DNA from: an uncultured delta proteobacterium
Lineage (GTDB): Bacteria; Desulfobacterota; Desulfobacteria; Desulfobacterales; UBA11574
Length of the DNA stretch: 64,000 nucleotides
Assembly: GCA_963778575.1 (NCBI GenBank)
Contig: CAVZUV010000003.1
Span: 17,903 to 81,902, forward strand
Direction of reading: 5' to 3'
Positions 1 through 64,000 of this stretch are shown here, piece after piece. Made by a program: the position numbers and the translations under genes. The notes beneath the pieces are model-generated. The model saw nothing but the letters and a program-made list of their open reading frames with translations, did not search any database and was not told where the DNA came from. The first letter of the stretch is position 1. Each line of letters starts with the position of its first letter.

Positions 1-426
1 TTCAGCGAAGGACAGTTTTATCGGTCCTGTGGAACCGACCCCCGAAGGAATATTGTGGAAAAGGGCATCGATCAGCGTTCTTAGCTTTGGCCGCAATTCT
101 TGTTCCACCAGTGAAGTGACGGCCAGGCGAACCCCGCAGTTAATATCGTAGCCCACTCCGCCCGGAGAGATCACCCCCGAATTCAAGTCAAAAGCAGCCA
201 CGCCGCCGATGGGAAAGCCATACCCCCAGTGCATATCCGGCATGGCCAGAGATGCTTTTAAAATGCCGGGAAGCGTAGCGACATTGGCCACCTGTTTTAA
301 CGGTTCGTTCCGGCTATCGCCTTTGAGCATCGATTCGGTTGCGTAGACGATTCCCGGTACCCGCATAGCGCCGGTTTTAGGAACCTCCCAGCGGTATTTG
401 TCTATTTGTCTGATGGGTATGGTCAT
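1..426 (-). CDS. rtcB: RNA-splicing ligase RtcB, N-terminal 142 codons (rest lies beyond window start)
   Basis: Own reverse translation from ATG at 426..424 is open to position 1. It gives [34 protein letters not shown]...[19 protein letters not shown]...[14 protein letters not shown], which are typical RtcB N-terminal metal-site motifs. Absent from the ORF track because it is truncated. Confidence 0.9.
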
Positions 427-438
427 TAAATGTCTCGA

Positions 439-580
439 GAGACCTTTGAAAAACGCTCCCTTTTGCCCAATTCCGGCGTTAGGCGAAAATTTTAATCCTC
501 GAAATACTGAATGTATGTCTGTGGTTGAAATTTTCGCCTGCCTTGGACTTGAACAAAATTGAACATTTTTCAAAGGTCTC
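439..580. repeat. Long imperfect inverted repeat in the archease-rtcB spacer
   Basis: GAGACCTTTGAAAAA (439..453) is the exact reverse complement of 566..580. AGGCGAAAATTT (481..492) is the exact reverse complement of 528..539. The 26-27 nt between the two stems are also largely complementary when G-U pairs are allowed. Confidence 0.75.
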
Positions 581-635
581 GTTGTTTGTGTTGTTTAATA
601 AAACGTATCATTTTGCATAAGAGATGGCAATCAGA

Positions 636-1037
636 TTAGATATCGAAAATAACTCCGGCCTCCCATCCCGAAGGGCCGCTTTTGACATAAATCTGGTGAT
701 AGGTCACCGCTTTGATTTCGGTTTTAATAATATGGCGATCCGGGGTATAGGCATCAAAACAGATTTTTGCGGAAAGTTTTTTATCGGAAAGGGATAAAAT
801 TTCTACGGACTTGACCAGCCTTTTTTTGCCGTTCCACCAGTACAAAACCTCTCTAAGCCAGTTGACCATCAAATCGGGCCAGTCATCCCCGGAAACCGTT
901 ATCTTTCGAGAATCATTGCCGCTTAGCGCCTTTGTTTCCGTAAGAACGTCGAACAAAGCCCATGCAGCATTGCTAAAAAGCTCTTGTGGGTCGGTACCAA
1001 ATACGCGTATGCCGAAATCGGCGGTATGCTCAATCAC
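636..1037 (-). CDS. Archease (RtcB activator family)
   Basis: The 133-aa ORF starts MIEHTADFGIRVFG and ends ...IKAVTYHQ..., the archease signature. It lies directly upstream of rtcB on the same strand. Confidence 0.85.
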   Translation of the reverse strand: MIEHTADFGIRVFGTDPQELFSNAAWALFDVLTETKALSGNDSRKITVSGDDWPDLMVNWLREVLYWWNGKKRLVKSVEILSLSDKKLSAKICFDAYTPDRHIIKTEIKAVTYHQIYVKSGPSGWEAGVIFDI

Positions 1038-1054
1038 TTCGTATTTTGCTTTAT

Positions 1055-1099
1055 CCTCTTTCCTCTTTTCTATTTTCTCTTTCCTCTTTCCCTTTTTCC
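1055..1099. repeat. Polypyrimidine tract containing a dispersed 22-nt word
   Basis: CTCTTTTCTATTTTCTCTTTCC (1063..1084) is the reverse complement of GGAAAGAGAAAATAGAAAAGAG. That is nearly identical to GGGAAAGAGAAAATAGGAAAGAG at 6581..6603. Confidence 0.6.
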
Positions 1100-1100
1100 A

Positions 1101-3029
1101 TCAAAGGATGACTTGTCCGGTCTTTTCCGTGCTGTATCCGCCCAGGGCTTCGACCTGCTTTTTGAACTTTTGCGAATGGATGGTTTCAAGAAGGATCTGA
1201 ATATTTTCAGATCCAAAAAAGTGTTCCGGAATAATAAGATCATACTGTTCCGTAACCACCGGAATAAAATCGAGGTCGAGCGCTTTGGCGGCGGCATAAA
1301 TGCCCAGCGTCACATCCGCCGTGCCGCTCTGAACCGCCACGGCCACTGACATGTGGGTAAATTCTTCATTTTCGTATCCAGTGACTTCGGATGGATCGAT
1401 GCCCAGTTGTCTGAGTCGAAAATCCAGAAGAATTCTGGTACCGGAGCCTGCCTGACGATTGATAAACCGGATGTCCTCGCGGCAAAGATCTTCGATACCC
1501 TTAAGGGCTTTAGGATTTCCCCGCGGCAGGATGAGCCCCTGGTCTCTCAGCACGAGATGGACCAGTTTGACCTTTATATCCGGCAGATATTTTTTGACAT
1601 ACGATATATTGTATGATCCGTCTTCCGTATCGAGAAGGTGGGATCCGGCCAAATGGCAGCCGCCCTTTTTAATGGCCATGAGACCGCCCATACTGCCGAC
1701 ATGACTCGAAGACAGGGTGAGGGTTTTTTGTCCGACCCGAATCTGGTTGGCCAGTACATCCAGTGTGTTGTCATGGCTTCCCACCACAACGATGGTATTC
1801 TGAATCGAAGAGAGCGGGCGCAACAGTTCAGCGTCGACGGGTTCCTGAGGGTTTATCCCTTCCAGATTTTTCGGTACCCGGATGATGCCGTCCGCTTCGG
1901 TCAAGGTCGTGATGCAGCCTGCGCCTCTGGGAAGCGGTATGGCTACAATTTTATCGCCTACCGCTCCCAGTTTTACCCGTATAAATTCTTCCAGTCCGAG
2001 CTTGGAAGCGATTTTCCGGGTGGGTTCCACTTGAACTTTCGGCCTTTCCTTTTCAGATTGGCCCAGCATAAAGGATATCAAAGGCCCGACAAACTGTTCA
2101 AAAGCAACGATAGCGGATACCGGGTATCCCGGCATCCCGAATACCGGTTTTTTTTTGATTTCACCGATTAACACCGGTTTCCCGGGCATAATGGTCACGC
2201 CGTGAACCAATACTTCACCCAGTTCATCCACCGCATGTTGGGTATAATCTCTTGACCCTGCGGACGAACCGCCGACGGTCAAGACCATGTCGACATCGCT
2301 GTTTACGGCATCCAAGACGGCTGTTTTAATTTTCATGGGATCGTCGGCGATCATATTGTGCCGGATAAAGGCGCCGCCGCAGGATTCGATCAGTTTTCCC
2401 AGAACAAAGGAATTGGTTTCAATCACCTGACCGGGCAAAAGATTTTCAACGGCTGTTTCACGCCAGTCGACAAGCTCGGACCCTGTTGGAATGATCAGCA
2501 CTCTGGGTCGGGCCAAAACCGGCACTTTAAAAATGCCGCCTGAAAGCAGGGCTCCCACACAATACGGGGTGATGACATGATATTGGGGAAAGAGAAGCTC
2601 GGTGGCCACAATATCTTCGCCAACTTTCCGAACGTTCTGCCAGGGAAATGCCGGCGCCTCGATCTCGATCCGGTCCTGGTCAATGACATGGACATACTCG
2701 ATCATGATCACCGTATCGGTGTTTTCGGGCATGACATGGCCGGTGTTGACATAGAAAGCATTTTTGCCGATAAGCAATTCCTTTGGCCGTGTTTCGGAAG
2801 CGCCGAAGGTATCTGCTGCTTTTACGGCGATACCGTCCATGGCGGACAAATGAAAATTGGGCGAGGAGATTACGGCCAATGCCGGTTCAGCCAAAATCCG
2901 GCCCACTGCATCGGGCACGGAGACCATTTCTTTGGAAATCGCTCTACCAATAAAAAATCGTTTAAAGAGAATCCCACGCGCCTCTTCCAGGGTTTTCATT
3001 TTTAAATAAATATTGCGTTTAGGGTTCAT
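1101..3029 (-). CDS. MoeA-like molybdopterin molybdo/tungsto-transferase fused to a C-terminal periplasmic-binding-protein-like domain
   Basis: 642 aa. The N-terminal ~400 aa are MoeA-like (SAMDGIAV, TGSELV, GGSSAGSRDY, PGKP, GMPGYPVS). The C-terminal ~230 aa resemble the PBP-like domain seen in archaeal-type MoeA fusions. An alternative start at M11 is possible. Confidence 0.8.
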   Translation of the reverse strand: MNPKRNIYLKMKTLEEARGILFKRFFIGRAISKEMVSVPDAVGRILAEPALAVISSPNFHLSAMDGIAVKAADTFGASETRPKELLIGKNAFYVNTGHVMPENTDTVIMIEYVHVIDQDRIEIEAPAFPWQNVRKVGEDIVATELLFPQYHVITPYCVGALLSGGIFKVPVLARPRVLIIPTGSELVDWRETAVENLLPGQVIETNSFVLGKLIESCGGAFIRHNMIADDPMKIKTAVLDAVNSDVDMVLTVGGSSAGSRDYTQHAVDELGEVLVHGVTIMPGKPVLIGEIKKKPVFGMPGYPVSAIVAFEQFVGPLISFMLGQSEKERPKVQVEPTRKIASKLGLEEFIRVKLGAVGDKIVAIPLPRGAGCITTLTEADGIIRVPKNLEGINPQEPVDAELLRPLSSIQNTIVVVGSHDNTLDVLANQIRVGQKTLTLSSSHVGSMGGLMAIKKGGCHLAGSHLLDTEDGSYNISYVKKYLPDIKVKLVHLVLRDQGLILPRGNPKALKGIEDLCREDIRFINRQAGSGTRILLDFRLRQLGIDPSEVTGYENEEFTHMSVAVAVQSGTADVTLGIYAAAKALDLDFIPVVTEQYDLIIPEHFFGSENIQILLETIHSQKFKKQVEALGGYSTEKTGQVIL

Positions 3030-3151
3030 TTTTTTCTCTGATTGATAGGGTTTGTTTTTAGAGTTTTTAAATTTTTAAAAACAGTATCGATTTAGGCACA
3101 ATTAATTTTTTTTGTTTTAAAAATCTAATCCCGTTTCTGGATGGAAACCCA

Positions 3152-4381
3152 TTATATGGGGATAACTTCGACCATAGCCCCCCTATCAAGTCCTTCGGTA
3201 TTCAACCCGATCTCGATCAACCCATCGGCGTTTACCATGGTATTGATGAGTCCTGACTTACCAAGTACGGGTTCGGCCCACAGCATGCCGTCTTTTTGGT
3301 ACAATTTTACGCGCACGTAGTCGGCCCGGCCCTGGGTGGATGAAACGTTTCTGCTAAGTTGTGCAATAAGATTGAACTGTTTTTTGTGCTCGGGCAAAAA
3401 GCCGGCGATATGTTCGATAAACGGTTTAACGACAATTTCGAAGACCACCATGGTCGAAGTCACCTGCCCGGGCAGCCCCCAAATGGCCCGGCGTTGAGAC
3501 CTGGCAAGAATCGTGGGTTTCCCCGGGCTTATGGAAATGCCGTGAACAAGAATTTCGGATTCAGGAAGGGCCGAGAACACTTCGATGGTGTAATCCCGGG
3601 TGCCCATGGAACTTCCTCCTGATATCAAAACCATATCGGATTGTCTCAGGGCGGCTGTGCATTTTTCGATAAGGTCGTCGAAATTGTCTCGAACAATGCC
3701 GTAGGTCATTGGAACCGCGCCGGATTTTTGTACCAATCCTGCAAGTGTATATGTGTTGATATCGCGAATCAGGCCGGGTTCGGGTATCTCCTTGATGGAT
3801 ACCACTTCATCGCCGGAAGAAATGATGCCGATGACCGGCTTTTTATAGACCGCGACCCTTTCTATGCCAAAGGCGGCTAATAGGCCGATTTCCTGAGGTC
3901 TGATCCGTTTTCCGGCCGGCACCAGGACAGCCCCTTTTTTGAAATCTTCTCCTTTTTCAAGAATGTTTTGCGCCGGCGCAACGCTTCGATAAACTTCTAT
4001 GGTTGTTTTATCGATGGCTTCCGTGTGTTCGATCATCACCACGCTGTCAGCACCCTTTGGCAACATACCGCCGGTTGAAATTCCGGCGGCCTCCCCCGCG
4101 TCGATGGAAAAATCGGGGATTGCGCCCATGGGAACGGAACCGATAACGGTCAGATACGCCGGATTTGATTCAGAAGCGCCAAAGGTTGAAGAAGCGCGGA
4201 CAGCATACCCATCCATGGTGGATCGCATAAAATTCGGAAGATCGACATCAGCATTCACATCTTGGGCAAGAATCCTGCCCATGGCGTCGACAAGGGGGAT
4301 GTCTTGGGTTTCAACCCTCGGAAAGCGCGGCACGTATCCCAGCACATTACCCAGGTCGGTAACTTTGAAAAATTCTTTCAT
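3152..4381 (-). CDS. moeA: Molybdopterin molybdenumtransferase MoeA
   Basis: 409 aa with MoeA motifs STMDGYAV, SSGDEV, SGGSSMGTRDY, PGKP and GLPGQVTS. Confidence 0.85.
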   Translation of the reverse strand: MKEFFKVTDLGNVLGYVPRFPRVETQDIPLVDAMGRILAQDVNADVDLPNFMRSTMDGYAVRASSTFGASESNPAYLTVIGSVPMGAIPDFSIDAGEAAGISTGGMLPKGADSVVMIEHTEAIDKTTIEVYRSVAPAQNILEKGEDFKKGAVLVPAGKRIRPQEIGLLAAFGIERVAVYKKPVIGIISSGDEVVSIKEIPEPGLIRDINTYTLAGLVQKSGAVPMTYGIVRDNFDDLIEKCTAALRQSDMVLISGGSSMGTRDYTIEVFSALPESEILVHGISISPGKPTILARSQRRAIWGLPGQVTSTMVVFEIVVKPFIEHIAGFLPEHKKQFNLIAQLSRNVSSTQGRADYVRVKLYQKDGMLWAEPVLGKSGLINTMVNADGLIEIGLNTEGLDRGAMVEVIPI

Positions 4382-4555
4382 TTTGAAAAATTTCCATTTA
4401 AATATAAATTATAACACAAAATAACGTTGCGTTCGCACCCTAATTAATATGTTGGCGGTTCATGTGTCAAGGCGTTGATGAAAAATAGGGATGCAAAACT
4501 TGGTTTTGAAGTTTTCTCCTTGAAAAAATTGGTGTTTTTCATTAAAGGAATTCAT

Positions 4556-5302
4556 ATGGGCTATGTTTTTGACTTTAATGATGCGATTTATTACGAAGAG
4601 CGGATGCACGATTCACACAACAAGGTTGCCGTTGAACTTGAAGAACGCTTGATGTTTGATGCGCTCCGGCCCGGACGCGGTGATAGTATTATCGATATCG
4701 GTTGCGGAACCGGAAACGCGTTGCTGACGTTTCTGGACCGGGGACTCCGGGTAACCGGTATTGACGCCTCACCTTATATGATTGACATTGCATCGAAAAA
4801 AGTTGGTAATCGCGCAGATATCCGCCGGGCCTTTGCAGAGGATCTTCCCTTTGAGGATAATTCCTTTAACTATGCCTGCCTTATCACCACCCTTGAATTT
4901 GTCGAAGATCCGAAAAAAGCCCTTGAAGAAGCCTGCCGGGTAACGAAAGATAAAATATTTCTGGGGGTCCTTAACCGTTATGCGATCAAGGGGGTTCAAC
5001 GGCGCATCAAAGGGGTTTTTACCCGAACCATCTATAATCACGCCCATTTTTTCAGCATTTGGGAGCTTAAGGATATTATTCGCTCACTATTGGGAGACGT
5101 ACCCGTATCTTGGAAAACCATATGCCAGTTTTCAGCATCTCCGGGCCGGTTCACCGGCAGATTCGAACAATATTCGCTGATACAAAAATGCCCCTTCGGT
5201 GCATTTATCGGCATGGGAGTTACCCTCGTTCCCCGTTTCAGAACCAGACCCCTGACCGTGCCTTACAAAGCCAAACATACTACCGGTGAAGTGCCCGGGT
5301 AA
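4556..5302 (+). CDS. Class I SAM-dependent methyltransferase
   Basis: Motif I IIDIGCGTGN plus a Methyltransf_11-like core. ATG 4556 is preferred over ORF start 4475 because AAGGA lies 8 nt upstream. Confidence 0.7.
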   Translation: MGYVFDFNDAIYYEERMHDSHNKVAVELEERLMFDALRPGRGDSIIDIGCGTGNALLTFLDRGLRVTGIDASPYMIDIASKKVGNRADIRRAFAEDLPFEDNSFNYACLITTLEFVEDPKKALEEACRVTKDKIFLGVLNRYAIKGVQRRIKGVFTRTIYNHAHFFSIWELKDIIRSLLGDVPVSWKTICQFSASPGRFTGRFEQYSLIQKCPFGAFIGMGVTLVPRFRTRPLTVPYKAKHTTGEVPG

Positions 5303-5326
5303 TTAACCTCAAAGCTTAAAACTTAT

Positions 5327-5487
5327 GGAACACAGATGACACAGATTATGCGGATTTTCGCGGATCATATAGAAATTAGGGGGCTCATGCGGCGCAAGCG
5401 CCTGCGCTACGCGTTGCCACAATGGTGAGCGGAGCGAACCAACTTGAATATCTGTGCAGATCCGTTAAATCCGCGTCATCTGTGTCC
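5327..5487. repeat. MITE/REP-like imperfect inverted-repeat element
   Basis: The left arm is GGAACACAGATGAC..GCGGATTTTCGCGGATC (5327..5366). The reverse complement of the right arm is GGACACAGATGACGCGGATTTAACGGATC (5449..5487). An ~80-nt GC-rich core holds the small palindrome GGCGCAAGCGCC. Confidence 0.6.
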
Positions 5488-5548
5488 TATAAATAAAAAA
5501 ACAAATGACCAATAACCGATGACAAAGCTCAAACAAGGAGCCGGAAAG

Positions 5549-6562
5549 ATGGAAGCGTATCTGTGGGAGTCGTTAGATGACAGCAGGGTAAAATGCAATC
5601 TTTGTAACCATCGCTGCAATATAAAAGACGGTCACCGCGGAATATGCGGTGTGCGTGAGAACCGCGGCGGCGTACTGGAAACATTGGTTTACGGAAAAGT
5701 GATTGCCCGGCACATCGATCCCATCGAGAAAAAACCGCTGTTTCATTATCTTCCGGGGAGTCTTTCCTATTCTATTGCGACAGTGGGATGCAACTTCAAA
5801 TGCCGATTTTGTCAGAATGCGGATATCGCCCAAATGCCGTCCGACCAAAACGGGAGAATCATCGGCGATGCTTTTACGCCGGAGGATGTTGTGGCTCAGG
5901 CGATAAAAGGGGATTGTCAAACGATTGCCTATACCTATACAGAACCCACCGTTTATTTTGAATTTGCCTATGACACGGCAAAACTCGCAGCGGAAAAGGG
6001 GATTCGAAATGTATTCGTCACCAACGGATACATGACCGAAGAAGCGCTTCAAATGATCCATCCTTTTCTTGATGCCGCCAACGTCGATTTGAAGGCATTT
6101 ACCGAAGATTTCTACCTGAAAACCTGCAAAGCCAAGCTTGTGCATGTGAAAGAGACGTTGAAGCGGATGAAATCCCTGGGAGTTTTTGTCGAAGTGACGA
6201 CACTGATTATTCCGGGATTGAACGATGACAGAAAAGAACTCGAAAATTTGGCGGCTTTTTTGGCAGATGAGTTGGGTCCGGAAACCCCATGGCATATCAG
6301 CCGGTTCCATCCCACTTATAAGCTGCTGGATCAGCCTCCGACCCCCGTTGAAACCCTGTTTAAGGCCCGTGACATCGCCAAAAAAGCCGGTTTGAACTAC
6401 GTGTATGTCGGCAATGTGCCGGGTGGGAAGGGGGAAAACACGTTCTGTCACCAGTGTAACCGACGCTTGATTGACCGATGGGGATTTTATGTCCGCGACA
6501 TTCGAATAAAAAACGGGAAGTGTCCGGAATGCGGTGCGGCGGTATACGGGGTGTGGGAGTAA
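5549..6562 (+). CDS. Radical SAM enzyme, AmmeMemoRadiSam-system / PflA-like type
   Basis: CNFKCRFCQN is a CxxxCxxC cluster. The N-terminal Cys-rich CNLCNHRCNIKDGHRGICGVR and the C-terminal CHQCN..CPECG are typical of this family. AGGAG lies 9 nt upstream of ATG 5549. Confidence 0.75.
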   Translation: MEAYLWESLDDSRVKCNLCNHRCNIKDGHRGICGVRENRGGVLETLVYGKVIARHIDPIEKKPLFHYLPGSLSYSIATVGCNFKCRFCQNADIAQMPSDQNGRIIGDAFTPEDVVAQAIKGDCQTIAYTYTEPTVYFEFAYDTAKLAAEKGIRNVFVTNGYMTEEALQMIHPFLDAANVDLKAFTEDFYLKTCKAKLVHVKETLKRMKSLGVFVEVTTLIIPGLNDDRKELENLAAFLADELGPETPWHISRFHPTYKLLDQPPTPVETLFKARDIAKKAGLNYVYVGNVPGGKGENTFCHQCNRRLIDRWGFYVRDIRIKNGKCPECGAAVYGVWE

Positions 6563-6566
6563 TTGC

Positions 6567-6734
6567 AGGAAGAAGGAAATGGGAAAGAGAAAATAGGAAA
6601 GAGGGTAAAGGAAACCACGGATAAACGAGAGTTGGTCAATTCGTCGAATGGTCGATTGGTCAAATCGTAAAAAACGATTCAACTGTTTAACCAACGTTGT
6701 TATCTCTTTTCTCTTTTCTAATTTCTATTTTCCC
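6567..6734. repeat. Purine-arm / pyrimidine-arm imperfect palindrome between convergent genes
   Basis: The left arm GGAAGAAGGAAATGGGAAAGAGAAAATAGGAAAGAGGG (from 6567) is partly complementary to the right arm TCTCTTTTCTCTTTTCTAATTTCTATTTTCCC (6703..6734). The centre carries three copies of GGTC(A/G)A(T)T. Confidence 0.6.
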
Positions 6735-6741
6735 AGGATTT

Positions 6742-7227
6742 TCAATTCAGATCCCGTACGGGCAATACCCGGTAGTCTCTATTGTGCGCCATTCGGTCTG
6801 AATACGAGTACCCCCGGTGGAAATTGAAAATATATGCCTGAATCGCCGATGTTTCCGATGTCCATATCCAGCCGCAGCTTAGCTTTATAACCGGAACGAT
6901 CTTTACTTGCTGGCCGCAATCCGTTTCATACCCTTTATATTTTTTATCCTGAACATAGAGGCTTTGAAGCTCTGCCCGCGTGGGAAGCCGCCAGTTGTCG
7001 TATTTTTTTTCAAGGGTATCCGGGAAGGTATATTTGATCCATAGATTGGCCTGTTTCCAGTTGATATTGCCCTGATTGTCTGTTTTGGCCCACATCACCC
7101 CCAGTTGATGGTCCGTCACCGTGCCGTCACCGTTATCCGTAAAGCGTCCTGTCGCCGAAACCCATGTGCCGAATAAAAAAATACACATTAAAATGATCCA
7201 TACAGGAGCTGATTTTGTTCGGGACAT
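6742..7227 (-). CDS. DUF1566 (Lcl C-terminal domain) secreted protein
   Basis: Has an N-terminal signal-like hydrophobic segment. Motifs DNGDGTVTD..GVMW and WRLPTRAELQSL are typical of DUF1566. Confidence 0.7.
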   Translation of the reverse strand: MSRTKSAPVWIILMCIFLFGTWVSATGRFTDNGDGTVTDHQLGVMWAKTDNQGNINWKQANLWIKYTFPDTLEKKYDNWRLPTRAELQSLYVQDKKYKGYETDCGQQVKIVPVIKLSCGWIWTSETSAIQAYIFNFHRGYSYSDRMAHNRDYRVLPVRDLN

Positions 7228-7238
7228 GGTTCCTCCTA

Positions 7239-7733
7239 TTACTTATGCTCTATTTTTTCCCTCAATCGTTGCGCGTTTTTTTCATCCCGATGGGAAAGGA
7301 CGGGAACCGGTGAGCGCCGGAAAAGCTTTTCGGCCACCGATCCGATAAATATATGTTCGAGATCCGTGCGTCCCTTTACCCCCATGATAATCATATCGAC
7401 GTTTTCCGACACGATCAGCTTCAACAGCTCTGCGGTTGGATTGCCCACCTTGAAAACCATTCGGACATGTTCACGATCAATATCTGAATGTTCAATGAAA
7501 TGATTCAGCATATTTTTCCGTTCGGTTTTAATTCCTTCCGCATAATGTTCGCTGTCCACCTCGTATCCCATGGATGTCACCATTTCCACCGCCATGATAT
7601 CCCTGGAATTGATGATACTGGCCACCACCAAATGCGCATTCAGAATTATTGCGATTTTAACCGCATAATCGAAGGTCCCTTTTGAATAAGATGTAAAGTC
7701 GAGGGCCACCATGATTTTTTTGATATCGCTCAT
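7239..7733 (-). CDS. Universal stress protein (UspA family)
   Basis: IMVALDFS...DMIIMGVKGRTDLEHIFIGSVAEKLFRRSPVPVL is the Usp signature. ATG 7733 has AAGGA 8 nt upstream, whereas the ORF track starts at 7763. Confidence 0.8.
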   Translation of the reverse strand: MSDIKKIMVALDFTSYSKGTFDYAVKIAIILNAHLVVASIINSRDIMAVEMVTSMGYEVDSEHYAEGIKTERKNMLNHFIEHSDIDREHVRMVFKVGNPTAELLKLIVSENVDMIIMGVKGRTDLEHIFIGSVAEKLFRRSPVPVLSHRDEKNAQRLREKIEHK

Positions 7734-7788
7734 GCGTTTGTCCTTTTTATTTTTTTTCAACACCCATGGATTCTGTTTTTCAAATGCG

Positions 7789-9870
7789 TCATGTTGCAGG
7801 AACAGGCACTGGTTTCGGGATGCGGGGTTTTTGCATGAAATATAGGAGAGCGAAAACGCTCAGTCCGATGAAACATACCCAGTAACGCTGGTCATAGGAA
7901 AGACCGATCCACGAGGCAACCAGGGCCGGGCGCATCATGACCAGGGTGATGAACAGAAAAAGCGGTATTTCATAGAATCGATTTTTTGCCACAAACCATC
8001 CCTGCGTCGCGGAAGCAAATGCAAAATTTCCGATACAGGCCATGGCAAATATCAGGATGCCCAAAGGCCAGCTAAAGATATTGTGAAGAATCAGGTCGCT
8101 GTTGAAAATGAACATGAACGGCAAGATAGCGGTTCGAATATCATACATGAACCCCTGGACCCCGGTGGCGATGGGCGGCGACTTGGCAATGGCAGCCGCG
8201 GCATAGGCGGCCAGTCCCACGGGCGGGGTATCATCGGCAAGAATTCCGAAATAAAAGCAGAAGAGATGGGCGGCCATTAAAGGCACCATAAACCCCTGGC
8301 CGTGGGCAATGTGAACCATGGCCGGTGCGGTCAAAGACGCCATGACAATATACGTGGCGGTAGTCGGGAGTCCCATCCCGATGATCAGGCTGGCGAAGGC
8401 GGTGACGACCACCATAATATAAATGTTTCCGCCGGATATGGTATCGATGATCTGGGTAATCAGTCCGCCCAGACCCAGGGCCACCACACCGACGATGATG
8501 CCGGCGGCGGCCGTGGCAAGGGCCACGGCAACCATGTTTCTTCCCCCTGCGGCAAGGCCTGAAAAAATGTCGACAATGCCTTGCTTGAATGCGGCGCCCA
8601 TGGGCTCTTTGTTCAGATAAGCCTTGACCGGGCCTTGAACCAGCATAATCGCCCCCAAGACGCCTATGGCTTGAAATGCGGCACGTTCAGGGGTATGCCG
8701 GGCAATCACCAACTGGTAAAGAAGAAACAGCACCGGTAAAATAAAGTGGATGCCGCTGATCAATGTTTTGAAAAACGGCGGAAGTTCTTCTTTGGACATC
8801 CCCCTTAAACCGGCTTTGGAGGCTTCGATATGGGTAATGTAGAGCAGGGCCGCATACGAGGCAAATGCCGGAATCGCGGCGGCTTTAATAACTGAAATGT
8901 AGGGGACGTTGACATATTCGGCGATTATAAATGCGGCGGCCCCCATGATGGGCGGCGCGATCTGCCCGTCCGTGCTGGCGGCCACTTCTATGGCCGCGGC
9001 TTTGGTGGGCGGATAGCCGACCTTTTTCATGAGCGGGATCGTAAACGTGCCGGTGGTGACGACATTGGCGATACTCGACCCGTTGACAAGGCCTGTGAAC
9101 ATGCTGCCCAAAACCGCTGCTTTGGCCGGGCCGCCTTTGAACCGTCCCAAAAGGCTCAACGCCAAATGGATAAAATATTTCCCGGCGCCGGCTTTATCCA
9201 GCATGGCGCCGAAAAGCACATACAGATAGACGATGGTGGCCGAAACATCCAGTGGAATGCCGTATATCCCTTCGGTGGACATGGTCATCTGACCCACGAA
9301 CCTGCTGAGCGAGACCCCTTTAAAGGCGATAACGTCGGGCATATAAGGGCCTAAAAAGGCATATGCGCAAAAAAACGTGGCGATAACAGAAAGGGCAGGG
9401 CCGATGACCCGGCGGGATGCTTCCAGCAAAAGCACCACCAGGATGAGTCCGATGACAAGATCTCTGGTGATGGGTGCGCCGTAACGTTCCGTCATTCCGG
9501 AATAATCGATGGCGATATATAGTGCCGAAAGGCAGGCCACAACGGCGATAATATAGTCCAGCAGCGGAATCCGGTCTTTTTGAGAGAAATATTTAAGCCC
9601 GAAACGGGTCTTTTTAAAAAGGGGATAATTCAGAAAAACGATCAACATGGCAAACCCCAAATGGATGGCCCGGATAAAGGTTGAATCGAGAACCAGCCAA
9701 CTGGGGATGGAGAGTTGAAAAAGACTCCAAATCACGGCAATGAAGGGAATAATGTATTTCCCAGGCCCTTTGGGTTTTCTGCTGATGCCTCCTTCTTCTT
9801 CAGCCAGACGTTTGGCCAGTTCCATTCCATCGTCGGGTTCATGAATGTCTTTTTCGTTCATGGGTTTCAC
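7789..9870 (-). CDS. TRAP transporter fused 4TM/12TM permease (TAXI type)
   Basis: A 693-aa polytopic membrane protein located directly downstream of a TAXI solute receptor gene. Confidence 0.85.
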   Translation of the reverse strand: MKPMNEKDIHEPDDGMELAKRLAEEEGGISRKPKGPGKYIIPFIAVIWSLFQLSIPSWLVLDSTFIRAIHLGFAMLIVFLNYPLFKKTRFGLKYFSQKDRIPLLDYIIAVVACLSALYIAIDYSGMTERYGAPITRDLVIGLILVVLLLEASRRVIGPALSVIATFFCAYAFLGPYMPDVIAFKGVSLSRFVGQMTMSTEGIYGIPLDVSATIVYLYVLFGAMLDKAGAGKYFIHLALSLLGRFKGGPAKAAVLGSMFTGLVNGSSIANVVTTGTFTIPLMKKVGYPPTKAAAIEVAASTDGQIAPPIMGAAAFIIAEYVNVPYISVIKAAAIPAFASYAALLYITHIEASKAGLRGMSKEELPPFFKTLISGIHFILPVLFLLYQLVIARHTPERAAFQAIGVLGAIMLVQGPVKAYLNKEPMGAAFKQGIVDIFSGLAAGGRNMVAVALATAAAGIIVGVVALGLGGLITQIIDTISGGNIYIMVVVTAFASLIIGMGLPTTATYIVMASLTAPAMVHIAHGQGFMVPLMAAHLFCFYFGILADDTPPVGLAAYAAAAIAKSPPIATGVQGFMYDIRTAILPFMFIFNSDLILHNIFSWPLGILIFAMACIGNFAFASATQGWFVAKNRFYEIPLFLFITLVMMRPALVASWIGLSYDQRYWVCFIGLSVFALLYFMQKPRIPKPVPVPAT

Positions 9871-9934
9871 CTAATTGATCGTCTCAAAGATTTTACGGTG
9901 AATTAATGCTTAACCAATGGCAGGCATTCAATGG

Positions 9935-9973
9935 GGAACACAGCGGCGGGCTCTTTGCCCGCCGCTGTGTTCC
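9935..9973 (-). promoter_or_regulatory. Perfect 17-bp GC-rich intercistronic stem-loop between the TRAP receptor and permease genes
   Basis: GGAACACAGCGGCGGGC (9935..9951), loop TCTTT, then GCCCGCCGCTGTGTTCC (9957..9973). There is no U-tract on the transcribed strand. Confidence 0.7.
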
Positions 9974-9996
9974 ATCGTTAAAAGAGTGTTGCAGGC

Positions 9997-10977
9997 TTAT
10001 TTTAAACCGGCTTCTTTATAATATTTCATGGCGCCCGGATGGATCGGCGCGGAAAGACCTTCCAGCATGTTCTGTTTGGTTAAAACGCTGTAAGCCGGAT
10101 GCAAGGTTTTGAATTCTTCTAAATTGTCAAAGACTTCCTTGGTAATGGCGTACACGACCCGATTCGGAACCTTGGCTGAAGTGACGAGCGTAGCTTTGAC
10201 GCCAAATGTCGGCACATCGGCATCATTAACGGCACCCGGATAAAATTGGATGGGAATCACGGCTTTGGCATAGTAGGGGTATTTTTGCAGAAGTTTATCG
10301 ATCCCTAAAATGGAAGCAAAGCGTACTTTTCTTTTACCGGAAGTCGCTTCCTTGATGGATCCGTTGGGATGGCCGACGGTATAGAAGAACGCATCGATTC
10401 TGCCGTCCTGGAGGAGTCCGGCCGATTCAGCCGCCTTGATCCCTTCGGCCTGCAAGTCTTTTTCATAGTTGATTCCTACTGCCTCAAGTGCATCAATGGA
10501 ATTTTGACGCTGGCCGGAGCCGGGATTGCCGATGTTGACCCTTTTGCCCTTCAGGTCTTTGATGTCTTTGATATTTGCATCAACGGCGGCCACCAGCGTG
10601 ACGGATTCCGGATGGATGCTGAATACGGCCCGGAGGTCTTTCTGGGGACCCGCATCTTTCCATTCGGCAAGGCCGTGAACGGCTTGATACTGCCGGTCGG
10701 ACTGAACAATACCGAATTCCAGGTCGCCGGACATGACGGCATTGACATTGAAGACCGAACCGCCGGTGGATTCAACAGTGGCCCGGATCCCGTATTCTTT
10801 TCGCTTGTTGTTGACCATTTTCGCAATGGCGCCGCCGGTGGGATAATAAACGCCGGTAATGCCGCCGGTACCGATGGTGACGAAGGTCGTTTTGGCCTGA
10901 GCGGTCGTCGGTGTTCCTCCCATGAAAATGGCAAGCCCAAAAGCAAATGCAATGCCGATAACAAGAAATTTTTTCAT
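9997..10977 (-). CDS. TAXI-family TRAP transporter solute-binding protein
   Basis: 326 aa with a signal peptide. TIGTGGITGVYYPTGGAIA and NIGNPGSGQRQN are TAXI hallmarks. Confidence 0.85.
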   Translation of the reverse strand: MKKFLVIGIAFAFGLAIFMGGTPTTAQAKTTFVTIGTGGITGVYYPTGGAIAKMVNNKRKEYGIRATVESTGGSVFNVNAVMSGDLEFGIVQSDRQYQAVHGLAEWKDAGPQKDLRAVFSIHPESVTLVAAVDANIKDIKDLKGKRVNIGNPGSGQRQNSIDALEAVGINYEKDLQAEGIKAAESAGLLQDGRIDAFFYTVGHPNGSIKEATSGKRKVRFASILGIDKLLQKYPYYAKAVIPIQFYPGAVNDADVPTFGVKATLVTSAKVPNRVVYAITKEVFDNLEEFKTLHPAYSVLTKQNMLEGLSAPIHPGAMKYYKEAGLK

Positions 10978-11270
10978 TTGAACCTCCTTAACTTTCAGTT
11001 ACGGTTAGATAAAAAAACGAATTCTTCAACAAATTGTTACTTCCCTCCTTTCTTCCGTCATTTTAATCAAACAGTTGTAAAACCTCATTTGTTACTTTTT
11101 TTATCGATAATAGCGCGTGTAATTTAGATGCTATTGTGGAGTAGGATCAGAAACTTAATGAATACCGTTCAATTAATCATGTGAAATCACGGTAAGTCAA
11201 GCTTTAAATTTAAAATGTTTATCTGTCAGGAGTATTGCATATATTGAATTTATCATCTAAAAGGTTGAAA

Positions 11271-12116
11271 ATGGAAGAGAATGGCAAAATAGAAAAAGCC
11301 CCTCGGGTGAGCGTCATCATTCCGACATACAACCGTGCCGGCATCATTGCGGAGGCGGTGGATTCCGTTCTGGCGCAGGACTACAAGGATTTTGAATTGA
11401 TTGTGGTGGATGACGGTTCTACGGACAATACTTCCGAGGTAATGGCGCGGTATGGAGACGATGTCCGCGTACTTTTTCAAGAGAATAAAGGGGTAAGTGC
11501 CGCTCGAAACCGGGGAATCACGGAAGCATCCGGGAAGTTAATTGCTTTTCTCGATTCCGATGATCTTTGGTTGCCGCAAAAACTTTCGACACAAGTGGAA
11601 TTCTTCAGTCAAAGGCCGGATGCGCTAATCTGTCAAACCGAAGAAGTTTGGCTCAGAAACGGTATTCGCATCAACCCTAAACATCGGCACAAAAAGCCTT
11701 CGGGAATGATTTTTGAACCCTCTTTGAAACTATGTCTTGTCAGCCCTTCTGCGGTGATGATCCGACGGGATTTGTTGGATAGAACAGGGGGCTTTGATGA
11801 AACCCTGCCGGCCTGCGAAGATTATGATCTGTGGCTCAGGATAAGCTGCCGTTTTCCCGTTTATCTGATCGAGACGCCCCTGATTATCAAACGGGGCGGT
11901 CACGACGACCAATTGTCCAAAGGGACCGGTCTTGATAAATTCCGGATCAAAACCATCGAGAAAATCATCAATACCGGGATTCTGTCGGATGATCAATACC
12001 GGGCGGCTCTTATCGTGCTCAAAAATAAATGCGATATCTACGCCGCCGGATGCCGGAAACGGGGAAGAGAGGAGGAAGCGCGGTATTATGAGACGCTCGC
12101 GGCAGGGTTTGAATAA
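11271..12116 (+). CDS. Family 2 glycosyltransferase
   Basis: Motifs VSVIIPTYNR, VVDDGSTDNT and LDSDDLW (DxD). The ATG at 11271 is preferred over the TTG at 11235. Confidence 0.8.
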   Translation: MEENGKIEKAPRVSVIIPTYNRAGIIAEAVDSVLAQDYKDFELIVVDDGSTDNTSEVMARYGDDVRVLFQENKGVSAARNRGITEASGKLIAFLDSDDLWLPQKLSTQVEFFSQRPDALICQTEEVWLRNGIRINPKHRHKKPSGMIFEPSLKLCLVSPSAVMIRRDLLDRTGGFDETLPACEDYDLWLRISCRFPVYLIETPLIIKRGGHDDQLSKGTGLDKFRIKTIEKIINTGILSDDQYRAALIVLKNKCDIYAAGCRKRGREEEARYYETLAAGFE

Positions 12117-12138
12117 TTGCTAAGCAGGAGGTTGGGTT

Positions 12139-12299
12139 GATTTAAATCACAAATTCCAAGCACCAAATAACAAATAAATCACAAATTCCAATATTCAATG
12201 ACCAAAATCTTCAAGGGCGAGTCCCACCCTCGGGATTGGATTTTCGAATTTTGTTTATTGAGATTTGTTTGGTATTTGGGATTTGATCATTGGAATTTA
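12139..12299. repeat. Long imperfect palindrome built from CAAAT/CCAA words between convergent genes
   Basis: The left arm AAATCACAAATTCCAAGCACCAAATAACAAATAAATC... is largely complementary to the right arm ...GATTTGTTTGGTATTTGGGATTTGATCATTGGAATTT. For example, AAATTCCAA pairs with TTGGAATTT. The apex is around GGGCGAGTCCCACCCTCGGG. Confidence 0.6.
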
Positions 12300-12302
12300 A
12301 CT

Positions 12303-15300
12303 TTACGCCATCCTTTCGACCTCCCTAAACCTATCTTCTATTCGCTTATTTGAAACCGGGACGGATGTTTTAAGTTCCTGTGCATAAATCGACACCTTAT
12401 ATTCTTCGATCAGCCAGTAAAGCGCTTCGACGGCGGCTTTCTTTTCTTCGGAAGCGGATTCGGAAAGTCCTTTCAGGAGTTGATTCAGTCTTTCGGTAAA
12501 AACGGCTACGACATCCGATTTTGTCCGATCTTTTTCGAGATCGACCATGCCCCGTTCCCCACGAATCACAAGCGCTTTCATATATCGGACAAGATGCACC
12601 ATTCGTTCGGGATCATATAGATCAATGAAATTTTCAGGTATTAATTTGGAAAGCTCGGCTCTTATCCCTTTTAGAAATTGTAAAACCACAGGGTTGGTCT
12701 TGTGCGCAACTTCGAAGGAATAAAGGGTGGTTCGTGTTTCGTGATAAGACTTGAGGACCGGCAGGCTGTGTTCCAGGAGTTCCCGGCCTTCGGTGACCAT
12801 GGATCGGGCCGCGACGTCAGCATGGGCATAAAAAGCGTTTCTGCTTCGGATGTTTTTAAAAAATAAGTTTTTGATGATGTGTTCAAACAACCTTTTTACA
12901 ACGCAGGCTGATCCGCCGAAATAATCCGCTGCTTTTTCCATATCTTTCGGCAATTTCAGCGCCTTTTTTAAAAATTTCAAATCCTTTGATAAATAAAGGG
13001 AAAAGAGCACGGCGACGCCTTCTCTGTGAGATGACAGTGCTGCTTCAAGGTTTAAAAAGAGACGCAGATTGACGCTTTTTTCTTTTTCACCGGCTTTTTG
13101 AAGCCCGGGGTAGACTGGCCATTTCGCCGAACCAATGCCTTTCAATTCGATGCTTTCGGGTAAGTCCGAAAAATTCCAGCCGGTAATGCCGTCCCGTTCC
13201 CACATTTTCTTTGCAGTGTATAGTTCAGGAGTCGGAATTGCCGGGCCTTTGTTTGAAATTCGCCGGCTCAGCAATGCCGGATCTCTGCCGGAGGAAAGTT
13301 CTTTTCCTTTTGTGTCGGTGATCGATATCCGCATCTTCAAATGATCCGGCAGAAGATCATCCGGCCAGGCAGATGCAGGGATATCGATGTTGAAACGGGT
13401 AAAGATAAAATTGCCGAGAGCCGTGATTAAGGAAGTCCGGGTTTTGGGCATTTCATTGATGACAATATCCACGGTATCGGCGACAGGGACCAGCTTTTTT
13501 CGATAATTTTTGGGCAATCCTTTGATCAGTGCAGTGATTTTTTCTTTGTACAGCCCGGGCACCAGCCATTCAAGAGATTCGGACGGCACGGAACCGGCCA
13601 TGGCGGCTGGAATACTTACGGTGACGCCGTCATCGGGGGTTCCGGGATCGAAGCGATACGCGCAGTCCAAACTCAGATGCCCAAGGTCAAGCCGGTCCGG
13701 GAAGCGTGACAGCTCTTCTTTATCCGGATCATACCGGATAATGTCTTCAGGCTTCATACGCAGGTTTCGGTCATTTGCCGTATCTTTGATATAAGTTTTC
13801 AGCGTCCTGATATCGAAACATTTTTCGAGCCGACGACTGTAAAAATCGAACAACTGCGCCTCGCTGACCAGAATATCTCTTCTACGGATCCGGTCCTCTA
13901 TATTCTCGACACCGTCAATGAGCTTTTGATTGTGATGCAAAAAATCAAACGTTTCATTGATATCACCGTCGATCAGCGCGCTTTGAATAAAAATTTCCGT
14001 TGCGCGGTCCGGATCGATGTTGCCATAAGGAACCTGCCGCTTGGGGATAATCACAAGACCGAAAAGACTGACCTGTTCGTAAGCCGTGACCCGACCATTT
14101 TTCCTTTCCCAGTGGGGGTGAAGATAGGTGCGCTTGCATAAGTTTCCTCCCAGGTCTTCCAGCCACGCGTTGTCGATATTTGCACAGGTTCTGGCGAACA
14201 GACGCGATGTTTCGATCCATTCCGCTGCGACGATCCATTCTTTAGCCGTATTGAACAGGGTCGATCCCGGAAAAATCATCACCTCTTTTCCTTTAGGCGC
14301 TTGAAAAATGTTCTTTTCCTTTTTTACGGCGATGTTGGATAAAAAGCCGCTTAAAACGGATTTGTGGATAGCGGTGTAAAGACGACTGAATTGTGTATCC
14401 GGAATCAGGTCTTTCGATTGTCGCCGGGGGAGGGAAACATGCTCCGGAATGCGCTTTTTTGCGGTTTTTTTTGTATCATTCATACGATATTCTGTCATTG
14501 TTTCGAAAAGCTGGGCATGAATATCCCGCCATTCCCGCATCCGCTTGAAGGAAAGGTAGTGACGTTTGCAGAATTTTTTAATGCGGCCGGTTGTTTTTTC
14601 TTTTTTCAAAACCTGTTGATAGGTATTCCAGATATTGAGCAGCGTGATAAAATCGGAAAAAGGATCACAAAACACTTTCTGGGCCTGATCCGCTTCCCGG
14701 GCTTTTTCAGCGGGCCTTTCACGGGGATCCTGAATACTAAGGGCAGCGGCGATTACGATCATTTCCTCAAGACACCCCTGGTTCCGAGCCTCAATAAGCA
14801 TTCTCGACAGTCTCGGATCGATGGGCATCTTCGCCATGAGTTCGCCTTTTTTCGTCAGTAAAAAGCGGCTGGTCTTTTTGGATTTTCGGTTTGACCCGGG
14901 AACAATGGCGTCCAGCTCGTAAAGGAGATCGAATCCGTCCTGGATGCTTTTTGCCGCCGGTTTGTCAATAAAAGGAAAATTCGATATATCCCCCAGATTT
15001 AGAGAAATCATTCGCAGGATAACTTCTGCAAGGTTGGCCCGTAAAATTTCAGGCGAAGTAAAAAGCGGCCGGTTTTCGAAATCGTTTTCGGAAAACAGCC
15101 GGATGCACACGCCGTTTTCCATGCGGCCGCATCTTCCTTTTCGCTGATCGGCGCTGCTTTTTGATATGCCGGTCACCGGAAGCGCTGTAATTCTCATCCG
15201 CGGCATATAATGGGATATTCGTGCAAGTCCCGTGTCGATAACATATTTGATACCGGGTATGGTGAGGGAAGTTTCGGCGATATTGGTGGCGACGATAATT

Positions 15301-16325
15301 TTTCTACCCGTACCCCGTGAAAAAACCCGGAACTGCTCGGATGCCGACAGCCTGGCAAACAGTGGCAGGATATCCGTATGACGGAAATTCTTTGCCTTGA
15401 TGAGTTCGCAGGTTTCACGAATATCTGCTTCCGTAGGCATGAAAATCAGAACATCTCCGGAATTTGTTTCTCTAAAAAGGCGGTTCAGTTCGCGGACGGC
15501 TGTCTCAACGTGGGTCTGGGGGTCGTCGTTTTCAATGGATATGTCTTGGGGTAAGTAACGCACCTTTACCGGATACATGCGGCCGGACACTTCGATCACC
15601 GGCGCATGATCGAAAGCTTTTGAAAATTTTTCGGTATCGATGGTGGCGGAGGTGACAATCAGTTTAAGGTTTTTTCTTTTTGTTAACAGCGTCTTTAGTA
15701 TGCCCAGGATAAAATCGATATTCAGACTTCTTTCATGGGCTTCATCCACAATGATGGTGTCATATTCATACAGGCCCGGATCATTTTGAGCTTCCGCCAA
15801 AAGCATGCCGTCCGTCATAATCTTGATAAAACCATTAGGACTCGTCTTGTCTTTGAATCTGATTTTATAACCGACGGACTTTCCGGGCACCTCTCCGAGT
15901 TCTTCGGCGATCCTTTGAGAGACCGTTATTGCGGCGATTCTTCTGGGCTGGGTACAGCCGATCTTTCCGTCGATCCCGCGGCCCGCGGCAAGACAGAACT
16001 TCGGTATCTGCGTGGTTTTCCCGGAGCCGGTTTCACCGGATATGATTACCACCGGATGATTTTTGATGGCCTCGATGATGTCGTCTTTTTTGGACAGGAT
16101 AGGGAGGGCTTCGTTGTAGACCGGTTCCGGCCGATGTATTTTGCGCCAGGCTCTTTTGTTGACGGATTTTTGAAGCCTTTTTTCGATAAGAATCAGTCGC
16201 CGGTTAATTTTTTCATGAGACGATGGCTTCTCTATTTGCCGTTTAATGCTGATGATGTCACGACGAACCGCGTGTCTGTCTGCAATCAGTGCGTTTGGCA
16301 ACAGCGATTCGATATTTTTAAACAT
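12303..16325 (-). CDS. hrpA: ATP-dependent RNA helicase HrpA (DEAH box)
   Basis: Motifs GETGSGKTTQIP, DEAHERS, SATID, TNIAETSLTIPG and QRKGRCGR, with the long HrpA C-terminal region. MFKNIESLL (ATG 16325) aligns with the HrpA N-terminus. The ORF-track start at 16385 would overlap the upstream gene. Confidence 0.9.
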   Translation of the reverse strand: MFKNIESLLPNALIADRHAVRRDIISIKRQIEKPSSHEKINRRLILIEKRLQKSVNKRAWRKIHRPEPVYNEALPILSKKDDIIEAIKNHPVVIISGETGSGKTTQIPKFCLAAGRGIDGKIGCTQPRRIAAITVSQRIAEELGEVPGKSVGYKIRFKDKTSPNGFIKIMTDGMLLAEAQNDPGLYEYDTIIVDEAHERSLNIDFILGILKTLLTKRKNLKLIVTSATIDTEKFSKAFDHAPVIEVSGRMYPVKVRYLPQDISIENDDPQTHVETAVRELNRLFRETNSGDVLIFMPTEADIRETCELIKAKNFRHTDILPLFARLSASEQFRVFSRGTGRKIIVATNIAETSLTIPGIKYVIDTGLARISHYMPRMRITALPVTGISKSSADQRKGRCGRMENGVCIRLFSENDFENRPLFTSPEILRANLAEVILRMISLNLGDISNFPFIDKPAAKSIQDGFDLLYELDAIVPGSNRKSKKTSRFLLTKKGELMAKMPIDPRLSRMLIEARNQGCLEEMIVIAAALSIQDPRERPAEKAREADQAQKVFCDPFSDFITLLNIWNTYQQVLKKEKTTGRIKKFCKRHYLSFKRMREWRDIHAQLFETMTEYRMNDTKKTAKKRIPEHVSLPRRQSKDLIPDTQFSRLYTAIHKSVLSGFLSNIAVKKEKNIFQAPKGKEVMIFPGSTLFNTAKEWIVAAEWIETSRLFARTCANIDNAWLEDLGGNLCKRTYLHPHWERKNGRVTAYEQVSLFGLVIIPKRQVPYGNIDPDRATEIFIQSALIDGDINETFDFLHHNQKLIDGVENIEDRIRRRDILVSEAQLFDFYSRRLEKCFDIRTLKTYIKDTANDRNLRMKPEDIIRYDPDKEELSRFPDRLDLGHLSLDCAYRFDPGTPDDGVTVSIPAAMAGSVPSESLEWLVPGLYKEKITALIKGLPKNYRKKLVPVADTVDIVINEMPKTRTSLITALGNFIFTRFNIDIPASAWPDDLLPDHLKMRISITDTKGKELSSGRDPALLSRRISNKGPAIPTPELYTAKKMWERDGITGWNFSDLPESIELKGIGSAKWPVYPGLQKAGEKEKSVNLRLFLNLEAALSSHREGVAVLFSLYLSKDLKFLKKALKLPKDMEKAADYFGGSACVVKRLFEHIIKNLFFKNIRSRNAFYAHADVAARSMVTEGRELLEHSLPVLKSYHETRTTLYSFEVAHKTNPVVLQFLKGIRAELSKLIPENFIDLYDPERMVHLVRYMKALVIRGERGMVDLEKDRTKSDVVAVFTERLNQLLKGLSESASEEKKAAVEALYWLIEEYKVSIYAQELKTSVPVSNKRIEDRFREVERMA

Positions 16326-16366
16326 ATCGGTAAAACCTAATAGGAATTCAGGAGATGCGCATCCCC

Positions 16367-17071
16367 TCAGCACGCACCTTTGCATGCGCGTTTCAATGCC
16401 TTAAGAAGCGCGGCTCTGTGAAATTCACCGGCCAGATGCACCGGACTTTTACCGTAGATCGGATCCCAGGCCGAAGGATCCGCCACACAGAAATATTGCA
16501 CTTCAAGTCCGATTCGGACCGGGGCTTCTTTGACGGAAAGACCTTCAACACGCTGTGCCGCCTCCCAGGTCGCTTTGCAAGGCGCCCCCCGGACCACTTC
16601 AATGCGATCGATACGACCTTGGGAAACCTTTACGGTAAACTCCGGCATGCCAAACATGTTTCCATAATCACCCAGGCAGACCTGCCTGGAGAGACCGCAT
16701 CATGTGGGCGGCGTCAGGACGCCCTCGACGTGTAACTTTTTCCCGGAAGCCACCACCGGGATTTTTTTGTCACGGCAAAGTGCGGCAAGATCATGGGATA
16801 GGTCCGGATGTTTTAAATAGTCCAGAACCAGATCCGCCTGAAAGTTTCGGGGAATGTATTTTGTGGTATCGTCGATAATTTCAGGCAGCGTTTCATTGAT
16901 GGATACCACTTCCACGGTAAAACGGTTGTCGCCGTATTGCCGGATGCCTTCTATTTTTTTTTCACCGCTGTTGTTTTGCTGGAAAACCAAAATCTTTTGT
17001 GGTTTGGCGCCAGGTTTCAGTTCTCGTGTTTTTGATGCGATACCGGTTGTGCATTCAATGTCTTTTTCCAT
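16367..17071 (-). CDS. DUF166/COG1810-like protein with an in-frame UGA, predicted selenocysteine (234 aa)
   Basis: ORFs 16700..17071 and 16367..16657 are in the same frame, separated only by TGA (16702..16700) plus 14 sense codons. The junction reads ...VLTPPT-U-CGLSRQVCLGDYG. A SECIS-like hairpin follows the UGA. Confidence 0.7.
16668..16702 (-). promoter_or_regulatory. Bacterial SECIS-like element downstream of the in-frame UGA
   Basis: The RNA is UGA UGC GGU CUC U-CCAGGCA-GGUC-UGCCUGG. It forms a perfect 7-bp stem (plus-strand 16672..16689) with a GGUC loop about 10 nt after the UGA. The apex GCAGGUCUGC is the same string as in the E. coli fdhF SECIS minihelix (recalled from memory). Confidence 0.65.
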
Positions 17072-17080
17072 TTTATCTAC

Positions 17081-18946
17081 TTACACTCCATATTCGAGGT
17101 ATTCTCGTTTTTTTTCAAACTCAGCCTTTTTTTCTTCAAGGCTGGCCGTGGATTGCTCAAGTTCATCAAAGAGGGTATCGATGGCCGATTGGCAGCGATG
17201 GATGGATCGAGAGAGATCGCCGATCTTCTCACCATCGCCGGCCTGTGAAGCCGCCAGCATATCCGCATTGAGTTCGTTGAGCTCTTTTTCATATTTTTCG
17301 ATCCGATTTTCAATACTTAAAATTCGTTGCTCCAAGGGTTTGAGGATCTTGGATCGTTCGGCAATAAATGTGGAACGTATCCGTCTTTTTTCTTTTTTGG
17401 TCAACTTAACCGGCGATTCACCGTTATCCATTTTTTCGGAAAAGGATTTTAAAGCGTCTGTTTCGTCCGCCCATCCGCCTTTTTCCAGAAACCGCTGATA
17501 CCCCCCCTCGAACACATGGATACCGTGATTCTGAAATACGATGAGACGCTCGGCAAGCGCGTGCAAAAACATTTCGTTATGCGTCACCATGATGACTGTG
17601 CCGTCAAAATTGTCGATGGCGGCAAGCATTGCATCGCATGATTCCATGTCGAGGTGATTGGTGGGTTCATCGAGAAGCAAAAGATTTACCGGAGTGACGA
17701 GAAGTTTTCCAAGAATCACCCGGCTTTTTTCTCCACCCGAAAGAACAGCGATTTTTTTCAAAGCAGCATCACCTTCAAACATCATTGCGCCACAGATAGT
17801 CCTTGCCTGCTGGCGGTCGACATCCGGGTGTGAGAAGAGGATTTCTTCTTCAACGGTTCTCGATCCATCCAGATTCATGACATTGCTCTGTTCAAAATAT
17901 CCTTGTTTAACGGAGGGATTCAGTGAGATGTCGCCGCTGTGGGGTTTAAGTGCCCCGGACATCAGCTTTAAAAGTGTTGTTTTGCCTTTACCGTTTTTCC
18001 CGACCACACAGATCCGTTCCCCGGCCTTTGCCGAAAAGTTGAGATCTCTGATCAACGGTTTTTCGGGCTCGTACGAATAGGAGAGGTGTCCAATCTTCAT
18101 AACATCTTTTTTAGGATACGGGGCGCTTCGAAAAGAAAAATCAAGGTCCTTGATCCGCTCCAATTTATCTTTTTTTTCCATTTTAGACAGAGTCTTGATC
18201 CGCGACTGAACCAAACCGGCCAGCCTTGCCTTGGCCCTGAACCTGTTGATAAACAGCTTTATCTCTTTTTTGCGCCGTTCGTCGTTGAGGCGGGTCTTTT
18301 CGTAAATCTCTTCGTCCTGGGCGATCTGCGCATAATATTTTTCAGTATTTCCGGTCAGTTTTCTGATCTTGTGGCGATGAATTCCGAGGGTGTGTGAAAT
18401 CACCTTATCCATAAAGCTTCTATCGTGGGTGATAAGCATCAGTTCGCGAGGCCAGCGGATCAGATAACGTTCTACCCATCGAATGGAAGTAATGTCCAGA
18501 TAATTGGTGGGCTCATCCAAAAGCAGCAGATCAGGTTCGGAGACGAGCACCTTTGCAAGGTTCAGTCGAACCTGAAAACCTCCTGAAAATTCTTCAGGAG
18601 GCCGGTTGAAGTCCTCTTTGGAGAACCCGAGTCCTGAAAGTATTTCTTCGACTTTCCATTGGCAGTCTTCCTGGTCTTCACGAAGCCCGGTCATTCCCTC
18701 TGCGAGCACGGTGTCTTTTGTGAACTCAATCTCCTGGCGAACATATCCGATACGGTAATGTTTGGGGATGACAATATCTCCCGAATCATAAGGTATTTGT
18801 CCGGTGATGAGTCGAAAAAGGGTGGTTTTCCCGTGTCCGTTTCGACCAACGACCCCGATCTTTTCTTTAGGGTTCAGTTTAAAACCAGCTTTGTCGAAGA
18901 GCACCTCCGCGCCGTAGCTTTTTGTTAAATTTTCAACGGTTATCAT
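17081..18946 (-). CDS. ABC-F family ATPase (two ABC domains, no TMD)
   Basis: Two Walker A motifs (GRNGHGKTT, GKNGKGKTT) and two signature motifs (FSGGFQ, LSGGEK), plus a C-terminal coiled-coil tail. The start is taken at MITVENLTKSYG (ATG 18946). Confidence 0.85.
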   Translation of the reverse strand: MITVENLTKSYGAEVLFDKAGFKLNPKEKIGVVGRNGHGKTTLFRLITGQIPYDSGDIVIPKHYRIGYVRQEIEFTKDTVLAEGMTGLREDQEDCQWKVEEILSGLGFSKEDFNRPPEEFSGGFQVRLNLAKVLVSEPDLLLLDEPTNYLDITSIRWVERYLIRWPRELMLITHDRSFMDKVISHTLGIHRHKIRKLTGNTEKYYAQIAQDEEIYEKTRLNDERRKKEIKLFINRFRAKARLAGLVQSRIKTLSKMEKKDKLERIKDLDFSFRSAPYPKKDVMKIGHLSYSYEPEKPLIRDLNFSAKAGERICVVGKNGKGKTTLLKLMSGALKPHSGDISLNPSVKQGYFEQSNVMNLDGSRTVEEEILFSHPDVDRQQARTICGAMMFEGDAALKKIAVLSGGEKSRVILGKLLVTPVNLLLLDEPTNHLDMESCDAMLAAIDNFDGTVIMVTHNEMFLHALAERLIVFQNHGIHVFEGGYQRFLEKGGWADETDALKSFSEKMDNGESPVKLTKKEKRRIRSTFIAERSKILKPLEQRILSIENRIEKYEKELNELNADMLAASQAGDGEKIGDLSRSIHRCQSAIDTLFDELEQSTASLEEKKAEFEKKREYLEYGV

Positions 18947-19231
18947 ATGTTGGTTACTGCTTGCCGTCCAGTACTTTGCGAATCGTGTCCGCAATGTAAT
19001 TTTTAAATAAAAGTTGCGAAATCTAAAACCTTATAAATAGTCATAATCGCTGCCGGAAGTCAACTCGATTTGCCGTTATTAATAAACGACAAAGCACGTC
19101 TGTTTCGAGTTATATTGTATAACCCACTATAATCTCTTGACAAAAAAGGGGTAAGGGAATAGGTTGTCCACCATCCGCCGACCGATGGCAAATAACGCCG
19201 GCTCGAGTTTTGACTCGATCAAGGTATAAAT

Positions 19232-19918
19232 ATGTTAAAACGCTTATTGAACTTTAAGATAATACCTTTTATAGGACTTGTGACTGTTCGGATTATATCT
19301 GCCACCTACCGCATTAAAATGATCAACCCCGAGATCGAAAAAAATGTTTTCAAAAGAGGTCAGATTCCGATTTATGCTTCATGGCATCAGAGATTCTTTC
19401 CCGGAATTACTTTATTTGCACGCCGAAATCCGATTTCGATCATGATCAGCCGGAGTAGAGACGGCGAACTCATTTCAAGGATAGCTCATGTCCTGGGATG
19501 GTATCCGGTGAGAGGTTCATCATCAAAGGGCGGAAGTCAGGCATTGAGAAAAATAAAAAAACTGATCCAGAAAGGATACAAGGTCGGTCATATTGTCGAT
19601 GGCCCCAGAGGTCCCCATGGCATGGTTAAACCCGGCCTGCTTCTTATTGCCCAGGCCACAGGAATGCCGATTATCCCCGTCATTGTCTCTGCTGAAAAAA
19701 AATGGGTTTTTAAAAGTTGGGACAGGTTTATGGTTCCGAAACCATTTTCTCGCGTGATTATACGCTTTTGCAATGAAATATGCATTCCGAGAAAACTGTC
19801 TCCGTCTGATTTCGAGACCAAACGACTGCAGATTGAAAACACAATGAAAAAACATTATCGTGAAGCAGACGCCATCTGGTCGAATGCCGCGGAAGTCCGC
19901 CGATTGTTCAAAAGTTAA
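19232..19918 (+). CDS. DUF374 / lysophospholipid acyltransferase-like protein
   Basis: ASWHQRFF...ISRSRDGELISR...RGSSSKGG..AL...VDGPRGP matches the DUF374 pattern. Confidence 0.7.
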   Translation: MLKRLLNFKIIPFIGLVTVRIISATYRIKMINPEIEKNVFKRGQIPIYASWHQRFFPGITLFARRNPISIMISRSRDGELISRIAHVLGWYPVRGSSSKGGSQALRKIKKLIQKGYKVGHIVDGPRGPHGMVKPGLLLIAQATGMPIIPVIVSAEKKWVFKSWDRFMVPKPFSRVIIRFCNEICIPRKLSPSDFETKRLQIENTMKKHYREADAIWSNAAEVRRLFKS

Positions 19919-19936
19919 GGCCGAGCCAAAATATTT

Positions 19937-20005
19937 GCCACAAAGGCACTAAGACACAAGGGATATATTTATTGCTTCTTCTTGGTGGCTTTGTGCCTTT
20001 GTGGC
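19937..20005. repeat. Imperfect hairpin of CACAAAGG words between convergent genes
   Basis: The left arm is GCCACAAAGGCACTAAGACACAAG (19937..19960). The reverse complement of 19981..20005 is GCCACAAAGGCACAAAGCCACCAAG. The outer 13 bp pair perfectly. Confidence 0.65.
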
Positions 20006-20035
20006 AGAAGAAATGATTTCAATTTCTAATTTTGT

Positions 20036-20608
20036 TCAGTCTTGCTGAGATAATTCGTAATAATAGTTGCGGCTTCTGGATAGATAAGGGAAGTGGTAAA
20101 GTTCCTTAAGACTTAAGCATTCGGATTCCATAAAAGGGATTTCTTTATCCCGGAGGGATTTTGATCGAATGACTTTGGCTGTTATCTTTAAGCCCAAAAG
20201 ATGTGCGATTCGGTTGACTTCATCGACGAACCGCTCGTTGTTATGGCTGTTTTCGCCCATCCATCCGCCGGTCTGATGAATCCGTTGGTGGATCATCTCG
20301 TGTAAAAGAACATCACTGACCATTCGGGTGTTTAGACTGCGAAGTCCCCATTTGAGATCTGTGGTGGGATAGACCGGACGCATTAATGTCTTGTGTAAAA
20401 CGATCACATTTCCGATTCGATCATAGTATCCAAGACTACGGTCTTGAGGGGTCTCTTCCCAGACAATTGCGCCCACTATGTTTTTGCCGTGAAATAGAGC
20501 ATCATTTAGCCTTTTCCATTCATCATAGACCCATGCCCCAAAATCCCCGAACGCATCGGCTGCTTCAATTTTCAATTCCGCAAATGTCGGCATGTATAGG
20601 AGCCTCAA
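20036..20608 (-). CDS. Hypothetical protein with an HExxH zinc-metallopeptidase motif (SprT-like?)
   Basis: 190 aa. LLHEMIHQRIH is the only recognisable motif. Confidence 0.45.
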   Translation of the reverse strand: MRLLYMPTFAELKIEAADAFGDFGAWVYDEWKRLNDALFHGKNIVGAIVWEETPQDRSLGYYDRIGNVIVLHKTLMRPVYPTTDLKWGLRSLNTRMVSDVLLHEMIHQRIHQTGGWMGENSHNNERFVDEVNRIAHLLGLKITAKVIRSKSLRDKEIPFMESECLSLKELYHFPYLSRSRNYYYELSQQD

Positions 20609-20633
20609 TTAAGCGCTAACGCTCAATTGAAAG

Positions 20634-22565
20634 TTACTGTTGTTCTATTCGCAATTTTTGTCCCGGATATATTGTGCTGTCGGGCGTTAAGGCGTTGATG
20701 CGCAGAAATCGATTAAGGCGCATTTTGTGGCCTTGCGCGATGTCGAAGAGACTATCGCCTCTCTTGACCACATAGGTCTTAAGATCTTTCGAACTCAGAT
20801 CTTCATCCGGGTCATCGGAAATCTTTAACACCTGTCCGATATGAAGTCTCGTTGTTGACAAGTTGTTTAATTCCTGGATTTTTTTGGTGGTCGTGCCGTA
20901 TCGCTTGGCAATAATCCATAGTGAATCACCGCTGTGTACAACATGCCTCGAAGGAAGATTCGTATTGGTTTTATCGTTCGTCGGCGGCGTGTATGAAGTC
21001 ATCCGCCCCAGCGGTATTTTGAGTTTTCTGCCTGCAACGATATAGCTCGATCTACGCATGTTGTTTGCCCACATTATTTTCCTTACGCTGGAATGATATC
21101 GCCTGGCAATGGTTGAAAGGCTTTCACCTTGTCTGATGCGATGATAGACATAAGCCGGTCGGGGTGGATATGATATTGGCATGTCATCCAAACTTGCAAG
21201 GAGGATGTCGGCTTTGCCCTTAGGAATCCTGAGCGAGTAATTTTCATGAGGCAGTATTTTGTAACGAAGTTCAGGATTTAGTTCATAAAGCATTTGTTCG
21301 GGCACCCCGATGGCTTTTGCAATATTTTTAAGATGAATCTGTTTTGAAACCATTACATTTTCATATTGCAGCGGTTCATCAACAGATACGGCGTCGAGCC
21401 CGTATTCCTTTGGATGGTTGATGATATATAGCGCCGCCATAAAACGGGGAACGTATCTGGCGGTTTCTTGGGGAAGGCGTTCATAAAGATCCCAGAAGTT
21501 ATCAAGATAATTGATATTCTGCGTCCGTATGACTTTAAGCACCTGGCCTTCCCCACAGTTGTAGGCAGCCAAAACAGTCGACCAGTCACCGAAAATTTGA
21601 TGAAGTTCTTTCAGATAGGCGATAGCCGCTTTGGTTGATTTAATCGGGTCGATTCTTTCATCAATATATGTGTCTCGGTTAAGACCGAATTTATATCCGG
21701 TTGACGGGATGAATTGCCACAGGCCAAGAGCCCTGGCTTTTGAAAGTGCGTTGACTTTGAATCCGCTTTCGATTAATGGAAGCCACGATAATTCAACCGG
21801 GATGCCGGCGGCCTTTAGCATTGGAACAATCAGCGGGCGATACTTTCCGGATCGCTGGTATGCTTGGATAAAAAATTTTTTTTCGCCATATTTGCTAAAG
21901 TTGTTAATCTCGGCTTGTACGTGCTTATTCATTACCAAAGGGATGGCATTGTGATTTCCCTTAACCACAATATGTCGTGAAGCGTAAATTTCAAGGATGC
22001 GTTTTGAAATCGTAAAACGCAGATCTTCTTTTTGTTGGATGAGCTTAGCGTTGTCGTCGACATCGATTTTAAGGATTAAAGCATATGCATGATCCAGAGC
22101 ATCGAGGGCGTTTTCAAGCTCTCCTTTTTGCCAAAAATCCTGGGATTCTTGGCAAAAATCAAGGGCTTCATCAAGAATAGATTGTGTTGTTGGCTTGTGA
22201 GAGGATGTCTCTGACGCTTGATTTTTGCTATTTGAGCGAGAGTCGGTGTCTGAATCGCTCTTTTTGCTTTCTGAAGAAACGGAATCTCTTATGGATCGGC
22301 TTTGATCTACATTGCCGTTTTTTTCATTTGAAGCTGAAACATTAGATGTGCTTGATGGGGCTGTTTCATCATTTTTATTTTGGGATAAGCCATTTTGGGT
22401 TTTATCTTCGATGTCGTTGGATCTTTTTGTAAGATCCGGCGAACTTTCATGTTCCGAAAATATGGCTTGTTCCCGTGAAACAGGGTCGTTATGAATGTTC
22501 TGAACACAGCCGCAAAAGAAAACTAACAGGATGACCGGCAAAAAAACACTTCGTGGCTTTATCAA
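20634..22565 (-). CDS. Lytic murein transglycosylase D-like lipoprotein (SLT domain plus 3 LysM)
   Basis: Has a lipobox-like VFFCGC. The SLT core is LPLIESGFKVNALSKARALGLWQFIPSTG. Three C-terminal LysM repeats are present (YHRIRQGESLSTIARRY, HVVHSGDSLWIIAKRY, YVVKRGDSLFDIAQ). Confidence 0.85.
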   Translation of the reverse strand: MIKPRSVFLPVILLVFFCGCVQNIHNDPVSREQAIFSEHESSPDLTKRSNDIEDKTQNGLSQNKNDETAPSSTSNVSASNEKNGNVDQSRSIRDSVSSESKKSDSDTDSRSNSKNQASETSSHKPTTQSILDEALDFCQESQDFWQKGELENALDALDHAYALILKIDVDDNAKLIQQKEDLRFTISKRILEIYASRHIVVKGNHNAIPLVMNKHVQAEINNFSKYGEKKFFIQAYQRSGKYRPLIVPMLKAAGIPVELSWLPLIESGFKVNALSKARALGLWQFIPSTGYKFGLNRDTYIDERIDPIKSTKAAIAYLKELHQIFGDWSTVLAAYNCGEGQVLKVIRTQNINYLDNFWDLYERLPQETARYVPRFMAALYIINHPKEYGLDAVSVDEPLQYENVMVSKQIHLKNIAKAIGVPEQMLYELNPELRYKILPHENYSLRIPKGKADILLASLDDMPISYPPRPAYVYHRIRQGESLSTIARRYHSSVRKIMWANNMRRSSYIVAGRKLKIPLGRMTSYTPPTNDKTNTNLPSRHVVHSGDSLWIIAKRYGTTTKKIQELNNLSTTRLHIGQVLKISDDPDEDLSSKDLKTYVVKRGDSLFDIAQGHKMRLNRFLRINALTPDSTIYPGQKLRIEQQ

Positions 22566-23232
22566 ATCAGGCTCCTCAATGGGTTTTAGAAAATGACATT
22601 TGGGTATGTTTCATCAATGTAAATGGTTTGATGTTCGATTACACAAAATTCGGCGATCTTGTCAAGGCTTTATCGTGTTGAATTAGTGATAATAGCGTTG
22701 TTTGCGAAAATATAGAGCAATCACTTCACGTTCGTGAAAAAAAAGTTAAGATATTAATGATTTTTTTCTTGCTTTTATGATGTTACAGGCTTTTATTGGA
22801 ACAAGAAGCAAATAATATGCCAAGATGAAACAATTCTGAAAAGCGCAGACAAACCGTGCCATAAATGAATATATATACAGAATGTTAACAGATTACTATA
22901 AAAATATCAGAGACCATCCTCAAATATTTACGTCAATTTTTAATCACGTATGGCAAAAATTGGTCAATATTTTATATCCGTAGAAAAAAATAGAAAAAAG
23001 GAGATAAATTAGGTTATTTTAAGTTAAAATGATTGTTTTATCGTATAAATCAGGATTATCCTTGATATCGATCAAATTCAGAGGTTGATAACTGTTAAAG
23101 ATATTAGTAAAAGAAATAGTTTTATGGGAAGGGCAAAATATTGATCACTGATGATCAAATTAGAATCGCAAAAAGGCATACATTTATATAAAAATTACGA
23201 TTAGGCTAAAAATTTCAGGTTAAGAATGTGTT

Positions 23233-23308
23233 GCCAGAGTAGCTCAGTTGGTAGAGCGCCTCACTTGTAATGAGGATGTCGCGGGTTCAACTCCTGTCTC
23301 TGGCTCCA
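23233..23308 (+). tRNA. tRNA-Thr (anticodon UGU), CCA encoded
   Basis: Hand-folded cloverleaf: acceptor GCCAGAG/CTCTGGC, anticodon arm CCTCA-CTTGTAA-TGAGG, T-loop TTCAACT. Confidence 0.85.
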
Positions 23309-23327
23309 TATATGAAAATGTCTTTCA

Positions 23328-23412
23328 GGTGGGGTTCCCGAGTGGTCAAAGGGAACAGACTGTAAATCTGTCGGCGAAGCCTTCGGAGGTTCAAATCCTC
23401 CCCCCACCACCA
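23328..23412 (+). tRNA. tRNA-Tyr (GUA), class II long variable arm, CCA encoded
   Basis: Acceptor GGTGGGG/CCCCACC, anticodon arm ACAGA-CTGTAAA-TCTGT, T arm GGAGG-TTCAAAT-CCTCC. Confidence 0.9.
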
Positions 23413-23575
23413 GCCCCAAGGTAAGTCGTATGTAGGAGATTTCAGTGTGGTATATTGAAATCGAGAGAGACTACATGGCTTCTTACGTAACACGTACTAC
23501 ACTTTTTTGAGGAAACTTATAAACATCATCATCTTAAAGAAGAAATATTTTTCAGGTTATTTTTAGGGCATATGA

Positions 23576-23651
23576 GCGGGAGTAGCTCAGTTGGTAGAGC
23601 TCTAGCCTTCCAAGCTGGATGTCGCGAGTTCGAGTCTCGTCTCCCGCTCCA
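23576..23651 (+). tRNA. tRNA-Gly (UCC), CCA encoded
   Basis: Acceptor GCGGGAG/CTCCCGC, anticodon arm CTAGC-CTTCCAA-GCTGG, T arm GCGAG-TTCGAGT-CTCGT. Confidence 0.9.
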
Positions 23652-23735
23652 CGTTGCGTATTAATAGCCTTAATTGGAATATAAAATATTGTGACCAGTT
23701 TTTTTTGCTCAATCAAGGAAGAACTATGAAAAAGT

Positions 23736-23812
23736 GCCCACGTAGCTCAGTAGGTAGAGCGCTTCCTTGGTAAGGAAGAGGTTCACCGGTTCAATTCCGG
23801 TCGTGGGCTCCA
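23736..23812 (+). tRNA. tRNA-Thr (GGU), CCA encoded
   Basis: Acceptor GCCCACG/CGTGGGC, anticodon arm CTTCC-TTGGTAA-GGAAG, T arm CCGGT-TCAATTC-CGG. Confidence 0.9.
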
Positions 23813-23906
23813 TTATTTAACGTAACAGGCCTGTACGGATAATCATAAAGGGCCTTCATTTGTGTAAAACCGAGCACCTTGCTAAAAATCAATTCCAACA
23901 AAGCAT

Positions 23907-25115
23907 GGGAGGGTTTCGAAGATGGGTAAGGAAAAATTTGAGCGGACCAAGCCGCATGTAAACGTGGGTACGATCGGTCATATCGATCACGGGAAGACGA
24001 CATTGACGGCGGCGATTACGAAGCATATGGGCCTGAAGGGGATGGCGAGTTATGTACCGTTTGATCAGATCGACAAGGCGCCGGAGGAGAAGGAGCGGGG
24101 GATAACCATAGCGACGGCGCATGTTGAGTATGAGACGGCGAATCGTCATTATGCGCATGTGGATTGTCCGGGTCATGCGGATTACATCAAGAACATGATT
24201 ACGGGAGCGGCCCAGATGGACGGGGCGATATTGGTGGTTGGCGCCGACGACGGTCCGATGCCCCAGACGCGGGAACACATATTGTTGGCGCGTCAGGTGG
24301 GGGTTCCTCAGATTGTAGTATTTTTAAACAAGTGTGACATGGTGGATGATGAAGAGCTGATAGAGCTTGTTGAGTTGGAGCTTCGGGAATTATTGGACAA
24401 GTATGAGTTTCCGGGGGATGACACGCCGATCATTCGTGGGAGTGCGTTAAAGGCGCTTGAGAGTGATGATGCGGACAGTGCGGAAGCGAAGTGTATATTT
24501 GAGTTATTGGAAGCGGTGGACACGTTTATACCGGAGCCCCAGCGGGATATCGACAAGCCGTTTTTGATGCCGATAGAGGATGTATTCAGCATATCGGGAC
24601 GAGGGACGGTGGTAACGGGTCGCGTTGATCGCGGGGTTATTCATGTCGGAGATGAGATAGAGGTAGTAGGGATACGTCCGACGATGAAGACGGTGTGTAC
24701 CGGGGTAGAGATGTTCAGGAAGCTTTTGGATGAAGGGCGAGCGGGAGACAACATCGGGGTATTGATGCGCGGGACGAAGCGAGACGAAGTTGAGCGTGGT
24801 CAGGTGGTGGCGCAGCCGAAGACGATAGAGCCGCACACGAAGTTCAAGGCGGAGGTATACATATTGAGCAAGGAAGAGGGAGGCCGTCACACGCCGTTTT
24901 TCAACGGGTATCGGCCGCAGTTTTATTTTCGGACGACGGATGTTACGGGGAATTTAACATTACCGGAAGGGGTAGAGATGGTGATGCCCGGTGACAATAT
25001 AACGATTACGGCAGAGTTGATAACGCCCATAGCGATGGAGAAGGAATTGCGGTTTGCCATCCGGGAAGGCGGCCGGACAGTGGGCGCCGGCGTGGTGAGC
25101 GATATTTTAGCGTAA
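23907..25115 (+). repeat. 1209-bp direct repeat, copy 1 (tuf plus 15 nt of RBS region)
   Basis: By-eye comparison shows identity with 38755..39963. The forward and three antisense ORF translations are identical between copies. Identity starts at GGGAGGGTTTCGAAG and ends at the stop codon. Confidence 0.9.
23922..25115 (+). CDS. tuf: Elongation factor Tu (copy downstream of the tRNA cluster, tufB-like position)
   Basis: 397 aa with [22 protein letters not shown] and SAL. The context thr-tyr-gly-thr tRNAs-tuf matches the E. coli tufB operon. Confidence 0.97.
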
Positions 25116-25134
25116 CATCTGAAGGAGTTTTCTG

Positions 25135-25284
25135 GTGAGAATAATTATTACCCTTGCATGTAATGAATGCAAAAGAAGAAATTATACGACAACGAAAAAT
25201 AAACGTACAACACCGGACAAGTTGGAATTCAGCAAGTATTGCAGGTTTTGCAGAAGACATACGATGCATAAAGAGACCAAGTGA
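25135..25284 (+). CDS. rpmG: 50S ribosomal protein L33
   Basis: Own translation from GTG 25135: [49 protein letters not shown] (49 aa). It is below the ORF-track length cutoff. Confidence 0.9.
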
Positions 25285-25368
25285 ACAAAATCGTTTATAA
25301 CCTGAATTCTGTGAGATATGGTTCGTTTGGCTATAGCAAGATCGGATTCTTGAAGGGCCGAATTATGC

Positions 25369-25444
25369 AGGCCAGTAGCTCTAACGGTAGAGCATCGGAC
25401 TCCAAATCCGGGTGTTGGGGGTTCGAATCCCTCCTGGCCTGCCA
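25369..25444 (+). tRNA. tRNA-Trp (CCA anticodon)
   Basis: Acceptor AGGCCAG/CTGGCCT, anticodon arm TCGGA-CTCCAAA-TCCGG, T-loop TTCGAAT. Confidence 0.9.
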
Positions 25445-25468
25445 AAAATATAACTGAAAAAATTAATA

Positions 25469-25867
25469 ATGGCACGTTTACAGAGAAAAAAGAAACCAAG
25501 CGTAAAGAAAAAGAAAAAAGAGAATTCCCTGGAGAATTCATCGGTGCTATCAACAAATGATGCTGTTGAAAAAAAGGCCGAAGTATCTCCGAATTCCGCC
25601 AAAACCATTAATATAAAACCTTATTCATCCAGGCAGAAATCACTGGCGAAAACCAAAGCCGAGCCCGGGAAGTTTAAGGGATACATTGATAAAGGGCTTC
25701 AGTTTCTTAGAGAAGTTAAAATTGAACTAAAGAAGGTCGTGTGGCCGACACGAAAGCAAACGATCGGCTCCACTGTTGTCGTGCTTATTCTGACGATCAT
25801 CATAGCTCTTTTTCTCGGGATAATCGACATGGGGCTGTCAAGCATCGTACGAATGGTTCTTAAATAA
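25469..25867 (+). CDS. secE: Preprotein translocase SecE with a ~70-aa Lys-rich N-terminal extension
   Basis: The C-terminal LQFLREVKIELKKVVWPTRKQTIGSTVVVLILTIIIALFLGIID is the SecE TM core. The position before nusG supports the call. Confidence 0.85.
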   Translation: MARLQRKKKPSVKKKKKENSLENSSVLSTNDAVEKKAEVSPNSAKTINIKPYSSRQKSLAKTKAEPGKFKGYIDKGLQFLREVKIELKKVVWPTRKQTIGSTVVVLILTIIIALFLGIIDMGLSSIVRMVLK

Positions 25868-25885
25868 AGCAAGGAGAAGGAGAAA

Positions 25886-26416
25886 GTGTCGCTTAAATGG
25901 TATATCGTCCATGTTTATTCCGGGTTCGAAAGCAAAGTGAAGACAGCCTTGGAAGAGCGTATAGCGTCTTCTTCTCATTCCGAAAAGTTTGGCGAAGTGG
26001 TCGTTCCAACAGAGGAAATCGTTGAGCTTGTGAAAGGAAAACGGAAAACATCTTCTCGGAAATTTTACCCGGGGTACATATTGGTCAGGATGAAACTCGA
26101 TGATGAAACGTGGCATATCGTAACGAATACCGCCAAAGTCACCGGGTTTCTGGGCGGGCGTGAGAAACCGACCCCCATATCTGATGAAGAGGCACAGAAA
26201 ATCTTAAATCGAATGGAAGCGGGGAAACTAAAACCGCAACCCAAATATTTCTTTGAAACCGGAGACGAAATTCGCGTAATAGACGGCCCTTTTAAAAACT
26301 TTAACGGCGTCGTTGACGAAGTCAACCCTGACAAGGGGAAAATACGAGTTCTGGTAAGTATATTCGGTCGTTCAACACCGGTGGAACTGGAATTCGTTCA
26401 GGTTACGAAACTTTGA
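25886..26416 (+). CDS. nusG: Transcription termination/antitermination factor NusG
   Basis: KWYIVHVYSGFE...FPGYILV... plus the KOW motif GDEIRVIDGPFKNFNGVV. GTG start. Confidence 0.95.
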   Translation: MSLKWYIVHVYSGFESKVKTALEERIASSSHSEKFGEVVVPTEEIVELVKGKRKTSSRKFYPGYILVRMKLDDETWHIVTNTAKVTGFLGGREKPTPISDEEAQKILNRMEAGKLKPQPKYFFETGDEIRVIDGPFKNFNGVVDEVNPDKGKIRVLVSIFGRSTPVELEFVQVTKL

Positions 26417-26579
26417 CACTCGTTGAGTGCAAACAAAAGCGAGATAAAATAACAGATTTCATTGCTCACTGATAATAATCGGGATATATCGAGATTAGGA
26501 TAAAGCGCGTAAAAGCCCTTGTGAAATGATCCGATCGGATTTCTACGGGGCAATCGGAAAGACAGGAGTAAAAAATAAA

Positions 26580-27002
26580 ATGGCAAAAAAGGTTATGGCA
26601 CAGATAAAACTGCAGGTTGCAGCCGGCCAGGCGAATCCGTCGCCGCCGATCGGTCCCGCGCTGGGACAGCACGGTGTAAATATAATGGATTTCTGTAAGG
26701 CGTTTAATGCCAGGACTGCTAATGATGATGGCATCATTACGCCCGTCGTGATTACCGTTTATCAGGACAGATCCTTTACTTTTATAACAAAGACACCGCC
26801 TGCATCTGTGCTTTTAAAGAAAGCAGCAAAAATTGCTAAGGGTGCCGGCGATCCAAAACGCGATAGAATCGGCAAGGTTACACGGCAGCAGCTTGAAGAG
26901 ATTGCCAAGCAGAAAATGGTAGATTTGAACGCGAATGATTTGGATGCGGCGTGTAGTATTATTGCCGGTACGGCTAAAAGTATGGGGATTGAAGTTGTTT
27001 AA
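26580..27002 (+). CDS. rplK: 50S ribosomal protein L11
   Basis: [43 protein letters not shown]. The ATG at 26580 lies inside the longer ORF 26526..27002. Confidence 0.95.
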
Positions 27003-27022
27003 AAAGGAGTGGACATAAGATC

Positions 27023-27727
27023 ATGCCGAAGCGGGGTAAAAAATATTTAGAATCAAGTAAAAGGGTTGATGCAAAGGCAAAACTCAGTTTCAGCGAAGCC
27101 GTCCAGATAGCCATCAATTCATCGTATGCAAAATTTGATGAAACTGTTGATGTGGCGGTTCGACTGGGTGTGGATCCCAGACACGCCGATCAGATGGTGC
27201 GCGGCACCGTAATTTTGCCCAACGGCCTTGGTAAAGAGGTGAAAGTTCTCGTATTCGCTAAAGGAGAAAAAGAGCAAGAAGCGATAGACGCGGGGGCGGA
27301 TTTTGTCGGGAACGATGATCTAATAGAAAAAATAAAAGAAGGATGGTTCGGCTTTGATAAAGCTGTTGCAACACCCGACATGATGGGGACTGTCGGAAAA
27401 ATAGGAAAGCTTCTCGGTCCCAGAGGGCTCATGCCCAATGCAAAAGTCGGAACAGTGACATTTGATTTGGCCAGAGTGGTCAAAGAAATCAAAGCCGGTA
27501 AGATTGATTTTAAGGTTGAAAAGGCGGGTATCGTACACGTTCCAATGGGCAAAGTCTCTTTTGGGGTAGAAAAGATTGTTCAGAATGCATCGGTCTTTTT
27601 AGAAACGATCCTTCGACTCAAACCGGCTTCCAGCAAGGGAACCTACCTGAAAGGTATTGCCATCTCAACGACCATGGGACCCGGCGTCAAAATTGATGCG
27701 ACCAGTGTTAAGGATTTATTCAAATAG
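27023..27727 (+). CDS. rplA: 50S ribosomal protein L1
   Basis: 234 aa, conserved L1 sequence, canonical position. Confidence 0.95.
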
Positions 27728-27729
27728 AG

Positions 27730-27905
27730 TTCTTTGCACACGAGCCGCCAATTTAGGTGCTGCCATCCCTAAAATAATTCAATATTTCTGTCAAAGACCG
27801 TAGGTTCACTGGTATGTGTTTAATCGGCAATGCCGGCCTACCGAGACATTGTATTGTGATACGTTGTTCCTCCGGTTTTTACAGATCAAGGAAGGAGGTG
27901 TTTTA
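27730..27905 (+). promoter_or_regulatory. Candidate rplJ (L10) leader RNA
   Basis: A 180-nt untranslated spacer precedes rplJ. It contains AAGACCGTAGG ... CCTACCGAGA, a pairing reminiscent of the L10(L12)4 autoregulatory leader. No covariance model was run. Confidence 0.35.
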
Positions 27906-27909
27906 GCTT

Positions 27910-28431
27910 TTGCGGATAGATAAAAAGAAAGAAATCGTAAAGGATTTGCATGACAAGTTTGCAAGGTCGAAAGTCGTCATCATCACCGACTATAAGGGAC
28001 TTGATGTGGCGACGATAAATGACTTGCGGAGACGATTAAGAGCACATGAGATTGAATATAAAGTGGTGAAGAATTCGTTGCTTGTCAGAGCATCCGAAGA
28101 GACCGACGTTGCATTGATTAAAGATCGGTTTAAAGGCCCGAGCGCCGTTGCTTTAAGCTATGTTGATCCGATAGCGCCGGCAAAGGTGTTGACAAAGTTT
28201 TTAGAAGAATACAGTCAACTAGAAATTAAAACCGGTGTAATGGACGGCAAAGTGCTCGATTTAGACGCTATCAAAAAGATTTCGACCCTTCCCTCTCGAG
28301 AAGAGCTTCTGGGGCAATTCCTTTCGGCGGCCAACGGTGTCGCTACGAGTTTTGTCCGCGTCCTAAACGCCATACCGGTGCAGTTGCTAAATGTACTTCA
28401 GGCCATAAAGGAACAAAAGGAAGCCGCTTGA
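27910..28431 (+). CDS. rplJ: 50S ribosomal protein L10
   Basis: 173 aa, TTG start, conserved L10 sequence, position before rplL. Confidence 0.93.
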   Translation: MRIDKKKEIVKDLHDKFARSKVVIITDYKGLDVATINDLRRRLRAHEIEYKVVKNSLLVRASEETDVALIKDRFKGPSAVALSYVDPIAPAKVLTKFLEEYSQLEIKTGVMDGKVLDLDAIKKISTLPSREELLGQFLSAANGVATSFVRVLNAIPVQLLNVLQAIKEQKEAA

Positions 28432-28487
28432 TAAGAACGAGTCCGAAAGGTCCCCAATGTTAAAAGCAAACTGGAGGAAAAATCAAA

Positions 28488-28871
28488 ATGTCAGATATTA
28501 CCAAAGAAGATGTCATTGAATTTATAGCCAATATGTCGGTGCTCGAATTGTCCGAGCTGGTTAAAGAAATGGAAGAAAAATTCGGAGTTTCCGCAGCCGC
28601 ACCTGTAGCCGTTGCCGTTGGCGGTCCTGCTGAAGGCGGGGCCGCCGCAGAAGAAGAAAAAACCGAATTTGATGTAATCCTGACGACTTTTGGCGATAAG
28701 AAAATCCAAGTTATCAAGGAAGTCAGGGCGATTACCGGGTTAGGACTGAAAGAAGCAAAGACCTTGGTCGATGAGGTCCCCAAACCCGTCAAGGAAGGTG
28801 TTACGAAAGAAGAGGCTGAAAAAATCAAAAGCCAGCTTGAGGAAGCTGGCGCCCAGGTTGAGATAAAGTAA
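28488..28871 (+). CDS. rplL: 50S ribosomal protein L7/L12
   Basis: Ala/Gly hinge [26 protein letters not shown] and C-terminal domain [16 protein letters not shown]. Confidence 0.97.
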
Positions 28872-28885
28872 TAAAAATAAGGTAA

Positions 28886-28973
28886 GGGTTGATGGGTGAT
28901 GGGCGGCGGTAAAAGAGTTTTATTGATCTTTTCACCATAAAGCCCATAACCTATAACCCATGACCTATAACCC
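28886..28973. repeat. Imperfect hairpin of GGGTTAT/ATAGGTCAT words in the rplL-rpoB spacer
   Basis: GGGTTGATGGGTGATGGGC (28886..28904) faces GCCCATAACCTATAACCCATGACCTATAACCC (28942..28973). It shares the words GGTTATGGGC and ATAGGTCATGG with 51080..51108. Confidence 0.6.
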
Positions 28974-28994
28974 AATCTACATATTGGAGATACA

Positions 28995-31900
28995 ATGTCG
29001 GAAAGGCTTTTGGCATACAGACGCATAAGAAAAAATTTTGGGAAAATAGCCAAAATAATTGATATTCCTAATCTTATTGCGGTACAGCAGGAATCCTACA
29101 ATCGATTTTTGCAAAAGGATGTTCCTCCGGAAAAAAGAAGAGAGATCGGTTTGCAAGCGGTGTTCAAGTCGGTGTTTCCCATAAAAGATTTCACAGGGAC
29201 CGCTTCTCTTGAATTTGTGGGGTATCGATTTGGAGAAGTCAAACACAGCGTTCAGGAATGCATGCACCGGGGAATGACTTATGAGATTCCGCTTCGTATC
29301 ACCGTAAGACTGGTTGTATACGACATCGATAAAGAGTCGGGGGTTACAAATATCCGCGATATCAAAGAGCAGGAGATATACTTTGGTACGATTCCCTTGA
29401 TGACCGATAATGGGACATTTATCATTAACGGTACTGAACGTGTCGTGGTAAGCCAGCTTCACAGATCTTCCGGCGTGTTTTTCGATCATGACAAAGGCAA
29501 GACGCATTCCAGCGGCAAGGTCATATATACTTCCCGGATTATCCCTGTGCGCGGGTCGTGGATCGATATGGAGATCGATCATAAAGATATCGTTTATATT
29601 CGAATTGACAGGCGCCGGAAGCTTCCGATTACCATTCTTTTTAAAGCCTTCGGATATAATTCCGAGGACATTCTGGCCTATTTTTATAAAACGGAAAAAT
29701 TCGTTACCCAAGGCAAACGGCTGTTTAAAAAAATTGATGAGGACCTGGTGAAAGGTCAACGTGCCAGTCGGGATGTAAAGGATCCCAAAACCGGTGAAAC
29801 CATTGTTGCTAAAGGACGGGCATTTACCAAAGTTGCACTTAAACGTCTCGGTTCAGCGAATATCGACATGATTCCAATCAGTGCCGAAGATATTACCAAC
29901 GGCGTTTTTTTCAAAAAGATCGTTAATCCCGAAAATGGAGAACCGATAGTCAAATGCAACCAGAAATTTGACGAAGAGACTTACCAGACCTTGCAAGATA
30001 ACGGTATTACCGAATTTGATCTGCTTTATATTGACGGCGTAACCACCAGTGATTCCATTCACAAGACATTGCTTTTGGATAAAGTCGAAACAAAAGAGGG
30101 AGCGCTCATTGAGATCTATCGGAGGCTGAGGCCCGGGAATCCCGCGACACCCGAAGTAGCCCAAGATTTTGTTGATCACATGTTTTTTAAGTCTTCTTAT
30201 TATGATCTTTCCGGTGTCGGGCGAATGAAAATCAACATTCGTTTAGGCATCAACTCATCCATTCAATTAAGAACCCTTAGGAAGGAGGATATCCTCCTTA
30301 CAACGAAAACGCTGTTGGAACTCAAGGATACGCAGGGCGCGGTTGATGATATCGATCACTTGGGGAATCGCAGGGTGCGTGCCGTCGGGGAACTCCTTGA
30401 AAATCAATACCGTATCGGGCTGGTCAGAATGGAACGCGCCATTAAGGAAAGGATGAGTCTGCAAGAGGTCGATGCCCTGATGCCCCACGATCTTGCCAAT
30501 CCCAAGCCGGTTTCAGCGGTGGTTAAAGAGTTTTTCGGAACCAGCCAGCTTAGCCAATTCATGGATCAGACAAATCCGCTGTCGGAAACAACGCACAAAA
30601 GACGTTTGAGTGCTCTGGGCCCCGGAGGATTGACCCGTGAAAGGGCCGGCTTCGAGGTCAGAGATGTTCATCCGTCGCATTACGGACGAATTTGTCCCAT
30701 AGAAACACCGGAAGGACCCAATATCGGCCTTATTGTATCCCTGAGCACATATGCCCGGGTGAATGAATATGGTTTTATTGAAACACCGTACAGCGTTGTT
30801 AAAGGCGGTACCGTGTTTGAAGATGTAAAATTCCTTACCGCCTTTGAAGAAAAAGAACATCCCATTGCCCAGGCGAATGCATTGCTTGACGAAAAGAGAA
30901 GATATATCAATCCATTGGTAACGTCGAGGGTGGGCGGAGAATTCATGATGGTAAAAGCGGATGATATCGAGCTGATGGATATTTCTCCCAACCAACTGGT
31001 CAGTGTTTCAGCATCCCTTATTCCGTTTCTTGAAAATGATGACGCCAACAGAGCATTAATGGGATCGAATATGCAGCGTCAGGCCGTTCCTTTGATGGTC
31101 AGCAAGGCGCCTCTGGTGGGTACCGGCATCGAAGGAGTGGTGGCCAAGGACTCCGGCGTTACCGTGGTAGCGCGGCATAACGGCATCGTTATGGATGTGG
31201 ATGCTTCCCGGATCGTTTTGAGACATGAAGACAAAGATGGCGACGAGTCTTCCGAGATGCCGGTTACGGTTTACAACCTCTCAAAATTTATTCGTTCCAA
31301 TCAGAATACATGTTTTAATCAACGCCCTATTGTCAGAAAAGGACAAAAAATAATAGCCGGACAGATCATCGCTGACGGCCCGGCGACAGACCACGGCGAA
31401 CTTGCCCTTGGAAAAAACATTACCGTGGCTTTCATGCCGTGGGGTGGATATAATTTTGAGGATTCCATTCTCATGGGTGAAAGGCTTCACCGGGACGGCG
31501 TATATACCTCTGTACATATTGAGGAGTTTGAAGTCGTTTCCAGGGATACCAAGCTTGGCAAGGAAGATATCACCCGCGATATCCCAAATGTGGGTGAAGA
31601 GGCTTTAAAGGAACTGGATGACAGCGGTATTATCAGGCTCGGCGCCGAGGTGAATCCGGGAGATATTCTGGTGGGTAAAATTACGCCCAAAGGTGAAACA
31701 CAACTTTCGCCTGAAGAAAAACTTTTACGGGCTATTTTCGGAGAAAAAGCCGGGGATGTGAAGGATACTTCTCTGCGGGTTCCTCCCGGTGTTCAGGGGA
31801 TTGTTATCGATGCCAAAGTTTTTTCAAGGCGTGGCGTCGAAAAGGACGAACGCACCCGATGGATCGAAGATACCGAAATCGCCGGCCTTGAAAAAGAAAG

Positions 31901-33098
31901 AGATGATAAACTTTTCGTTATTCAGGCTGTGGTTCGCACGAAGCTTGAAAAATTGCTGGTTGGGCAGACCAGTCTTTCACCTTTGAAAAAAGGGAAAAAA
32001 GTTCTGATTCAAAAAGGGGATACCATAAACGCCGATATGCTGGCGGAAATACCTGTGGCTCAACTTGAAGGGATTGTTTTAAAGGACTCTCAGCTAACCG
32101 AGCAGACCCACGATATGCTTGAGCGATATCGGGAACAGTGTGACATCTGCAGAAACGAATTCGAGCGGCAGGTCGGCCGATATGAAAAAGGAGACGATCT
32201 CCCGCCGGGCGTTATAAAAATGGTTAAGGTCTATGTCGCCATGAAACGGAAGCTTTCCGTGGGTGACAAAATGGCCGGTCGGCACGGGAACAAGGGCGTC
32301 GTGTCGAGAATTCTTCCCCAGGAGGATTTGCCATATTTTGAAGACGGGACTCCGGTGGACATGATTTTGAACCCTTTGGGAGTGCCTTCCAGGATGAATG
32401 TCGGCCAGGTTTTGGAAATACATTTGGGTTGGGCTTCCAAAGGCCTTGGCGATCAACTCAACAAACTTCTTGAAGAACATAAGATTGAAGCGCTTCGAGA
32501 CAAAATCAAAAGAATATTTGAAGAACCGTCTACGAATGAGATGGTCGACGGCTTTGATGACAAAGAAGTGTGTGAGTTCGTAAAAGATTATAAAGACGGT
32601 GTCCACATGGCCACGCCGGTTTTTGACGGCGCCAAGGAAGCAGAAATCAAATCTCTCCTAGAAGAAGCGGGACTCAGCCCGAGCGGCCAGACAACGCTTT
32701 ATGACGGGCGCACCGGTGAACCTTTTAAAGAAAAGATTACCGTCGGCACGATGTATATATTGAAACTTCATCATCTTGTGGATGACAAGATCCATGCCAG
32801 GTCCATTGGCCCATATTCGCTGGTGACACAGCAACCGTTGGGCGGGAAAGCACAATTCGGAGGTCAGCGCCTTGGAGAAATGGAAGTCTGGGCGATGGAA
32901 GCCTATGGAGCGGCCCATGCGCTGCAAGAATTTTTAACCGTAAAATCGGATGACATGGCCGGTAGAACACGCATGTATGAAAAGATCGTAAAAGGTCAAA
33001 ATACGCTGGATCCGGGCCTGCCCGAGTCATTTAAAGTGTTGACCAAAGAATTGAAGAGTTTGGGCCTGGATATAACACTTTTAGAAGGAAAACAATAA
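28995..33098 (+). CDS. rpoB: DNA-directed RNA polymerase subunit beta
   Basis: 1367 aa with conserved beta motifs throughout (for example [38 protein letters not shown]). Confidence 0.98.
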
Positions 33099-33113
33099 AA
33101 CAGGAGAAAGTAA

Positions 33114-36100
33114 ATGGAAACGTTATACGATTTTTTTGCCAAGCCGACTGATCCGAAACTTTATTCCGGAATCAGGATTTCGCTGGCATCTCCTGAGCAG
33201 ATTTTAAAATGGTCCCATGGAGAGATCAAAAAGCCGGAGACCATCAACTATCGTACGTTTAAACCTGAACGCGACGGTCTTTTTTGCGCCAAGATTTTTG
33301 GCCCTACAAAGGACTATGAATGCAACTGCGGAAAATATAAACGTATGAAGCACAGGGGCGTCATATGTGAAAAATGCGGCGTGGAGGTCATCCAATCCAA
33401 AGTTCGGAGGGAACGGATGGCCCATATTGAATTGGCCACGCCGTGTTCGCATATCTGGTTTTTAAGAAGCCTTCCGAGCAAAATCGGAAACCTGCTGGAT
33501 ATGACGCTGAAAAATCTTGAAAAAGTGATTTACTTTGACAGTTACATCGTCATTGACCCGAAAGATACGGATTTGAGTCCCCAACAGCTTTTATCAGAGG
33601 AAAAATATCGAGAAGCGCGCGAGATCTACGGGACACAATTTGAAGCCGGTATCGGCGCAGAGGCGATCAAGACATTGCTCGGGAAAATCGATCTCAATGC
33701 ATTATATAAAGATTTAAGGGTCGACATTAACGCCACCGGGTCAGTGGCAAAACGCCAGAAGCTGTCCAAACGGCTCAGAATTATCGATGCCTTCAGACGT
33801 TCGGGAGTCGATCCGACGTGGATGATTATGGACGTTATTCCCGTCCTGCCGCCGGATTTACGGCCCCTTGTCCCTCTTGAGGGCGGGAGGTTCGCCACAT
33901 CCGATCTCAATGATCTTTATCGCAGGGTGATCAACCGCAACAATCGGTTAAAACGCCTCATCGAACTGAAAGCGCCTGATATTATTGTTCGAAATGAAAA
34001 AAGGATGCTTCAAGAGTCGATGGATGTTCTTTTTGACAACGGGCGGCACGGAAGGGCGATCATGGGGTCGAACAAACGACCGTTAAAATCATTAAGCGAT
34101 ACATTAAAAGGCAAGCAGGGACGTTTCAGACAGAACCTGCTGGGTAAAAGGGTCGACTATTCCGGTCGTACCGTCATTACCATTGGGCCGAATCTCAGAC
34201 TGCACCAGTGCGGCCTTCCGAAGAAAATGGCGCTGGAAATGTTCAAACCGTTTGTTTATTATCGTTTGGAACAAAAAGGGCTTGTGTCCACCGTAAAAAG
34301 CGCTAAAAAGATGGTGGAACGCGAAGTGCCTGAAGTTTGGGATACGCTGGATGAAGTGGTTAGAGAATATCCGGTAATGTTAAACCGTGCGCCGACCCTT
34401 CATCGATTGGGCATTCAAGCTTTTGAACCGATTCTCATCGAGGGAAAGGCCATTCAACTTCATCCGTTGGTTTGTACGGCATTCAATGCGGACTTCGACG
34501 GCGATCAGATGGCGGTTCATATCCCGTTGTCCGTTGAGGCTCAGATAGAGGCAAGGGTATTGATGCTGTCTTCCAACAATATCCTGTCTCCGGCAAACGG
34601 CAGCCCGATTATCGTACCGAGTCAGGATATCGTTCTTGGAATATATTATATGACCCGAGGTGTAACCGGATCAAAAGGCGAAGGCAAAATATTTTCAAAT
34701 CCGGAAGAGGTTCGCAGTGCATACGATGCGAAAGCCGTAGATCTTCATGCCAAAATCATGGTTCGTATCGACGGTGAACGATATAACACAACCGTGGGGC
34801 GCATCCTTTTATGGGAAATCATACCCAAAGATAACATTATGTTGATGCGTCATATCAAGTTTTTTGACAAAGATGAGGCAACAACCGTTAATGACAAGAT
34901 AAATTCCGGTGAAGATTTTGTTGAAATGGTAGCTCAATATTCCAAAGGACTTGATCGGGAAAATCAGGGGCTTATCGGTTTATTCAGAAAAGACGAATTT
35001 AGACGGGTTTTCAGTGTTTCGGATGAAGATACGGAAAAGGTCTTCGCGCTTGAAAAGGATGAAATAAGCCATGTCATTTTTGCTGATGATGCCTACCATA
35101 TTTTTCAGATTGTCAACAAGCGTCCCGAAATACCTTTTACGATGATCAACACTGTCAAAGACAAAAAGACCTTGAGCGAACTTGTGGATTATGCCTATCG
35201 GAACTTGGGTCCCAAAGCGACGGTCATCCTGTCGGACCGGTTAAAAAACATCGGATATCAATACTCCACCGAAGGGGGACTTTCAATTTCCATTGACGCC
35301 ATGATTATTCCGGCAGCCAAGTGGGATATTCTGAATCAGGCCGAAAAACAGGCTGAAAAAATCGGCCGGCAATATACCGAGGGGCTTATTACTCAAGGTG
35401 AAAAGTATAATAAGGTCGTCGATATATGGGCAAAGGCAACCGATGATGTTGCCGATGAAATGATGAAAGCCATGCGCATTGCGCCGGTGATCGATAGCGA
35501 GGGCAACCCTGTTCTGGATGAAGAAGGAAGTCCCGTTGTAGAAGAAAGTTTCAACCCTATCTATATGATGGCCGACTCCGGCGCCAGAGGAAGCAAAGAC
35601 CAAATGCGTCAGCTTGCCGGCATGAGAGGCTTGATGGCGAAACCTTCCGGTGAAATCATTGAAACACCCATCAGCGCTAATTTTAGAGAAGGACTTTCCG
35701 TGCTTCAATATTTCATATCAACTCACGGAGCCAGGAAAGGTCTTGCTGATACAGCGCTTAAAACCGCCAATTCAGGATATCTTACGCGAAGGCTTGCCGA
35801 TGTCGCCCAAGACTGTATTGTACTTGAAGAAGACTGCGGGACGATGATCGGTGTTGAAGTCGAACCGCTGATGGAAGGCGGTGAAGTGATACAGCGTCTT
35901 GAAGAAAGAATTTTAGGACGTGTTGCAATAGAAGACATTCATGATCCGTTTACGGATGAAGTCATCGTTAAAGCCGGTGGAGACCTGGATGAAGATGCCG
36001 TAAAGGCCGTTGAACAGGCCGGACTTACCAAGGTGAAAATCAGGTCTGTTTTGACGTGTAGAAGTAAAAGTGGCGTTTGTGCCAAGTGCTACGGCCGAGA

Positions 36101-37511
36101 TCTTGCCCATGGTGCAAAGGTTGAAATGGGACAGGCGGTGGGCATTCTTGCCGCCCAATCGATCGGTGAACCCGGCACCCAGTTGACCATGCGGACGTTC
36201 CATATCGGCGGAACTGCGAGCAGAAGGGTTGAACAGGCTGATATCCGGGCCAGGGTAGACGGCACGGTTAAATTCGTAAATATCAATGTGGTCCAAAAAG
36301 ACAGACATCGATTTGTGGTAATGAACCGCAGGGGTGGCGAAATATCCATTATCGGCGAAACCGGTCGAGAGAGAGAACGTTTTCCGGTCATTTACGGCGC
36401 TCATATAGAGGTCAAAGACGGCACCAAGGTTAAAGCCGGAGATCTTTTAGTGACGTGGGATCCGTTTACAACCCCCATCATTACGGAAGTTGACGGTGCC
36501 GTTAAATTTGGTGATATCACAGCGGGTAAAACCATGCAGGAAAAAGTCGATCCTGTTACCGGGAAATCGAGCCGAACGATCATAGAGTCCAAAAGCGGTG
36601 AGGAGCGTCCAAGGATATCCGTTAAGGACAAGGATGGGAAAACAGCCATCTTACCGGGTTCTTCACAAGCCGCCCGATATTTGTTGCCCATAAATGCCAT
36701 TTTATTGGTTGAAGAAGGAGATGATGTTAAGGCCGGAGATGTTATCGCCAAGCTGCCGCGCGCCACGACCAAGACAAAAGATATCACCGGTGGTCTGCCA
36801 AGGGTGGCGGAGCTTTTTGAGGTTCGAAAACCAAAAGAAACCGCTGTGTTGAGTGAAATCGACGGTTATGTTTCAATATCGAAGGCAACCAAGAAGGGCA
36901 AACAGAAAATTACTGTTACACCGGTAGATGTCGGTGAAAAGAAAGAATATTTGATCACGCGGGGCAAACATATCAATGTTTACGAAGGGGATTACATCAG
37001 GGCGGGTGAAGCGCTGATCAGCGGTTCCTCCATCCCCCAAGACATACTGAATATCAAAGGTGAAATTGCCCTGGCCCGGTATCTTGTAGATGAGGTTCAG
37101 GAGGTCTACCGTTTGCAAGGTGTTCGAATAAACGATAAACATATTGAAGTTATCGTAAGACAGATGATGCGACGTGTTAAAGTCCTTGATGCGGGAGATA
37201 CGGATTTTATTCTTGAAGAACAGGTGGATCGGGTCCAATTTGAGGAAGCGAATCAGGCCGTTATCAAAAAAGGGAAGAAACCCGCTGTTGCCGGACCTCT
37301 CATTTTGGGCATTACCAAGGCGTCTCTTTCGACGGAAAGTTTTATATCCGCCGCTTCATTCCAGGAAACAACCAAAGTGCTCACCGACGCCTCTATTGCA
37401 GCAAAGGAGGATTATCTGGCCGGGCTCAAGGAAAATGTTATTATGGGAAGACTCATGCCCGCCGGAACCGGTCTTTTTAAGTATAAAGAATTGGATATTA
37501 TTTCGAATTAA
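33114..37511 (+). CDS. rpoC: DNA-directed RNA polymerase subunit beta-prime, carrying an extra ~100-aa internal domain
   Basis: 1465 aa. Features include the Zn finger [29 protein letters not shown], the bridge helix and a trigger loop with an SI3-like insert. Confidence 0.98.
34830..35129 (+). other. Parvulin/PpiC-type PPIase-like domain inserted in-frame in rpoC (residues ~573-672)
   Basis: The segment is [93 protein letters not shown]. It aligns motif-by-motif with E. coli PpiC (ALHILV..IKNGADFGKLAKKHS....GGDLGEF......F......GP....FGYHIIKV). Confidence 0.7.
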
Positions 37512-37640
37512 TAAGGAAATTTTTATGGCATGGATCTTTGTGCCCGGTTTTGAATTCGGACAAAGTAATGCTTAAAAACCATGGGGCCGAAACCGTTTAA
37601 AAATCGATGATCAAAAGTCCATATTAATTAATAAAAAGGC

Positions 37641-37668
37641 TTGACAAATTAGCCTTTACGATTAATAG
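37641..37668 (+). promoter_or_regulatory. Candidate sigma70-type promoter upstream of rpsL
   Basis: TTGACA (37641..37646), 16 nt, TAATAG (37663..37668), about 58 nt upstream of the rpsL ATG. Motif match only. Confidence 0.35.
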
Positions 37669-37725
37669 TAACCATTTTGCCAAGACTGGATTTCCCTTAT
37701 TAAGCGACAAAGGATTTAATAAACG

Positions 37726-38097
37726 ATGCCGACGATTAATCAACTGGTCAGAAAAGGAAGAAAGCGAGCCAAGAAGAAAACCAACACTCCGGCTCTCAAA
37801 GGAAGCCCCCAAAAAAGAGGTGTGTGCACGCGTGTATATACATCGACGCCCAAAAAACCCAATTCAGCTTTGCGAAAAGTCGCTCGAGTTCGACTTACAA
37901 CGGGTATAGAGGTTACCGCATATATACCGGGAATTGGTCACAACCTTCAGGAACATTCGGTTGTTCTCGTTCGCGGTGGCCGTGTGAAAGACCTTCCGGG
38001 GGTGAGGTATCATATCGTTAGAGGGACCCTGGACACACTTGGCGTTGAGGATCGAAAACAAGGTCGGTCAAAATACGGGTCCAAAAAACCAAAGTGA
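37726..38097 (+). CDS. rpsL: 30S ribosomal protein S12
   Basis: [12 protein letters not shown]...[16 protein letters not shown]. Confidence 0.98.
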
Positions 38098-38184
38098 AAA
38101 CGTGTCATGTTGTGCAAGATTCGCGCAGGATGTGTTTGATTTCTTGCTTCATGAAAATGAATAAAATTAACAATAGTGGTGTGA

Positions 38185-38658
<474 letters not shown>

Positions 38659-38754
38659 ACACATAAACGGTTTTGTTTAGGGTGTTGACCCACACCCGAA
38701 GCATCTATGACATAATAGAAAGCATATTAAATATACATTACTAACCCGTTTAAA

Positions 38755-39963
38755 GGGAGGGTTTCGAAGATGGGTAAGGAAAAATTTGAGCGGACCAAGC
38801 CGCATGTAAACGTGGGTACGATCGGTCATATCGATCACGGGAAGACGACATTGACGGCGGCGATTACGAAGCATATGGGCCTGAAGGGGATGGCGAGTTA
38901 TGTACCGTTTGATCAGATCGACAAGGCGCCGGAGGAGAAGGAGCGGGGGATAACCATAGCGACGGCGCATGTTGAGTATGAGACGGCGAATCGTCATTAT
39001 GCGCATGTGGATTGTCCGGGTCATGCGGATTACATCAAGAACATGATTACGGGAGCGGCCCAGATGGACGGGGCGATATTGGTGGTTGGCGCCGACGACG
39101 GTCCGATGCCCCAGACGCGGGAACACATATTGTTGGCGCGTCAGGTGGGGGTTCCTCAGATTGTAGTATTTTTAAACAAGTGTGACATGGTGGATGATGA
39201 AGAGCTGATAGAGCTTGTTGAGTTGGAGCTTCGGGAATTATTGGACAAGTATGAGTTTCCGGGGGATGACACGCCGATCATTCGTGGGAGTGCGTTAAAG
39301 GCGCTTGAGAGTGATGATGCGGACAGTGCGGAAGCGAAGTGTATATTTGAGTTATTGGAAGCGGTGGACACGTTTATACCGGAGCCCCAGCGGGATATCG
39401 ACAAGCCGTTTTTGATGCCGATAGAGGATGTATTCAGCATATCGGGACGAGGGACGGTGGTAACGGGTCGCGTTGATCGCGGGGTTATTCATGTCGGAGA
39501 TGAGATAGAGGTAGTAGGGATACGTCCGACGATGAAGACGGTGTGTACCGGGGTAGAGATGTTCAGGAAGCTTTTGGATGAAGGGCGAGCGGGAGACAAC
39601 ATCGGGGTATTGATGCGCGGGACGAAGCGAGACGAAGTTGAGCGTGGTCAGGTGGTGGCGCAGCCGAAGACGATAGAGCCGCACACGAAGTTCAAGGCGG
39701 AGGTATACATATTGAGCAAGGAAGAGGGAGGCCGTCACACGCCGTTTTTCAACGGGTATCGGCCGCAGTTTTATTTTCGGACGACGGATGTTACGGGGAA
39801 TTTAACATTACCGGAAGGGGTAGAGATGGTGATGCCCGGTGACAATATAACGATTACGGCAGAGTTGATAACGCCCATAGCGATGGAGAAGGAATTGCGG
39901 TTTGCCATCCGGGAAGGCGGCCGGACAGTGGGCGCCGGCGTGGTGAGCGATATTTTAGCGTAA
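38755..39963 (+). repeat. 1209-bp direct repeat, copy 2 (tuf plus RBS)
   Basis: Identical to 23907..25115 (see copy 1). Confidence 0.9.
38770..39963 (+). CDS. tuf: Elongation factor Tu (str-operon copy)
   Basis: The protein is 100 percent identical to the copy at 23922..25115. Confidence 0.97.
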
Positions 39964-39984
39964 AGAGAAATTAAAATAATGATA

Positions 39985-40290
39985 ATGAATACCAAAATCA
40001 GAATCAGGCTCAAGGCATACGACCATAAACTGCTGGATCAATCTGTGGGAGATATTGTCGATACGGCCAATAAGACCGGAGCGAAAGTGGTCGGACCGAT
40101 ACCGCTTCCGACGCGAATCAACAAGTACTGTGTTTTACGATCCCCTCATGTGGACAAAAAATCTCGTGAACAATTTGAGATTAGAACCCATAAGCGGCTT
40201 CTGGATATTTTAGAACCGACCCAGCAAACTGTTGATGCCTTAATGAAATTGGATCTTTCTCCTGGCGTTGATGTGGAGATAAAACTGTAG
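39985..40290 (+). CDS. rpsJ: 30S ribosomal protein S10
   Basis: [20 protein letters not shown]. Alternative start at 39979. Confidence 0.95.
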
Positions 40291-40340
40291 CATTTTACAC
40301 GGTCGTTTCATAAGAGCGATAAAGGGATGAAATAGTCGTA

Positions 40341-40976
40341 ATGTGTAAAGGATTGATAGGAAAAAAATTGGGAATGACAGGCCTATTCACCGCCGATGGT
40401 GAATCGGTGCCAGTGACTGCCGTACAGGTCGGACCTTGTGTGGTAACTCAGGTCAAAACAATTGATACCGATGGGTATAATGCACTTCAACTTGGGTTCG
40501 GCGAGAAAAAGGAATCTCGTGTGAACAAGCCATTGAAAGGGCATTTCAAAAAGAGCGGAGAAGTTTGTTTTGCCTTTTTGCGTGAGGTTCATGTGAATGA
40601 CCCGGGTGAATATGAGATCGGTCAGACCATCAGCCTGGATCTTTTCGATATCGGCGAGCGTATCGATGTTACCGCGACTACCAAAGGAAAAGGTTTTTCA
40701 GGCGTCATAAAACGGCATGGATTTCATGGCGGCAAGAAAACCCATGGCAGCCACAGTCATAGAATACCCGGGTCCATCGGCTGTAGTGCATGGCCTTCAA
40801 AAGTGATCAAGGGAAAAAAATTACCGGGTCAATATGGGAATCAACGGAAAACGATTCGAAATCTGGAAATCGTAGACATCAGACCCCAAGATAATATTGT
40901 TTTAATAAAAGGCGCGGTTCCGGGTTCAAAAAACGGCTTTGTTGAAATCAAGAAACCCAAAATTGCGAAGAATTAA
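40341..40976 (+). CDS. rplC: 50S ribosomal protein L3
   Basis: GLIGKKLGMTGLF and the S10 operon order. Confidence 0.95.
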   Translation: MCKGLIGKKLGMTGLFTADGESVPVTAVQVGPCVVTQVKTIDTDGYNALQLGFGEKKESRVNKPLKGHFKKSGEVCFAFLREVHVNDPGEYEIGQTISLDLFDIGERIDVTATTKGKGFSGVIKRHGFHGGKKTHGSHSHRIPGSIGCSAWPSKVIKGKKLPGQYGNQRKTIRNLEIVDIRPQDNIVLIKGAVPGSKNGFVEIKKPKIAKN

Positions 40977-41050
40977 TTCAATTGATTATCCTGATACGAA
41001 GATATCAACGTCATTTAAAAAACTTAAAACACTCTTGAGATATAAATACC

Positions 41051-41671
41051 ATGGCTGTCGTAGATATTTACAATTGTAAAGCGGAAAAAGTCTCACAGAT
41101 CGAACTCGAAGACGACATTTTTAATGTAGCCGTTAAGCCTAATGTTTTGCATGAAGTCGTCACCATGCAGCTTGCGAACAGACGGGCGGGTTCCGCCTCC
41201 GTCAAACACCGCAGTGATGTTAAAGGAAGCCGAAGGAAGCTTTTCAGACAGAAGGGTACCGGCAGAGCACGGCGCGGCGACATTAAATCGCCTCTTTTAC
41301 GGGGAGGGGGTTCTGTGTTTGGACCTGATCCCAGATCCTATTCTTACAAGGTTCCCAAAAAGGTAAAAAAGTTGGCGCTCAAGATGGCATTGAGCAGCAA
41401 ATTAAAAGAAGATAATATTATTGTACTCGACAAATTTGAACTCGACAAGATTAAGACCAAAGAATTCCTTTCGGTGATGGGCGTGTTGAACACAAAAAAT
41501 GCGTTGATTATTACCGAAAAAGAGAATAAGAATCTCGAGTTATCTTCCAGGAATATTCCCAATGTGAAAGTATTAAAAGTGGAAGGAATGAATGTCCATG
41601 ACATTTTAAAATACAAGAGATTGGTTTTACTTGAAGCTTCGATAGAGCCCATTAAAGGGAGACTGCTTTGA
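41051..41671 (+). CDS. rplD: 50S ribosomal protein L4
   Basis: 206 aa, [11 protein letters not shown] motif. Confidence 0.95.
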
Positions 41672-41958
41672 TGATTTCCTATGATTTAATTAAACGACCT
41701 GTGATCACGGAAAAGACGAATATTCAAAAAGAGAGTTATAATCAAATTACTTTCGAAATAGATCGTAATGTGAACAGGGTTGAAATTAAGAAGGCCGTAG
41801 AGGATATTTTTAATGTCAGAGTGGCCGCCGTCAGGACCATGCAAGTCAAGGGGAAGACCAAACAAAGAGGCCGCATTTTAGGGAAACGGAGAGATTGGAA
41901 GAAAGCAATCGTTAAATTGATGCCCGGCGAACGCATCGATTTTTTTGAAGGCGCATAA
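41668..41958 (+). CDS. rplW: 50S ribosomal protein L23
   Basis: 96 aa, 4-nt overlap with rplD, conserved L23 sequence. Confidence 0.95.
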
Positions 41959-41969
41959 AGGGGTAACGT

Positions 41970-42797
41970 ATGGTTGTAAAAAAAGTAAAACCCACATCCG
42001 CTGGAAGACGCGCTCAGTCATACTCAACATTCGATGAATTGACAAGCGTCACTCCTGAAAAAAGACTCCTCAAGGTTATCAAGAAAACCGGTGGTCGTAA
42101 TACTTATGGCCGCATTACATCCAGACACCGAGGCGGCGGTCAGAAGCGGCATTATCGAGTGATCGATTTTAAAAGAGATAAAATCGGGATTCCTGCCAAA
42201 GTGGCGGCTATTGAGTATGACCCCAATCGATCTGCACGAATTGCGCTTTTAAATTATACCGATGGCGAGAAACGGTATATACTGGCGCCGGTTAATCTCC
42301 GCGTCGGCGACACCGTAGTTTCAGGACCGGAAGCGGACATCAAACCCGGCAATACATTGCCCTTGAGTAATATTCCACTGGGAACGCATATTCATAACAT
42401 TGAGCTGCGTCTCGGTAAGGGCGGGCAGATCGTAAGAAGTGCGGGAACATTTGCGCAGTTGATGGCAAAAGAAGACCGATATGCACTTATAAAGCTTCCA
42501 TCCGGTGAAGTTCGAATGGTTCTGCTCAAATGCATGGCTACGGTCGGGCAGATCGGAAACGTGATTCATGAAAACATATCCTTGGGAAAAGCCGGACGCA
42601 AGAGATGGCTCGGCAGACGGCCCAAAGTGAGAGGGGTCGCTATGAACCCCGTCGACCATCCTATGGGCGGTGGCGAGGGAAAATCTTCCGGCGGCCGTCA
42701 TCCATGCAGCCCCTGGGGGATGCCGACAAAAGGTTTTAAAACGCGAAATAAGAGAAAAAGTAATCGGTATATTGTTAAAAAGCGTTCTAAAAAATAG
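41970..42797 (+). CDS. rplB: 50S ribosomal protein L2
   Basis: [17 protein letters not shown]. Confidence 0.98.
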
Positions 42798-42808
42798 CAG
42801 GAGAGGTT

Positions 42809-43090
42809 ATGCCACGATCGTTGAAAAAAGGTCCGTTTATCGACCAAACACTGTTGAAGAAAGTGTTGATAGCCCAAGAGACTCGAAGTAACCGGGTGGT
42901 CAAGACATGGTCAAGAAGATCGACAATTATTCCTGAGATGGTCGGTATTACGCTGGCGGTTCATAATGGAAGAAAGTTCGTTCCGGTATTTATAACAGAA
43001 GATATGGTAGGGCATAAACTGGGAGAATTCTCCCCGACGCGGACCTATTACGGTCATGCATCCGACAAAAAATCAAGGGTAAAACGTTAA
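42809..43090 (+). CDS. rpsS: 30S ribosomal protein S19
   Basis: [12 protein letters not shown]...HNGRKFVPV...GHKLGEF. Confidence 0.97.
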
Positions 43091-43119
43091 AAAAACCGGC
43101 AGAAAAGGAAATGTTTGTG

Positions 43120-43452
43120 ATGGAAGTTAGAGCCGTAGCAAAATATGTGCGTATTTCTCCTCAGAAAGTTCGAAAATTGATTGATGCCGTCAAAGGAAAG
43201 CCGGTAGAAGATGGCCTCAATCAACTTAAATTCATGCCGCAAAAAGCAGCGTCGATTGTTGAAAAAACAATCCGAAGTGCGGTAGCAAATGCTGATCAGC
43301 TTCCGGACATGGATGTCGATTCGCTGGTTATTCAAAACATTACGGCGGACCAGGGACCTACCTTGAAACGTTTCAGAGCGAGAGCACGCGGCCGGGGCAC
43401 ACGAATTCTAAAAAGGACTTCTCATATAACGGTAATTTTATCTGAAGGATAG
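43120..43452 (+). CDS. rplV: 50S ribosomal protein L22
   Basis: [23 protein letters not shown] lies 9 nt upstream. The ORF track starts at 43111. Confidence 0.93.
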
Positions 43453-43476
43453 ATATTTTTAAAGGGAGGTAACAGC

Positions 43477-44127
43477 TTGGGGCAGAAAGTTAATCCTATT
43501 GGTTTGAGATTGGGTATTGTTAAAACCTGGGAATCTCGGTGGTACGCCGGAAAGAATTATGCCGATTATATCTTGGAAGATTATAATATCAGAAAGTTTC
43601 TTAAAAAGAGACTATTCCATGCAGGTATTTCCAGAGTCGAAATCGAAAGATCGTCAAAGCGCGCCAGGCTTCGTATTTTTACATCCAGACCCGGGATCGT
43701 CATTGGGAAAAAGGGTGCTGAAATCGCCTTGCTCAAGAAAGAGCTTGAAAAAATCGTTTCTCATGAAGTGATTATTGATATTCAAGAGGTCAGAAAACCC
43801 GAGCTGGACGCACAGCTTGTTGCCGAAAATGTGGCGCTGCAGATCGAACGGAGGGTTGCATTCAGACGTGCCATGAAGCGCGGCATTTCATCTGCGATGC
43901 GTTTTGGCGCCGAAGGCATAAAAATTATTTGTTCGGGCCGGCTGGGCGGGGCTGAGATGGCAAGGACCGAACAATACAGGGAGGGTCGAATACCGCTGCA
44001 TACTTTAAGAGCGGATATTGACTATGGTTTCATCGAAGCTCGTACAACATACGGCATAATCGGTGTAAAGGTATTTATATTTAAAGGTGAGATACTAAAA
44101 AAAGATAACGTTGTGGCTGGCGTCTGA
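43477..44127 (+). CDS. rpsC: 30S ribosomal protein S3
   Basis: [13 protein letters not shown]..., TTG start. Confidence 0.97.
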
Positions 44128-44216
44128 GTCCACACGACGATTGAAAAGACTTTTTAACCATCTGTTAGTTTTTGGTGCTTACCAATACCGCGTTGCCGTA
44201 ATGGAGATTATGGAAG

Positions 44217-44633
44217 ATGTTGAGTCCAAAGAAGGTCAAATTTCGAAAGCAGCAAAAAGGTAAAATGCGGGGAATCTCATATCGAGGATCTCATCTCGAT
44301 CATGGTGAGTTTGGATTGCAGGCCGTCGGGTGCGGGGCTATCAGTGCAAAGCAAATTGAGGCAGCCCGTGTTGCAATGACGCGACACGTCAAAAGAGGCG
44401 GAAAGATTTGGATTAAGATATTTCCGGATAAACCGTTTACGAAAAAACCCGCTGAAGTTAGAATGGGGAAAGGCAAAGGATCCCCTGAAGGTTGGGTGGC
44501 CGTCGTACGTCCCGGGAGAGTCCTCTATGAAATGGAAGGTGTTCCCAAAAGCGTTGCTAAAGAAGCACTACGTCTTGCTTCGCATAAGCTTTCCGTTAAG
44601 ACAAGATTCATTGAGAGGGGTGATTCGAAATGA
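44217..44633 (+). CDS. rplP: 50S ribosomal protein L16
   Basis: [15 protein letters not shown]...RMGKGKG. Confidence 0.97.
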
Positions 44634-44839
44634 AAGTGAGCGAGATCAGAGATATGAGCATGGAGGAAATGCTTAGAAAGCTGGGTGATTTAAAAGAGGA
44701 ATTCTTTAACCTGCGTTTTCAGCATGAAACCGGTCAGCTCGAAAACCCTCAAAAAATGAAGCAGACAAAACGTGACATCGCCAAGGTTAAAACCATTATA
44801 AAAGAATCTCAACTCAATAAAGCTGCAGGTCAAGAATAA
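44630..44839 (+). CDS. rpmC: 50S ribosomal protein L29
   Basis: 69 aa, overlaps the rplP stop, LRFQ motif. Confidence 0.93.
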
Positions 44840-44847
44840 ATATTGCG

Positions 44848-45105
44848 ATGGAAAATAAAATACAAAAAAGACAAATGGTCGGGACTGTTGTCAGTGATAA
44901 GATGGACAAAACAGTAGTGGTGCTGGTTGAACGTCTGGTTCAGCACAAACTTTATAAAAAGTATATCAAAAGGCGTGCGAAGTTTGCCGCTCATGATGAA
45001 AACAATGCGTCTCATGTCGGGGATAAAGTACTGATTTCCCAGTCAAGACCGTTGAGCAAAACCAAAAGGTGGCGAGTCAGCCAAATCATCGAAAAAGCCA
45101 TTTGA
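44848..45105 (+). CDS. rpsQ: 30S ribosomal protein S17
   Basis: [14 protein letters not shown]...AHDENN...GDKV. Confidence 0.95.
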
Positions 45106-45208
45106 AGCTTGGGTTTTTCACGGATATAAAACAAGTCATCGATTAATAATTAAAATACTAAGAATTCGGACTCTTGAGGATTCATCGTCATATAAGGAAA
45201 CTGAAAAG

Positions 45209-45577
45209 ATGATTCAGGCGGAAACGAAATTGACTGTTGCAGATAATTCAGGCGCCAAGATTTTATACTGCATAAAAGTTCTTGGCGGTTCACGCAGAAG
45301 GTATGCAAGTGTCGGAGATATCATCGTTGTATCTGTCAAAGAAGCCATACCGAACACGAAGGTCAAAAAAGGGGATGTTCTGAAGGCTGTTGTTGTTCGA
45401 ACCAAAAAAGAAATACGAAGACCGGATGGATCATATATAAGATTTGATGATAATTCGGCTGTTTTAATTACCCAAAACAGAGAACCCATCGGTACTCGCA
45501 TATTTGGGCCGGTCGCAAGGGAACTCAGAGCCAAGAAGTTTATGAAAATTATATCACTGGCGCCGGAAGTATTGTAA
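45209..45577 (+). CDS. rplN: 50S ribosomal protein L14
   Basis: [17 protein letters not shown]. Confidence 0.98.
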
Positions 45578-45603
45578 TTAGCGATTCTGTGGAGACTAAA
45601 TTC

Positions 45604-45933
45604 ATGATTAAGAATAAGTGCCATTTAAAAAAAGACGATAAAGTCAAGATTGTTGCCGGGAAAGATAAAGGGAAGATCGGCAAAATTCTAAGTATAAAAA
45701 GAAAGAACAGCCGGGTTGTTGTAGAAAATATTAATATGATGAAAAAACATGCTCGGCCCAGTTCAAAGCATAGACAGGGCGGAATCATTGAAAGTGAAGC
45801 GCCGATCCATTGGTCCAACCTCATGTTGATGTGCAGTAAATGCGTTAAACCCGTGCGGATAAAAATGAATCGTTTAGAGGACGGTAAAAAGATACGTGTC
45901 TGCCGGAAATGCAACGAGATCATAGATGCTTAA
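45604..45933 (+). CDS. rplX: 50S ribosomal protein L24 (with C-terminal CxxC...CxxC)
   Basis: KOW motif KKDDKVKIVAGKDKGKIGKI. GGAGA lies 9 nt upstream of ATG 45604. Confidence 0.93.
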   Translation: MIKNKCHLKKDDKVKIVAGKDKGKIGKILSIKRKNSRVVVENINMMKKHARPSSKHRQGGIIESEAPIHWSNLMLMCSKCVKPVRIKMNRLEDGKKIRVCRKCNEIIDA

Positions 45934-45955
45934 GATCGTATGCCGGAGGGATTGA

Positions 45956-46495
45956 ATGTCGGAATTACAATTGTACTATCATAAAGAAGTCGTCACCAAG
46001 CTTCTCGATACATTTAAATACAAGAGCATTATGCAAGTGCCGAAGCTCGAAAAGATTATTTTGAATATGGGACTCGGCGAAGCGATTCATAATATCAAAC
46101 TTTTGGATTCTGCTGTGGATGAACTTAAGATCATTGCCGGCCAGCAACCGGTCGTCACTCGCGCCAAAAAATCCATCGCCGCATTCAAGTTGAGGGAAGG
46201 GATGCCCATCGGTTGCAGGGTGACGCTGCGTCATAAACGCATGTATGATTTTTATTATAAGCTGGTGAATGTAGCGCTTCCGCGTGTCCGTGATTTTAGA
46301 GGTCTCTCGGGAAAAGCGTTCGATGGACACGGGAATTATACCCTTGGAATTAAAGAACATATTATTTTTCCTGAAATCGATTACGATAAGATTGACAAAA
46401 TCAAAGGCCTGAATATTTCCATCGTTACGACTGCAAGGACGGATGAAGAAGGGATAGAACTTCTGAGACTGCTGGGCATGCCATTCAGGAATTAA
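45956..46495 (+). CDS. rplE: 50S ribosomal protein L5
   Basis: 179 aa, conserved L5 sequence. Confidence 0.97.
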
Positions 46496-46509
46496 AGAGG
46501 GAGGAAAAT

Positions 46510-46695
46510 TTGGCAAAAACATCTCTTAGAATAAAAGCAAGCAAATCGCCAAAGTTCACAGTGAGAAAATACAATCGCTGCCCTATTTGCGGCAGGCCCA
46601 GAGCATTTTTAAGAAAGTTCGGAATTTGTCGCATTTGTTTCCGAAATCTGGCATCGGAAGGTAAACTTCCCGGCGTGGTGAAGTCAAGTTGGTAA
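46510..46695 (+). CDS. rpsN: 30S ribosomal protein S14, zinc-ribbon type Z
   Basis: 61 aa, [19 protein letters not shown] start. Confidence 0.93.
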
Positions 46696-46800
46696 TCACG
46701 TGAAATATTGAGCTTGGATTAACTAATGTCATATCTATTTTTAAATTTATTGGAATTTTAATTTAAAGTCTTAACAATCGAAGAATGAACGGAGAAATCT

Positions 46801-47199
46801 ATGGCGATGAGCGATCCAATAGCGGACATGCTGACAAGAATAAGAAACGCCGGAAAGGCAAAATATACGAGTGTCGATATCCCGGGATCAAAGCTAAAAA
46901 TGGAATTGGCTCGGGTACTAAAAGACGAGGGTTTTATAAAAAATTACAAATTCATCAAGGATAAAAAACAAGGCATTTTGCGTGTGTATCTCAAATATGA
47001 CGGCGGAGAGAGACACGCTATATACGGCATCGAACGCGTCAGTAAACCCAGCAGACGCATTTATGCCGGGAGCAAGAATGTAAAGAAGGTTTTGAACGGT
47101 ATGGGTATTTCAATCTTGTCTACGTCGAAAGGGATAATGACGGATAAAAAGGCCAGGGCCGGAAATGTGGGAGGAGAAATTCTCTGCAATATATGGTAA
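46801..47199 (+). CDS. rpsH: 30S ribosomal protein S8
   Basis: MSDPIADMLTRIRNA. Confidence 0.97.
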   Translation: MAMSDPIADMLTRIRNAGKAKYTSVDIPGSKLKMELARVLKDEGFIKNYKFIKDKKQGILRVYLKYDGGERHAIYGIERVSKPSRRIYAGSKNVKKVLNGMGISILSTSKGIMTDKKARAGNVGGEILCNIW

Positions 47200-47338
47200 A
47201 TTCGGAAATTAATGTCTAAAAAAAATGTCATTTTCAGACAGAATTCGAATATCCCCCATAACGGGGCAGGCAAAATCCGATAACCGATAAGGGACACGAA
47301 TTAACGCGAATATGGGTCCTGATTAAAGGAAGCAATCA

Positions 47339-47884
47339 ATGTCAAGAGTAGGGAAAAAACCGATAACAATACCTGACAAGACGAAGATAACTTACAAGGA
47401 CGGACTAATTACCGTTCAGGGTGAGAGAGGTGTCCTTTCAAGACAGATTCACTCTGCTGTTGATTTAAAGATTCAAGATGGGACGATCAATGTGGTAGTT
47501 TTTAAGGACGACAGGAACAGTCGGGCTTTGCGCGGACTGACACGCAGCCTTGTTGCGAATATGGTTACGGGTGTCAGTAAAGGATTCGAAAGGGTCCTTG
47601 AAATAAACGGTATCGGGTATCGTGCTGCGATCAGCGGCAACACGATCGAATTTAATATTGGATATTCAAGTCCTGTCAAATTTGATCTTCCCAAGGAAAT
47701 TTCGGCATCCATTGACAAAAAAAACGTTATAAAATTAACCGGCATCGATAAAGAGTTGCTCGGGCACACGGCTGCGTCGATTCGAAGATTGAGACCGCCG
47801 GAAAGCTATAAAGGCAAGGGAATAAAGTATGCCGAAGAACGTATTCATCGCAAAGCCGGTAAAGCCGGAGCCAAAGCAGCATAA
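47339..47884 (+). CDS. rplF: 50S ribosomal protein L6
   Basis: [12 protein letters not shown]. Confidence 0.97.
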
Positions 47885-47895
47885 GGTTATATAAT

Positions 47896-48264
47896 ATGGG
47901 TTCATTGAATTTAAAAACAAAAGCGCGTTTGAAAAGAAAAAAGAGGATACGAAAACATCTGGCCGGGACACAGGAACGGCCGAGGCTGTGTGTTTTTCGA
48001 AGCTCAAAACATGTCTACGCCCAAGTCATTGATGATACGCATGGACAGACACTGGTCGCAGCTTCAAGCTTGGACAAAATTGTCAAAGAGCAACCAAAAT
48101 TTGAAAATAAGATTGCTGTTGCAAGCTTCGTCGGGAAACTGCTGGGCGAGAGGGCCGTTCAAAAGGGAATCAGCAGGGTGGTTTTTGACCGAAACGGGTT
48201 TTTGTATCATGGTCGAGTGAAAGCTGTTTCTAATGGCGCACGCGAAGCAGGACTGGATTTCTAA
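47896..48264 (+). CDS. rplR: 50S ribosomal protein L18
   Basis: [20 protein letters not shown]...[14 protein letters not shown]. Confidence 0.97.
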
Positions 48265-48360
48265 CCATTTAAGCGATGGACATTCCAATGAATTCTCAAG
48301 AAATTAAGAAGTGTTTGACGACATCTGATTTGAATCGTTCATTGTAAAGGAGGCGGATTC

Positions 48361-48855
48361 TTGTACAAACAGGATCAAGGCGAAAATCAGTTAATTGATA
48401 AGGTTGTTCACATTAACCGGGTTGCCAAGGTTGTCAAAGGTGGTCGGAGATTCAGCTTCAGTGCGATCGTTGTGGTCGGCGACGGCCAGGGAAGTGTCGG
48501 TTACGGACTTGGAAAGGCCGGAGAAGTGCCCGAAGCGATTCGAAAAGGCATCGAAAAGGCTAAAAAGGATATGGTCAACATCCCCTTGGTCGACGAGACC
48601 ATACCTTATGCAGTGATCGGGAAATTCGGTGCCGGCCGTGTTCTCCTCAAACCGGCATCCAAAGGCACCGGTCTTATCGCGGGTGGGGCTGTTCGGGCGG
48701 TACTTGAAGCTGCAGGTGTCCAGAATATTCTAACAAAATGCATGGGCTCGCATAATCCTCATAACGTCGTTAAGGCCACTATAGAAGGCCTTACCCGGCT
48801 GCAGAGTCGCGAGCAGGTTGCCGCCAGACGAGATATAGAAGTAGAAAAGCTCTAA
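48361..48855 (+). CDS. rpsE: 30S ribosomal protein S5
   Basis: [19 protein letters not shown] start. Confidence 0.97.
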
Positions 48856-48873
48856 AATGGTAAGGAATGATCA

Positions 48874-49056
48874 ATGAGTAAAATGTTGAAGATAACTCTG
48901 GTGAAAAGCATGATCGGAAGGCCCGAAAAGCACCGTAAAGTATTGCGAGGTATGGGGCTGACCAAACTTAACAGAACGGTTGAACTCAAGGATATGCCCT
49001 CTGTTCGAGGAATGGTCAAGACGGTGTCACACCTGGTGAAAGTCGAGGAAAAATAG
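48874..49056 (+). CDS. rpmD: 50S ribosomal protein L30
   Basis: 60 aa, KITLVKSMIGRPEKHR. Confidence 0.93.
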   Translation: MSKMLKITLVKSMIGRPEKHRKVLRGMGLTKLNRTVELKDMPSVRGMVKTVSHLVKVEEK

Positions 49057-49497
49057 ATGAAGCTGAATGAATTGTTACCGCCGGAAGGATCACGCAAAGC
49101 CCGAAAACGGGTGGGACGAGGTGTCGGGTCCGGACATGGTAAAACAGCCGGAAGGGGTTCAAAAGGTCATAACAGCCGCAGCGGCGGAGGCGTGAGACCC
49201 GGTTTTGAGGGCGGTCAGATGCCGCTTCAACGGCGCCTGCCCAAACGCGGTTTCACCAATATCTTTAAAAAGAAAATCGTCGTACTTAACATTCGGGACT
49301 TGGCGCGGTTTGAAAGCGGCAGCATCGTGGATGAGGCTGCGTTTGTTCGGATCGGTCTTGTAAAAGGCCGAAGGGACGGCATCAAAATTCTCGGCAAAGG
49401 CGAGATCACGGTTCCGCTTACAGTCAAGGTGAACGGCGCCAGTAAAAACGCCAGAGAAAAGATCCTTGCGGCCGGCGGAAATATAGAGGTTTATTGA
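49057..49497 (+). CDS. rplO: 50S ribosomal protein L15
   Basis: [18 protein letters not shown]. Confidence 0.97.
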
Positions 49498-49498
49498 T

Positions 49499-50815
49499 AT
49501 GATCGGCGGCGGGTTCGGAAATATATTCAAAATACCGGAACTGAAAAAACGGATCCTCTTTACATTGGGGATTGCTTATCGTCTATCGTGTGGGGGTCCA
49601 TGTTCCGACTCCGGGGATAGACGCTGTGGCGCTTGCTTCATTTTTTCACAAGCAAAAGGGACACTTCTCGGTCTTTTTGACATGTTTTCCGGAGGCGCTT
49701 TAGAGAGACTATCCGTTTTTGCTCTCGGAATCATGCCTTATATCAGCGCAGCGATTATACTTGAACTGTTGACGGTGACGATACCGCATCTTGAACGCTT
49801 GTCCAAAGAGGGCGAACAGGGACGGAAAAAAATCACGCAGTATACTCGTTATGGAACGATTCTCTTGAGTGTCATCCAAGGATTCGGCATCAGCGTCGGT
49901 CTTGAACAAATGAGTTCACCCGGAGGGGCACCCGTGGTTATTATCCCGGGATGGGGATTTAGAATCATGACGGTGATCACCTTGACCGCGGGGACGGCAT
50001 TCATCATGTGGCTGGGCGAACAGATTACCGAACGGGGAATCGGCAATGGCATTTCTCTTATCATATTTGCAGGGATTATCGCCCGAATGCCGAACGCCAT
50101 CGGAAATACCTTCCGACTGCTTTCAACCGGCGAGATGGGGACGTTTGCCATACTCATATTGATTGTTCTGATGGTGGCGGTGGTGGCGTTTATTGTATAC
50201 ATGGAACAGGGCCAGCGGCGAATATCGGTTCAATATGCCAAAAGAGTCGTCGGCCGAAAAATGTATGGTGGTCAGAGCACGCATCTGCCGTTAAAGGTTA
50301 ATACATCCGGCGTGATACCACCGATTTTCGCTTCATCTATCATCATGTTTCCCGCAACCATGGCCAGTTTTTTCGCCGTTCCCTGGATGCGATCCGTGGC
50401 TTCAGCCATGAGACCCGGTAATATTGTATATGAATTGTTGTATGTGGGGTTTATTTTCTTTTTCTGCTATTTTTATACTGCGATTACTTTTAATCCGACC
50501 GACGTTGCAGATAATATGAAGAAACAAGGCGGATATATTCCGGGCATCCGTCCGGGTAAGCGAACGGCAGATTATATCGATAGGGTCTTGACCCGTATTA
50601 CCTTGGGCGGCGCCATATATGTTTCTGCAGTATGCGTATTGCCGTCTGTTTTGATGACCAAGTTTAATGTTCCTTTTTATTTTGGCGGGACTGCCCTTTT
50701 AATCGTTGTCGGAGTTGCTATCGATACCATTCAGCAAATAGAATCTCACATGTTGACTCGGCATTACGAAGGATTTTTGAAGAAAGGCAGTGGCAGAACG
50801 AAAGGAAGATTCTAA
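49499..50815 (+). CDS. secY: Preprotein translocase SecY (with ~29 codons read out of the conserved frame near the N-terminus)
   Basis: 438 aa. The conserved SecY sequence runs from [31 protein letters not shown] onward. Residues ~24-53 are non-SecY-like, but the adjacent frame encodes the canonical TM1 (see the secY finding). Confidence 0.9.
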
Positions 50816-50845
50816 TATTTTTGGCGAACAGGCTTTGGGGGATAT

Positions 50846-51064
50846 ATGCCGAAAGAAGAGGCGATTAAAGTTGAAGGCACGGTGCTTGAGACGTTGCCCA
50901 ATGCAATGTTCAAAGTAGAACTCGAGAATAAGCACCAGGTACTCGCACATATTTCCGGGAAAATGCGTATGCATTTTATTAAAATATTGCCCGGAGATAA
51001 AGTTACGGTTGAACTTTCTCCATATGATCTATCTCGCGGAAGAATAACATACCGGTCAAAATAA
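50846..51064 (+). CDS. infA: Translation initiation factor IF-1
   Basis: 72 aa, [32 protein letters not shown]. Confidence 0.97.
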
Positions 51065-51079
51065 AAATAAGAGGTGATC

Positions 51080-51130
51080 GGTTATGGGCAATAGGTCATA
51101 GGTCATGGATTAATCGGGTTATACCCATTA
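51080..51130. repeat. Word-repeat element in the infA-rpmJ spacer, related to 28886..28973
   Basis: GGTTATGGGCAATAGGTCATAGGTCATGG, followed by CGGGTTATACCCATTA. It shares 10-11-nt words with the reverse complement of the rplL-rpoB spacer element. Confidence 0.55.
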
Positions 51131-51152
51131 CACTGCTGAAGGAGTGTTGCAA

Positions 51153-51266
51153 ATGAAAGTCAGAGCATCGGTTAAAAAAATATGCGCCAAGTGCAAAATT
51201 GTTCGCAGAAAAGGCGTCGTTAGAGTTATTTGCGAGAATAAGAGACACAAACAGAGGCAAGGATAA
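51153..51266 (+). CDS. rpmJ: 50S ribosomal protein L36
   Basis: Own translation [37 protein letters not shown] (37 aa). It is below the ORF-track cutoff. Confidence 0.93.
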
Positions 51267-51280
51267 AAGGAGGATATGCT

Positions 51281-51664
51281 TTGGCAAGAATTGCAGGGGT
51301 AGATCTGCCGAGACGTAAACGGATTGAAGTAGGACTGACATATATCTATGGTATCGGTCCAAGTATATCAAAGCGCATACTTCAGCAGCTCAAAATCAAT
51401 CCTGATACCAAGACCGATGATTTGTCGGAGACCGAAGTCAACAGTATCCGTAAATTTATTGACGGGGAATATAAAGTTGAAGGAGAGCTTCGCACTCAGG
51501 TTTCGATGAATATCAAAAGATTGATGGATCTTGGAGCATACCGAGGACTTCGACATAGAAAATCGCTGCCGGTGCGGGGGCAGAGAACCAGTACAAATGC
51601 CCGAACACGAAAAGGTCCCAGGAGGTCGGCTATAAAGAAGAAAGGCGGCGCTAAGAAAAAATAA
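51281..51664 (+). CDS. rpsM: 30S ribosomal protein S13
   Basis: ARIAGVDLP...[18 protein letters not shown] start. Confidence 0.97.
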
Positions 51665-51739
51665 AACGTTAATGGAATTCGTCATTCAGATGGATAAGAT
51701 CAATGATGGATAACGAATCGGTTGACAGGAGCATAATAG

Positions 51740-52126
51740 ATGGCAAAAAAGATTCGAAGCAAAAAAAAGGAAAAGAAGAATATACCCAGCGGAGTTGTTC
51801 ATATTCAGTCCACATTTAACAATACGATCATTACCATTACAGATCCCGCGGGAAATGTGATTTCCTGGTCGAGCTCAGGGGTCCAAGGTTTTAAAGGGTC
51901 GCGAAAGAGCACCCCGTTTGCCGCCCAAATTGCCGCGGAGGATGCCGCTAAGAAGGCAATGGAGCATGGAATGAAAAATGTTGAGGTATACGTAAAAGGT
52001 CCGGGTTCCGGGCGAGAGTCCGCTCTTCGATCTTTGCAGGCGGCCGGGTTCAACGTTTTAATGATTAAGGATGTCACACCGATACCCCACAATGGTTGTC
52101 GACCTCCCAAAAGAAGAAGAGTTTAA
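51740..52126 (+). CDS. rpsK: 30S ribosomal protein S11
   Basis: [18 protein letters not shown]...[12 protein letters not shown]. Confidence 0.97.
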
Positions 52127-52179
52127 TTTTTTGAAGATATTGGCAAAAAAATCACAAACAAACGATTAAGGAGGAGTAC

Positions 52180-52809
52180 TTGGCTCGATATACTGGTTCG
52201 GTATGCCGGCTGTGCCGGCGAGAAAATTTAAAATTGTTCCTAAAAGGAGATCGTTGCTATTCCGATAAATGTGCTTTTGATCGACGTGGATATCCGCCTG
52301 GTGAGCATGGGCAGAGGCGCGGCAGGAAAATTTCTGATTACGGAATTCAGCTTAGAGAGAAACAGAAGGTTAAACGAATATACGGTCTTTCAGAAAAACA
52401 GTTTAATCTGTTTTTTAAAAGGGCGGATAAACAGAAAGGTATCACCGGCACAAATCTTCTGGTATTTTTGGAACGCAGGCTTGATAATGTTGTGTATCGA
52501 TTGGGTTTTGTTAATTCACGTTCTCAGGGCCGCCACTTTGTAAGACATAATCATTTTCTTATCAATAGCAATAAAATTAACATTCCGTCGTATCTCATTA
52601 AAATCGGGGATGTAGTGGAAATTCGGGAAAAAAGTCGCAAGGTTCGACCCATTGAAGATGCCCTTGATGCCGTCGTACGAAGAGGCGTTCCTCAGTGGCT
52701 TGACCTGGAGAAAGACAACATGAAAGGAATTATCAAAAATTTTCCTTCTCGGGAAGATATAACAACACCTATCCAGGAACAATTTATAGTTGAACTTTAT
52801 TCCAAGTAA
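52180..52809 (+). CDS. rpsD: 30S ribosomal protein S4
   Basis: [14 protein letters not shown]...[17 protein letters not shown] start. Confidence 0.97.
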
Positions 52810-52906
52810 CTCAATAGGTAAGGTATGTTACATTTAGAATGCGACGCTGAAGAGATTTCATATGGCATTCATACCCTTCCGATAATCCTCTGAAAAAACT
52901 GGAGAA

Positions 52907-53932
52907 ATGATTATGGCATCAAATGAACTTATGTACATGAACTGGCGAGATATGATACGGCCGGAAAAGGTTCAGGTAACCAGCAAACCTACCTATGGAA
53001 AGTTCGTTTGTGAACCTCTTGAAAGAGGATTCGGTATAACAATAGGAAATTCATTAAGAAGGATTATTCTTTCTTCTCTTTACGGAGCCGCAATAACATC
53101 CGTAAAATTCGAAGGTGTTATGCACGAATTCAGCGTTATTCCAGGAATATATGAAGATGTGTCCGAGATTATTCTTAATTTAAAAGAGGTTCGCTTTAAA
53201 CTTTCCGATCCTGAGCCCAAAGCAGTGAGAATTGATTTGGAAGGGAAGAGAGAAGTCACTGCAGGTGATATTATCAGCGATGACGGAAAGTGCGAGGTGC
53301 TGAATCCTGAACAACACATTGCAACAATTTCAGATGAAACAAAACTGAATATAGCCATGACTGTAAAGATCGGCAAAGGATATTCATTGTCCGAATCGAA
53401 CAAAGATGAAGACGCCCCTTTAGGTACCATTCCCGTTGATTCCGTTTTTTCACCGATTAAGCGGGTATCATATGTCGTTAGTAATGCACGTGTCGGACAG
53501 AGGACTGATTATGACAAACTTACCCTTGAAGTCTGGACAGATGGAAGTATTTCGCCAGAAGACGCGGTGGCCTATGCAGCCAAGATATTAAAGGAGCAGA
53601 TGACGATCTTTATTGATTTTGATGAAGATCTTGAGCCGGAACCTCCTAAAAAAGCTACAGAAAAGGAAAAACCCAAATTTAATGAAAATCTTTATAGAAG
53701 TGTTGAAGAACTCGAGCTTTCAGTTCGCAGTGCTAACTGTTTAAAGAATGCAAACATCGTCAAGATTTATCAATTGGTCAATAAAACAGAGGCAGAGATG
53801 CTCAAAACCAAAAACTTTGGAAGAAAATCATTAAATGAGATCAAGGAAGTGTTAAGCGAAATGGACCTCTCTCTTGGAATGAAACTGGAAGGGTTTGAGC
53901 CGCCTGAGGATGATAAAGAGGAAGGAGAGTAA
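52907..53932 (+). CDS. rpoA: DNA-directed RNA polymerase subunit alpha
   Basis: EPLERGFGITIGNSLRRIILSSL plus the C-terminal domain ELELSVRSANCLKNANI. ATG 52913 has better Shine-Dalgarno spacing. Confidence 0.97.
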   Translation: MIMASNELMYMNWRDMIRPEKVQVTSKPTYGKFVCEPLERGFGITIGNSLRRIILSSLYGAAITSVKFEGVMHEFSVIPGIYEDVSEIILNLKEVRFKLSDPEPKAVRIDLEGKREVTAGDIISDDGKCEVLNPEQHIATISDETKLNIAMTVKIGKGYSLSESNKDEDAPLGTIPVDSVFSPIKRVSYVVSNARVGQRTDYDKLTLEVWTDGSISPEDAVAYAAKILKEQMTIFIDFDEDLEPEPPKKATEKEKPKFNENLYRSVEELELSVRSANCLKNANIVKIYQLVNKTEAEMLKTKNFGRKSLNEIKEVLSEMDLSLGMKLEGFEPPEDDKEEGE

Positions 53933-53940
53933 TTAGTCCA

Positions 53941-54666
53941 ATGAGACATCGAAAAGCGAGTTTAAAATTAAGCAGAACAAGCAGTCACAGGGACGCCATG
54001 TTCAGGAATATGGTGACTTCTTTGTTTAAACACCAGCGTATCCGAACAACTGACGTAAAAGCAAAAGAATTAAGACGCTGGGCAGATAATCTGATCACAT
54101 TGGCGAAACGCAATGATATCCATGCCAGGCGACAGGCTCTTTCAATCCTCAGAGAAAAAGAAGTCGTTCATAAGCTATTTGCAGAAGCTTCTGAAAAGTA
54201 TGGCACCCGGTCAGGCGGTTACACTCGAATCATTAAACTGGGGAGGCGACCCGGTGACGCTTCACCGATTTCAATGGTTGAATTGATATTTATCGAAGAC
54301 GAGACGAAGAAGAAAACGAAAAAGAAAAAGACTGCCAAGACTCCGGTTGAAAAAAGAAAAATTGCCAAGAAAAAGGATGTAACAGAAGACGTTCAGACGG
54401 AAGAAATTAAATCCGCAGATACGGAAATTGAAGAATCGAAGGCCGGTGAAGATGATAAAATAGGGCAGGAAATAAATGAAGAAAATAAAAAAATAGAACA
54501 AGCTGCGCCTGATGACAAGACGGCGTCTTTGGAACCCGATACAGCTTCTGAGAGTGCGGGTGAAAACGCAGATGATCTAAGCGTGGATCCGGTTGACTCA
54601 GAAGAATCCGTGACGGAAAGCAAAAAGACTGAAGATGACCAGGAAGACACCGAAACCAAAGAATAA
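53941..54666 (+). CDS. rplQ: 50S ribosomal protein L17 with a ~120-aa Lys/Glu/Asp-rich C-terminal extension
   Basis: MRHRKASLKLSRTSSHRDAMFRNM...GGYTRIIKLGRRPGD, followed by a low-complexity tail. Confidence 0.93.
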   Translation: MRHRKASLKLSRTSSHRDAMFRNMVTSLFKHQRIRTTDVKAKELRRWADNLITLAKRNDIHARRQALSILREKEVVHKLFAEASEKYGTRSGGYTRIIKLGRRPGDASPISMVELIFIEDETKKKTKKKKTAKTPVEKRKIAKKKDVTEDVQTEEIKSADTEIEESKAGEDDKIGQEINEENKKIEQAAPDDKTASLEPDTASESAGENADDLSVDPVDSEESVTESKKTEDDQEDTETKE

Positions 54667-54699
54667 TCCGGACTGTATAATTACAAAAGATATTTTCTT

Positions 54700-54733
54700 A
54701 AAAGCCTTGTCTGAAAAGACAAGGCTTTTTTTG
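54700..54733 (+). terminator. Rho-independent terminator after rplQ
   Basis: GCCTTGTCT (54704..54712), loop GAAA, AGACAAGGC (54717..54725), then TTTTTTT. Confidence 0.85.
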
Positions 54734-54792
54734 GGCATAATACAAAGAAGATTATCCGGTGTGAGGGAGAAAAGTGGTCATCATTTGAGGCG

Positions 54793-55620
54793 TCAAAAAA
54801 GCGCCTCGATGAATCGCGTCATTTCCGAAAGGACGGTATCTTTGGCTTGAAAATGAGGCGTGTGCCCGCAGTTCGGAATCAGTTTGACATGTACCGGTCC
54901 GGATACCCCTCGGGCGATCCCTTCAACCTGAGCACGTGTTCCATATTCATCGTCTTCGCCTTGGATCAAAAGAACCGGACAGGTGATGTTAGGAAGTTCT
55001 TTTCGGATATTCCAGTTGCGATATTCGGATGACAGCCATCTGTCGGCCCATCGGTAAAAAATGGTCATCGTATTTTCTTTGTAATACCGAAGAAGCTTTT
55101 CTTTCAAAGAGGTAGTTTCAAAGGCTTGTACCGTTTTATGAATTCCTTCGATGGTTATTTGTTCGACAAAGATATGCGCTGCTTCAGTAATAATCCCTTT
55201 CACCAGATTACGGTGGGAAGCCGCGGTGATCAGTGCAATGGTACCCCCGTCACTATGTCCGACGAGGACGGCATTCTCAATGCTGCATTCCTTTAACAGT
55301 TCGGGCAAATATAACAAAGATTCTATTTGTAAATAATCCACCGGCCATGGTCCTTCAAATTTCTCGGATCGGCCGTAACCTTTTCTGTCGTAAATTAAAC
55401 CATGGCATCCGACAGACTTGCAGAGTGTTTCCGGAAAATCCCGCCACATTTCGATGCACCCTAAGCCTTCATGAAGAAAAACAATTGTGGCTGAATCCGC
55501 TGTATGTGGGGAGGTCTTTGGTTCGATGCGTTTAACTCGGAGTCGACATCCGGCAGCCGACACATCAAATGATCGGGTATAAACAGCATTATTTTCTTTA
55601 AAATGTTTTGCCATTATCAA
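54793..55620 (-). CDS. Alpha/beta-fold hydrolase
   Basis: 275 aa with the nucleophile elbow GHSDGG, HEGLG, and a C-terminal CGHTPH. Confidence 0.8.
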   Translation of the reverse strand: MIMAKHFKENNAVYTRSFDVSAAGCRLRVKRIEPKTSPHTADSATIVFLHEGLGCIEMWRDFPETLCKSVGCHGLIYDRKGYGRSEKFEGPWPVDYLQIESLLYLPELLKECSIENAVLVGHSDGGTIALITAASHRNLVKGIITEAAHIFVEQITIEGIHKTVQAFETTSLKEKLLRYYKENTMTIFYRWADRWLSSEYRNWNIRKELPNITCPVLLIQGEDDEYGTRAQVEGIARGVSGPVHVKLIPNCGHTPHFQAKDTVLSEMTRFIEALF

Positions 55621-55749
55621 TTTAAAAAAAGACGCCTCATTAAATAAAATAACTTGTAACGTTCAAAGAGAGACTGTAAAAAACAGATCTCCGAGATTAA
55701 AAGTGTAAGCGTCCAAATTTTAAAAGTCAAATAATATCATTTAACTCCA

Positions 55750-56682
55750 ATGGATATTGTAACTACGATAATTCCGATATTTGCCATAATATTTCTGGGT
55801 TGGTTCGCCCGCATGAAGGGATTTATTCAGCCGGAATTTTTAGAGCCGGCAAACCGGCTGGTGTATTATCTCGCGATACCCGCATTGATTTTTCACGCCA
55901 TTTCAAAAGCTTCGTTAAAGACTCAGTTTAATCTAACCGTTCTGTTTATTGCCCTTTTATCGGTTCTGGCTGTTTTTGCCGTTGCATGGGGTGTGGGTGT
56001 GTTCTGGCGTATTAAAAGAAAAGAGCTGGGAACGTTTATTCAGACTTCGTTTCATGGGAACTTGGGGTATATAGGACTTGCCGTATCTTATTATTCCCTC
56101 GGCCACGATGGGTTTGTGAGAGCCAGTATTATTGCGGGATTTGTCATGATATTACAGAATTTTCTTGCGGTGATCGTCCTTCAAGTTAATGCTGATAATA
56201 TATCAATCTCGGAGAATAAACGAGATATCCTGAAAAGGATACTCGTCAACCCTGTAATTCTCTCGGCATTGGCGGGCATTCTATTCTCCTCGACAGGATT
56301 AAGGTCGCCGCTGGTTATCAGTAGAAGCTTGGATATTTTGAGCGGACTTGCGCTTCCAATGGCGTTAATCCTCATCGGAGCTTCTCTTTCTTTCAGATTG
56401 ATGAAGTTAAAGATTTTACGCATCTTTTCCTCAAGTTTCTTGAAACTGATTTTACTTCCGTGTCTGGGTTTTATATTTTTTCGTTTGTTCGATATAGATC
56501 TTAAAAATTATCTCCCGGCCCTTATTCTGCTGGCATCACCCACTGCCACTATAACCTATGTCATGGCCGGAGAAATGAACGGCGATACGGATTTTGCCGT
56601 TGCAGCGGTTTCCACCTGCACCATGTTGTCCGCTATAACGTTCTCCATATGGCTGCATATTGCGCGTATTGCGACTATGTGA
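55750..56682 (+). CDS. AEC (auxin efflux carrier) family transporter
   Basis: A 310-aa polytopic membrane protein with the typical N-terminus IIPIFAIIFLGW and an internal duplication pattern. Confidence 0.75.
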   Translation: MDIVTTIIPIFAIIFLGWFARMKGFIQPEFLEPANRLVYYLAIPALIFHAISKASLKTQFNLTVLFIALLSVLAVFAVAWGVGVFWRIKRKELGTFIQTSFHGNLGYIGLAVSYYSLGHDGFVRASIIAGFVMILQNFLAVIVLQVNADNISISENKRDILKRILVNPVILSALAGILFSSTGLRSPLVISRSLDILSGLALPMALILIGASLSFRLMKLKILRIFSSSFLKLILLPCLGFIFFRLFDIDLKNYLPALILLASPTATITYVMAGEMNGDTDFAVAAVSTCTMLSAITFSIWLHIARIATM

Positions 56683-56784
56683 AGGCTAAATATCTTTTTC
56701 TCATTAGATCGACTAAAAATATTTAAACCTTTTCAGAGATCCGGCGTCTAAAGGCGTAAAAGCTTTCATAAGGAGATTTGAAAA

Positions 56785-57120
56785 ATGAAAAAGAGAAATT
56801 TAATCATTATTATTATCGCATCGCTTTTTTCGCTGATATTTATCTTGCCTTCGGCTTGGGCGGGAAGCCCCCGGCAATATCGATGGAAGGGTGCTGCCAT
56901 CGGCGTTGGAGCAGCGATTGCCGGTAGCGTGTTGTTGAACAATTGTTTATATGCACACCCGCCAACGAGGGTGGAATACCGGTATATGAACCTTCATCGT
57001 CACAGATATTATTATTTTCCACCGAGACATCAAAGACTTTGGGAAGTGCGAAAAAGATGGGTTCGAAATCGCAGTCGCAGGGTATGGAATGCCGGCCACT
57101 ATCATCACTATGGCAGATAG
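56785..57120 (+). CDS. Small secreted protein, Gly-zipper plus Arg/His/Tyr/Trp-rich tail (unknown function)
   Basis: Signal peptide MKKRNLIIIIIASLFSLIFILPSAWA and AGGAG upstream. No family was recognised. Confidence 0.5.
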   Translation: MKKRNLIIIIIASLFSLIFILPSAWAGSPRQYRWKGAAIGVGAAIAGSVLLNNCLYAHPPTRVEYRYMNLHRHRYYYFPPRHQRLWEVRKRWVRNRSRRVWNAGHYHHYGR

Positions 57121-57186
57121 GTGTCCTAAAAATTAGCACATAAATTTTGCAAAATCCGGCTTTCTATCGAGGCCGGAACCCAGTCA

Positions 57187-57367
57187 AGATTTAATCTTAG
57201 GGAATATAATGAACAGAGGATTGTATTCAAGCGGTGTGTTATGGACATCAAAAGCGGGTGGCTCGAATCAGTCAGGCAACCCTGCCGCCGTTATCCTCTT
57301 AAATTTTAATCTAAGGATTTTAGGCCAGTGGCTTTGCGTCCCATCCTTTCGGATGGTTTGCCTTTAT
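57187..57367 (+). ncRNA. Candidate structured RNA in the spacer between convergent genes
   Basis: Nested pairings: AATCTTAG (57193..57200) with CTAAGGATT (57311..57319); AGAGGAT (57215..57221) with ATCCTCT (57293..57299); GGTGGC (57257..57262) with GCCGCC (57284..57289). A 3' hairpin CCATCC-TTTC-GGATGG (57341..57356) is followed by TTTGCCTTTAT. No family was recognised. Confidence 0.2.
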
Positions 57368-57419
57368 CCAACCTTAATAATATCGGATGTTTTTCAAAAG
57401 AACTTAAGTAAAAAATAAA

Positions 57420-58109
57420 TTAACTCATTGGAGCGAGGATATATTTACCTTCTTTTTCTTTGATTTTTATACCATAAATCTTTATGGTTTCCATGATCGG
57501 ACGTCCAAACAAAAAGTCCGTCAAATCAGGATCAAGGCCGGCTTTTTGAACAGAAAGCCCTCTGATCTTATTATCATATTCAATAATATTCAAGATGCCT
57601 TCGAGTGCTTCATTCCGATGATCTTTGTCCAGCGCATCGATATGCAATTTGAGCAGATCGTATGAGCATCGCGCCTGGTGATCTTCAACAAGTTCCCATA
57701 ATCCTTCAACGGAGGAAATAAGGTCTTTTCGCGTCAATCGGTTTTGGGAATAAATTCTTTGGATTTCTTCGGTATCCCAGCAGTTAAGAATTCTGCACTC
57801 CATGGGCCTATCGTCATATATGGTGCAGCCCTTATCTATTTCGTTAAAAAACACGCAGGTCCATGAACCTTTTTGTCCTTTTATTTTAAGAATATCCGAT
57901 GATGCCGGCAAAAAGCATTCTTTAATATTGTCATAGCAGCGTTCACCTTTTCTGATGGTATAAATATACTTTAATGGAATCATACCTTTTTCGATCAACA
58001 TCTTATCTTCAAGATGAAAAGAAGGTCCGCCTTTTTTACAGCAGGTGCCGCACCGGCGGCATTTTGCGGTTTTTGTTTTTGGTTCGGATTTTGACATATT
58101 TTGAGTCAT
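57420..58109 (-). CDS. YkgJ-family (UPF0153) cysteine-cluster protein
   Basis: CRRCGTCCKKGGP is the CxxCxxCC motif. Further Cys residues occur later in the protein. Confidence 0.7.
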   Translation of the reverse strand: MTQNMSKSEPKTKTAKCRRCGTCCKKGGPSFHLEDKMLIEKGMIPLKYIYTIRKGERCYDNIKECFLPASSDILKIKGQKGSWTCVFFNEIDKGCTIYDDRPMECRILNCWDTEEIQRIYSQNRLTRKDLISSVEGLWELVEDHQARCSYDLLKLHIDALDKDHRNEALEGILNIIEYDNKIRGLSVQKAGLDPDLTDFLFGRPIMETIKIYGIKIKEKEGKYILAPMS

Positions 58110-58114
58110 ATGGT

Positions 58115-59728
58115 TCAGTTCAAAATTTTTTCAAAAAAATCGTTCCCCTTATCATCTACAATAATGAACGCCGGAAAATCTTTTACGGTAATCAAAAAGA
58201 TGGCTTCCATTCCGAGCTCGGCATATTCCAAGGTTTCCACGTTCGTAATGCACTCTTTGCCGAGACGTGCTGCAGGACCGCCGATGGAACCCAAATAGAA
58301 TCCGCCGAATTTTTTGCATGATTGGGTGACTTCCTTCGAACGGTTTCCCTTGGCCAGCATGATCATGGAAGCACCATGCTCCTGAAAAATGGGAACATAG
58401 GGATCCATTCGGCCGGCAGTCGTGGGGCCGAATGATCCTGAGGGATATCCTTTGGGTGTTTTTGCCGGACCGGCATAATAGACGATGTGGTTTTTGAAAT
58501 ATTCCGGTAACCCTTCACCGCTATCCAAGCGCTCTTTTAGTTTGGCATGGGCAATATCCCGGGCCACCACAATTTTTCCTGTCAGGATCAAACGGGTCGC
58601 TATTGGATGTCGACTCAACTCTAACCGGATTTCATCCATCGGTCGATTGAGGTCGATGCAGACAGCGGCGGTGTCCGGTCCTTTGGGTTCGGGCAGATAC
58701 TTAGCAGGATCGGTTTCGAGACGTTCCAAGAAAATTCCTTGCCTTGTGATTTTTGCTTTGATATTGCGGTCTGCACTACAGCTAACGCCAAGGCCGATGG
58801 GGCAGGATGCGCCGTGTCTCGGCAACCTTACGACCCGGACGTCATGGCAGAAATATTTCCCGCCGAACTGCGCCCCGATACCGAGTTCCCGCGATATTTC
58901 GAGCAGCTCTTCCTCTAATGCTATATCCCGAAATGCACGGCCCCATCGATTTCCCGAGGTCGGAAGATGATCGAGATAGCCTGCCGATGCCAATTTGACT
59001 GTCTTAAGGTTGAGTTCAGCAGATGTTCCGCCCACGACAAATGCAAGATGGTAGGGAGGGCAAGCAGCGGTGCCGAGGGTTTTCATCTTGTTTTTCATAA
59101 ATGAGACCAGCTTTTCCGGGGTCAATGTCGCTTTGGTCTCTTGATACAGGTAGGTTTTGTTGGCGGATCCACCGCCCTTGGCAATGAAAAGAAAATGATA
59201 GGCATCTCCTTCGACCGCAAAGATATCGATTTGTGCCGGCAGGTTGCATGCGGTATTGACTTCATCATACATGGTCAGAGGTGCATTCTGAGAGTAGCGC
59301 AGGTTGTTGGTTATATAGGCATTAAAAATACCTTTTGAAAGTGCTTTCTCATCGCGAAAGCCGGTCCAGACCCGTTGTCCCTTTTTCCCCATGACGATGG
59401 CCGTGCCGGTATCCTGACACATGGGAAATATCCCTTCAGCGGAAATAACCGCATTTTTCAGCATTTCAAGGGCAACATAGCGATCATTGTCGGAGCTTTC
59501 AGGGTCATCAAAGATTTTTGCAAGAAGAGATAGATGTGAAGATCTCAGAAGATGGGAAACATCTTTAAAGGCGTGCTCGGCAAGAAGGGTTAATCCTTCC
59601 GGAGCGATGGTTAATATTTCGTTCCCCTGAAAAGCGTCCAGGGAAATATGGGCATCTGTCAGCAGACGATAGCCTGTGGTATCGTCTTTTAAAGGAAACA
59701 TATCCTGATATTCGAATTCAACCATCAT
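58115..59728 (-). CDS. fumA: Class I (Fe-S) fumarate hydratase
   Basis: 537 aa, colinear with E. coli FumA ([71 protein letters not shown]). Confidence 0.92.
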
Positions 59729-59741
59729 TACTCTCCTTTAA

Positions 59742-59778
59742 ATAAAAAAGCCTTCCTTGTCGGAAGGCTTCTAAAAAA
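59742..59778 (-). terminator. Rho-independent terminator after the oxidoreductase operon
   Basis: On the minus strand: AAGCCTTCC-GACAA-GGAAGGCTT followed by TTTTATTT (plus-strand stem arms 59748..59756 and 59762..59770). Confidence 0.8.
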
Positions 59779-59818
59779 TCTGCTTACTTAGACTGTATTA
59801 TTTTTTGCGAAAGCCGAA

Positions 59819-61468
59819 TCATTTTTCCAGTGTCATTTGGATGTAATGGCAGGGGCATTCCTTGGAGCACAGGCCGCACCCTTTACAAAAATCATAATCG
59901 AATTCAAATCCGCCGGAGGGCGACACCTTGACGGCACAGTCCGGGCAGTACATGTGGCAGTTGCCGCAGGAAAAACACAACCCGCAGCTAAAACACCGGC
60001 CGGCTTCCTCGACGATGGCCTCCGGGTCGATGGAAGGATAGATCTCCCGGAAGTTCTTCAGCCGCATGTGGATGGATTCCGCTTCTTTTTCAAAGCGTTT
60101 TTGTTTGTCATAGTAATACGTGTTCAGGTCCCTGGAAAATATCACCGGCGGCTGCGCCAGCTGGCTTTCCGTGTTCCCGTCGATGTAATCTTCGATGGCG
60201 GAAGCGGCCCGGGTTCCCTGGCCGATGGCCAATGACACCGTCTCAAGGCCCGCAACAGCGTCTCCGCCGGCAAACACCCCGTCCATGCTGGTCATCAGAT
60301 TCTCGTTGGTATGCATCCATTGGTTGTCCACGGTCTGAATGTCCAGACCGTCATAATCCACCGCCTGACCCGTGGCCATGATTACCGTATCCGCCGGAAT
60401 GAACGCTTCCGAACCCGCAATGGGAACCGGTCTGGCACGGCCGCTGGCATCGGGTTCCCTGAGCTCCATCTGGACGCACAACAGTCCCACCACACGGCCT
60501 TCGTCCGCAATGAGTTTCACCGGATTGGTGTGATATCGAAACAGGATCCGCTCTTCCATGGCCTCGTCGATCTCGGCCGTGATGGCCGGCATCTCCACCC
60601 GGGTCCGCCGGTAAACCACGCTCACGTTCGCTCCCAGACGTTTGGTCACCCGGGCGCAGTCCATGGCCGTGTTCCCGCCGCCGATGACCACCACATCCTT
60701 GCCGATCTCCATCCATTTGCCGCTGTTGACCTGCTTTAGAAAATCCACACCGGTATAGACGTTGTCCGCTGCCGTGCCGGGAAGATCGATCGCCACCCCT
60801 TTTTGGGCACCGGGACCCAGAAATACCGCATCATATTCCCGGCTCAGCTGGTCCAGGGCAAGGTTGACCCCCACCTTGACATTGCACTCCAGGTCAATGC
60901 CCAGGTTGAGAATCTTTTCAATTTCCTGTCTCAAGATGTAATTGGGCAGACGATACGGCGGAATCCCGTAACGCATCATGCCCCCGGGCTCGCCGGCTGC
61001 TTCATATATCTTTACATGAAACCCTCTTTTGGCCAGATGAAAGGCGCACGAGAGACCCGCGGGGCCCGAACCCACCACCGCGATCTTCTCTTTCCGGCCG
61101 GACACCAGTTTCTTGTGTACCAGGTTGTTCTTCAACCCGAAATCCCCCACCGCCCGCTCGGCGCTGTTGATGGCCAGCGGATCGTCAAAATCCCGGCGGT
61201 TGCAGCCCGCTTCACAGGGGTGCGGACACACCCGGCCGCACGTCGACGGCAATGGATTGGTCCGCGTCAGAACATGCCAGGCCGCTTCATAGTCCTTTTT
61301 GTCCGCCAGCACCCGCAAAAATCCGCGGATGTCGTTTCCGGCCGGGCAGCTGTGGGTGCACGGCGGGGTCTGCATGATGTTCACCGGCATCAGCGTGCGC
61401 CATGAGCCGGTCTTGTACGGCACCACTTTATGTAAATCCAGGACTAATCCCAAAGGTAGTTTTTCCAT
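59819..61468 (-). CDS. GltD/NfnB/SudA-like NAD(P)H-binding flavoprotein fused to a C-terminal 2x[4Fe-4S] ferredoxin domain
   Basis: N-terminal Cys clusters CTHSCPAGNDIRGF and CGRVCPHPCEAGCNR. Dinucleotide folds VVGSGPAGLS and VIGGGNTAMD. C-terminal CFSCGLCFSCGNCHMYCP and CKGCGLCSKECP. Its ATG overlaps the TAA of the preceding gene (TAATG). Confidence 0.85.
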   Translation of the reverse strand: MEKLPLGLVLDLHKVVPYKTGSWRTLMPVNIMQTPPCTHSCPAGNDIRGFLRVLADKKDYEAAWHVLTRTNPLPSTCGRVCPHPCEAGCNRRDFDDPLAINSAERAVGDFGLKNNLVHKKLVSGRKEKIAVVGSGPAGLSCAFHLAKRGFHVKIYEAAGEPGGMMRYGIPPYRLPNYILRQEIEKILNLGIDLECNVKVGVNLALDQLSREYDAVFLGPGAQKGVAIDLPGTAADNVYTGVDFLKQVNSGKWMEIGKDVVVIGGGNTAMDCARVTKRLGANVSVVYRRTRVEMPAITAEIDEAMEERILFRYHTNPVKLIADEGRVVGLLCVQMELREPDASGRARPVPIAGSEAFIPADTVIMATGQAVDYDGLDIQTVDNQWMHTNENLMTSMDGVFAGGDAVAGLETVSLAIGQGTRAASAIEDYIDGNTESQLAQPPVIFSRDLNTYYYDKQKRFEKEAESIHMRLKNFREIYPSIDPEAIVEEAGRCFSCGLCFSCGNCHMYCPDCAVKVSPSGGFEFDYDFCKGCGLCSKECPCHYIQMTLEK

Positions 61469-62358
61469 TATAAGTTAAACCTCTCTATATTTTCGTTGGC
61501 AATTTGTTGAATCTCGGCCACTTCCGGTGCCGGGACGCCTTTTTTGAAAAGGTGCTTGAAACGCCCCTGCAGTTTTAAATACTCTTCCACCGGCACCTTG
61601 ACCGGTATCTTTTTCACATTCGTCACCTTGCCGTCCACCATCTCGAACACGGGGTACAATCCGGTATCCTTGGCCAGACGGCAGATCTTGACGGTGAGCT
61701 CCCCGGCATGGCCCCAACCCAGGGGACAGGGAACAAGGATGTGAATATATTTCGGGCCTTCGATGGACAGGGCGGTCTTCACCTTTCGCTGAAGATCCCT
61801 GAAGTCGTCCACCGTGGCCGTGGCCACATACGGTATCCCGTGATCCGCCGCGATCAGCGGCAGATTCTTCTTCCGGGTCTTGTTCCCCATGGGGGTCGTC
61901 GTGGTCCTGGCCCCGAACGGCGTGAAACTGGAACGCTGAACACCCGTGTTCATGTACGCTTCGTTGTCGTAGCACACGTACAAGACATTGTGGCCCCGCT
62001 CGAACATCCCGGAGATGCACTGAAAACCGATGTCCGCCGTGCTCCCGTCACCGCCCTGGGCGATGATGTTCACCGGCCCTTTGTTCAACGCCTTGTAGGC
62101 CGCTTCCACCCCCGACGCCACCGCCGCCGCATTCTCGAACAGACTGTGCAAAAACGGGATGCGCCAGGACGGATCCGGATAGGGACTGCTGAACACTTCC
62201 AGACACCCCGTGGCCACGCAGGCAATGGTATTTTCTCCGGAGGCATCGGCCACCATACGGGCCGCCATGGCCTGACCGCACCCGCCGCAGGCCCGGTGCC
62301 CGCTGGTAAATAAATCCTTCTTCTCGACTCTGTCGAGTTCTTCGTTGCTTTGCGTCAT
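61468..62358 (-). CDS. 2-oxoacid:ferredoxin oxidoreductase, beta (TPP-binding) subunit
   Basis: GHRACGGCG, GGDGSTADIG and YVCYDNEAYMNTG are TPP and cluster motifs. Confidence 0.88.
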   Translation of the reverse strand: MTQSNEELDRVEKKDLFTSGHRACGGCGQAMAARMVADASGENTIACVATGCLEVFSSPYPDPSWRIPFLHSLFENAAAVASGVEAAYKALNKGPVNIIAQGGDGSTADIGFQCISGMFERGHNVLYVCYDNEAYMNTGVQRSSFTPFGARTTTTPMGNKTRKKNLPLIAADHGIPYVATATVDDFRDLQRKVKTALSIEGPKYIHILVPCPLGWGHAGELTVKICRLAKDTGLYPVFEMVDGKVTNVKKIPVKVPVEEYLKLQGRFKHLFKKGVPAPEVAEIQQIANENIERFNL

Positions 62359-62360
62359 GA

Positions 62361-63536
62361 TTATACTTCCTTATCCGATATGAGTTCTTTCTTTAAACCC
62401 AAAAATTCCAGCTCCACCGGCTCTCTCTCCACCTTCTCCACCATGTATCTCAGATCGTCCATGGAGATGTTCCGGCCCCCGAGACCCGCGATGAAACTCG
62501 AAAAGTTCCGGCCCTTCTTTTCAGCCCTCGGAAACGACCAGCGCACATCGCTGGCCAGTATGCCGCCTCTTCCCAGGGACACCGACTTTTCCAGAACCAC
62601 GATATTCAGCTTGTCTTTTAACGCGTGGTAGACCTCATGTCTCGGAAATGGCCGGTAGGAGCAAATCTGAAGCAGCCCCACTTTTTTGCCTTCTTCTTCG
62701 AGTTCATCGATGAGCTGCTTGATGGTGCCCACCACAGAGCCCATGGATACAATCACCAGATCCGCGTCTTCAATCTTGTACGTCTTGATGAAACCGCCGC
62801 TGTCCCGGCCGAAGGCCTTTAAAAAATCCGCACTGACTTTCTTGATGGTCGTTTCCGATCTCTCCATGGCCCGGTGCAGGATGTAGCGCGTTTCAAGATA
62901 AAACCTCGGATCCGCATACAACCCGATCCCCTTGGGCGATCTCGGGTCCACGATATTGGTCGGCGTGAATGCCGGCAAAAACGCGTCGATCTCTTTGGCA
63001 TCCGGAATGTCCACCGGTTCAAAGGCATGGGTGAGAATAAATCCGTCCATGCACACCATCACCGGCAGGGAGGTCTCTTCGGCAATCCTGAAAGCCTGGA
63101 TATGCAAATCCGCCGCCTCCTGGTTGTCCTCCGAATGCAGCTGTATCCAGCCCGCGTCCCGCAGTGCCATGGAATCCTGCTGATCGTTCCAGATGCTCAG
63201 CGGCGCCGATATGGCCCGGTTGGCGATGGTCAGCACGATGGGCAGCCGCATCCCCGCGATACAGTATATCACTTCGCTCATGAGCAACAGCCCCTGGGAC
63301 GTCGTCGCCGAATAGGCACGCGCACCCGCAGCACTCGCCCCCAGTACAACCGAGGCCGCCGCAAATTCACTCTCCACATTCACAAACTCCGCATGCAACC
63401 CCCCCTGGCCCACTATCAGCGCCAGATCTTCCACGATATGGGTCTGCGGCGTAATCGGATAGGCCGATATGACATTGGGCCGGCACATGGCCACCACTTG
63501 GGCTACCGCATGTGATCCTTCTATTTGTTTTAGCAT
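62361..63536 (-). CDS. 2-oxoacid:ferredoxin oxidoreductase, alpha subunit
   Basis: MLKQIEGSHAVAQVVAMCRPNVISAYPITPQT... is typical of PorA/VorA/KorA. The ATG at 63536 lies 5 nt after the gamma subunit stop. The ORF-track start at 63566 overlaps that gene. Confidence 0.88.
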   Translation of the reverse strand: MLKQIEGSHAVAQVVAMCRPNVISAYPITPQTHIVEDLALIVGQGGLHAEFVNVESEFAAASVVLGASAAGARAYSATTSQGLLLMSEVIYCIAGMRLPIVLTIANRAISAPLSIWNDQQDSMALRDAGWIQLHSEDNQEAADLHIQAFRIAEETSLPVMVCMDGFILTHAFEPVDIPDAKEIDAFLPAFTPTNIVDPRSPKGIGLYADPRFYLETRYILHRAMERSETTIKKVSADFLKAFGRDSGGFIKTYKIEDADLVIVSMGSVVGTIKQLIDELEEEGKKVGLLQICSYRPFPRHEVYHALKDKLNIVVLEKSVSLGRGGILASDVRWSFPRAEKKGRNFSSFIAGLGGRNISMDDLRYMVEKVEREPVELEFLGLKKELISDKEV

Positions 63537-63541
63537 GAAAC

Positions 63542-64000
63542 TTACCTCTTTTGCATGATTTCGCACGCCCGCTCAAGGGCGGCAACGTTGTTTTCTCCCA
63601 CCCGGCCGGGAAATTTCTCCATTATGGCCTCCTGAACCGCGTCCAGACTGATCAGACCCGTGATGGTGCAAAACGCTCCGATCATGATCGCATTGGGGAT
63701 GGGTCTCCCGATGATCTCCAGTGCAATCTCCGTGGCAGGGATGGTCTCTACGACCGCCGTGGTCTTCAACTGCAGATCCTCCGCCTTCTTCTCCGTGTTC
63801 ACCACAATCAGTCCGTCCGGCTTCAGTCCGTCCAAAATCGGAACCGTCTCCAGCAGATTCTCGTCCTGCACAATCAGATAACCCGGATGCCGCACATCCT
63901 CACGGGTCCGGATCTTCTTGTCGTCGATCCTCACAAACGCCTGGACCGGCGCTCCCACACGCTCTGCCCCAAACGATGGAAATGCCTGGGAAAACTTCCC
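63542..64000 (-). CDS. 2-oxoacid:ferredoxin oxidoreductase, gamma subunit (5' end beyond the window)
   Basis: The frame is open to position 64000: ...GKFSQAFPSFGAERVGAPVQAFVRIDDKKI...IGRPIPNAIMIGAF, the gamma-subunit signature. Confidence 0.85.
   Translation of the reverse strand, partial: GKFSQAFPSFGAERVGAPVQAFVRIDDKKIRTREDVRHPGYLIVQDENLLETVPILDGLKPDGLIVVNTEKKAEDLQLKTTAVVETIPATEIALEIIGRPIPNAIMIGAFCTITGLISLDAVQEAIMEKFPGRVGENNVAALERACEIMQKR

Follow-up and report, generated by a model that had tools for sequence, protein, structure and literature searches.

A DUF166 (DfsP) gene with an in-frame UGA and a conserved SECIS-like hairpin: a predicted selenoprotein of an uncultured delta proteobacterium

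The closest described relatives of the gene considered here belong to the 'conserved protein COG1810', one of six new selenoprotein families described from the symbionts of Olavius algarvensis (Zhang & Gladyshev 2007, Nucleic Acids Res 35:4952, PMC1976440). One COG1810 selenoprotein gene each was found in the delta1 and the delta4 symbiont, and the SECIS is drawn in Figure 5D of that paper (PMC1976440). Two reviews include a 'DUF166 domain-containing protein' in their lists of prokaryotic selenoproteins, under pfam02593 in one and under NF041372 in the other, with the motif column empty in both. In all of these published descriptions (PMC1976440 and the reviews) the selenium in DfsP/COG1810 proteins is a computational prediction. 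NCBI's PGAP names such proteins DfsP, and we use dfsP for the gene.

The window analysed here is a 64-kb stretch of DNA from an uncultured delta proteobacterium. A preliminary description of this DNA had read two adjacent ORFs as a single DUF166/COG1810-like selenoprotein gene, a reading that is supported by matches to NF041372 and PF02593 and by the alternation of Sec and Cys at the codon concerned. The same description allowed, conditionally, for a new selenoprotein family. That claim falls because the family was published as a selenoprotein family in 2007 and has a curated NCBI model (NF041372), in addition to its entries in the two reviews; the finding is a correct rediscovery of an already known family.

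The dfsP frame and its in-frame UGA

On translation, ORFs 17071..16700 (123 aa) and 16657..16367 (96 aa) of the minus strand proved to lie in a common frame, separated by a sole stop, the TGA at 16702..16700, just as the preliminary description had it. Its further statements that the joined protein has 234 residues with a PPT-U-CGL junction, and that the 14 codons from the UGA to the first Met of the second ORF are all sense codons, are also correct; the junction reads in full ...LTPPT-U-CGLSRQVCLGDYGN-MFGMPEF. Its argument from the lack of a convincing start in either half is of no use, since the N-terminal half begins with a normal ATG 9 nt past the stop of the upstream gene and in every assembly examined both halves were picked up by gene callers. 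The terminal stop of dfsP is a TGA too (16369..16367). Judging from the comparisons set out below, it is highly probable that 17071..16367 (minus strand) is a single gene, dfsP, encoding a 234-residue DUF166 selenoprotein with Sec at the UGA, inserted by way of the hairpin that follows it (Table 1).

Table 1. Positions in the window of dfsP, its predicted decoding elements and its flanking genes
Feature	Position	Strand	Remarks
ABC-F family ATPase	17081..18946	-	NCBIfam ABC-F matches; 621-aa gene call on L083; ends 9 nt before the dfsP ATG
dfsP, complete CDS (predicted)	16367..17071	-	234 codons + TGA stop; called as two ORFs; PF02593, NF041372
UGA, predicted Sec codon 124	16700..16702	-	aligns with Cys of Cys-form homologues; TGA in 66/77 loci and 10 assemblies
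Cys125 codon	16697..16699	-	directly 3' of the predicted Sec codon; invariant across the whole DUF166 family
Putative SECIS hairpin	16671..16690	-	stem 16689..16683 with 16678..16672, plus U.G 16690/16671; within codons Ser-Arg-Gln-Val-Cys-Leu-Gly
Apical loop GGUC	16679..16682	-	second G at +22, U at +23 (U of UGA = 1)
Cys165 codon (GAPC motif)	16577..16579	-	invariant family-wide
Cys195 codon	16487..16489	-	invariant family-wide
HrpA-type DEAH helicase	12303..16325	-	directly downstream of dfsP; Pfam families of the 1340-aa call on L083

Family searches were run on the joined 234-aa protein with U written as C. The NCBIfam equivalog NF041372, 'DUF166 family (seleno)protein DfsP', matches end to end with 336.6 bits against a cut-off of 200 (E = 4.9e-101), residues 25-227 aligning with model positions 1-203 of 203. 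Pfam PF02593 (DUF166) matches residues 28-227 over profile positions 1-220 of 221 (152.7 bits against a gathering threshold of 24.4, E 1.4e-44). Among 5.8 billion proteins searched, 765 relatives came up, and where these are full-length the junction is TPPT-C-CGL. This bears out the T-C-C given in the preliminary description for Cys-containing members, and homologues thus neither end at the UGA nor lack a Cys aligned with it. The DfsP motif T-[U/C]-C-G/A-L accordingly appears as TPPT-U-CGL in the window and as TPPTCCGL in the Cys forms. Within the stretch that the two-ORF annotation treats as spacer, C125, L127, G134 and Y136 are invariant in a 26-sequence alignment of close relatives. Many DUF166 proteins (e.g. 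P0015, P0019, P0023 and P0046) carry the JGI name 'thymidylate synthase', which we rejected; it is unsupported by Pfam or NCBIfam and is apparently a legacy name.

A scan of GTDB species representatives yielded 80 loci, nearly all from Desulfobacterales, Syntrophobacterales and other Thermodesulfobacteriota, and the best identity of the window protein to any GTDB representative genome is 71%. We typed the codon at the Sec position in 77 related loci, comprising 75 of these 80 and the short metagenome contigs L001 and L002. It is TGA in 66 and TGC or TGT in the remaining 11; with the window added, TGA stands in 67 of 78. Among the closest species-level genomes most loci are Sec forms (66/77, 86%), a point that goes beyond the published tables. 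Carriers of the TGA form include the cultured Desulfonema magnum 4be13 (L024) and Desulfoferrobacter suflitae DRH4 (L079).

These data bear on the possibility that the gene is a pseudogene or truly split, or that the TGA is an assembly or sequencing error, so that the two ORFs would be independent or dead. Gene callers do give two ORFs that each match DUF166, and many database entries consist of such halves. Against this, the TGA recurs in independent DNA. The exact 123-aa ORF is present on 9 and the exact 96-aa ORF on 14 metagenome contigs (JGI, Logan); in each of 10 loci read back from the 14 contigs the TGA and the hairpin recur unchanged and the annotation shows two genes, and the seven loci in which the whole gene was compared show 0-2 mismatches over dfsP. 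The same codon is TGA in the 66 of 77 loci described above, both halves and the linker between them are conserved at the protein level, and a conserved, covarying hairpin (see below) follows the TGA in TGA forms only.

The database halves themselves also speak against a split gene, since they end exactly at ...TPPT, the artefact expected of a Sec codon. Among the best 150 cluster representatives from a library of 1.84 billion proteins, at least 17 are N-terminal fragments that match no further than profile position 112, the last one ahead of Sec, and many other representatives are C-terminal fragments that begin at the first start codon after the UGA. Twelve sequences were read back. Seven of them (P0134, P0136, P0142, P0144, P0148, P0152 and P0170) are N-terminal halves that stop just before the Sec codon, ending in TPPT, TPLT, NPPT or TPPI, and the other five (P0138, P0139, P0141, P0143 and P0150) are C-terminal halves. 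Taken together, the recurrence of the TGA, the conservation on both sides of it and the place of the cut effectively refute a split gene, a pseudogene or an error, to which we assign a very small probability. Split annotation is the rule for DfsP/DUF166 in public protein sets, and because the halves are cut at the Sec codon, both family size and Sec usage are under-counted. The practical value of reading dfsP as one gene lies in correcting annotation, with little new biology.

We also considered a genetic code that would read UGA as sense, for Trp or Gly. The two database proteins closest to the window protein, P0001 (L001:534-1226) and P0002 (L002:109-801), do have Trp at the Sec position, yet in both cases the DNA there is TGA, and the contigs L001 and L002 translated under code 11 do not give the database sequences. 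The Trp residues therefore indicate that these short contigs were translated by a gene caller with a UGA=Trp code; such calls hide selenoproteins as seemingly full-length 'W' variants. In the window, TGA ends 11 of 41 long ORFs and dfsP itself. In-frame TGAs with frames open on both sides were scanned throughout the window as further selenoprotein candidates and none lies in the frame of a real gene, so that no other conserved gene of the window contains an in-frame TGA. A code with UGA as sense is refuted by this stop-codon usage, and we give it practically no weight.

The hairpin downstream of the UGA

As described above, a hairpin follows the UGA, and the preliminary description was right to call it perfect and to place it ten nucleotides downstream. 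A 10-nt spacer (16699..16690, minus strand) leads into a perfect 7-bp hairpin, CCAGGCA/GGUC/UGCCUGG, at 16689..16672, which the U.G pair 16690/16671 lengthens to 8 bp (dG -13 kcal/mol). Within the 64-kb window its apex GCAGGTCTGC is found a single time, 0.03 occurrences being expected by chance. The 10-nt apex GCAGGUCUGC is identical to that of the E. coli fdhF SECIS at 10 of 10 nt, as had been claimed; the fdhF reference used here was a 46-nt stretch with a 100% match to fdhF in 5,419 of 5,426 E. coli genomes. The spacing of the loop G-U had been given as 22-23 nt from the UGA 'as in fdhF'. Counting from the U of the UGA, the first part is correct (+22/+23), and the second is off by 1 nt, the fdhF loop G-U being at +23/+24.

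A bacterial SECIS is recognised as a stem-loop that lies within the coding sequence and begins about 10-11 nt 3' of the UGA, with a G of the apical loop at about +22 to +24 and a structure that is kept in UGA orthologues and lost in Cys orthologues. The dfsP hairpin has the placement and, with G at +22 and U at +23, the loop position, and its distribution among orthologues, detailed below, follows the third rule. The upper stem of the fdhF SECIS has a bulged U (U17), a feature specific to recognition by E. coli SelB that bacterial SECIS elements at large can do without. No such bulged U is present in the dfsP hairpin of the window, whose stem is perfectly paired; among 62 relatives, pair 22-35 is a C.U mismatch in 22, which can be read as a bulged U on the 3' side.

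Compared with shuffled sequences, the folding energy of the dfsP hairpin is unexceptional (z = -0.94 for 35 nt and -0.66 for 71 nt). The authentic fdhF SECIS is likewise unexceptional (z = -1.33), and folding thermodynamics is therefore non-discriminating here; what discriminates is conservation. A covariance-model search of the hairpin region, as suggested in the preliminary description, produced no match to a SECIS family of Rfam, either over the whole window at the gathering threshold or over 16300..17150 at E <= 10 (two chance hits). The miss reflects the coverage of the library for this hairpin and is no evidence against its function.

The segments of 62 distinct Sec forms align without gaps. 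In this alignment every sequence has the second loop G and at least 90% have the first, so that conservation of the hairpin in orthologues, on which the preliminary description had staked its reading, is indeed found. The stem positions are paired in 87.8% of cells, as against 13-62% when the 3' partners are slid, and RNAalifold recovers the identical helix from the Sec-form alignment. At pair 21-36, 48 of the sequences have CG, 12 have AU and 1 has GC, while in 1 the pair is broken; this pair shows 13 double changes. The covariation score was reached by 0 of 500 column shuffles; since these shuffles ignore relatedness, the slid-partner control is the more telling of the two. The AU variants arise by synonymous changes (TCC-AGG...CTG-GGN to TCA-AGG...CTT-GGN), so it is the RNA, rather than the peptide, that is under constraint.

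None of the 11 Cys-form loci has the GGUC loop; their peptide varies over the hairpin stretch, and the mean folding energy of the same 30-nt stretch is -7.5 kcal/mol, as against -10.8 kcal/mol in the Sec forms. Two of the Cys-form loci, L070 and L048, retain what looks like a decayed remnant of the SECIS stem (e.g. TCCCGGCAGCCCTGTCTGGGA) without GGUC in the 30 nt that begin 7 nt past the Cys codon, which suggests a recent replacement of Sec by Cys followed by decay of the element.

Predicted decoding and genomic context

From what is established about bacterial Sec decoding, we infer the following course of translation. When the ribosome reaches the UGA at codon 124, the hairpin 10 nt downstream would act as a bacterial SECIS and would recruit SelB-GTP-Sec-tRNA(Sec), so that Sec would be inserted at the UGA some 10-11 nt upstream of the hairpin in place of termination. 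Translation would then run on to the second UGA (16369..16367), where, with no hairpin present, normal termination is expected. The predicted product carries a vicinal Sec124-Cys125 pair.

A rival reading is that the UGA is decoded without selenium. Near-cognate read-through might insert Cys or Trp, or translation might mostly terminate and leave a 123-residue N-terminal domain, with the hairpin acting only to stimulate pausing or read-through; this would apply if the organism lacks the Sec pathway or seldom uses it. There is some ground for such a view: ARAGORN finds no tRNA-Sec in its 64 kb, none of selA, selB and selD is among the window ORFs scanned, and Se incorporation in DfsP is a prediction. 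The element itself argues the other way, having a GGUC apex of SelB type with an invariant G at an fdhF-like distance from the UGA, as does the alternation of Sec and Cys at the codon, a classic selenoprotein signature. Moreover, the nearest relatives are Desulfobacterales and Syntrophobacterales, a lineage described as one of the richest in selenoproteins (PMC13188914). We consider selenium-free decoding improbable, and Sec insertion at codon 124 remains much the better reading.

An ABC-F family ATPase gene precedes dfsP and a HrpA-type helicase gene follows it (Table 1). There is no terminator-like site on the minus strand in the 9-nt gap between the ABC-F gene and dfsP, and the two are therefore probably co-transcribed. 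When the ORFs of 78 loci were clustered, ABC-F recurred upstream, in 16 of the 59 loci with enough flank, as did HrpA downstream, in 5 of 54 loci; no other neighbours recurred. OmpA/MotB-like, AOR-like, MreB and PspF proteins are sporadic neighbours. The neighbourhood of dfsP is weakly conserved and holds nothing metabolically informative.

Several other features of the window were noted in passing. Two MoeA-type molybdopterin molybdotransferase genes stand in tandem on the minus strand at 1101..3029 and 3152..4381, a 642-aa long form (NF011068, 769 bits) and a 409-aa short form. The 642-aa ORF is of SelB-like size and was examined as a candidate for SelB; it was rejected because it encodes a molybdopterin protein of MoeA type, and the remaining ORFs of the scan are unrelated too. 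At 5519..6562 (plus strand) lies a gene for an AmmeMemoRadiSam-system radical SAM enzyme (TIGR04337, 376 bits), overlapped by a 373-aa antisense shadow ORF (5573..6694) that matches no family. The plus-strand ORFs 23922..25115 and 38770..39963 are both 397 aa long, the first being EF-Tu (Pfam, by way of the copy on L087); ORFs of RpoB and RpoC size lie between them (28995..37511), and a cluster of tRNA genes (Thr-Tyr-Gly-Thr, and Trp) occupies 23233..25444. The pair of 397-aa ORFs looks like a duplicated tuf arrangement.

Towards the far end of the window, a c-di-GMP-I-GGC riboswitch aptamer was identified at 57271..57371 on the minus strand (RF03167, 69.1 bits against a gathering threshold of 59), with no obvious ORF of at least 40 aa in the roughly 600 nt that follow it on that strand. 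Minus-strand genes at 59819..63566 encode PorA-like and PorB-like 2-oxoacid:ferredoxin oxidoreductase subunits and then a GltD-like NAD(P)-binding protein of 549 aa whose C-terminal domain is a PorD-like ferredoxin; the next gene, at 58115..59728, is for a class I fumarate hydratase.

Possible function and comparison with known systems

An AlphaFold2 model of DfsP is of good quality (pLDDT 90.3, pTM 0.85) and is of little help in assigning a function. A sequence search of the PDB with DfsP found no relative, the best matches being DARPins at E > 0.002, and a fold search of the PDB with the model found none either (TM <= 0.30). The N-terminal alpha/beta half of the model taken alone resembles flavodoxin-like and Rossmann-like domains, a generic likeness.

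A profile search of 1.84 billion representatives gave only 352 relatives. When 31 of these were aligned with the window protein, among them archaeal members (Hydrothermarchaeota, Asgard/Wukongarchaeota and Methanoperedens) at 23-32% identity, C125, C165 and C195 proved invariant. The position of Sec itself is Cys in some members of the wider DUF166 family and T, G, M, L, F or V in others. Since the three Cys are invariant family-wide, Sec (Cys elsewhere) is most likely an extra redox or metal-ligand residue added to a conserved thiol-based active or metal site. That Sec adjoins one of three Cys invariant in bacterial and archaeal DUF166 proteins, and so marks a likely active or metal site, is a second respect in which the present analysis extends the published tables. 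Sec could serve as a fourth ligand, or as a resolving or redox partner, beside the three-Cys site; the chemistry of the U-C site is speculative.

An adjacent pair of this kind occurs in mammalian thioredoxin reductase, whose C-terminal Gly-Cys-Sec-Gly contains a vicinal Cys-Sec redox centre. By analogy, the neighbouring Sec and Cys of DfsP could form a selenenylsulfide. The two proteins differ in that the order in DfsP is U-C and not C-U, the pair is internal and not C-terminal, and the folds are unrelated; the U-C pair of DfsP may instead take part in metal ligation together with Cys165 and Cys195, in place of redox cycling.

The only known phenotype in the DUF166 family is that of the archaeal gene MMP_RS05055 of Methanococcus maripaludis. 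The deletion strain is unable to fix CO2 unless complemented in trans, and the gene shows cofitness with CODH/ACS and CooC2 (bioRxiv 10.1101/2024.03.05.583561). MMP_RS05055 and DfsP belong to the same Pfam family, DUF166. MMP_RS05055 is, however, a member of a distant archaeal subfamily, and the 23-32% identity given above is that of other archaeal representatives to the window protein and not of MMP_RS05055 itself. One may speculate from the phenotype of this archaeal homologue that, in sulfate-reducing and syntrophic Thermodesulfobacteriota, DfsP is a selenium-dependent accessory factor of the CODH/ACS Wood-Ljungdahl machinery, or one that matures or reductively activates it. Sec124-Cys125 with Cys165 and Cys195 would then make up a site for metal handling or for a selenenylsulfide, Sec and not Cys would be the usual form in the clade, and most public entries would be mis-split. 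We regard this scheme as a whole as rather unlikely, and the link to CODH/ACS within it as speculative; the neighbourhood lends that link no support, since no CODH/ACS or cooC gene is a neighbour of dfsP in 78-80 bacterial loci.

As for the hairpin, its nearest described counterpart is the SECIS of E. coli fdhF. Both elements lie in the coding sequence just 3' of the UGA, both have the apex GCAGGUCUGC with a GGUC tetraloop, and the distances of the loop G-U from the UGA agree to within 1 nt. The dfsP hairpin differs in that its upper stem has no bulged U, its lower-stem sequence is another one and its loop is 1 nt nearer the UGA.

The comparison with the DfsP/COG1810 selenoproteins is closer still. 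Like them, the window protein gives a full-length match above the cut-off, has its predicted Sec at a Cys position, is encoded with a SECIS-like hairpin 3' of that codon and comes from a deltaproteobacterial (Thermodesulfobacteriota) host. It has Lys for the usual Gly in the GAPC(G/K)ATW motif. Nothing of substance separates the window gene from the described family, of which it is another orthologue.

Follow-up and report, generated by a model that had tools for sequence, protein, structure and literature searches.

A parvulin-fold domain built into the RNA polymerase beta-prime subunit of uncultured Desulfobacterales

Results

An in-frame insert interrupts beta-prime at a surface loop

The window considered here is a stretch of 64,000 nucleotides from an uncultured member of the Desulfobacterales, and all features described below lie on its forward strand. 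The rpoB gene (28995–33098; 1367 aa) lies directly upstream of rpoC (33114–37511), an open reading frame whose 1465-aa translation, the RNA polymerase beta-prime subunit, matches all of the Pfam Rpb1 domains 1–5 (E values from 3e-80 to 3e-19). The neighbors of rpoBC are rplKAJL, rpsL, rpsG, and tuf, an ordinary operon context. Inside rpoC, and in frame with it, are 99 additional residues (aa 574–672; 34833–35129) that are acidic (net charge −7, pI about 5) and that we assign to the parvulin fold on the basis of Pfam PF00639, an AF2 model, and Foldseek comparisons. On the N-terminal side, aa 559–573 (34788–34832) form a helix (AF2 fragment residues 104–111) that ends at the insertion point, its alignment with E. 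coli beta-prime running as far as residue 585; on the C-terminal side, aa 673–685 (35130–35168) align to E. coli beta-prime from L587 onward and also to cyanobacterial RpoC2 at residues from about 6 to 18. A first-pass annotation of the window, made from its letters alone, had given the insert as 34830–35129; the end stands, and the start moves to 34833 by translation.

The two flanks are contiguous in every solved bacterial RNA polymerase, with E. coli residues 466–585 corresponding to the N-terminal flank and 587–700 to the C-terminal flank (10ma_J, 587–700). The insertion point is thus E. coli beta-prime G586/L587, and the alignment bears out the earlier claim that blocks adjoining in E. 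coli are split here. All solved RNA polymerases lack the insert, each aligning as two stretches around aa 574–672. The insertion site is a surface loop that joins two helices of the pore-1 region, and at this loop beta-prime is divided into two polypeptides in cyanobacteria and plastids. That division into RpoC1 (gamma, beta'1) and RpoC2 (beta'2) has the same pair of helices on either side, with conserved region E directly following (RpoC2 residue 12 in 8syi_Z aligns to aa 679 of the window protein); there the chain is broken, whereas here a folded domain of 99 aa is set into it.

Some 60 residues downstream of the insert, AF2 and alignment place the coiled coil of the secondary-channel rim helices (aa 735–788; 35316–35477), which correspond to AF2 fragment residues 278–298 and 304–331 and align to E. 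coli beta-prime residues of about 650–700. The first-pass annotation was right to set this coiled coil downstream of the insert, but its spacing of 50–60 residues has to be revised, as the AEKQAEKIG segment on which it was based begins at aa 743, about 70 residues on. Read from this order of elements along the chain only, the insert may lie near the secondary channel. About 30 residues downstream of the insertion point is E. coli beta-prime K615–Y626, which we take to be ppGpp site 1 and mention as a lead only. By approximate numbering, site 586/587 is about 15 residues downstream of beta'-bD4, and one of the seven insertion sites in a 2024 survey of RNA polymerase insertions is in the middle of beta'-bD4 (PMC11515920).

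Profile and structure comparisons identify the insert as a parvulin domain

We ran Pfam profile searches on both the excised segment and the full-length subunit. For the excised segment, PF00639 (Rotamase) gave E=5e-9 and 37.5 bits against a gathering score of 21.7, and PF13616 gave 28.2 bits, above its gathering score of 22.5; PF13145, at 22.3 bits, fell below its gathering score of 27. Within full-length beta-prime, PF00639 scored 32.8 bits, and precomputed PF00639 matches are given for most relatives. The best sequence matches in the PDB are PrsA parvulin domains (E=1.7e-5 for 5htf), and the similarity of the insert to parvulins is far above chance expectation.

An AF2 model of a 370-aa fragment (pTM 0.72) has pLDDT values of 85–96 in the insert and 87–96 across both junctions; the surrounding region of beta-prime, aa 458–827, compares with E. 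coli beta-prime at 36% identity and TMq 0.56. The modeled insert has the element order E-H-H-H-E-H(H)-E-E, that is, the parvulin succession beta1-alpha1-alpha2-alpha3-beta2-alpha4-beta3-beta4 with a four-stranded antiparallel sheet. All of the 50 best matches listed by Foldseek against the PDB are parvulin-domain proteins (PrsA, SurA, Pin1, Par14, PpiD, and similar), the best being isolated PrsA PPIase domains (6xd8, TMt 0.80; 1zk6, TMt 0.82) with probability 1.00 and rmsd of 2.4–2.7 Å. The rotamase profile searches and the structural comparison thus agree with the first-pass annotation, which had proposed a complete parvulin-like domain in frame within beta-prime, and we regard this identity and anatomy of the insert as practically certain.

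The closest free relatives are the parvulin domains of periplasmic chaperones of the PpiD/SurA/PrsA type. The free parvulins closest to the insert in a HMMER search of 50% representatives are 28–31% identical to it and have a SurA_N_3 + Rotamase_2 architecture; some of them share with it a 6-aa extension of helix 4 and an SxSPD[KR] loop. The parvulin domains of PpiD and SurA have the same fold as the insert (2kgj, TMt 0.67; 2pv1, TMt 0.66), but those proteins are periplasmic chaperones, whereas the insert is cytoplasmic and sits inside RNA polymerase. SurA-type chaperones also carry parvulin domains as inserted modules. PrsA of Bacillus and Listeria provides the best sequence and structure matches, at an identity of only about 24%, and differs in the active site: PrsA has S-E-D, with the catalytic Asp, and GDLG, whereas the insert has S-K-G, GLIG, and a 6-residue helix-4 extension.

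The proline-binding pocket is retained and the catalytic network is altered

To examine individual residues, we aligned the insert with Par10, Pin1, PrsA, and Par14 and counted conservation over 74 representatives; the roles of residues in the parvulin hydrogen-bond network follow PMC6468809. Both active-site histidine positions are present, as the first-pass annotation had stated: His580 (34851–34853), in strand beta1 at the position of Pin1 H59, is His in 70/74 representatives (Arg in 3, Gln in 1), and His662, in strand beta4 at the position of Pin1 H157, is His in 72/74 (otherwise Thr or Asn). Strand beta2 and helix 4 (aa 619–633; 34968–35012) supply the hydrophobic proline pocket, with I621 (I/L/V in 68/74), F629 (68/74), and F633 (F in 60 and Y in 11, together 71/74) at the positions of Pin1 L122, M130, and F134. 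Conservation is also high at G619 (74/74), G622 (73/74), and E628 (70/74), and this stretch contains a lineage-specific R-K-D-E-F motif that is not universal across the wider clade. It is followed by a segment with 6 residues more than Par10, Pin1, or PrsA (aa 634–644; 35013–35045) that forms a second acidic helix by alignment and AF2, the modeled helices 626–633 and 637–644 spanning the helix-4 extension.

The remainder of the catalytic apparatus departs from the canonical pattern. In the loop S610-K-G612-L-D614 (34941–34955), Gly612 occupies the position of Pin1 C113 and Par14 D74; across the representatives this position is Ser in 53, Gly in 13, Ala in 7, and Asp in 1. Two residues further on, Asp614 is Asp in 65 and Glu in 4 of the 74. 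In A657-D-D659-A-Y-H662 (35082–35099), Ala657 and Asp659 stand where Pin1 has T152 and S154, so that the Thr/Ser closing the network (Pin1 T152/S154, Par14 T118) is lost; position 657 is Ala in 32, Ser in 11, Thr in 10, and Val in 6 representatives. The GDLG motif is degenerate, reading GLIG in the window, and a Desulfonema-like branch keeps a near-canonical GDIG. Thus, of the earlier statement that all parvulin landmark motifs are in place, the quoted motifs are all there, while catalytic completeness fails at Gly612, Ala657, and GLIG. Because the Cys/Asp, the Thr, and GDLG are altered, an active isomerase cannot be read from the sequence.

These residues bear directly on the first-pass reading of the insert as a catalytically active PPIase tethered to the RNA polymerase core, with targets among factors docking near the secondary channel, sigma-, Nus-, or Rho-type partners, or RNA polymerase itself during assembly. 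We consider this reading somewhat unlikely. The histidines are almost invariant and the I621/F629/F633 pocket is kept, but the first histidine is replaced by Arg or Gln in 4/74 representatives and the second by Thr or Asn in 2/74. The canonical Cys/Asp is missing in 73/74, although Asp614 (Asp or Glu in 69/74) might replace it, and free members of this parvulin subclass have the SxSPD[KR] loop as well. Ala takes the place of the network Thr/Ser in the window and in 32/74. Loss of GDLG argues against activity, while the GDIG of the Desulfonema-like branch and the above-threshold Rotamase match favor it. Among proteins of related architecture, the nearest, E. coli PpiD and SurA, each have a parvulin domain that lacks isomerase activity (PMC2956729), and TbPar42, which has both histidines and the cysteine and keeps more of the tetrad than the insert does, is inactive while binding peptide (PMC6468809). 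On the other side of the balance, purification of PpiC, the free cytoplasmic parvulin of E. coli, also recovers NusG, Rho, SuhB, and RpoA (PMC7353009), which makes transcription proteins plausible parvulin clients.

The insert is old and is conserved in a large clade

The genomes of 61 GTDB species carry this insert in the same position, with identities from 95% down to 46% and full-length coverage in each; these loci were collected by insert peptide patterns. Insert-bearing proteins make up hundreds of clusters from NCBI, JGI, ENA, and Logan, all from uncultured Desulfobacterales, including Eth-SRB1/2 (syntrophic partners of alkane-oxidizing archaea) and gutless-worm symbionts, and some of the loci lie on contigs of 1.3–5.6 Mb. 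Throughout these relatives the domain is acidic, with a mean net charge of −7. A word-index search for homologs of a 138-aa segment returned no match, which reflects a limit of sensitivity and not absence (later searches returned hundreds). In an exhaustive HMMER search of 50% representatives, the insert-bearing matches were all fragments, the full-length forms presumably falling under other beta-prime representatives; that search is therefore not usable as a map of distribution.

Among the 61 loci, we found no loss or truncation of the insert other than cuts at contig ends. The best 120 relatives of the window protein, and likewise of the divergent L058 protein, are 1395–1531 aa long, with all but three at least 1459 aa, lengths that are consistent with retention of the insert. 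The p-distance is 0.57 for the insert and 0.16 for the core; between lineages, it reaches 0.73 in the insert and is at most 0.21 in the core. The insert evolves about 3–4 times faster than the enzyme core. Distances in the insert correlate with those in the core (Mantel r = 0.42, p = 0.001), and dN/dS is 0.06–0.19 in the insert and 0.02–0.05 in the flanks, indicating purifying selection on the insert. Since inserts differ by up to 73% between lineages, the insert must be old. The divergence pattern is compatible with vertical inheritance, and the insert is an old lineage-specific insertion in a large clade of uncultured Desulfobacterales.

The first-pass annotation had also noted low GC in the insert and taken it as a sign of acquisition. 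The dip is real, at 38.4% against 47.5% in the rest of rpoC, which puts the insert within the lowest 0.8% of 300-nt windows in rpoBC; as evidence of transfer, we reject it. At related loci, total GC is about 4 points lower in the insert in 58/58 cases, while GC3 is about equal (0.456 versus 0.472) and insert GC follows host-gene GC over the range 0.36–0.56. The agreement in GC3 and the tracking of host GC indicate that the dip stems from the amino-acid composition of an insert that is old and ameliorated. A chimeric assembly, or a recent horizontal transfer into this genome alone, would account for the local dip and for the empty word-index search, but is already refuted and has a very small probability: 61 independent species-level genomes and hundreds of protein clusters have the insert in this same position, the reading frame is unbroken, insert and host gene have equal GC3 across the clade, and insert distances correlate with core distances.

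The same data bear on whether the domain does anything at all. It might be a tolerated passenger or structural spacer, held only to folding and solubility, with neither a ligand nor a catalytic role, or having at most steric effects on factor access. The loop is indeed permissive, being a natural chain break in cyanobacteria and accepting an artificial linker; the insert changes much faster than the core, and most of its strongly conserved positions are residues that determine the parvulin fold. Set against this are the low dN/dS over a long divergence, the absence of loss at any of the 61 loci together with the lengths of the 120 closest relatives in each of two whole-protein searches, the consistently acidic character of the domain, and the strong conservation of D614, E628, R631, and S652, which line or border the canonical cleft and are not part of the fold core. 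We regard a mere passenger as quite unlikely.

Discussion

A candidate docking module on RNA polymerase

Our preferred explanation, to which we assign a probability of roughly 0.45 and which draws on analogy with other parvulin domains, is that the insert is a built-in peptide-binding docking module with little or no isomerase turnover. Such a module would be proline recognizing and chaperone-like, and may keep a partner protein, or one of its flexible segments, attached to RNA polymerase. The insert retains the fold, the two histidines, and the hydrophobic pocket for proline, while both ends of the catalytic hydrogen-bond network would have been lost (Cys/Asp to Gly/Ser, Thr to Ala); the domain would in this respect resemble the isomerase-inactive parvulin domains of SurA and PpiD. 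Because the first and last strands of a parvulin are adjacent, linkers of only about 4 residues suffice to accommodate the domain in the loop. Linkers this short should fix it rigidly to the outer surface, on the side of the secondary channel, a prediction based on a fragment model that omits beta, omega, and the remainder of beta-prime.

Several observations run counter to the docking module. A loss of activity cannot be proved from sequence, as many free bacterial parvulins of the closest subclass have Ser, Gly, or Ala at the Cys/Asp position together with the same downstream Asp, and this residue, Asp614 in the insert, could stand in as the catalytic acid. Near-invariant histidines would be expected if catalysis mattered; both also stabilize the fold. 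Human Par14 is active with Phe at the position of Pin1 S154 (PMC6468809). A bolder possibility, which we rate as unlikely, is that the RNA polymerase is equipped with a functional prolyl isomerase of its own, held next to the secondary channel and switching prolines in transcription factors or in RNA polymerase itself for regulation or assembly.

Relation to known inserts and parvulins

The insert has the hallmarks of a lineage-specific insertion, being an extra in-frame segment found at the same site across the clade and inherited with its host gene. Known beta-prime inserts, such as E. coli SI3/beta'i6 in the trigger loop, the Thermus beta' non-conserved domain, and cyanobacterial Si3, are likewise in frame, clade restricted, and located in surface loops of the secondary-channel half, evolve faster than the core, and are compatible with vertical inheritance. 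Fold is where they differ: described beta-prime inserts are SBHM/HABAS, BEAN (BBM2), or sLC domains, whereas this one is a parvulin. The 2024 survey, in which the catalogued RNA polymerase inserts are all made from a few small beta-rich modules, covers HABAS, BEAN, and sLC domains and mentions no parvulin (PMC11515920), and our literature searches returned no description of a parvulin insert in beta-prime. The fold class has thus not previously been reported among RNA polymerase insertions, in agreement with the first-pass annotation, whose author knew of no PPIase-type insert.

A functional tie between a parvulin and the largest RNA polymerase subunit does exist in eukaryotes, where Pin1/Ess1 acts on the Rpb1 CTD of RNA polymerase II (PMC7994582). 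The likeness is one of analogy only: Pin1/Ess1 is a stand-alone, phospho-specific enzyme that a WW domain brings to the repetitive CTD, while the insert lacks a basic phosphate-binding loop. Bacteria have no CTD. Pin1-type phospho-specific recognition by the insert can be rejected, given that the extended basic beta1-alpha1 loop is missing. Binding of nucleic acid is also unlikely, the domain being acidic.

Implications

Lineage-specific inserts are the chief difference between bacterial RNA polymerases, and those that have been studied (SI3, beta SI1/SI2, cyanobacterial Si3) tune pausing, factor binding, and initiation. The present case marks the loop of the beta'1/beta'2 split as a generally permissive place at which tags or domains could be engineered into beta-prime. 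It also indicates, through a domain of a chaperone/isomerase family long kept in an environmentally important clade, that RNA polymerase is able to take up modules of a quite different type. If the insert binds a partner, it would constitute a new regulatory docking site on RNA polymerase; a catalytically active insert would instead be a new accessory activity that is built in. Should a working isomerase prove to be present, the relationship between Pin1/Ess1 and RNA polymerase II would have a bacterial equivalent with the isomerase covalently built in, and the domain would be the first enzymatic accessory activity inside the bacterial RNA polymerase core.

A parvulin-fold domain within RNA polymerase beta-prime

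The rpoC gene of the window (33114-37511, + strand) encodes a beta-prime of 1465 aa with all five Rpb1 Pfam domains, and the surrounding gene order, rplKAJL-rpoB-rpoC-rpsL-rpsG-tuf-S10, is ordinary. The first-pass annotation had proposed that some 100 extra residues in this protein form a parvulin; alignment gives 99 (aa 574-672; nt 34833-35129, + strand), lying between flanks (aa 559-573 and aa 673-685) that are contiguous in every solved bacterial RNAP, the N-flank ending at E. coli beta-prime residue 585 and the C-flank beginning at 587. The parvulin motifs it quoted are all present, and profile and structure comparisons bear out the assignment. The excised segment matches PF00639 Rotamase at 37.5 bits (E=5e-9; gathering score 21.7) and also passes the PF13616 threshold, and its best PDB sequence matches are PrsA parvulin domains. 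An AlphaFold2 model from a 41-sequence alignment (pLDDT 85-93) has the element order beta-alpha-alpha-alpha-beta-alpha(alpha)-beta-beta, and against the PDB every one of the 50 best Foldseek matches listed is a parvulin-domain protein (best TMt 0.80 for 6xd8 and 0.82 for 1zk6; rmsd 2.4-2.7 A; probability 1.00). On these predictions, the insert is a parvulin.

We note in passing that tuf adjoins rpsG directly (38188-39963), with no intervening fusA (EF-G), unlike the classical str operon. The two tuf genes (23922-25115 and 38770-39963) match at every one of their 1194 nt (100%) but have unrelated flanks, which could reflect gene conversion, as with tufA/tufB, or assembly collapse. A Thr-Tyr-Gly-Thr tRNA cluster upstream of the first tuf and a tRNA-Trp after it (23233-23812, 25369-25444) form a usual arrangement.

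Distribution and age of the insert

The first-pass annotation had also called for phyletic mapping. When one genome was scanned for each GTDB species, the same insert occupied the same site in 61 loci, with identities ranging from 46% to 95%. Their labels are all Desulfobacterales, Desulfobacteraceae, 'Deltaproteobacteria' or similar, and among the carriers are Eth-SRB1, Eth-SRB2, Desulfonema-like MAGs and the Olavius Delta-3 symbiont. Protein length is 1444-1466 aa among the best 120 relatives of the window protein; among those of the divergent beta-prime of L058 it spans 1395-1531 aa, with only two shorter than 1459 aa. These lengths are consistent with presence of the insert, and neither set includes a named isolate. 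Some insert-bearing relatives lie on contigs of 1.3-5.6 Mb.

The low GC taken as a sign of acquisition is real in the window (38.4%, against 47.5% for the rest of rpoC), and total GC is about 4 points lower in the insert at 58/58 loci, but GC3 is essentially that of the host gene (0.456 vs 0.472) and insert GC rises and falls with that of the host gene over 0.36-0.56; the dip reflects a Lys/Asp/Glu/Phe/Ile-rich composition rather than recent transfer. An assembly chimera or a recent transfer is exceedingly improbable and we regard it as ruled out by the 61 loci, the relatives' lengths and the GC3 match: the insert is no artefact, and it is old.

Separately, one contig labelled 'uncultured Nitrospinaceae bacterium' (CAXMTB010000006.1, L013) has an rpoC of the usual insert-bearing Desulfobacterales kind, with 77% identity in the insert region, and is probably mis-binned or mislabelled. 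Two metagenome beta-prime fragments (P0014, P0018) lose frame inside the insert, giving spurious basic 'inserts' that are likely assembly or sequencing frameshifts.

Insertion site and mounting

The insertion loop lies within the Pfam Rpb1_3 ('pore 1') region, and by sequence order the first secondary-channel rim helix follows about 60 residues after the insert (rim helices aa 735-788). Residue 12 of cyanobacterial RpoC2 (8syi_Z) aligns with window aa 679, so that the RpoC2 N-terminus falls at most about 5 residues from the insertion point, and the N-flank corresponds to part of the cyanobacterial gamma subunit; in published structures the beta'1/beta'2 junction lies 'before the conserved region E' (PMC10895346). 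Since cyanobacteria break the chain where this lineage carries a domain, the surface loop that holds the parvulin is of proven permissiveness. In an AlphaFold2 model of aa 458-827 (pTM 0.72; pLDDT 87-96 across both junctions), the flanks superpose on beta-prime from E. coli and Vibrio, and the linkers are only about 4 residues, because the first and last insert strands pass almost directly into two host helices.

The loop after the rim helices is a second variable site in the insert-bearing clade: the window has a short D-x-x-G-N/S-P-V repeat there (35478-35573; aa 789-820), and three relatives (L036, P0305, P0308) are about 58 residues longer at this place, the addition consisting of (V/I)LDKDGNPV-like repeats. 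In the beta-prime of Desulfobacterales bacterium HSG16 (L055), the hairpin/TTVGR segment is duplicated in degenerate form over 51 residues, just upstream of the insert and beyond the site equivalent to window aa 530.

Conservation and candidate function

The insert evolves faster than its surroundings, with pairwise dN/dS of 0.06-0.19 (flanks, 0.02-0.05) and, over 65 full-length representatives, a mean p-distance of 0.57 (core, 0.16), the two distance matrices being correlated (Mantel r = 0.42, p = 0.001). A tolerated passenger domain, constrained to fold and nothing more, seems unlikely to us. Residues were counted over 74 representatives at 80% identity, after alignment of the insert to Par10, Pin1, Par14 and PrsA, with residue roles taken from PMC6468809. 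Both active-site histidines claimed initially are there, His580 (Pin1 H59; 70/74) and His662 (Pin1 H157; 72/74), as is the proline pocket: I621 (L122; I/L/V 68/74), F629 (M130; F 68/74) and F633 (F134; F/Y 71/74). The rest of the active site departs, however: the Cys/Asp position (C113) is Gly612 (S 53, G 13, A 7, D 1 of 74), the D of GDLG is Leu620 (mostly hydrophobic), and the network Thr (T152) is Ala657 (A 32, S 11, T 10 of 74). Asp614, two residues after the Cys/Asp position, is kept in 65/74. Conservation particular to this lineage is seen at Glu628 (70/74) and in an R-K-D-E-F motif at the rim of the cleft.

One published parvulin with His-His-Cys intact lacks activity yet binds peptide, and Par14, which has Phe where Pin1 has S154, is active (PMC6468809). 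Residue identities lean towards a peptide-binding domain that is weakly active or inactive. A true tethered PPIase is a possible but doubtful reading; PpiC, the free parvulin of E. coli, co-purifies with NusG, Rho, SuhB and RpoA (PMC7353009), which makes clients of this type plausible. With a mean net charge of -7 and a pI of ~5, the domain is acidic, and nucleic-acid binding is therefore unlikely. We tentatively favor, at a probability of roughly 0.45, a peptide-binding module that would be rigidly mounted on beta-prime with its cleft exposed, and that may dock a partner or work as a local chaperone.

Origin and novelty

An exhaustive HMMER search returns 292 proteins at E <=0.001, of which the best after beta-prime fragments are free parvulins (28-31% identity) of PpiD/SurA-like architecture (SurA_N_3 plus one or more Rotamase_2/Rotamase domains); some of them share with the insert a six-residue helix 4 extension and an S-x-[SGA]-[PL]-D-[KR] loop. 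A 7021-aa protein (P0109) whose residues 3382-3450 match query residues 6-75 in six stretches (E=8e-6) is probably a repeat-domain chance similarity.

The proposal that a PPIase-type beta-prime insert is new agrees with a 2024 survey of domain architectures in RNAP, in which beta-prime inserts are HABAS, BEAN and sLC only and parvulin, rotamase and PPIase are unmentioned (PMC11515920), and our full-text literature searches found no description of a parvulin insert in RNAP. PF00639 is already flagged on insert-bearing relatives in precomputed Pfam tables, so the match can be seen in databases yet appears undescribed. Unlike the catalogued inserts, that of this lineage has a parvulin fold; it is a lineage-specific RNAP insertion of a new fold class, and possibly one of new function.

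Follow-up and report, generated by a model that had tools for sequence, protein, structure and literature searches.

A compensated pair of single-base indels in secY of a Desulfobacterales assembly, probably a consensus artefact that leaves the reading frame open

Indels are the dominant error of long-read assemblies and cause frameshifts (PMC8021871). Nearby allelic variants that are collapsed into one consensus likewise introduce artefactual indels (PMC8445201). Here we describe two single-base indels of opposite sign in secY, found in a 64,000-nt stretch of DNA (the window) from an uncultured delta proteobacterium (assembly GCA_963778575.1, contig CAVZUV010000003.1). The assembly has 30 contigs and 4.16 Mb, is 95.6% complete with 8.6% contamination or heterogeneity, and looks like a MAG. 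A sequence-only reading of the window had proposed that part of secY is read outside its conserved frame, as the result either of paired homopolymer errors in an essential gene or of a genuine compensated frameshift.

The window contains a typical ribosomal super-operon, with the gene order rpmD-rplO-secY-infA-rpsM-rpsK shared by all conspecific contigs, and secY lies at the end of the spc operon, directly after rplO (Table 1). The genome was searched for a second functional secY, which a genuine frameshift had been thought to require, and the search returned a single copy. The protein as read matches the Pfam SecY family (PF00344) over residues 72-411 (E = 1.1e-122, 409.7 bits, cut-off 32.2), and its TIGR00967 score of 381.4 bits is above the curated cut-off of 253.6. 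However, only residues 1-24 and 51-438 are normal SecY. Residues 25-50, which correspond to TM1 and the start of the first periplasmic loop, share 3 of 26 positions with the conspecific SecY and contain four Cys (none in the canonical segment) and five charged residues (two in the canonical segment). The 19-residue Kyte-Doolittle mean falls from 1.53 in the canonical segment to 0.82. The TIGR00967 alignment begins at residue 51, model position 36, and thus lacks model positions 1-35, which include TM1; that of the conspecific SecY (P0002) begins at residue 16, model position 1, and scores 418.3 bits. By these measures, TM1 is destroyed in the protein as read. The +1 frame of 49572..49646 restores the match, with 24 of 25 residues identical to the conspecific TM1 and loop, and this loss and recovery of SecY similarity is far beyond chance. 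The earlier proposal was therefore right that the stretch is unlike any SecY, that the alternative frame encodes canonical TM1 and the following loop, and that the shifted frame has no stop; its figure of about 29 codons shrinks to 26. Since the wrong frame is stop-free across all 26 codons, the 438-aa ORF stays open and gene callers raise no flag.

Table 1. Features of the secY locus, in window coordinates
Feature	Position	Strand	Description
rplO	49057..49497		directly upstream of secY
secY	49499..50815	+	single open 438-aa frame as assembled; PF00344, TIGR00967 equivalog
First event	49567..49573	+	one extra base in GGGGATT
Out-of-frame stretch of secY	49571..49648	+	26 codons, residues 25-50; +1 frame gives canonical TM1 and following loop
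Second event	49641..49647	+	G absent at 49646/49647, where the T6 run 49641-49646 ends
GGG run	49658..49660	+	uninvolved in frame recovery; identical in conspecifics
Synonymous third-position C>T, codon 80	49738	+	private to the window vs covering conspecific contigs; sister species also T
Synonymous third-position C>T, codon 115	49843	+	private to the window vs covering conspecific contigs
infA	50846..51064		directly downstream of secY

The altered segment is confined to this assembly. A secY match is present in 39 of 41 related genomes, and several relatives gave a second small match, in another frame, to query residues ~17-58, which reads as the signature of the window as the odd one out. 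All 25 relatives that were aligned, from the same genus to the same order, encode canonical TM1 in one frame. The canonical TM1 motif is found in 119 of the 120 best SecY homologues, and the remaining one is the window's own. Among 5.8 billion protein clusters searched, the window SecY forms a singleton (one member, on one contig of 81,994 nt), and the next-best clusters (P0002 to P0005) are 94-95% identical. An exact-match look-up of the protein as read in other assemblies found none besides its own contig.

The most informative comparison is with conspecific populations. The conspecific protein P0002 is identical to the window SecY at 412 of 412 residues outside the shifted stretch and has a canonical TM1. 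Its gene lies on four JGI metagenome contigs, which share 99.44-99.89% identity with the window over 7.8-12.3 kb. Searching with rplO, the neighbour upstream, enlarged this set to 12 distinct contigs, each from a different sample (11 JGI metagenomes and one Logan SRA assembly, SRR10448424), with 99.2-99.9% identity to the window. In all 12 the sequence is GGGGATGCTT...TTTTTTGCACAA, so that both indels are absent. Nucleotide alignment with secY of close relatives, the check suggested at the outset, thus gave the canonical frame in 25 of 25 relatives and 12 of 12 conspecific contigs. Moreover, the bases between the two indels carry zero substitutions relative to these contigs, which indicates that the stretch has spent no time evolving under the new frame. 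The pair is therefore private to one assembly, is missing from near-identical independent assemblies, and shows no divergence of the kind that evolution in the shifted frame would leave.

Aligning the first 240 nt of secY with the 25 relatives placed the two events more precisely. Relative to the 12 conspecific contigs, the first is an additional T at 49572/3 (GGGGATG to GGGGATTG); relative to the sister species, which has GGGATTG (L-G-L-L), it appears as an additional G. The conspecific contigs read TTG GGG ATG CTT (L-G-M-L) at this site and so have the GGGG run as well, and a single T insertion relative to 99.9%-identical conspecifics is the more parsimonious reading. The frame had been proposed to be lost at the GGGG run 49567..49570; the neighbourhood was right, in that the event falls within 49567-49573, and an extra G is seen in comparison with the sister species alone. 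At the second site the window reads TTTTTT^CACAA (assembled form TTTTTTCACAA) where the conspecifics have the canonical TTTTTTGCACAA, and the absent base is a G in 22 of the 25 relatives and an A in the other three. Recovery had been assigned to the GGG run, with the reading SFFHKQKG. It takes place 12 nt upstream of that run, where the true reading is SFFAQAKG, and the events are 75 nt apart rather than about 88. Nor do both sites appear to be G homopolymers, as had been supposed: one is an insertion (AT to ATT) next to a G-run, the other the loss of a G after the T6 run. Only one site is in contact with a G run, and neither event can clearly be called a change in homopolymer length.

These data also bear on programmed recoding, in which the ribosome would shift +1 near GGG-GAT-T and -1 at the T6 run and so produce canonical SecY from the sequence as assembled. 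The T6 run at the second site and the G-run beside the first are in keeping with such a scheme. However, the conspecifics and all relatives encode SecY in one frame without a shift, so neither a shift site nor the out-of-frame arrangement is conserved among them, and the incoming frame at the second site, A TTT TTT, lacks an X XXY YYZ heptamer. To our knowledge, two opposite ribosomal shifts in one essential gene are without precedent. Absence of the indels from the conspecifics already effectively refutes recoding, which has a vanishingly small probability and can be excluded for practical purposes.

If the pair is an error, the same assembly would be expected to contain others. A nucleotide comparison with the sister species (G003; ~64 kb aligned, 88-98% identity) gave no mid-gene frameshift, with non-triplet indels only in intergenic DNA or at gene ends. 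Taken alone, this sample gave no sign of assembly errors and would have misled; proteins of another species (G010) and conspecific contigs were needed. Among 319 orthologous ORFs of G010 (~101,000 aa), at least six are in one frame there and show a frame switch in the window's assembly. Nearly all of these switches come from 1-nt insertions in the latter, seven of which fall in a single 1128-aa TPR gene. Compared with G010, one-base insertions, each with a frame switch in an orthologous ORF, were also seen at C14:125672, C1:116134, C17:557759 and C17:558098.

Comparison with conspecific contigs (two to six per event) identified private gene-breaking indels on three other contigs of the assembly. 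A 7-kb patch at C7:12040-19135 has more than 20 private indels, mostly 1-nt insertions, together with a higher mismatch density. They chop three genes of 1165 aa (TPR/LysM), 231 aa (TPR) and 502 aa, and all three genes are intact, and the indels absent, in three to five independent conspecific contigs. At C8:124675, an additional G private to the assembly (GGG to GGGG) divides a TauE-family gene into parts of 157 and 243 aa. The gene is intact (432 aa) in six conspecific contigs, and its surroundings, 12.7 kb at 99.95% identity to conspecifics, contain no other indel; this comparison shows that the split is an error of the assembly and that the gene is not a pseudogene. At C15:72747-72762, a PMT-family glycosyltransferase (548 aa in conspecifics) is split into 355 and 182 aa by two private 1-nt insertions that fall within 15 nt of each other, and a third at C15:74320 cuts short class II FBP aldolase, which has 431 aa in conspecifics. 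Overall, about 2% of the sampled genes are frame-broken by private 1-nt insertions. Some 85% of the private events are insertions, mostly without a homopolymer length change. Real bacterial mutation has a deletion bias; the insertion excess is the opposite of this and is typical of a noisy-read consensus.

Frame-broken secY is also found among low-contig-count relatives of the family or order, and not in the fragmented short-read-type assemblies. The low-contig-count relative G011 has a frame switch near residue 185 of its secY (C2:82533-83835), and G020 (C1:2807183-2808497) has an extra T within the T-run of GGTCTTTT(T)TGAC, which lies some 40 nt further downstream than the second site of the window. 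In another low-contig-count assembly, G032, secY (C1:2077030-2078139) is either frame-broken or N-terminally unmatched.

Taken together, these results suggest that the secY +1/-1 pair is a consensus or assembly artefact and not a property of the organism, a reading to which we give a probability of roughly 93%. The pair is private to an assembly that carries many other private small indels; we infer that its cause is sequencing or consensus error in a long-read-type assembly, with co-assembled close variants possibly an aggravating factor. The real gene would then read TTG GGG ATG CTT ATC GTC TAT CGT ... TCA TTT TTT GCA CAA GCA AAA GGG, as in all conspecific populations. In the consensus, a base would have been wrongly inserted at 49572/3 (AT to ATT) and the G after the T6 run at 49646 wrongly dropped. 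The organism almost certainly has a normal SecY. Of the two causes originally put forward, paired errors in an essential gene are thus strongly supported, by the private nature of the pair and by the many other private gene-breaking 1-nt indels, and only the homopolymer detail falls away.

The other cause, a genuine compensated frameshift, would leave the strain with a single SecY in which 26 Cys-rich, partly charged residues stand in place of TM1; this SecY would be either tolerated or inactive. Were it real, a relative of sulfate reducers (Desulfobacterales-type MAG names occur among the cluster matches) would have as its only SecY one without TM1. The open frame and the perfectly conserved remainder of the protein are compatible with this. 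So are the two private synonymous SNPs nearby (Table 1), which imply that the sampled strain has a slightly distinct genotype from all 12 comparison contigs, and the clean 34 kb around the gene, in which two independent errors are unlikely. Against it, secY is essential in bacteria and single-copy in this assembly, and both hydropathy and the TIGR00967 alignment indicate that TM1 is lost. The altered form is found in none of the 12 conspecific contigs and none of 119 homologues, the strain shares 99.9% identity with populations whose gene is normal, and the shifted stretch has not changed at a single nucleotide. Many private indels break other genes of the assembly, FBP aldolase among them. 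We therefore regard it as very improbable that the strain has a real compensated frameshift, whether with a TM1-replaced translocon or with reliance on an unrecovered second secY.

A related possibility is that the pair is real and belongs to a second copy of the gene that is decaying, or to a genotype in the minority, with the functional secY in the ~4% of the genome that was not recovered or in co-binned strain DNA. The assembly statistics (95.6% complete, with 8.6% contamination or heterogeneity) leave room for this, and the first site resembles a hybrid of the GGGGATG form and the GGGATTG of the sister species. However, the gene stands in its normal place between rplO and infA, within the one ribosomal super-operon found, and lacks pseudogene-type divergence, and the conspecific contigs have the same locus with a canonical gene and no sign of a duplicate. 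Only a slim chance attaches to this explanation.

The main caveat to the artefact reading is the quality of the surrounding sequence. Against eight conspecific contigs, 23.9-40.0 kb of the window shows zero indels, and the only indels between 39.9 and 57.7 kb are the secY pair and three intergenic 1-nt insertions, so that the pair stands alone in ~34 kb of otherwise clean consensus. Deletions, moreover, are the less common kind of error in this assembly, and that the second event is one of them counts against an artefact. Two independent, opposite errors 75 nt apart, with a stop-free wrong frame between them, are unlikely a priori; a rough estimate from ~1 isolated error per 50 kb outside the C7 patch puts the expected number of compensating pairs at well under one per genome. 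This improbability is reconciled with an artefact by the spatial correlation of errors, as in the C15:72747-72762 pair and the C7 patch, and by selection, in that a scan over very many windows picks out such rare silent pairs. Frame-correction software was considered as the source of the compensating deletion and rejected, because many uncorrected frameshifts remain in the assembly.

Other features of the region were noted in passing. The three intergenic insertions, specific to the window, lie at 44130, just after the rpsC stop, and at 54692 and 54697, in the spacer that follows rplQ. Outgroup comparison is ambiguous, and these insertions may be genuine polymorphisms or additional errors of the consensus. 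The two tuf copies of the window, at 23922..25115 and 38770..39963, are identical at all 1194 nt. A conspecific short-read contig (L099) has the order rpoC-rpsL-rpsG-tuf-secE-nusG-rplK-rplA, which means that it was joined from one tuf copy to the other; the contig shows a repeat-collapse artefact, not a different gene order.

On the artefact reading, the biology of the organism is unaffected by the pair, and its value lies in what it shows about data quality. With compensating indels the frame stays open, the length is right and the family score is high, yet 6% of the SecY residues are wrong, and standard checks for pseudogenes and split genes miss such a pair. The deposited SecY is a singleton in a collection of 15 billion proteins. 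With about one sampled gene in fifty frame-broken, unusual proteins from this assembly need a prior check against the abundant conspecific short-read contigs. The assembly should be flagged for polishing, an instance of a general problem (PMC8021871).

Compared with the canonical bacterial SecY of E. coli (PDB 5abb chain A), the window protein scores 470 bits, and its gene likewise sits in the spc operon position. In the alignment, window residues 25-50 are carried without identities, and the segment is canonical only in the +1 frame.

The first site recalls allele-collapse artefacts (PMC8445201). The conspecific GGGGATG and the GGGATTG of the sister species, two alleles that differ by a local shift of homology, together give exactly GGGGATTG, and consensus collapse of close variants is thus a possible contributor there. 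Unlike such artefacts, the second site has no known allelic difference. At all five SNP positions between the sites (49583, 49590, 49592, 49598 and 49631) the window has the conspecific allele, so a simple two-allele mosaic fails for the pair as a whole. A pure mosaic, which fits site 1, was therefore rejected as the whole explanation.

The closest resemblance is to the indel errors of long-read and hybrid MAGs (PMC8021871). As in those, the window's assembly has a low contig count and a patchy distribution of private single-base coding indels, and it breaks genes that stay intact in short-read assemblies of the same species. The secY pair differs from the usual MAG indel error in one respect: it compensates within 75 nt, without a stop codon, and so escapes the flags raised for split genes and pseudogenes.
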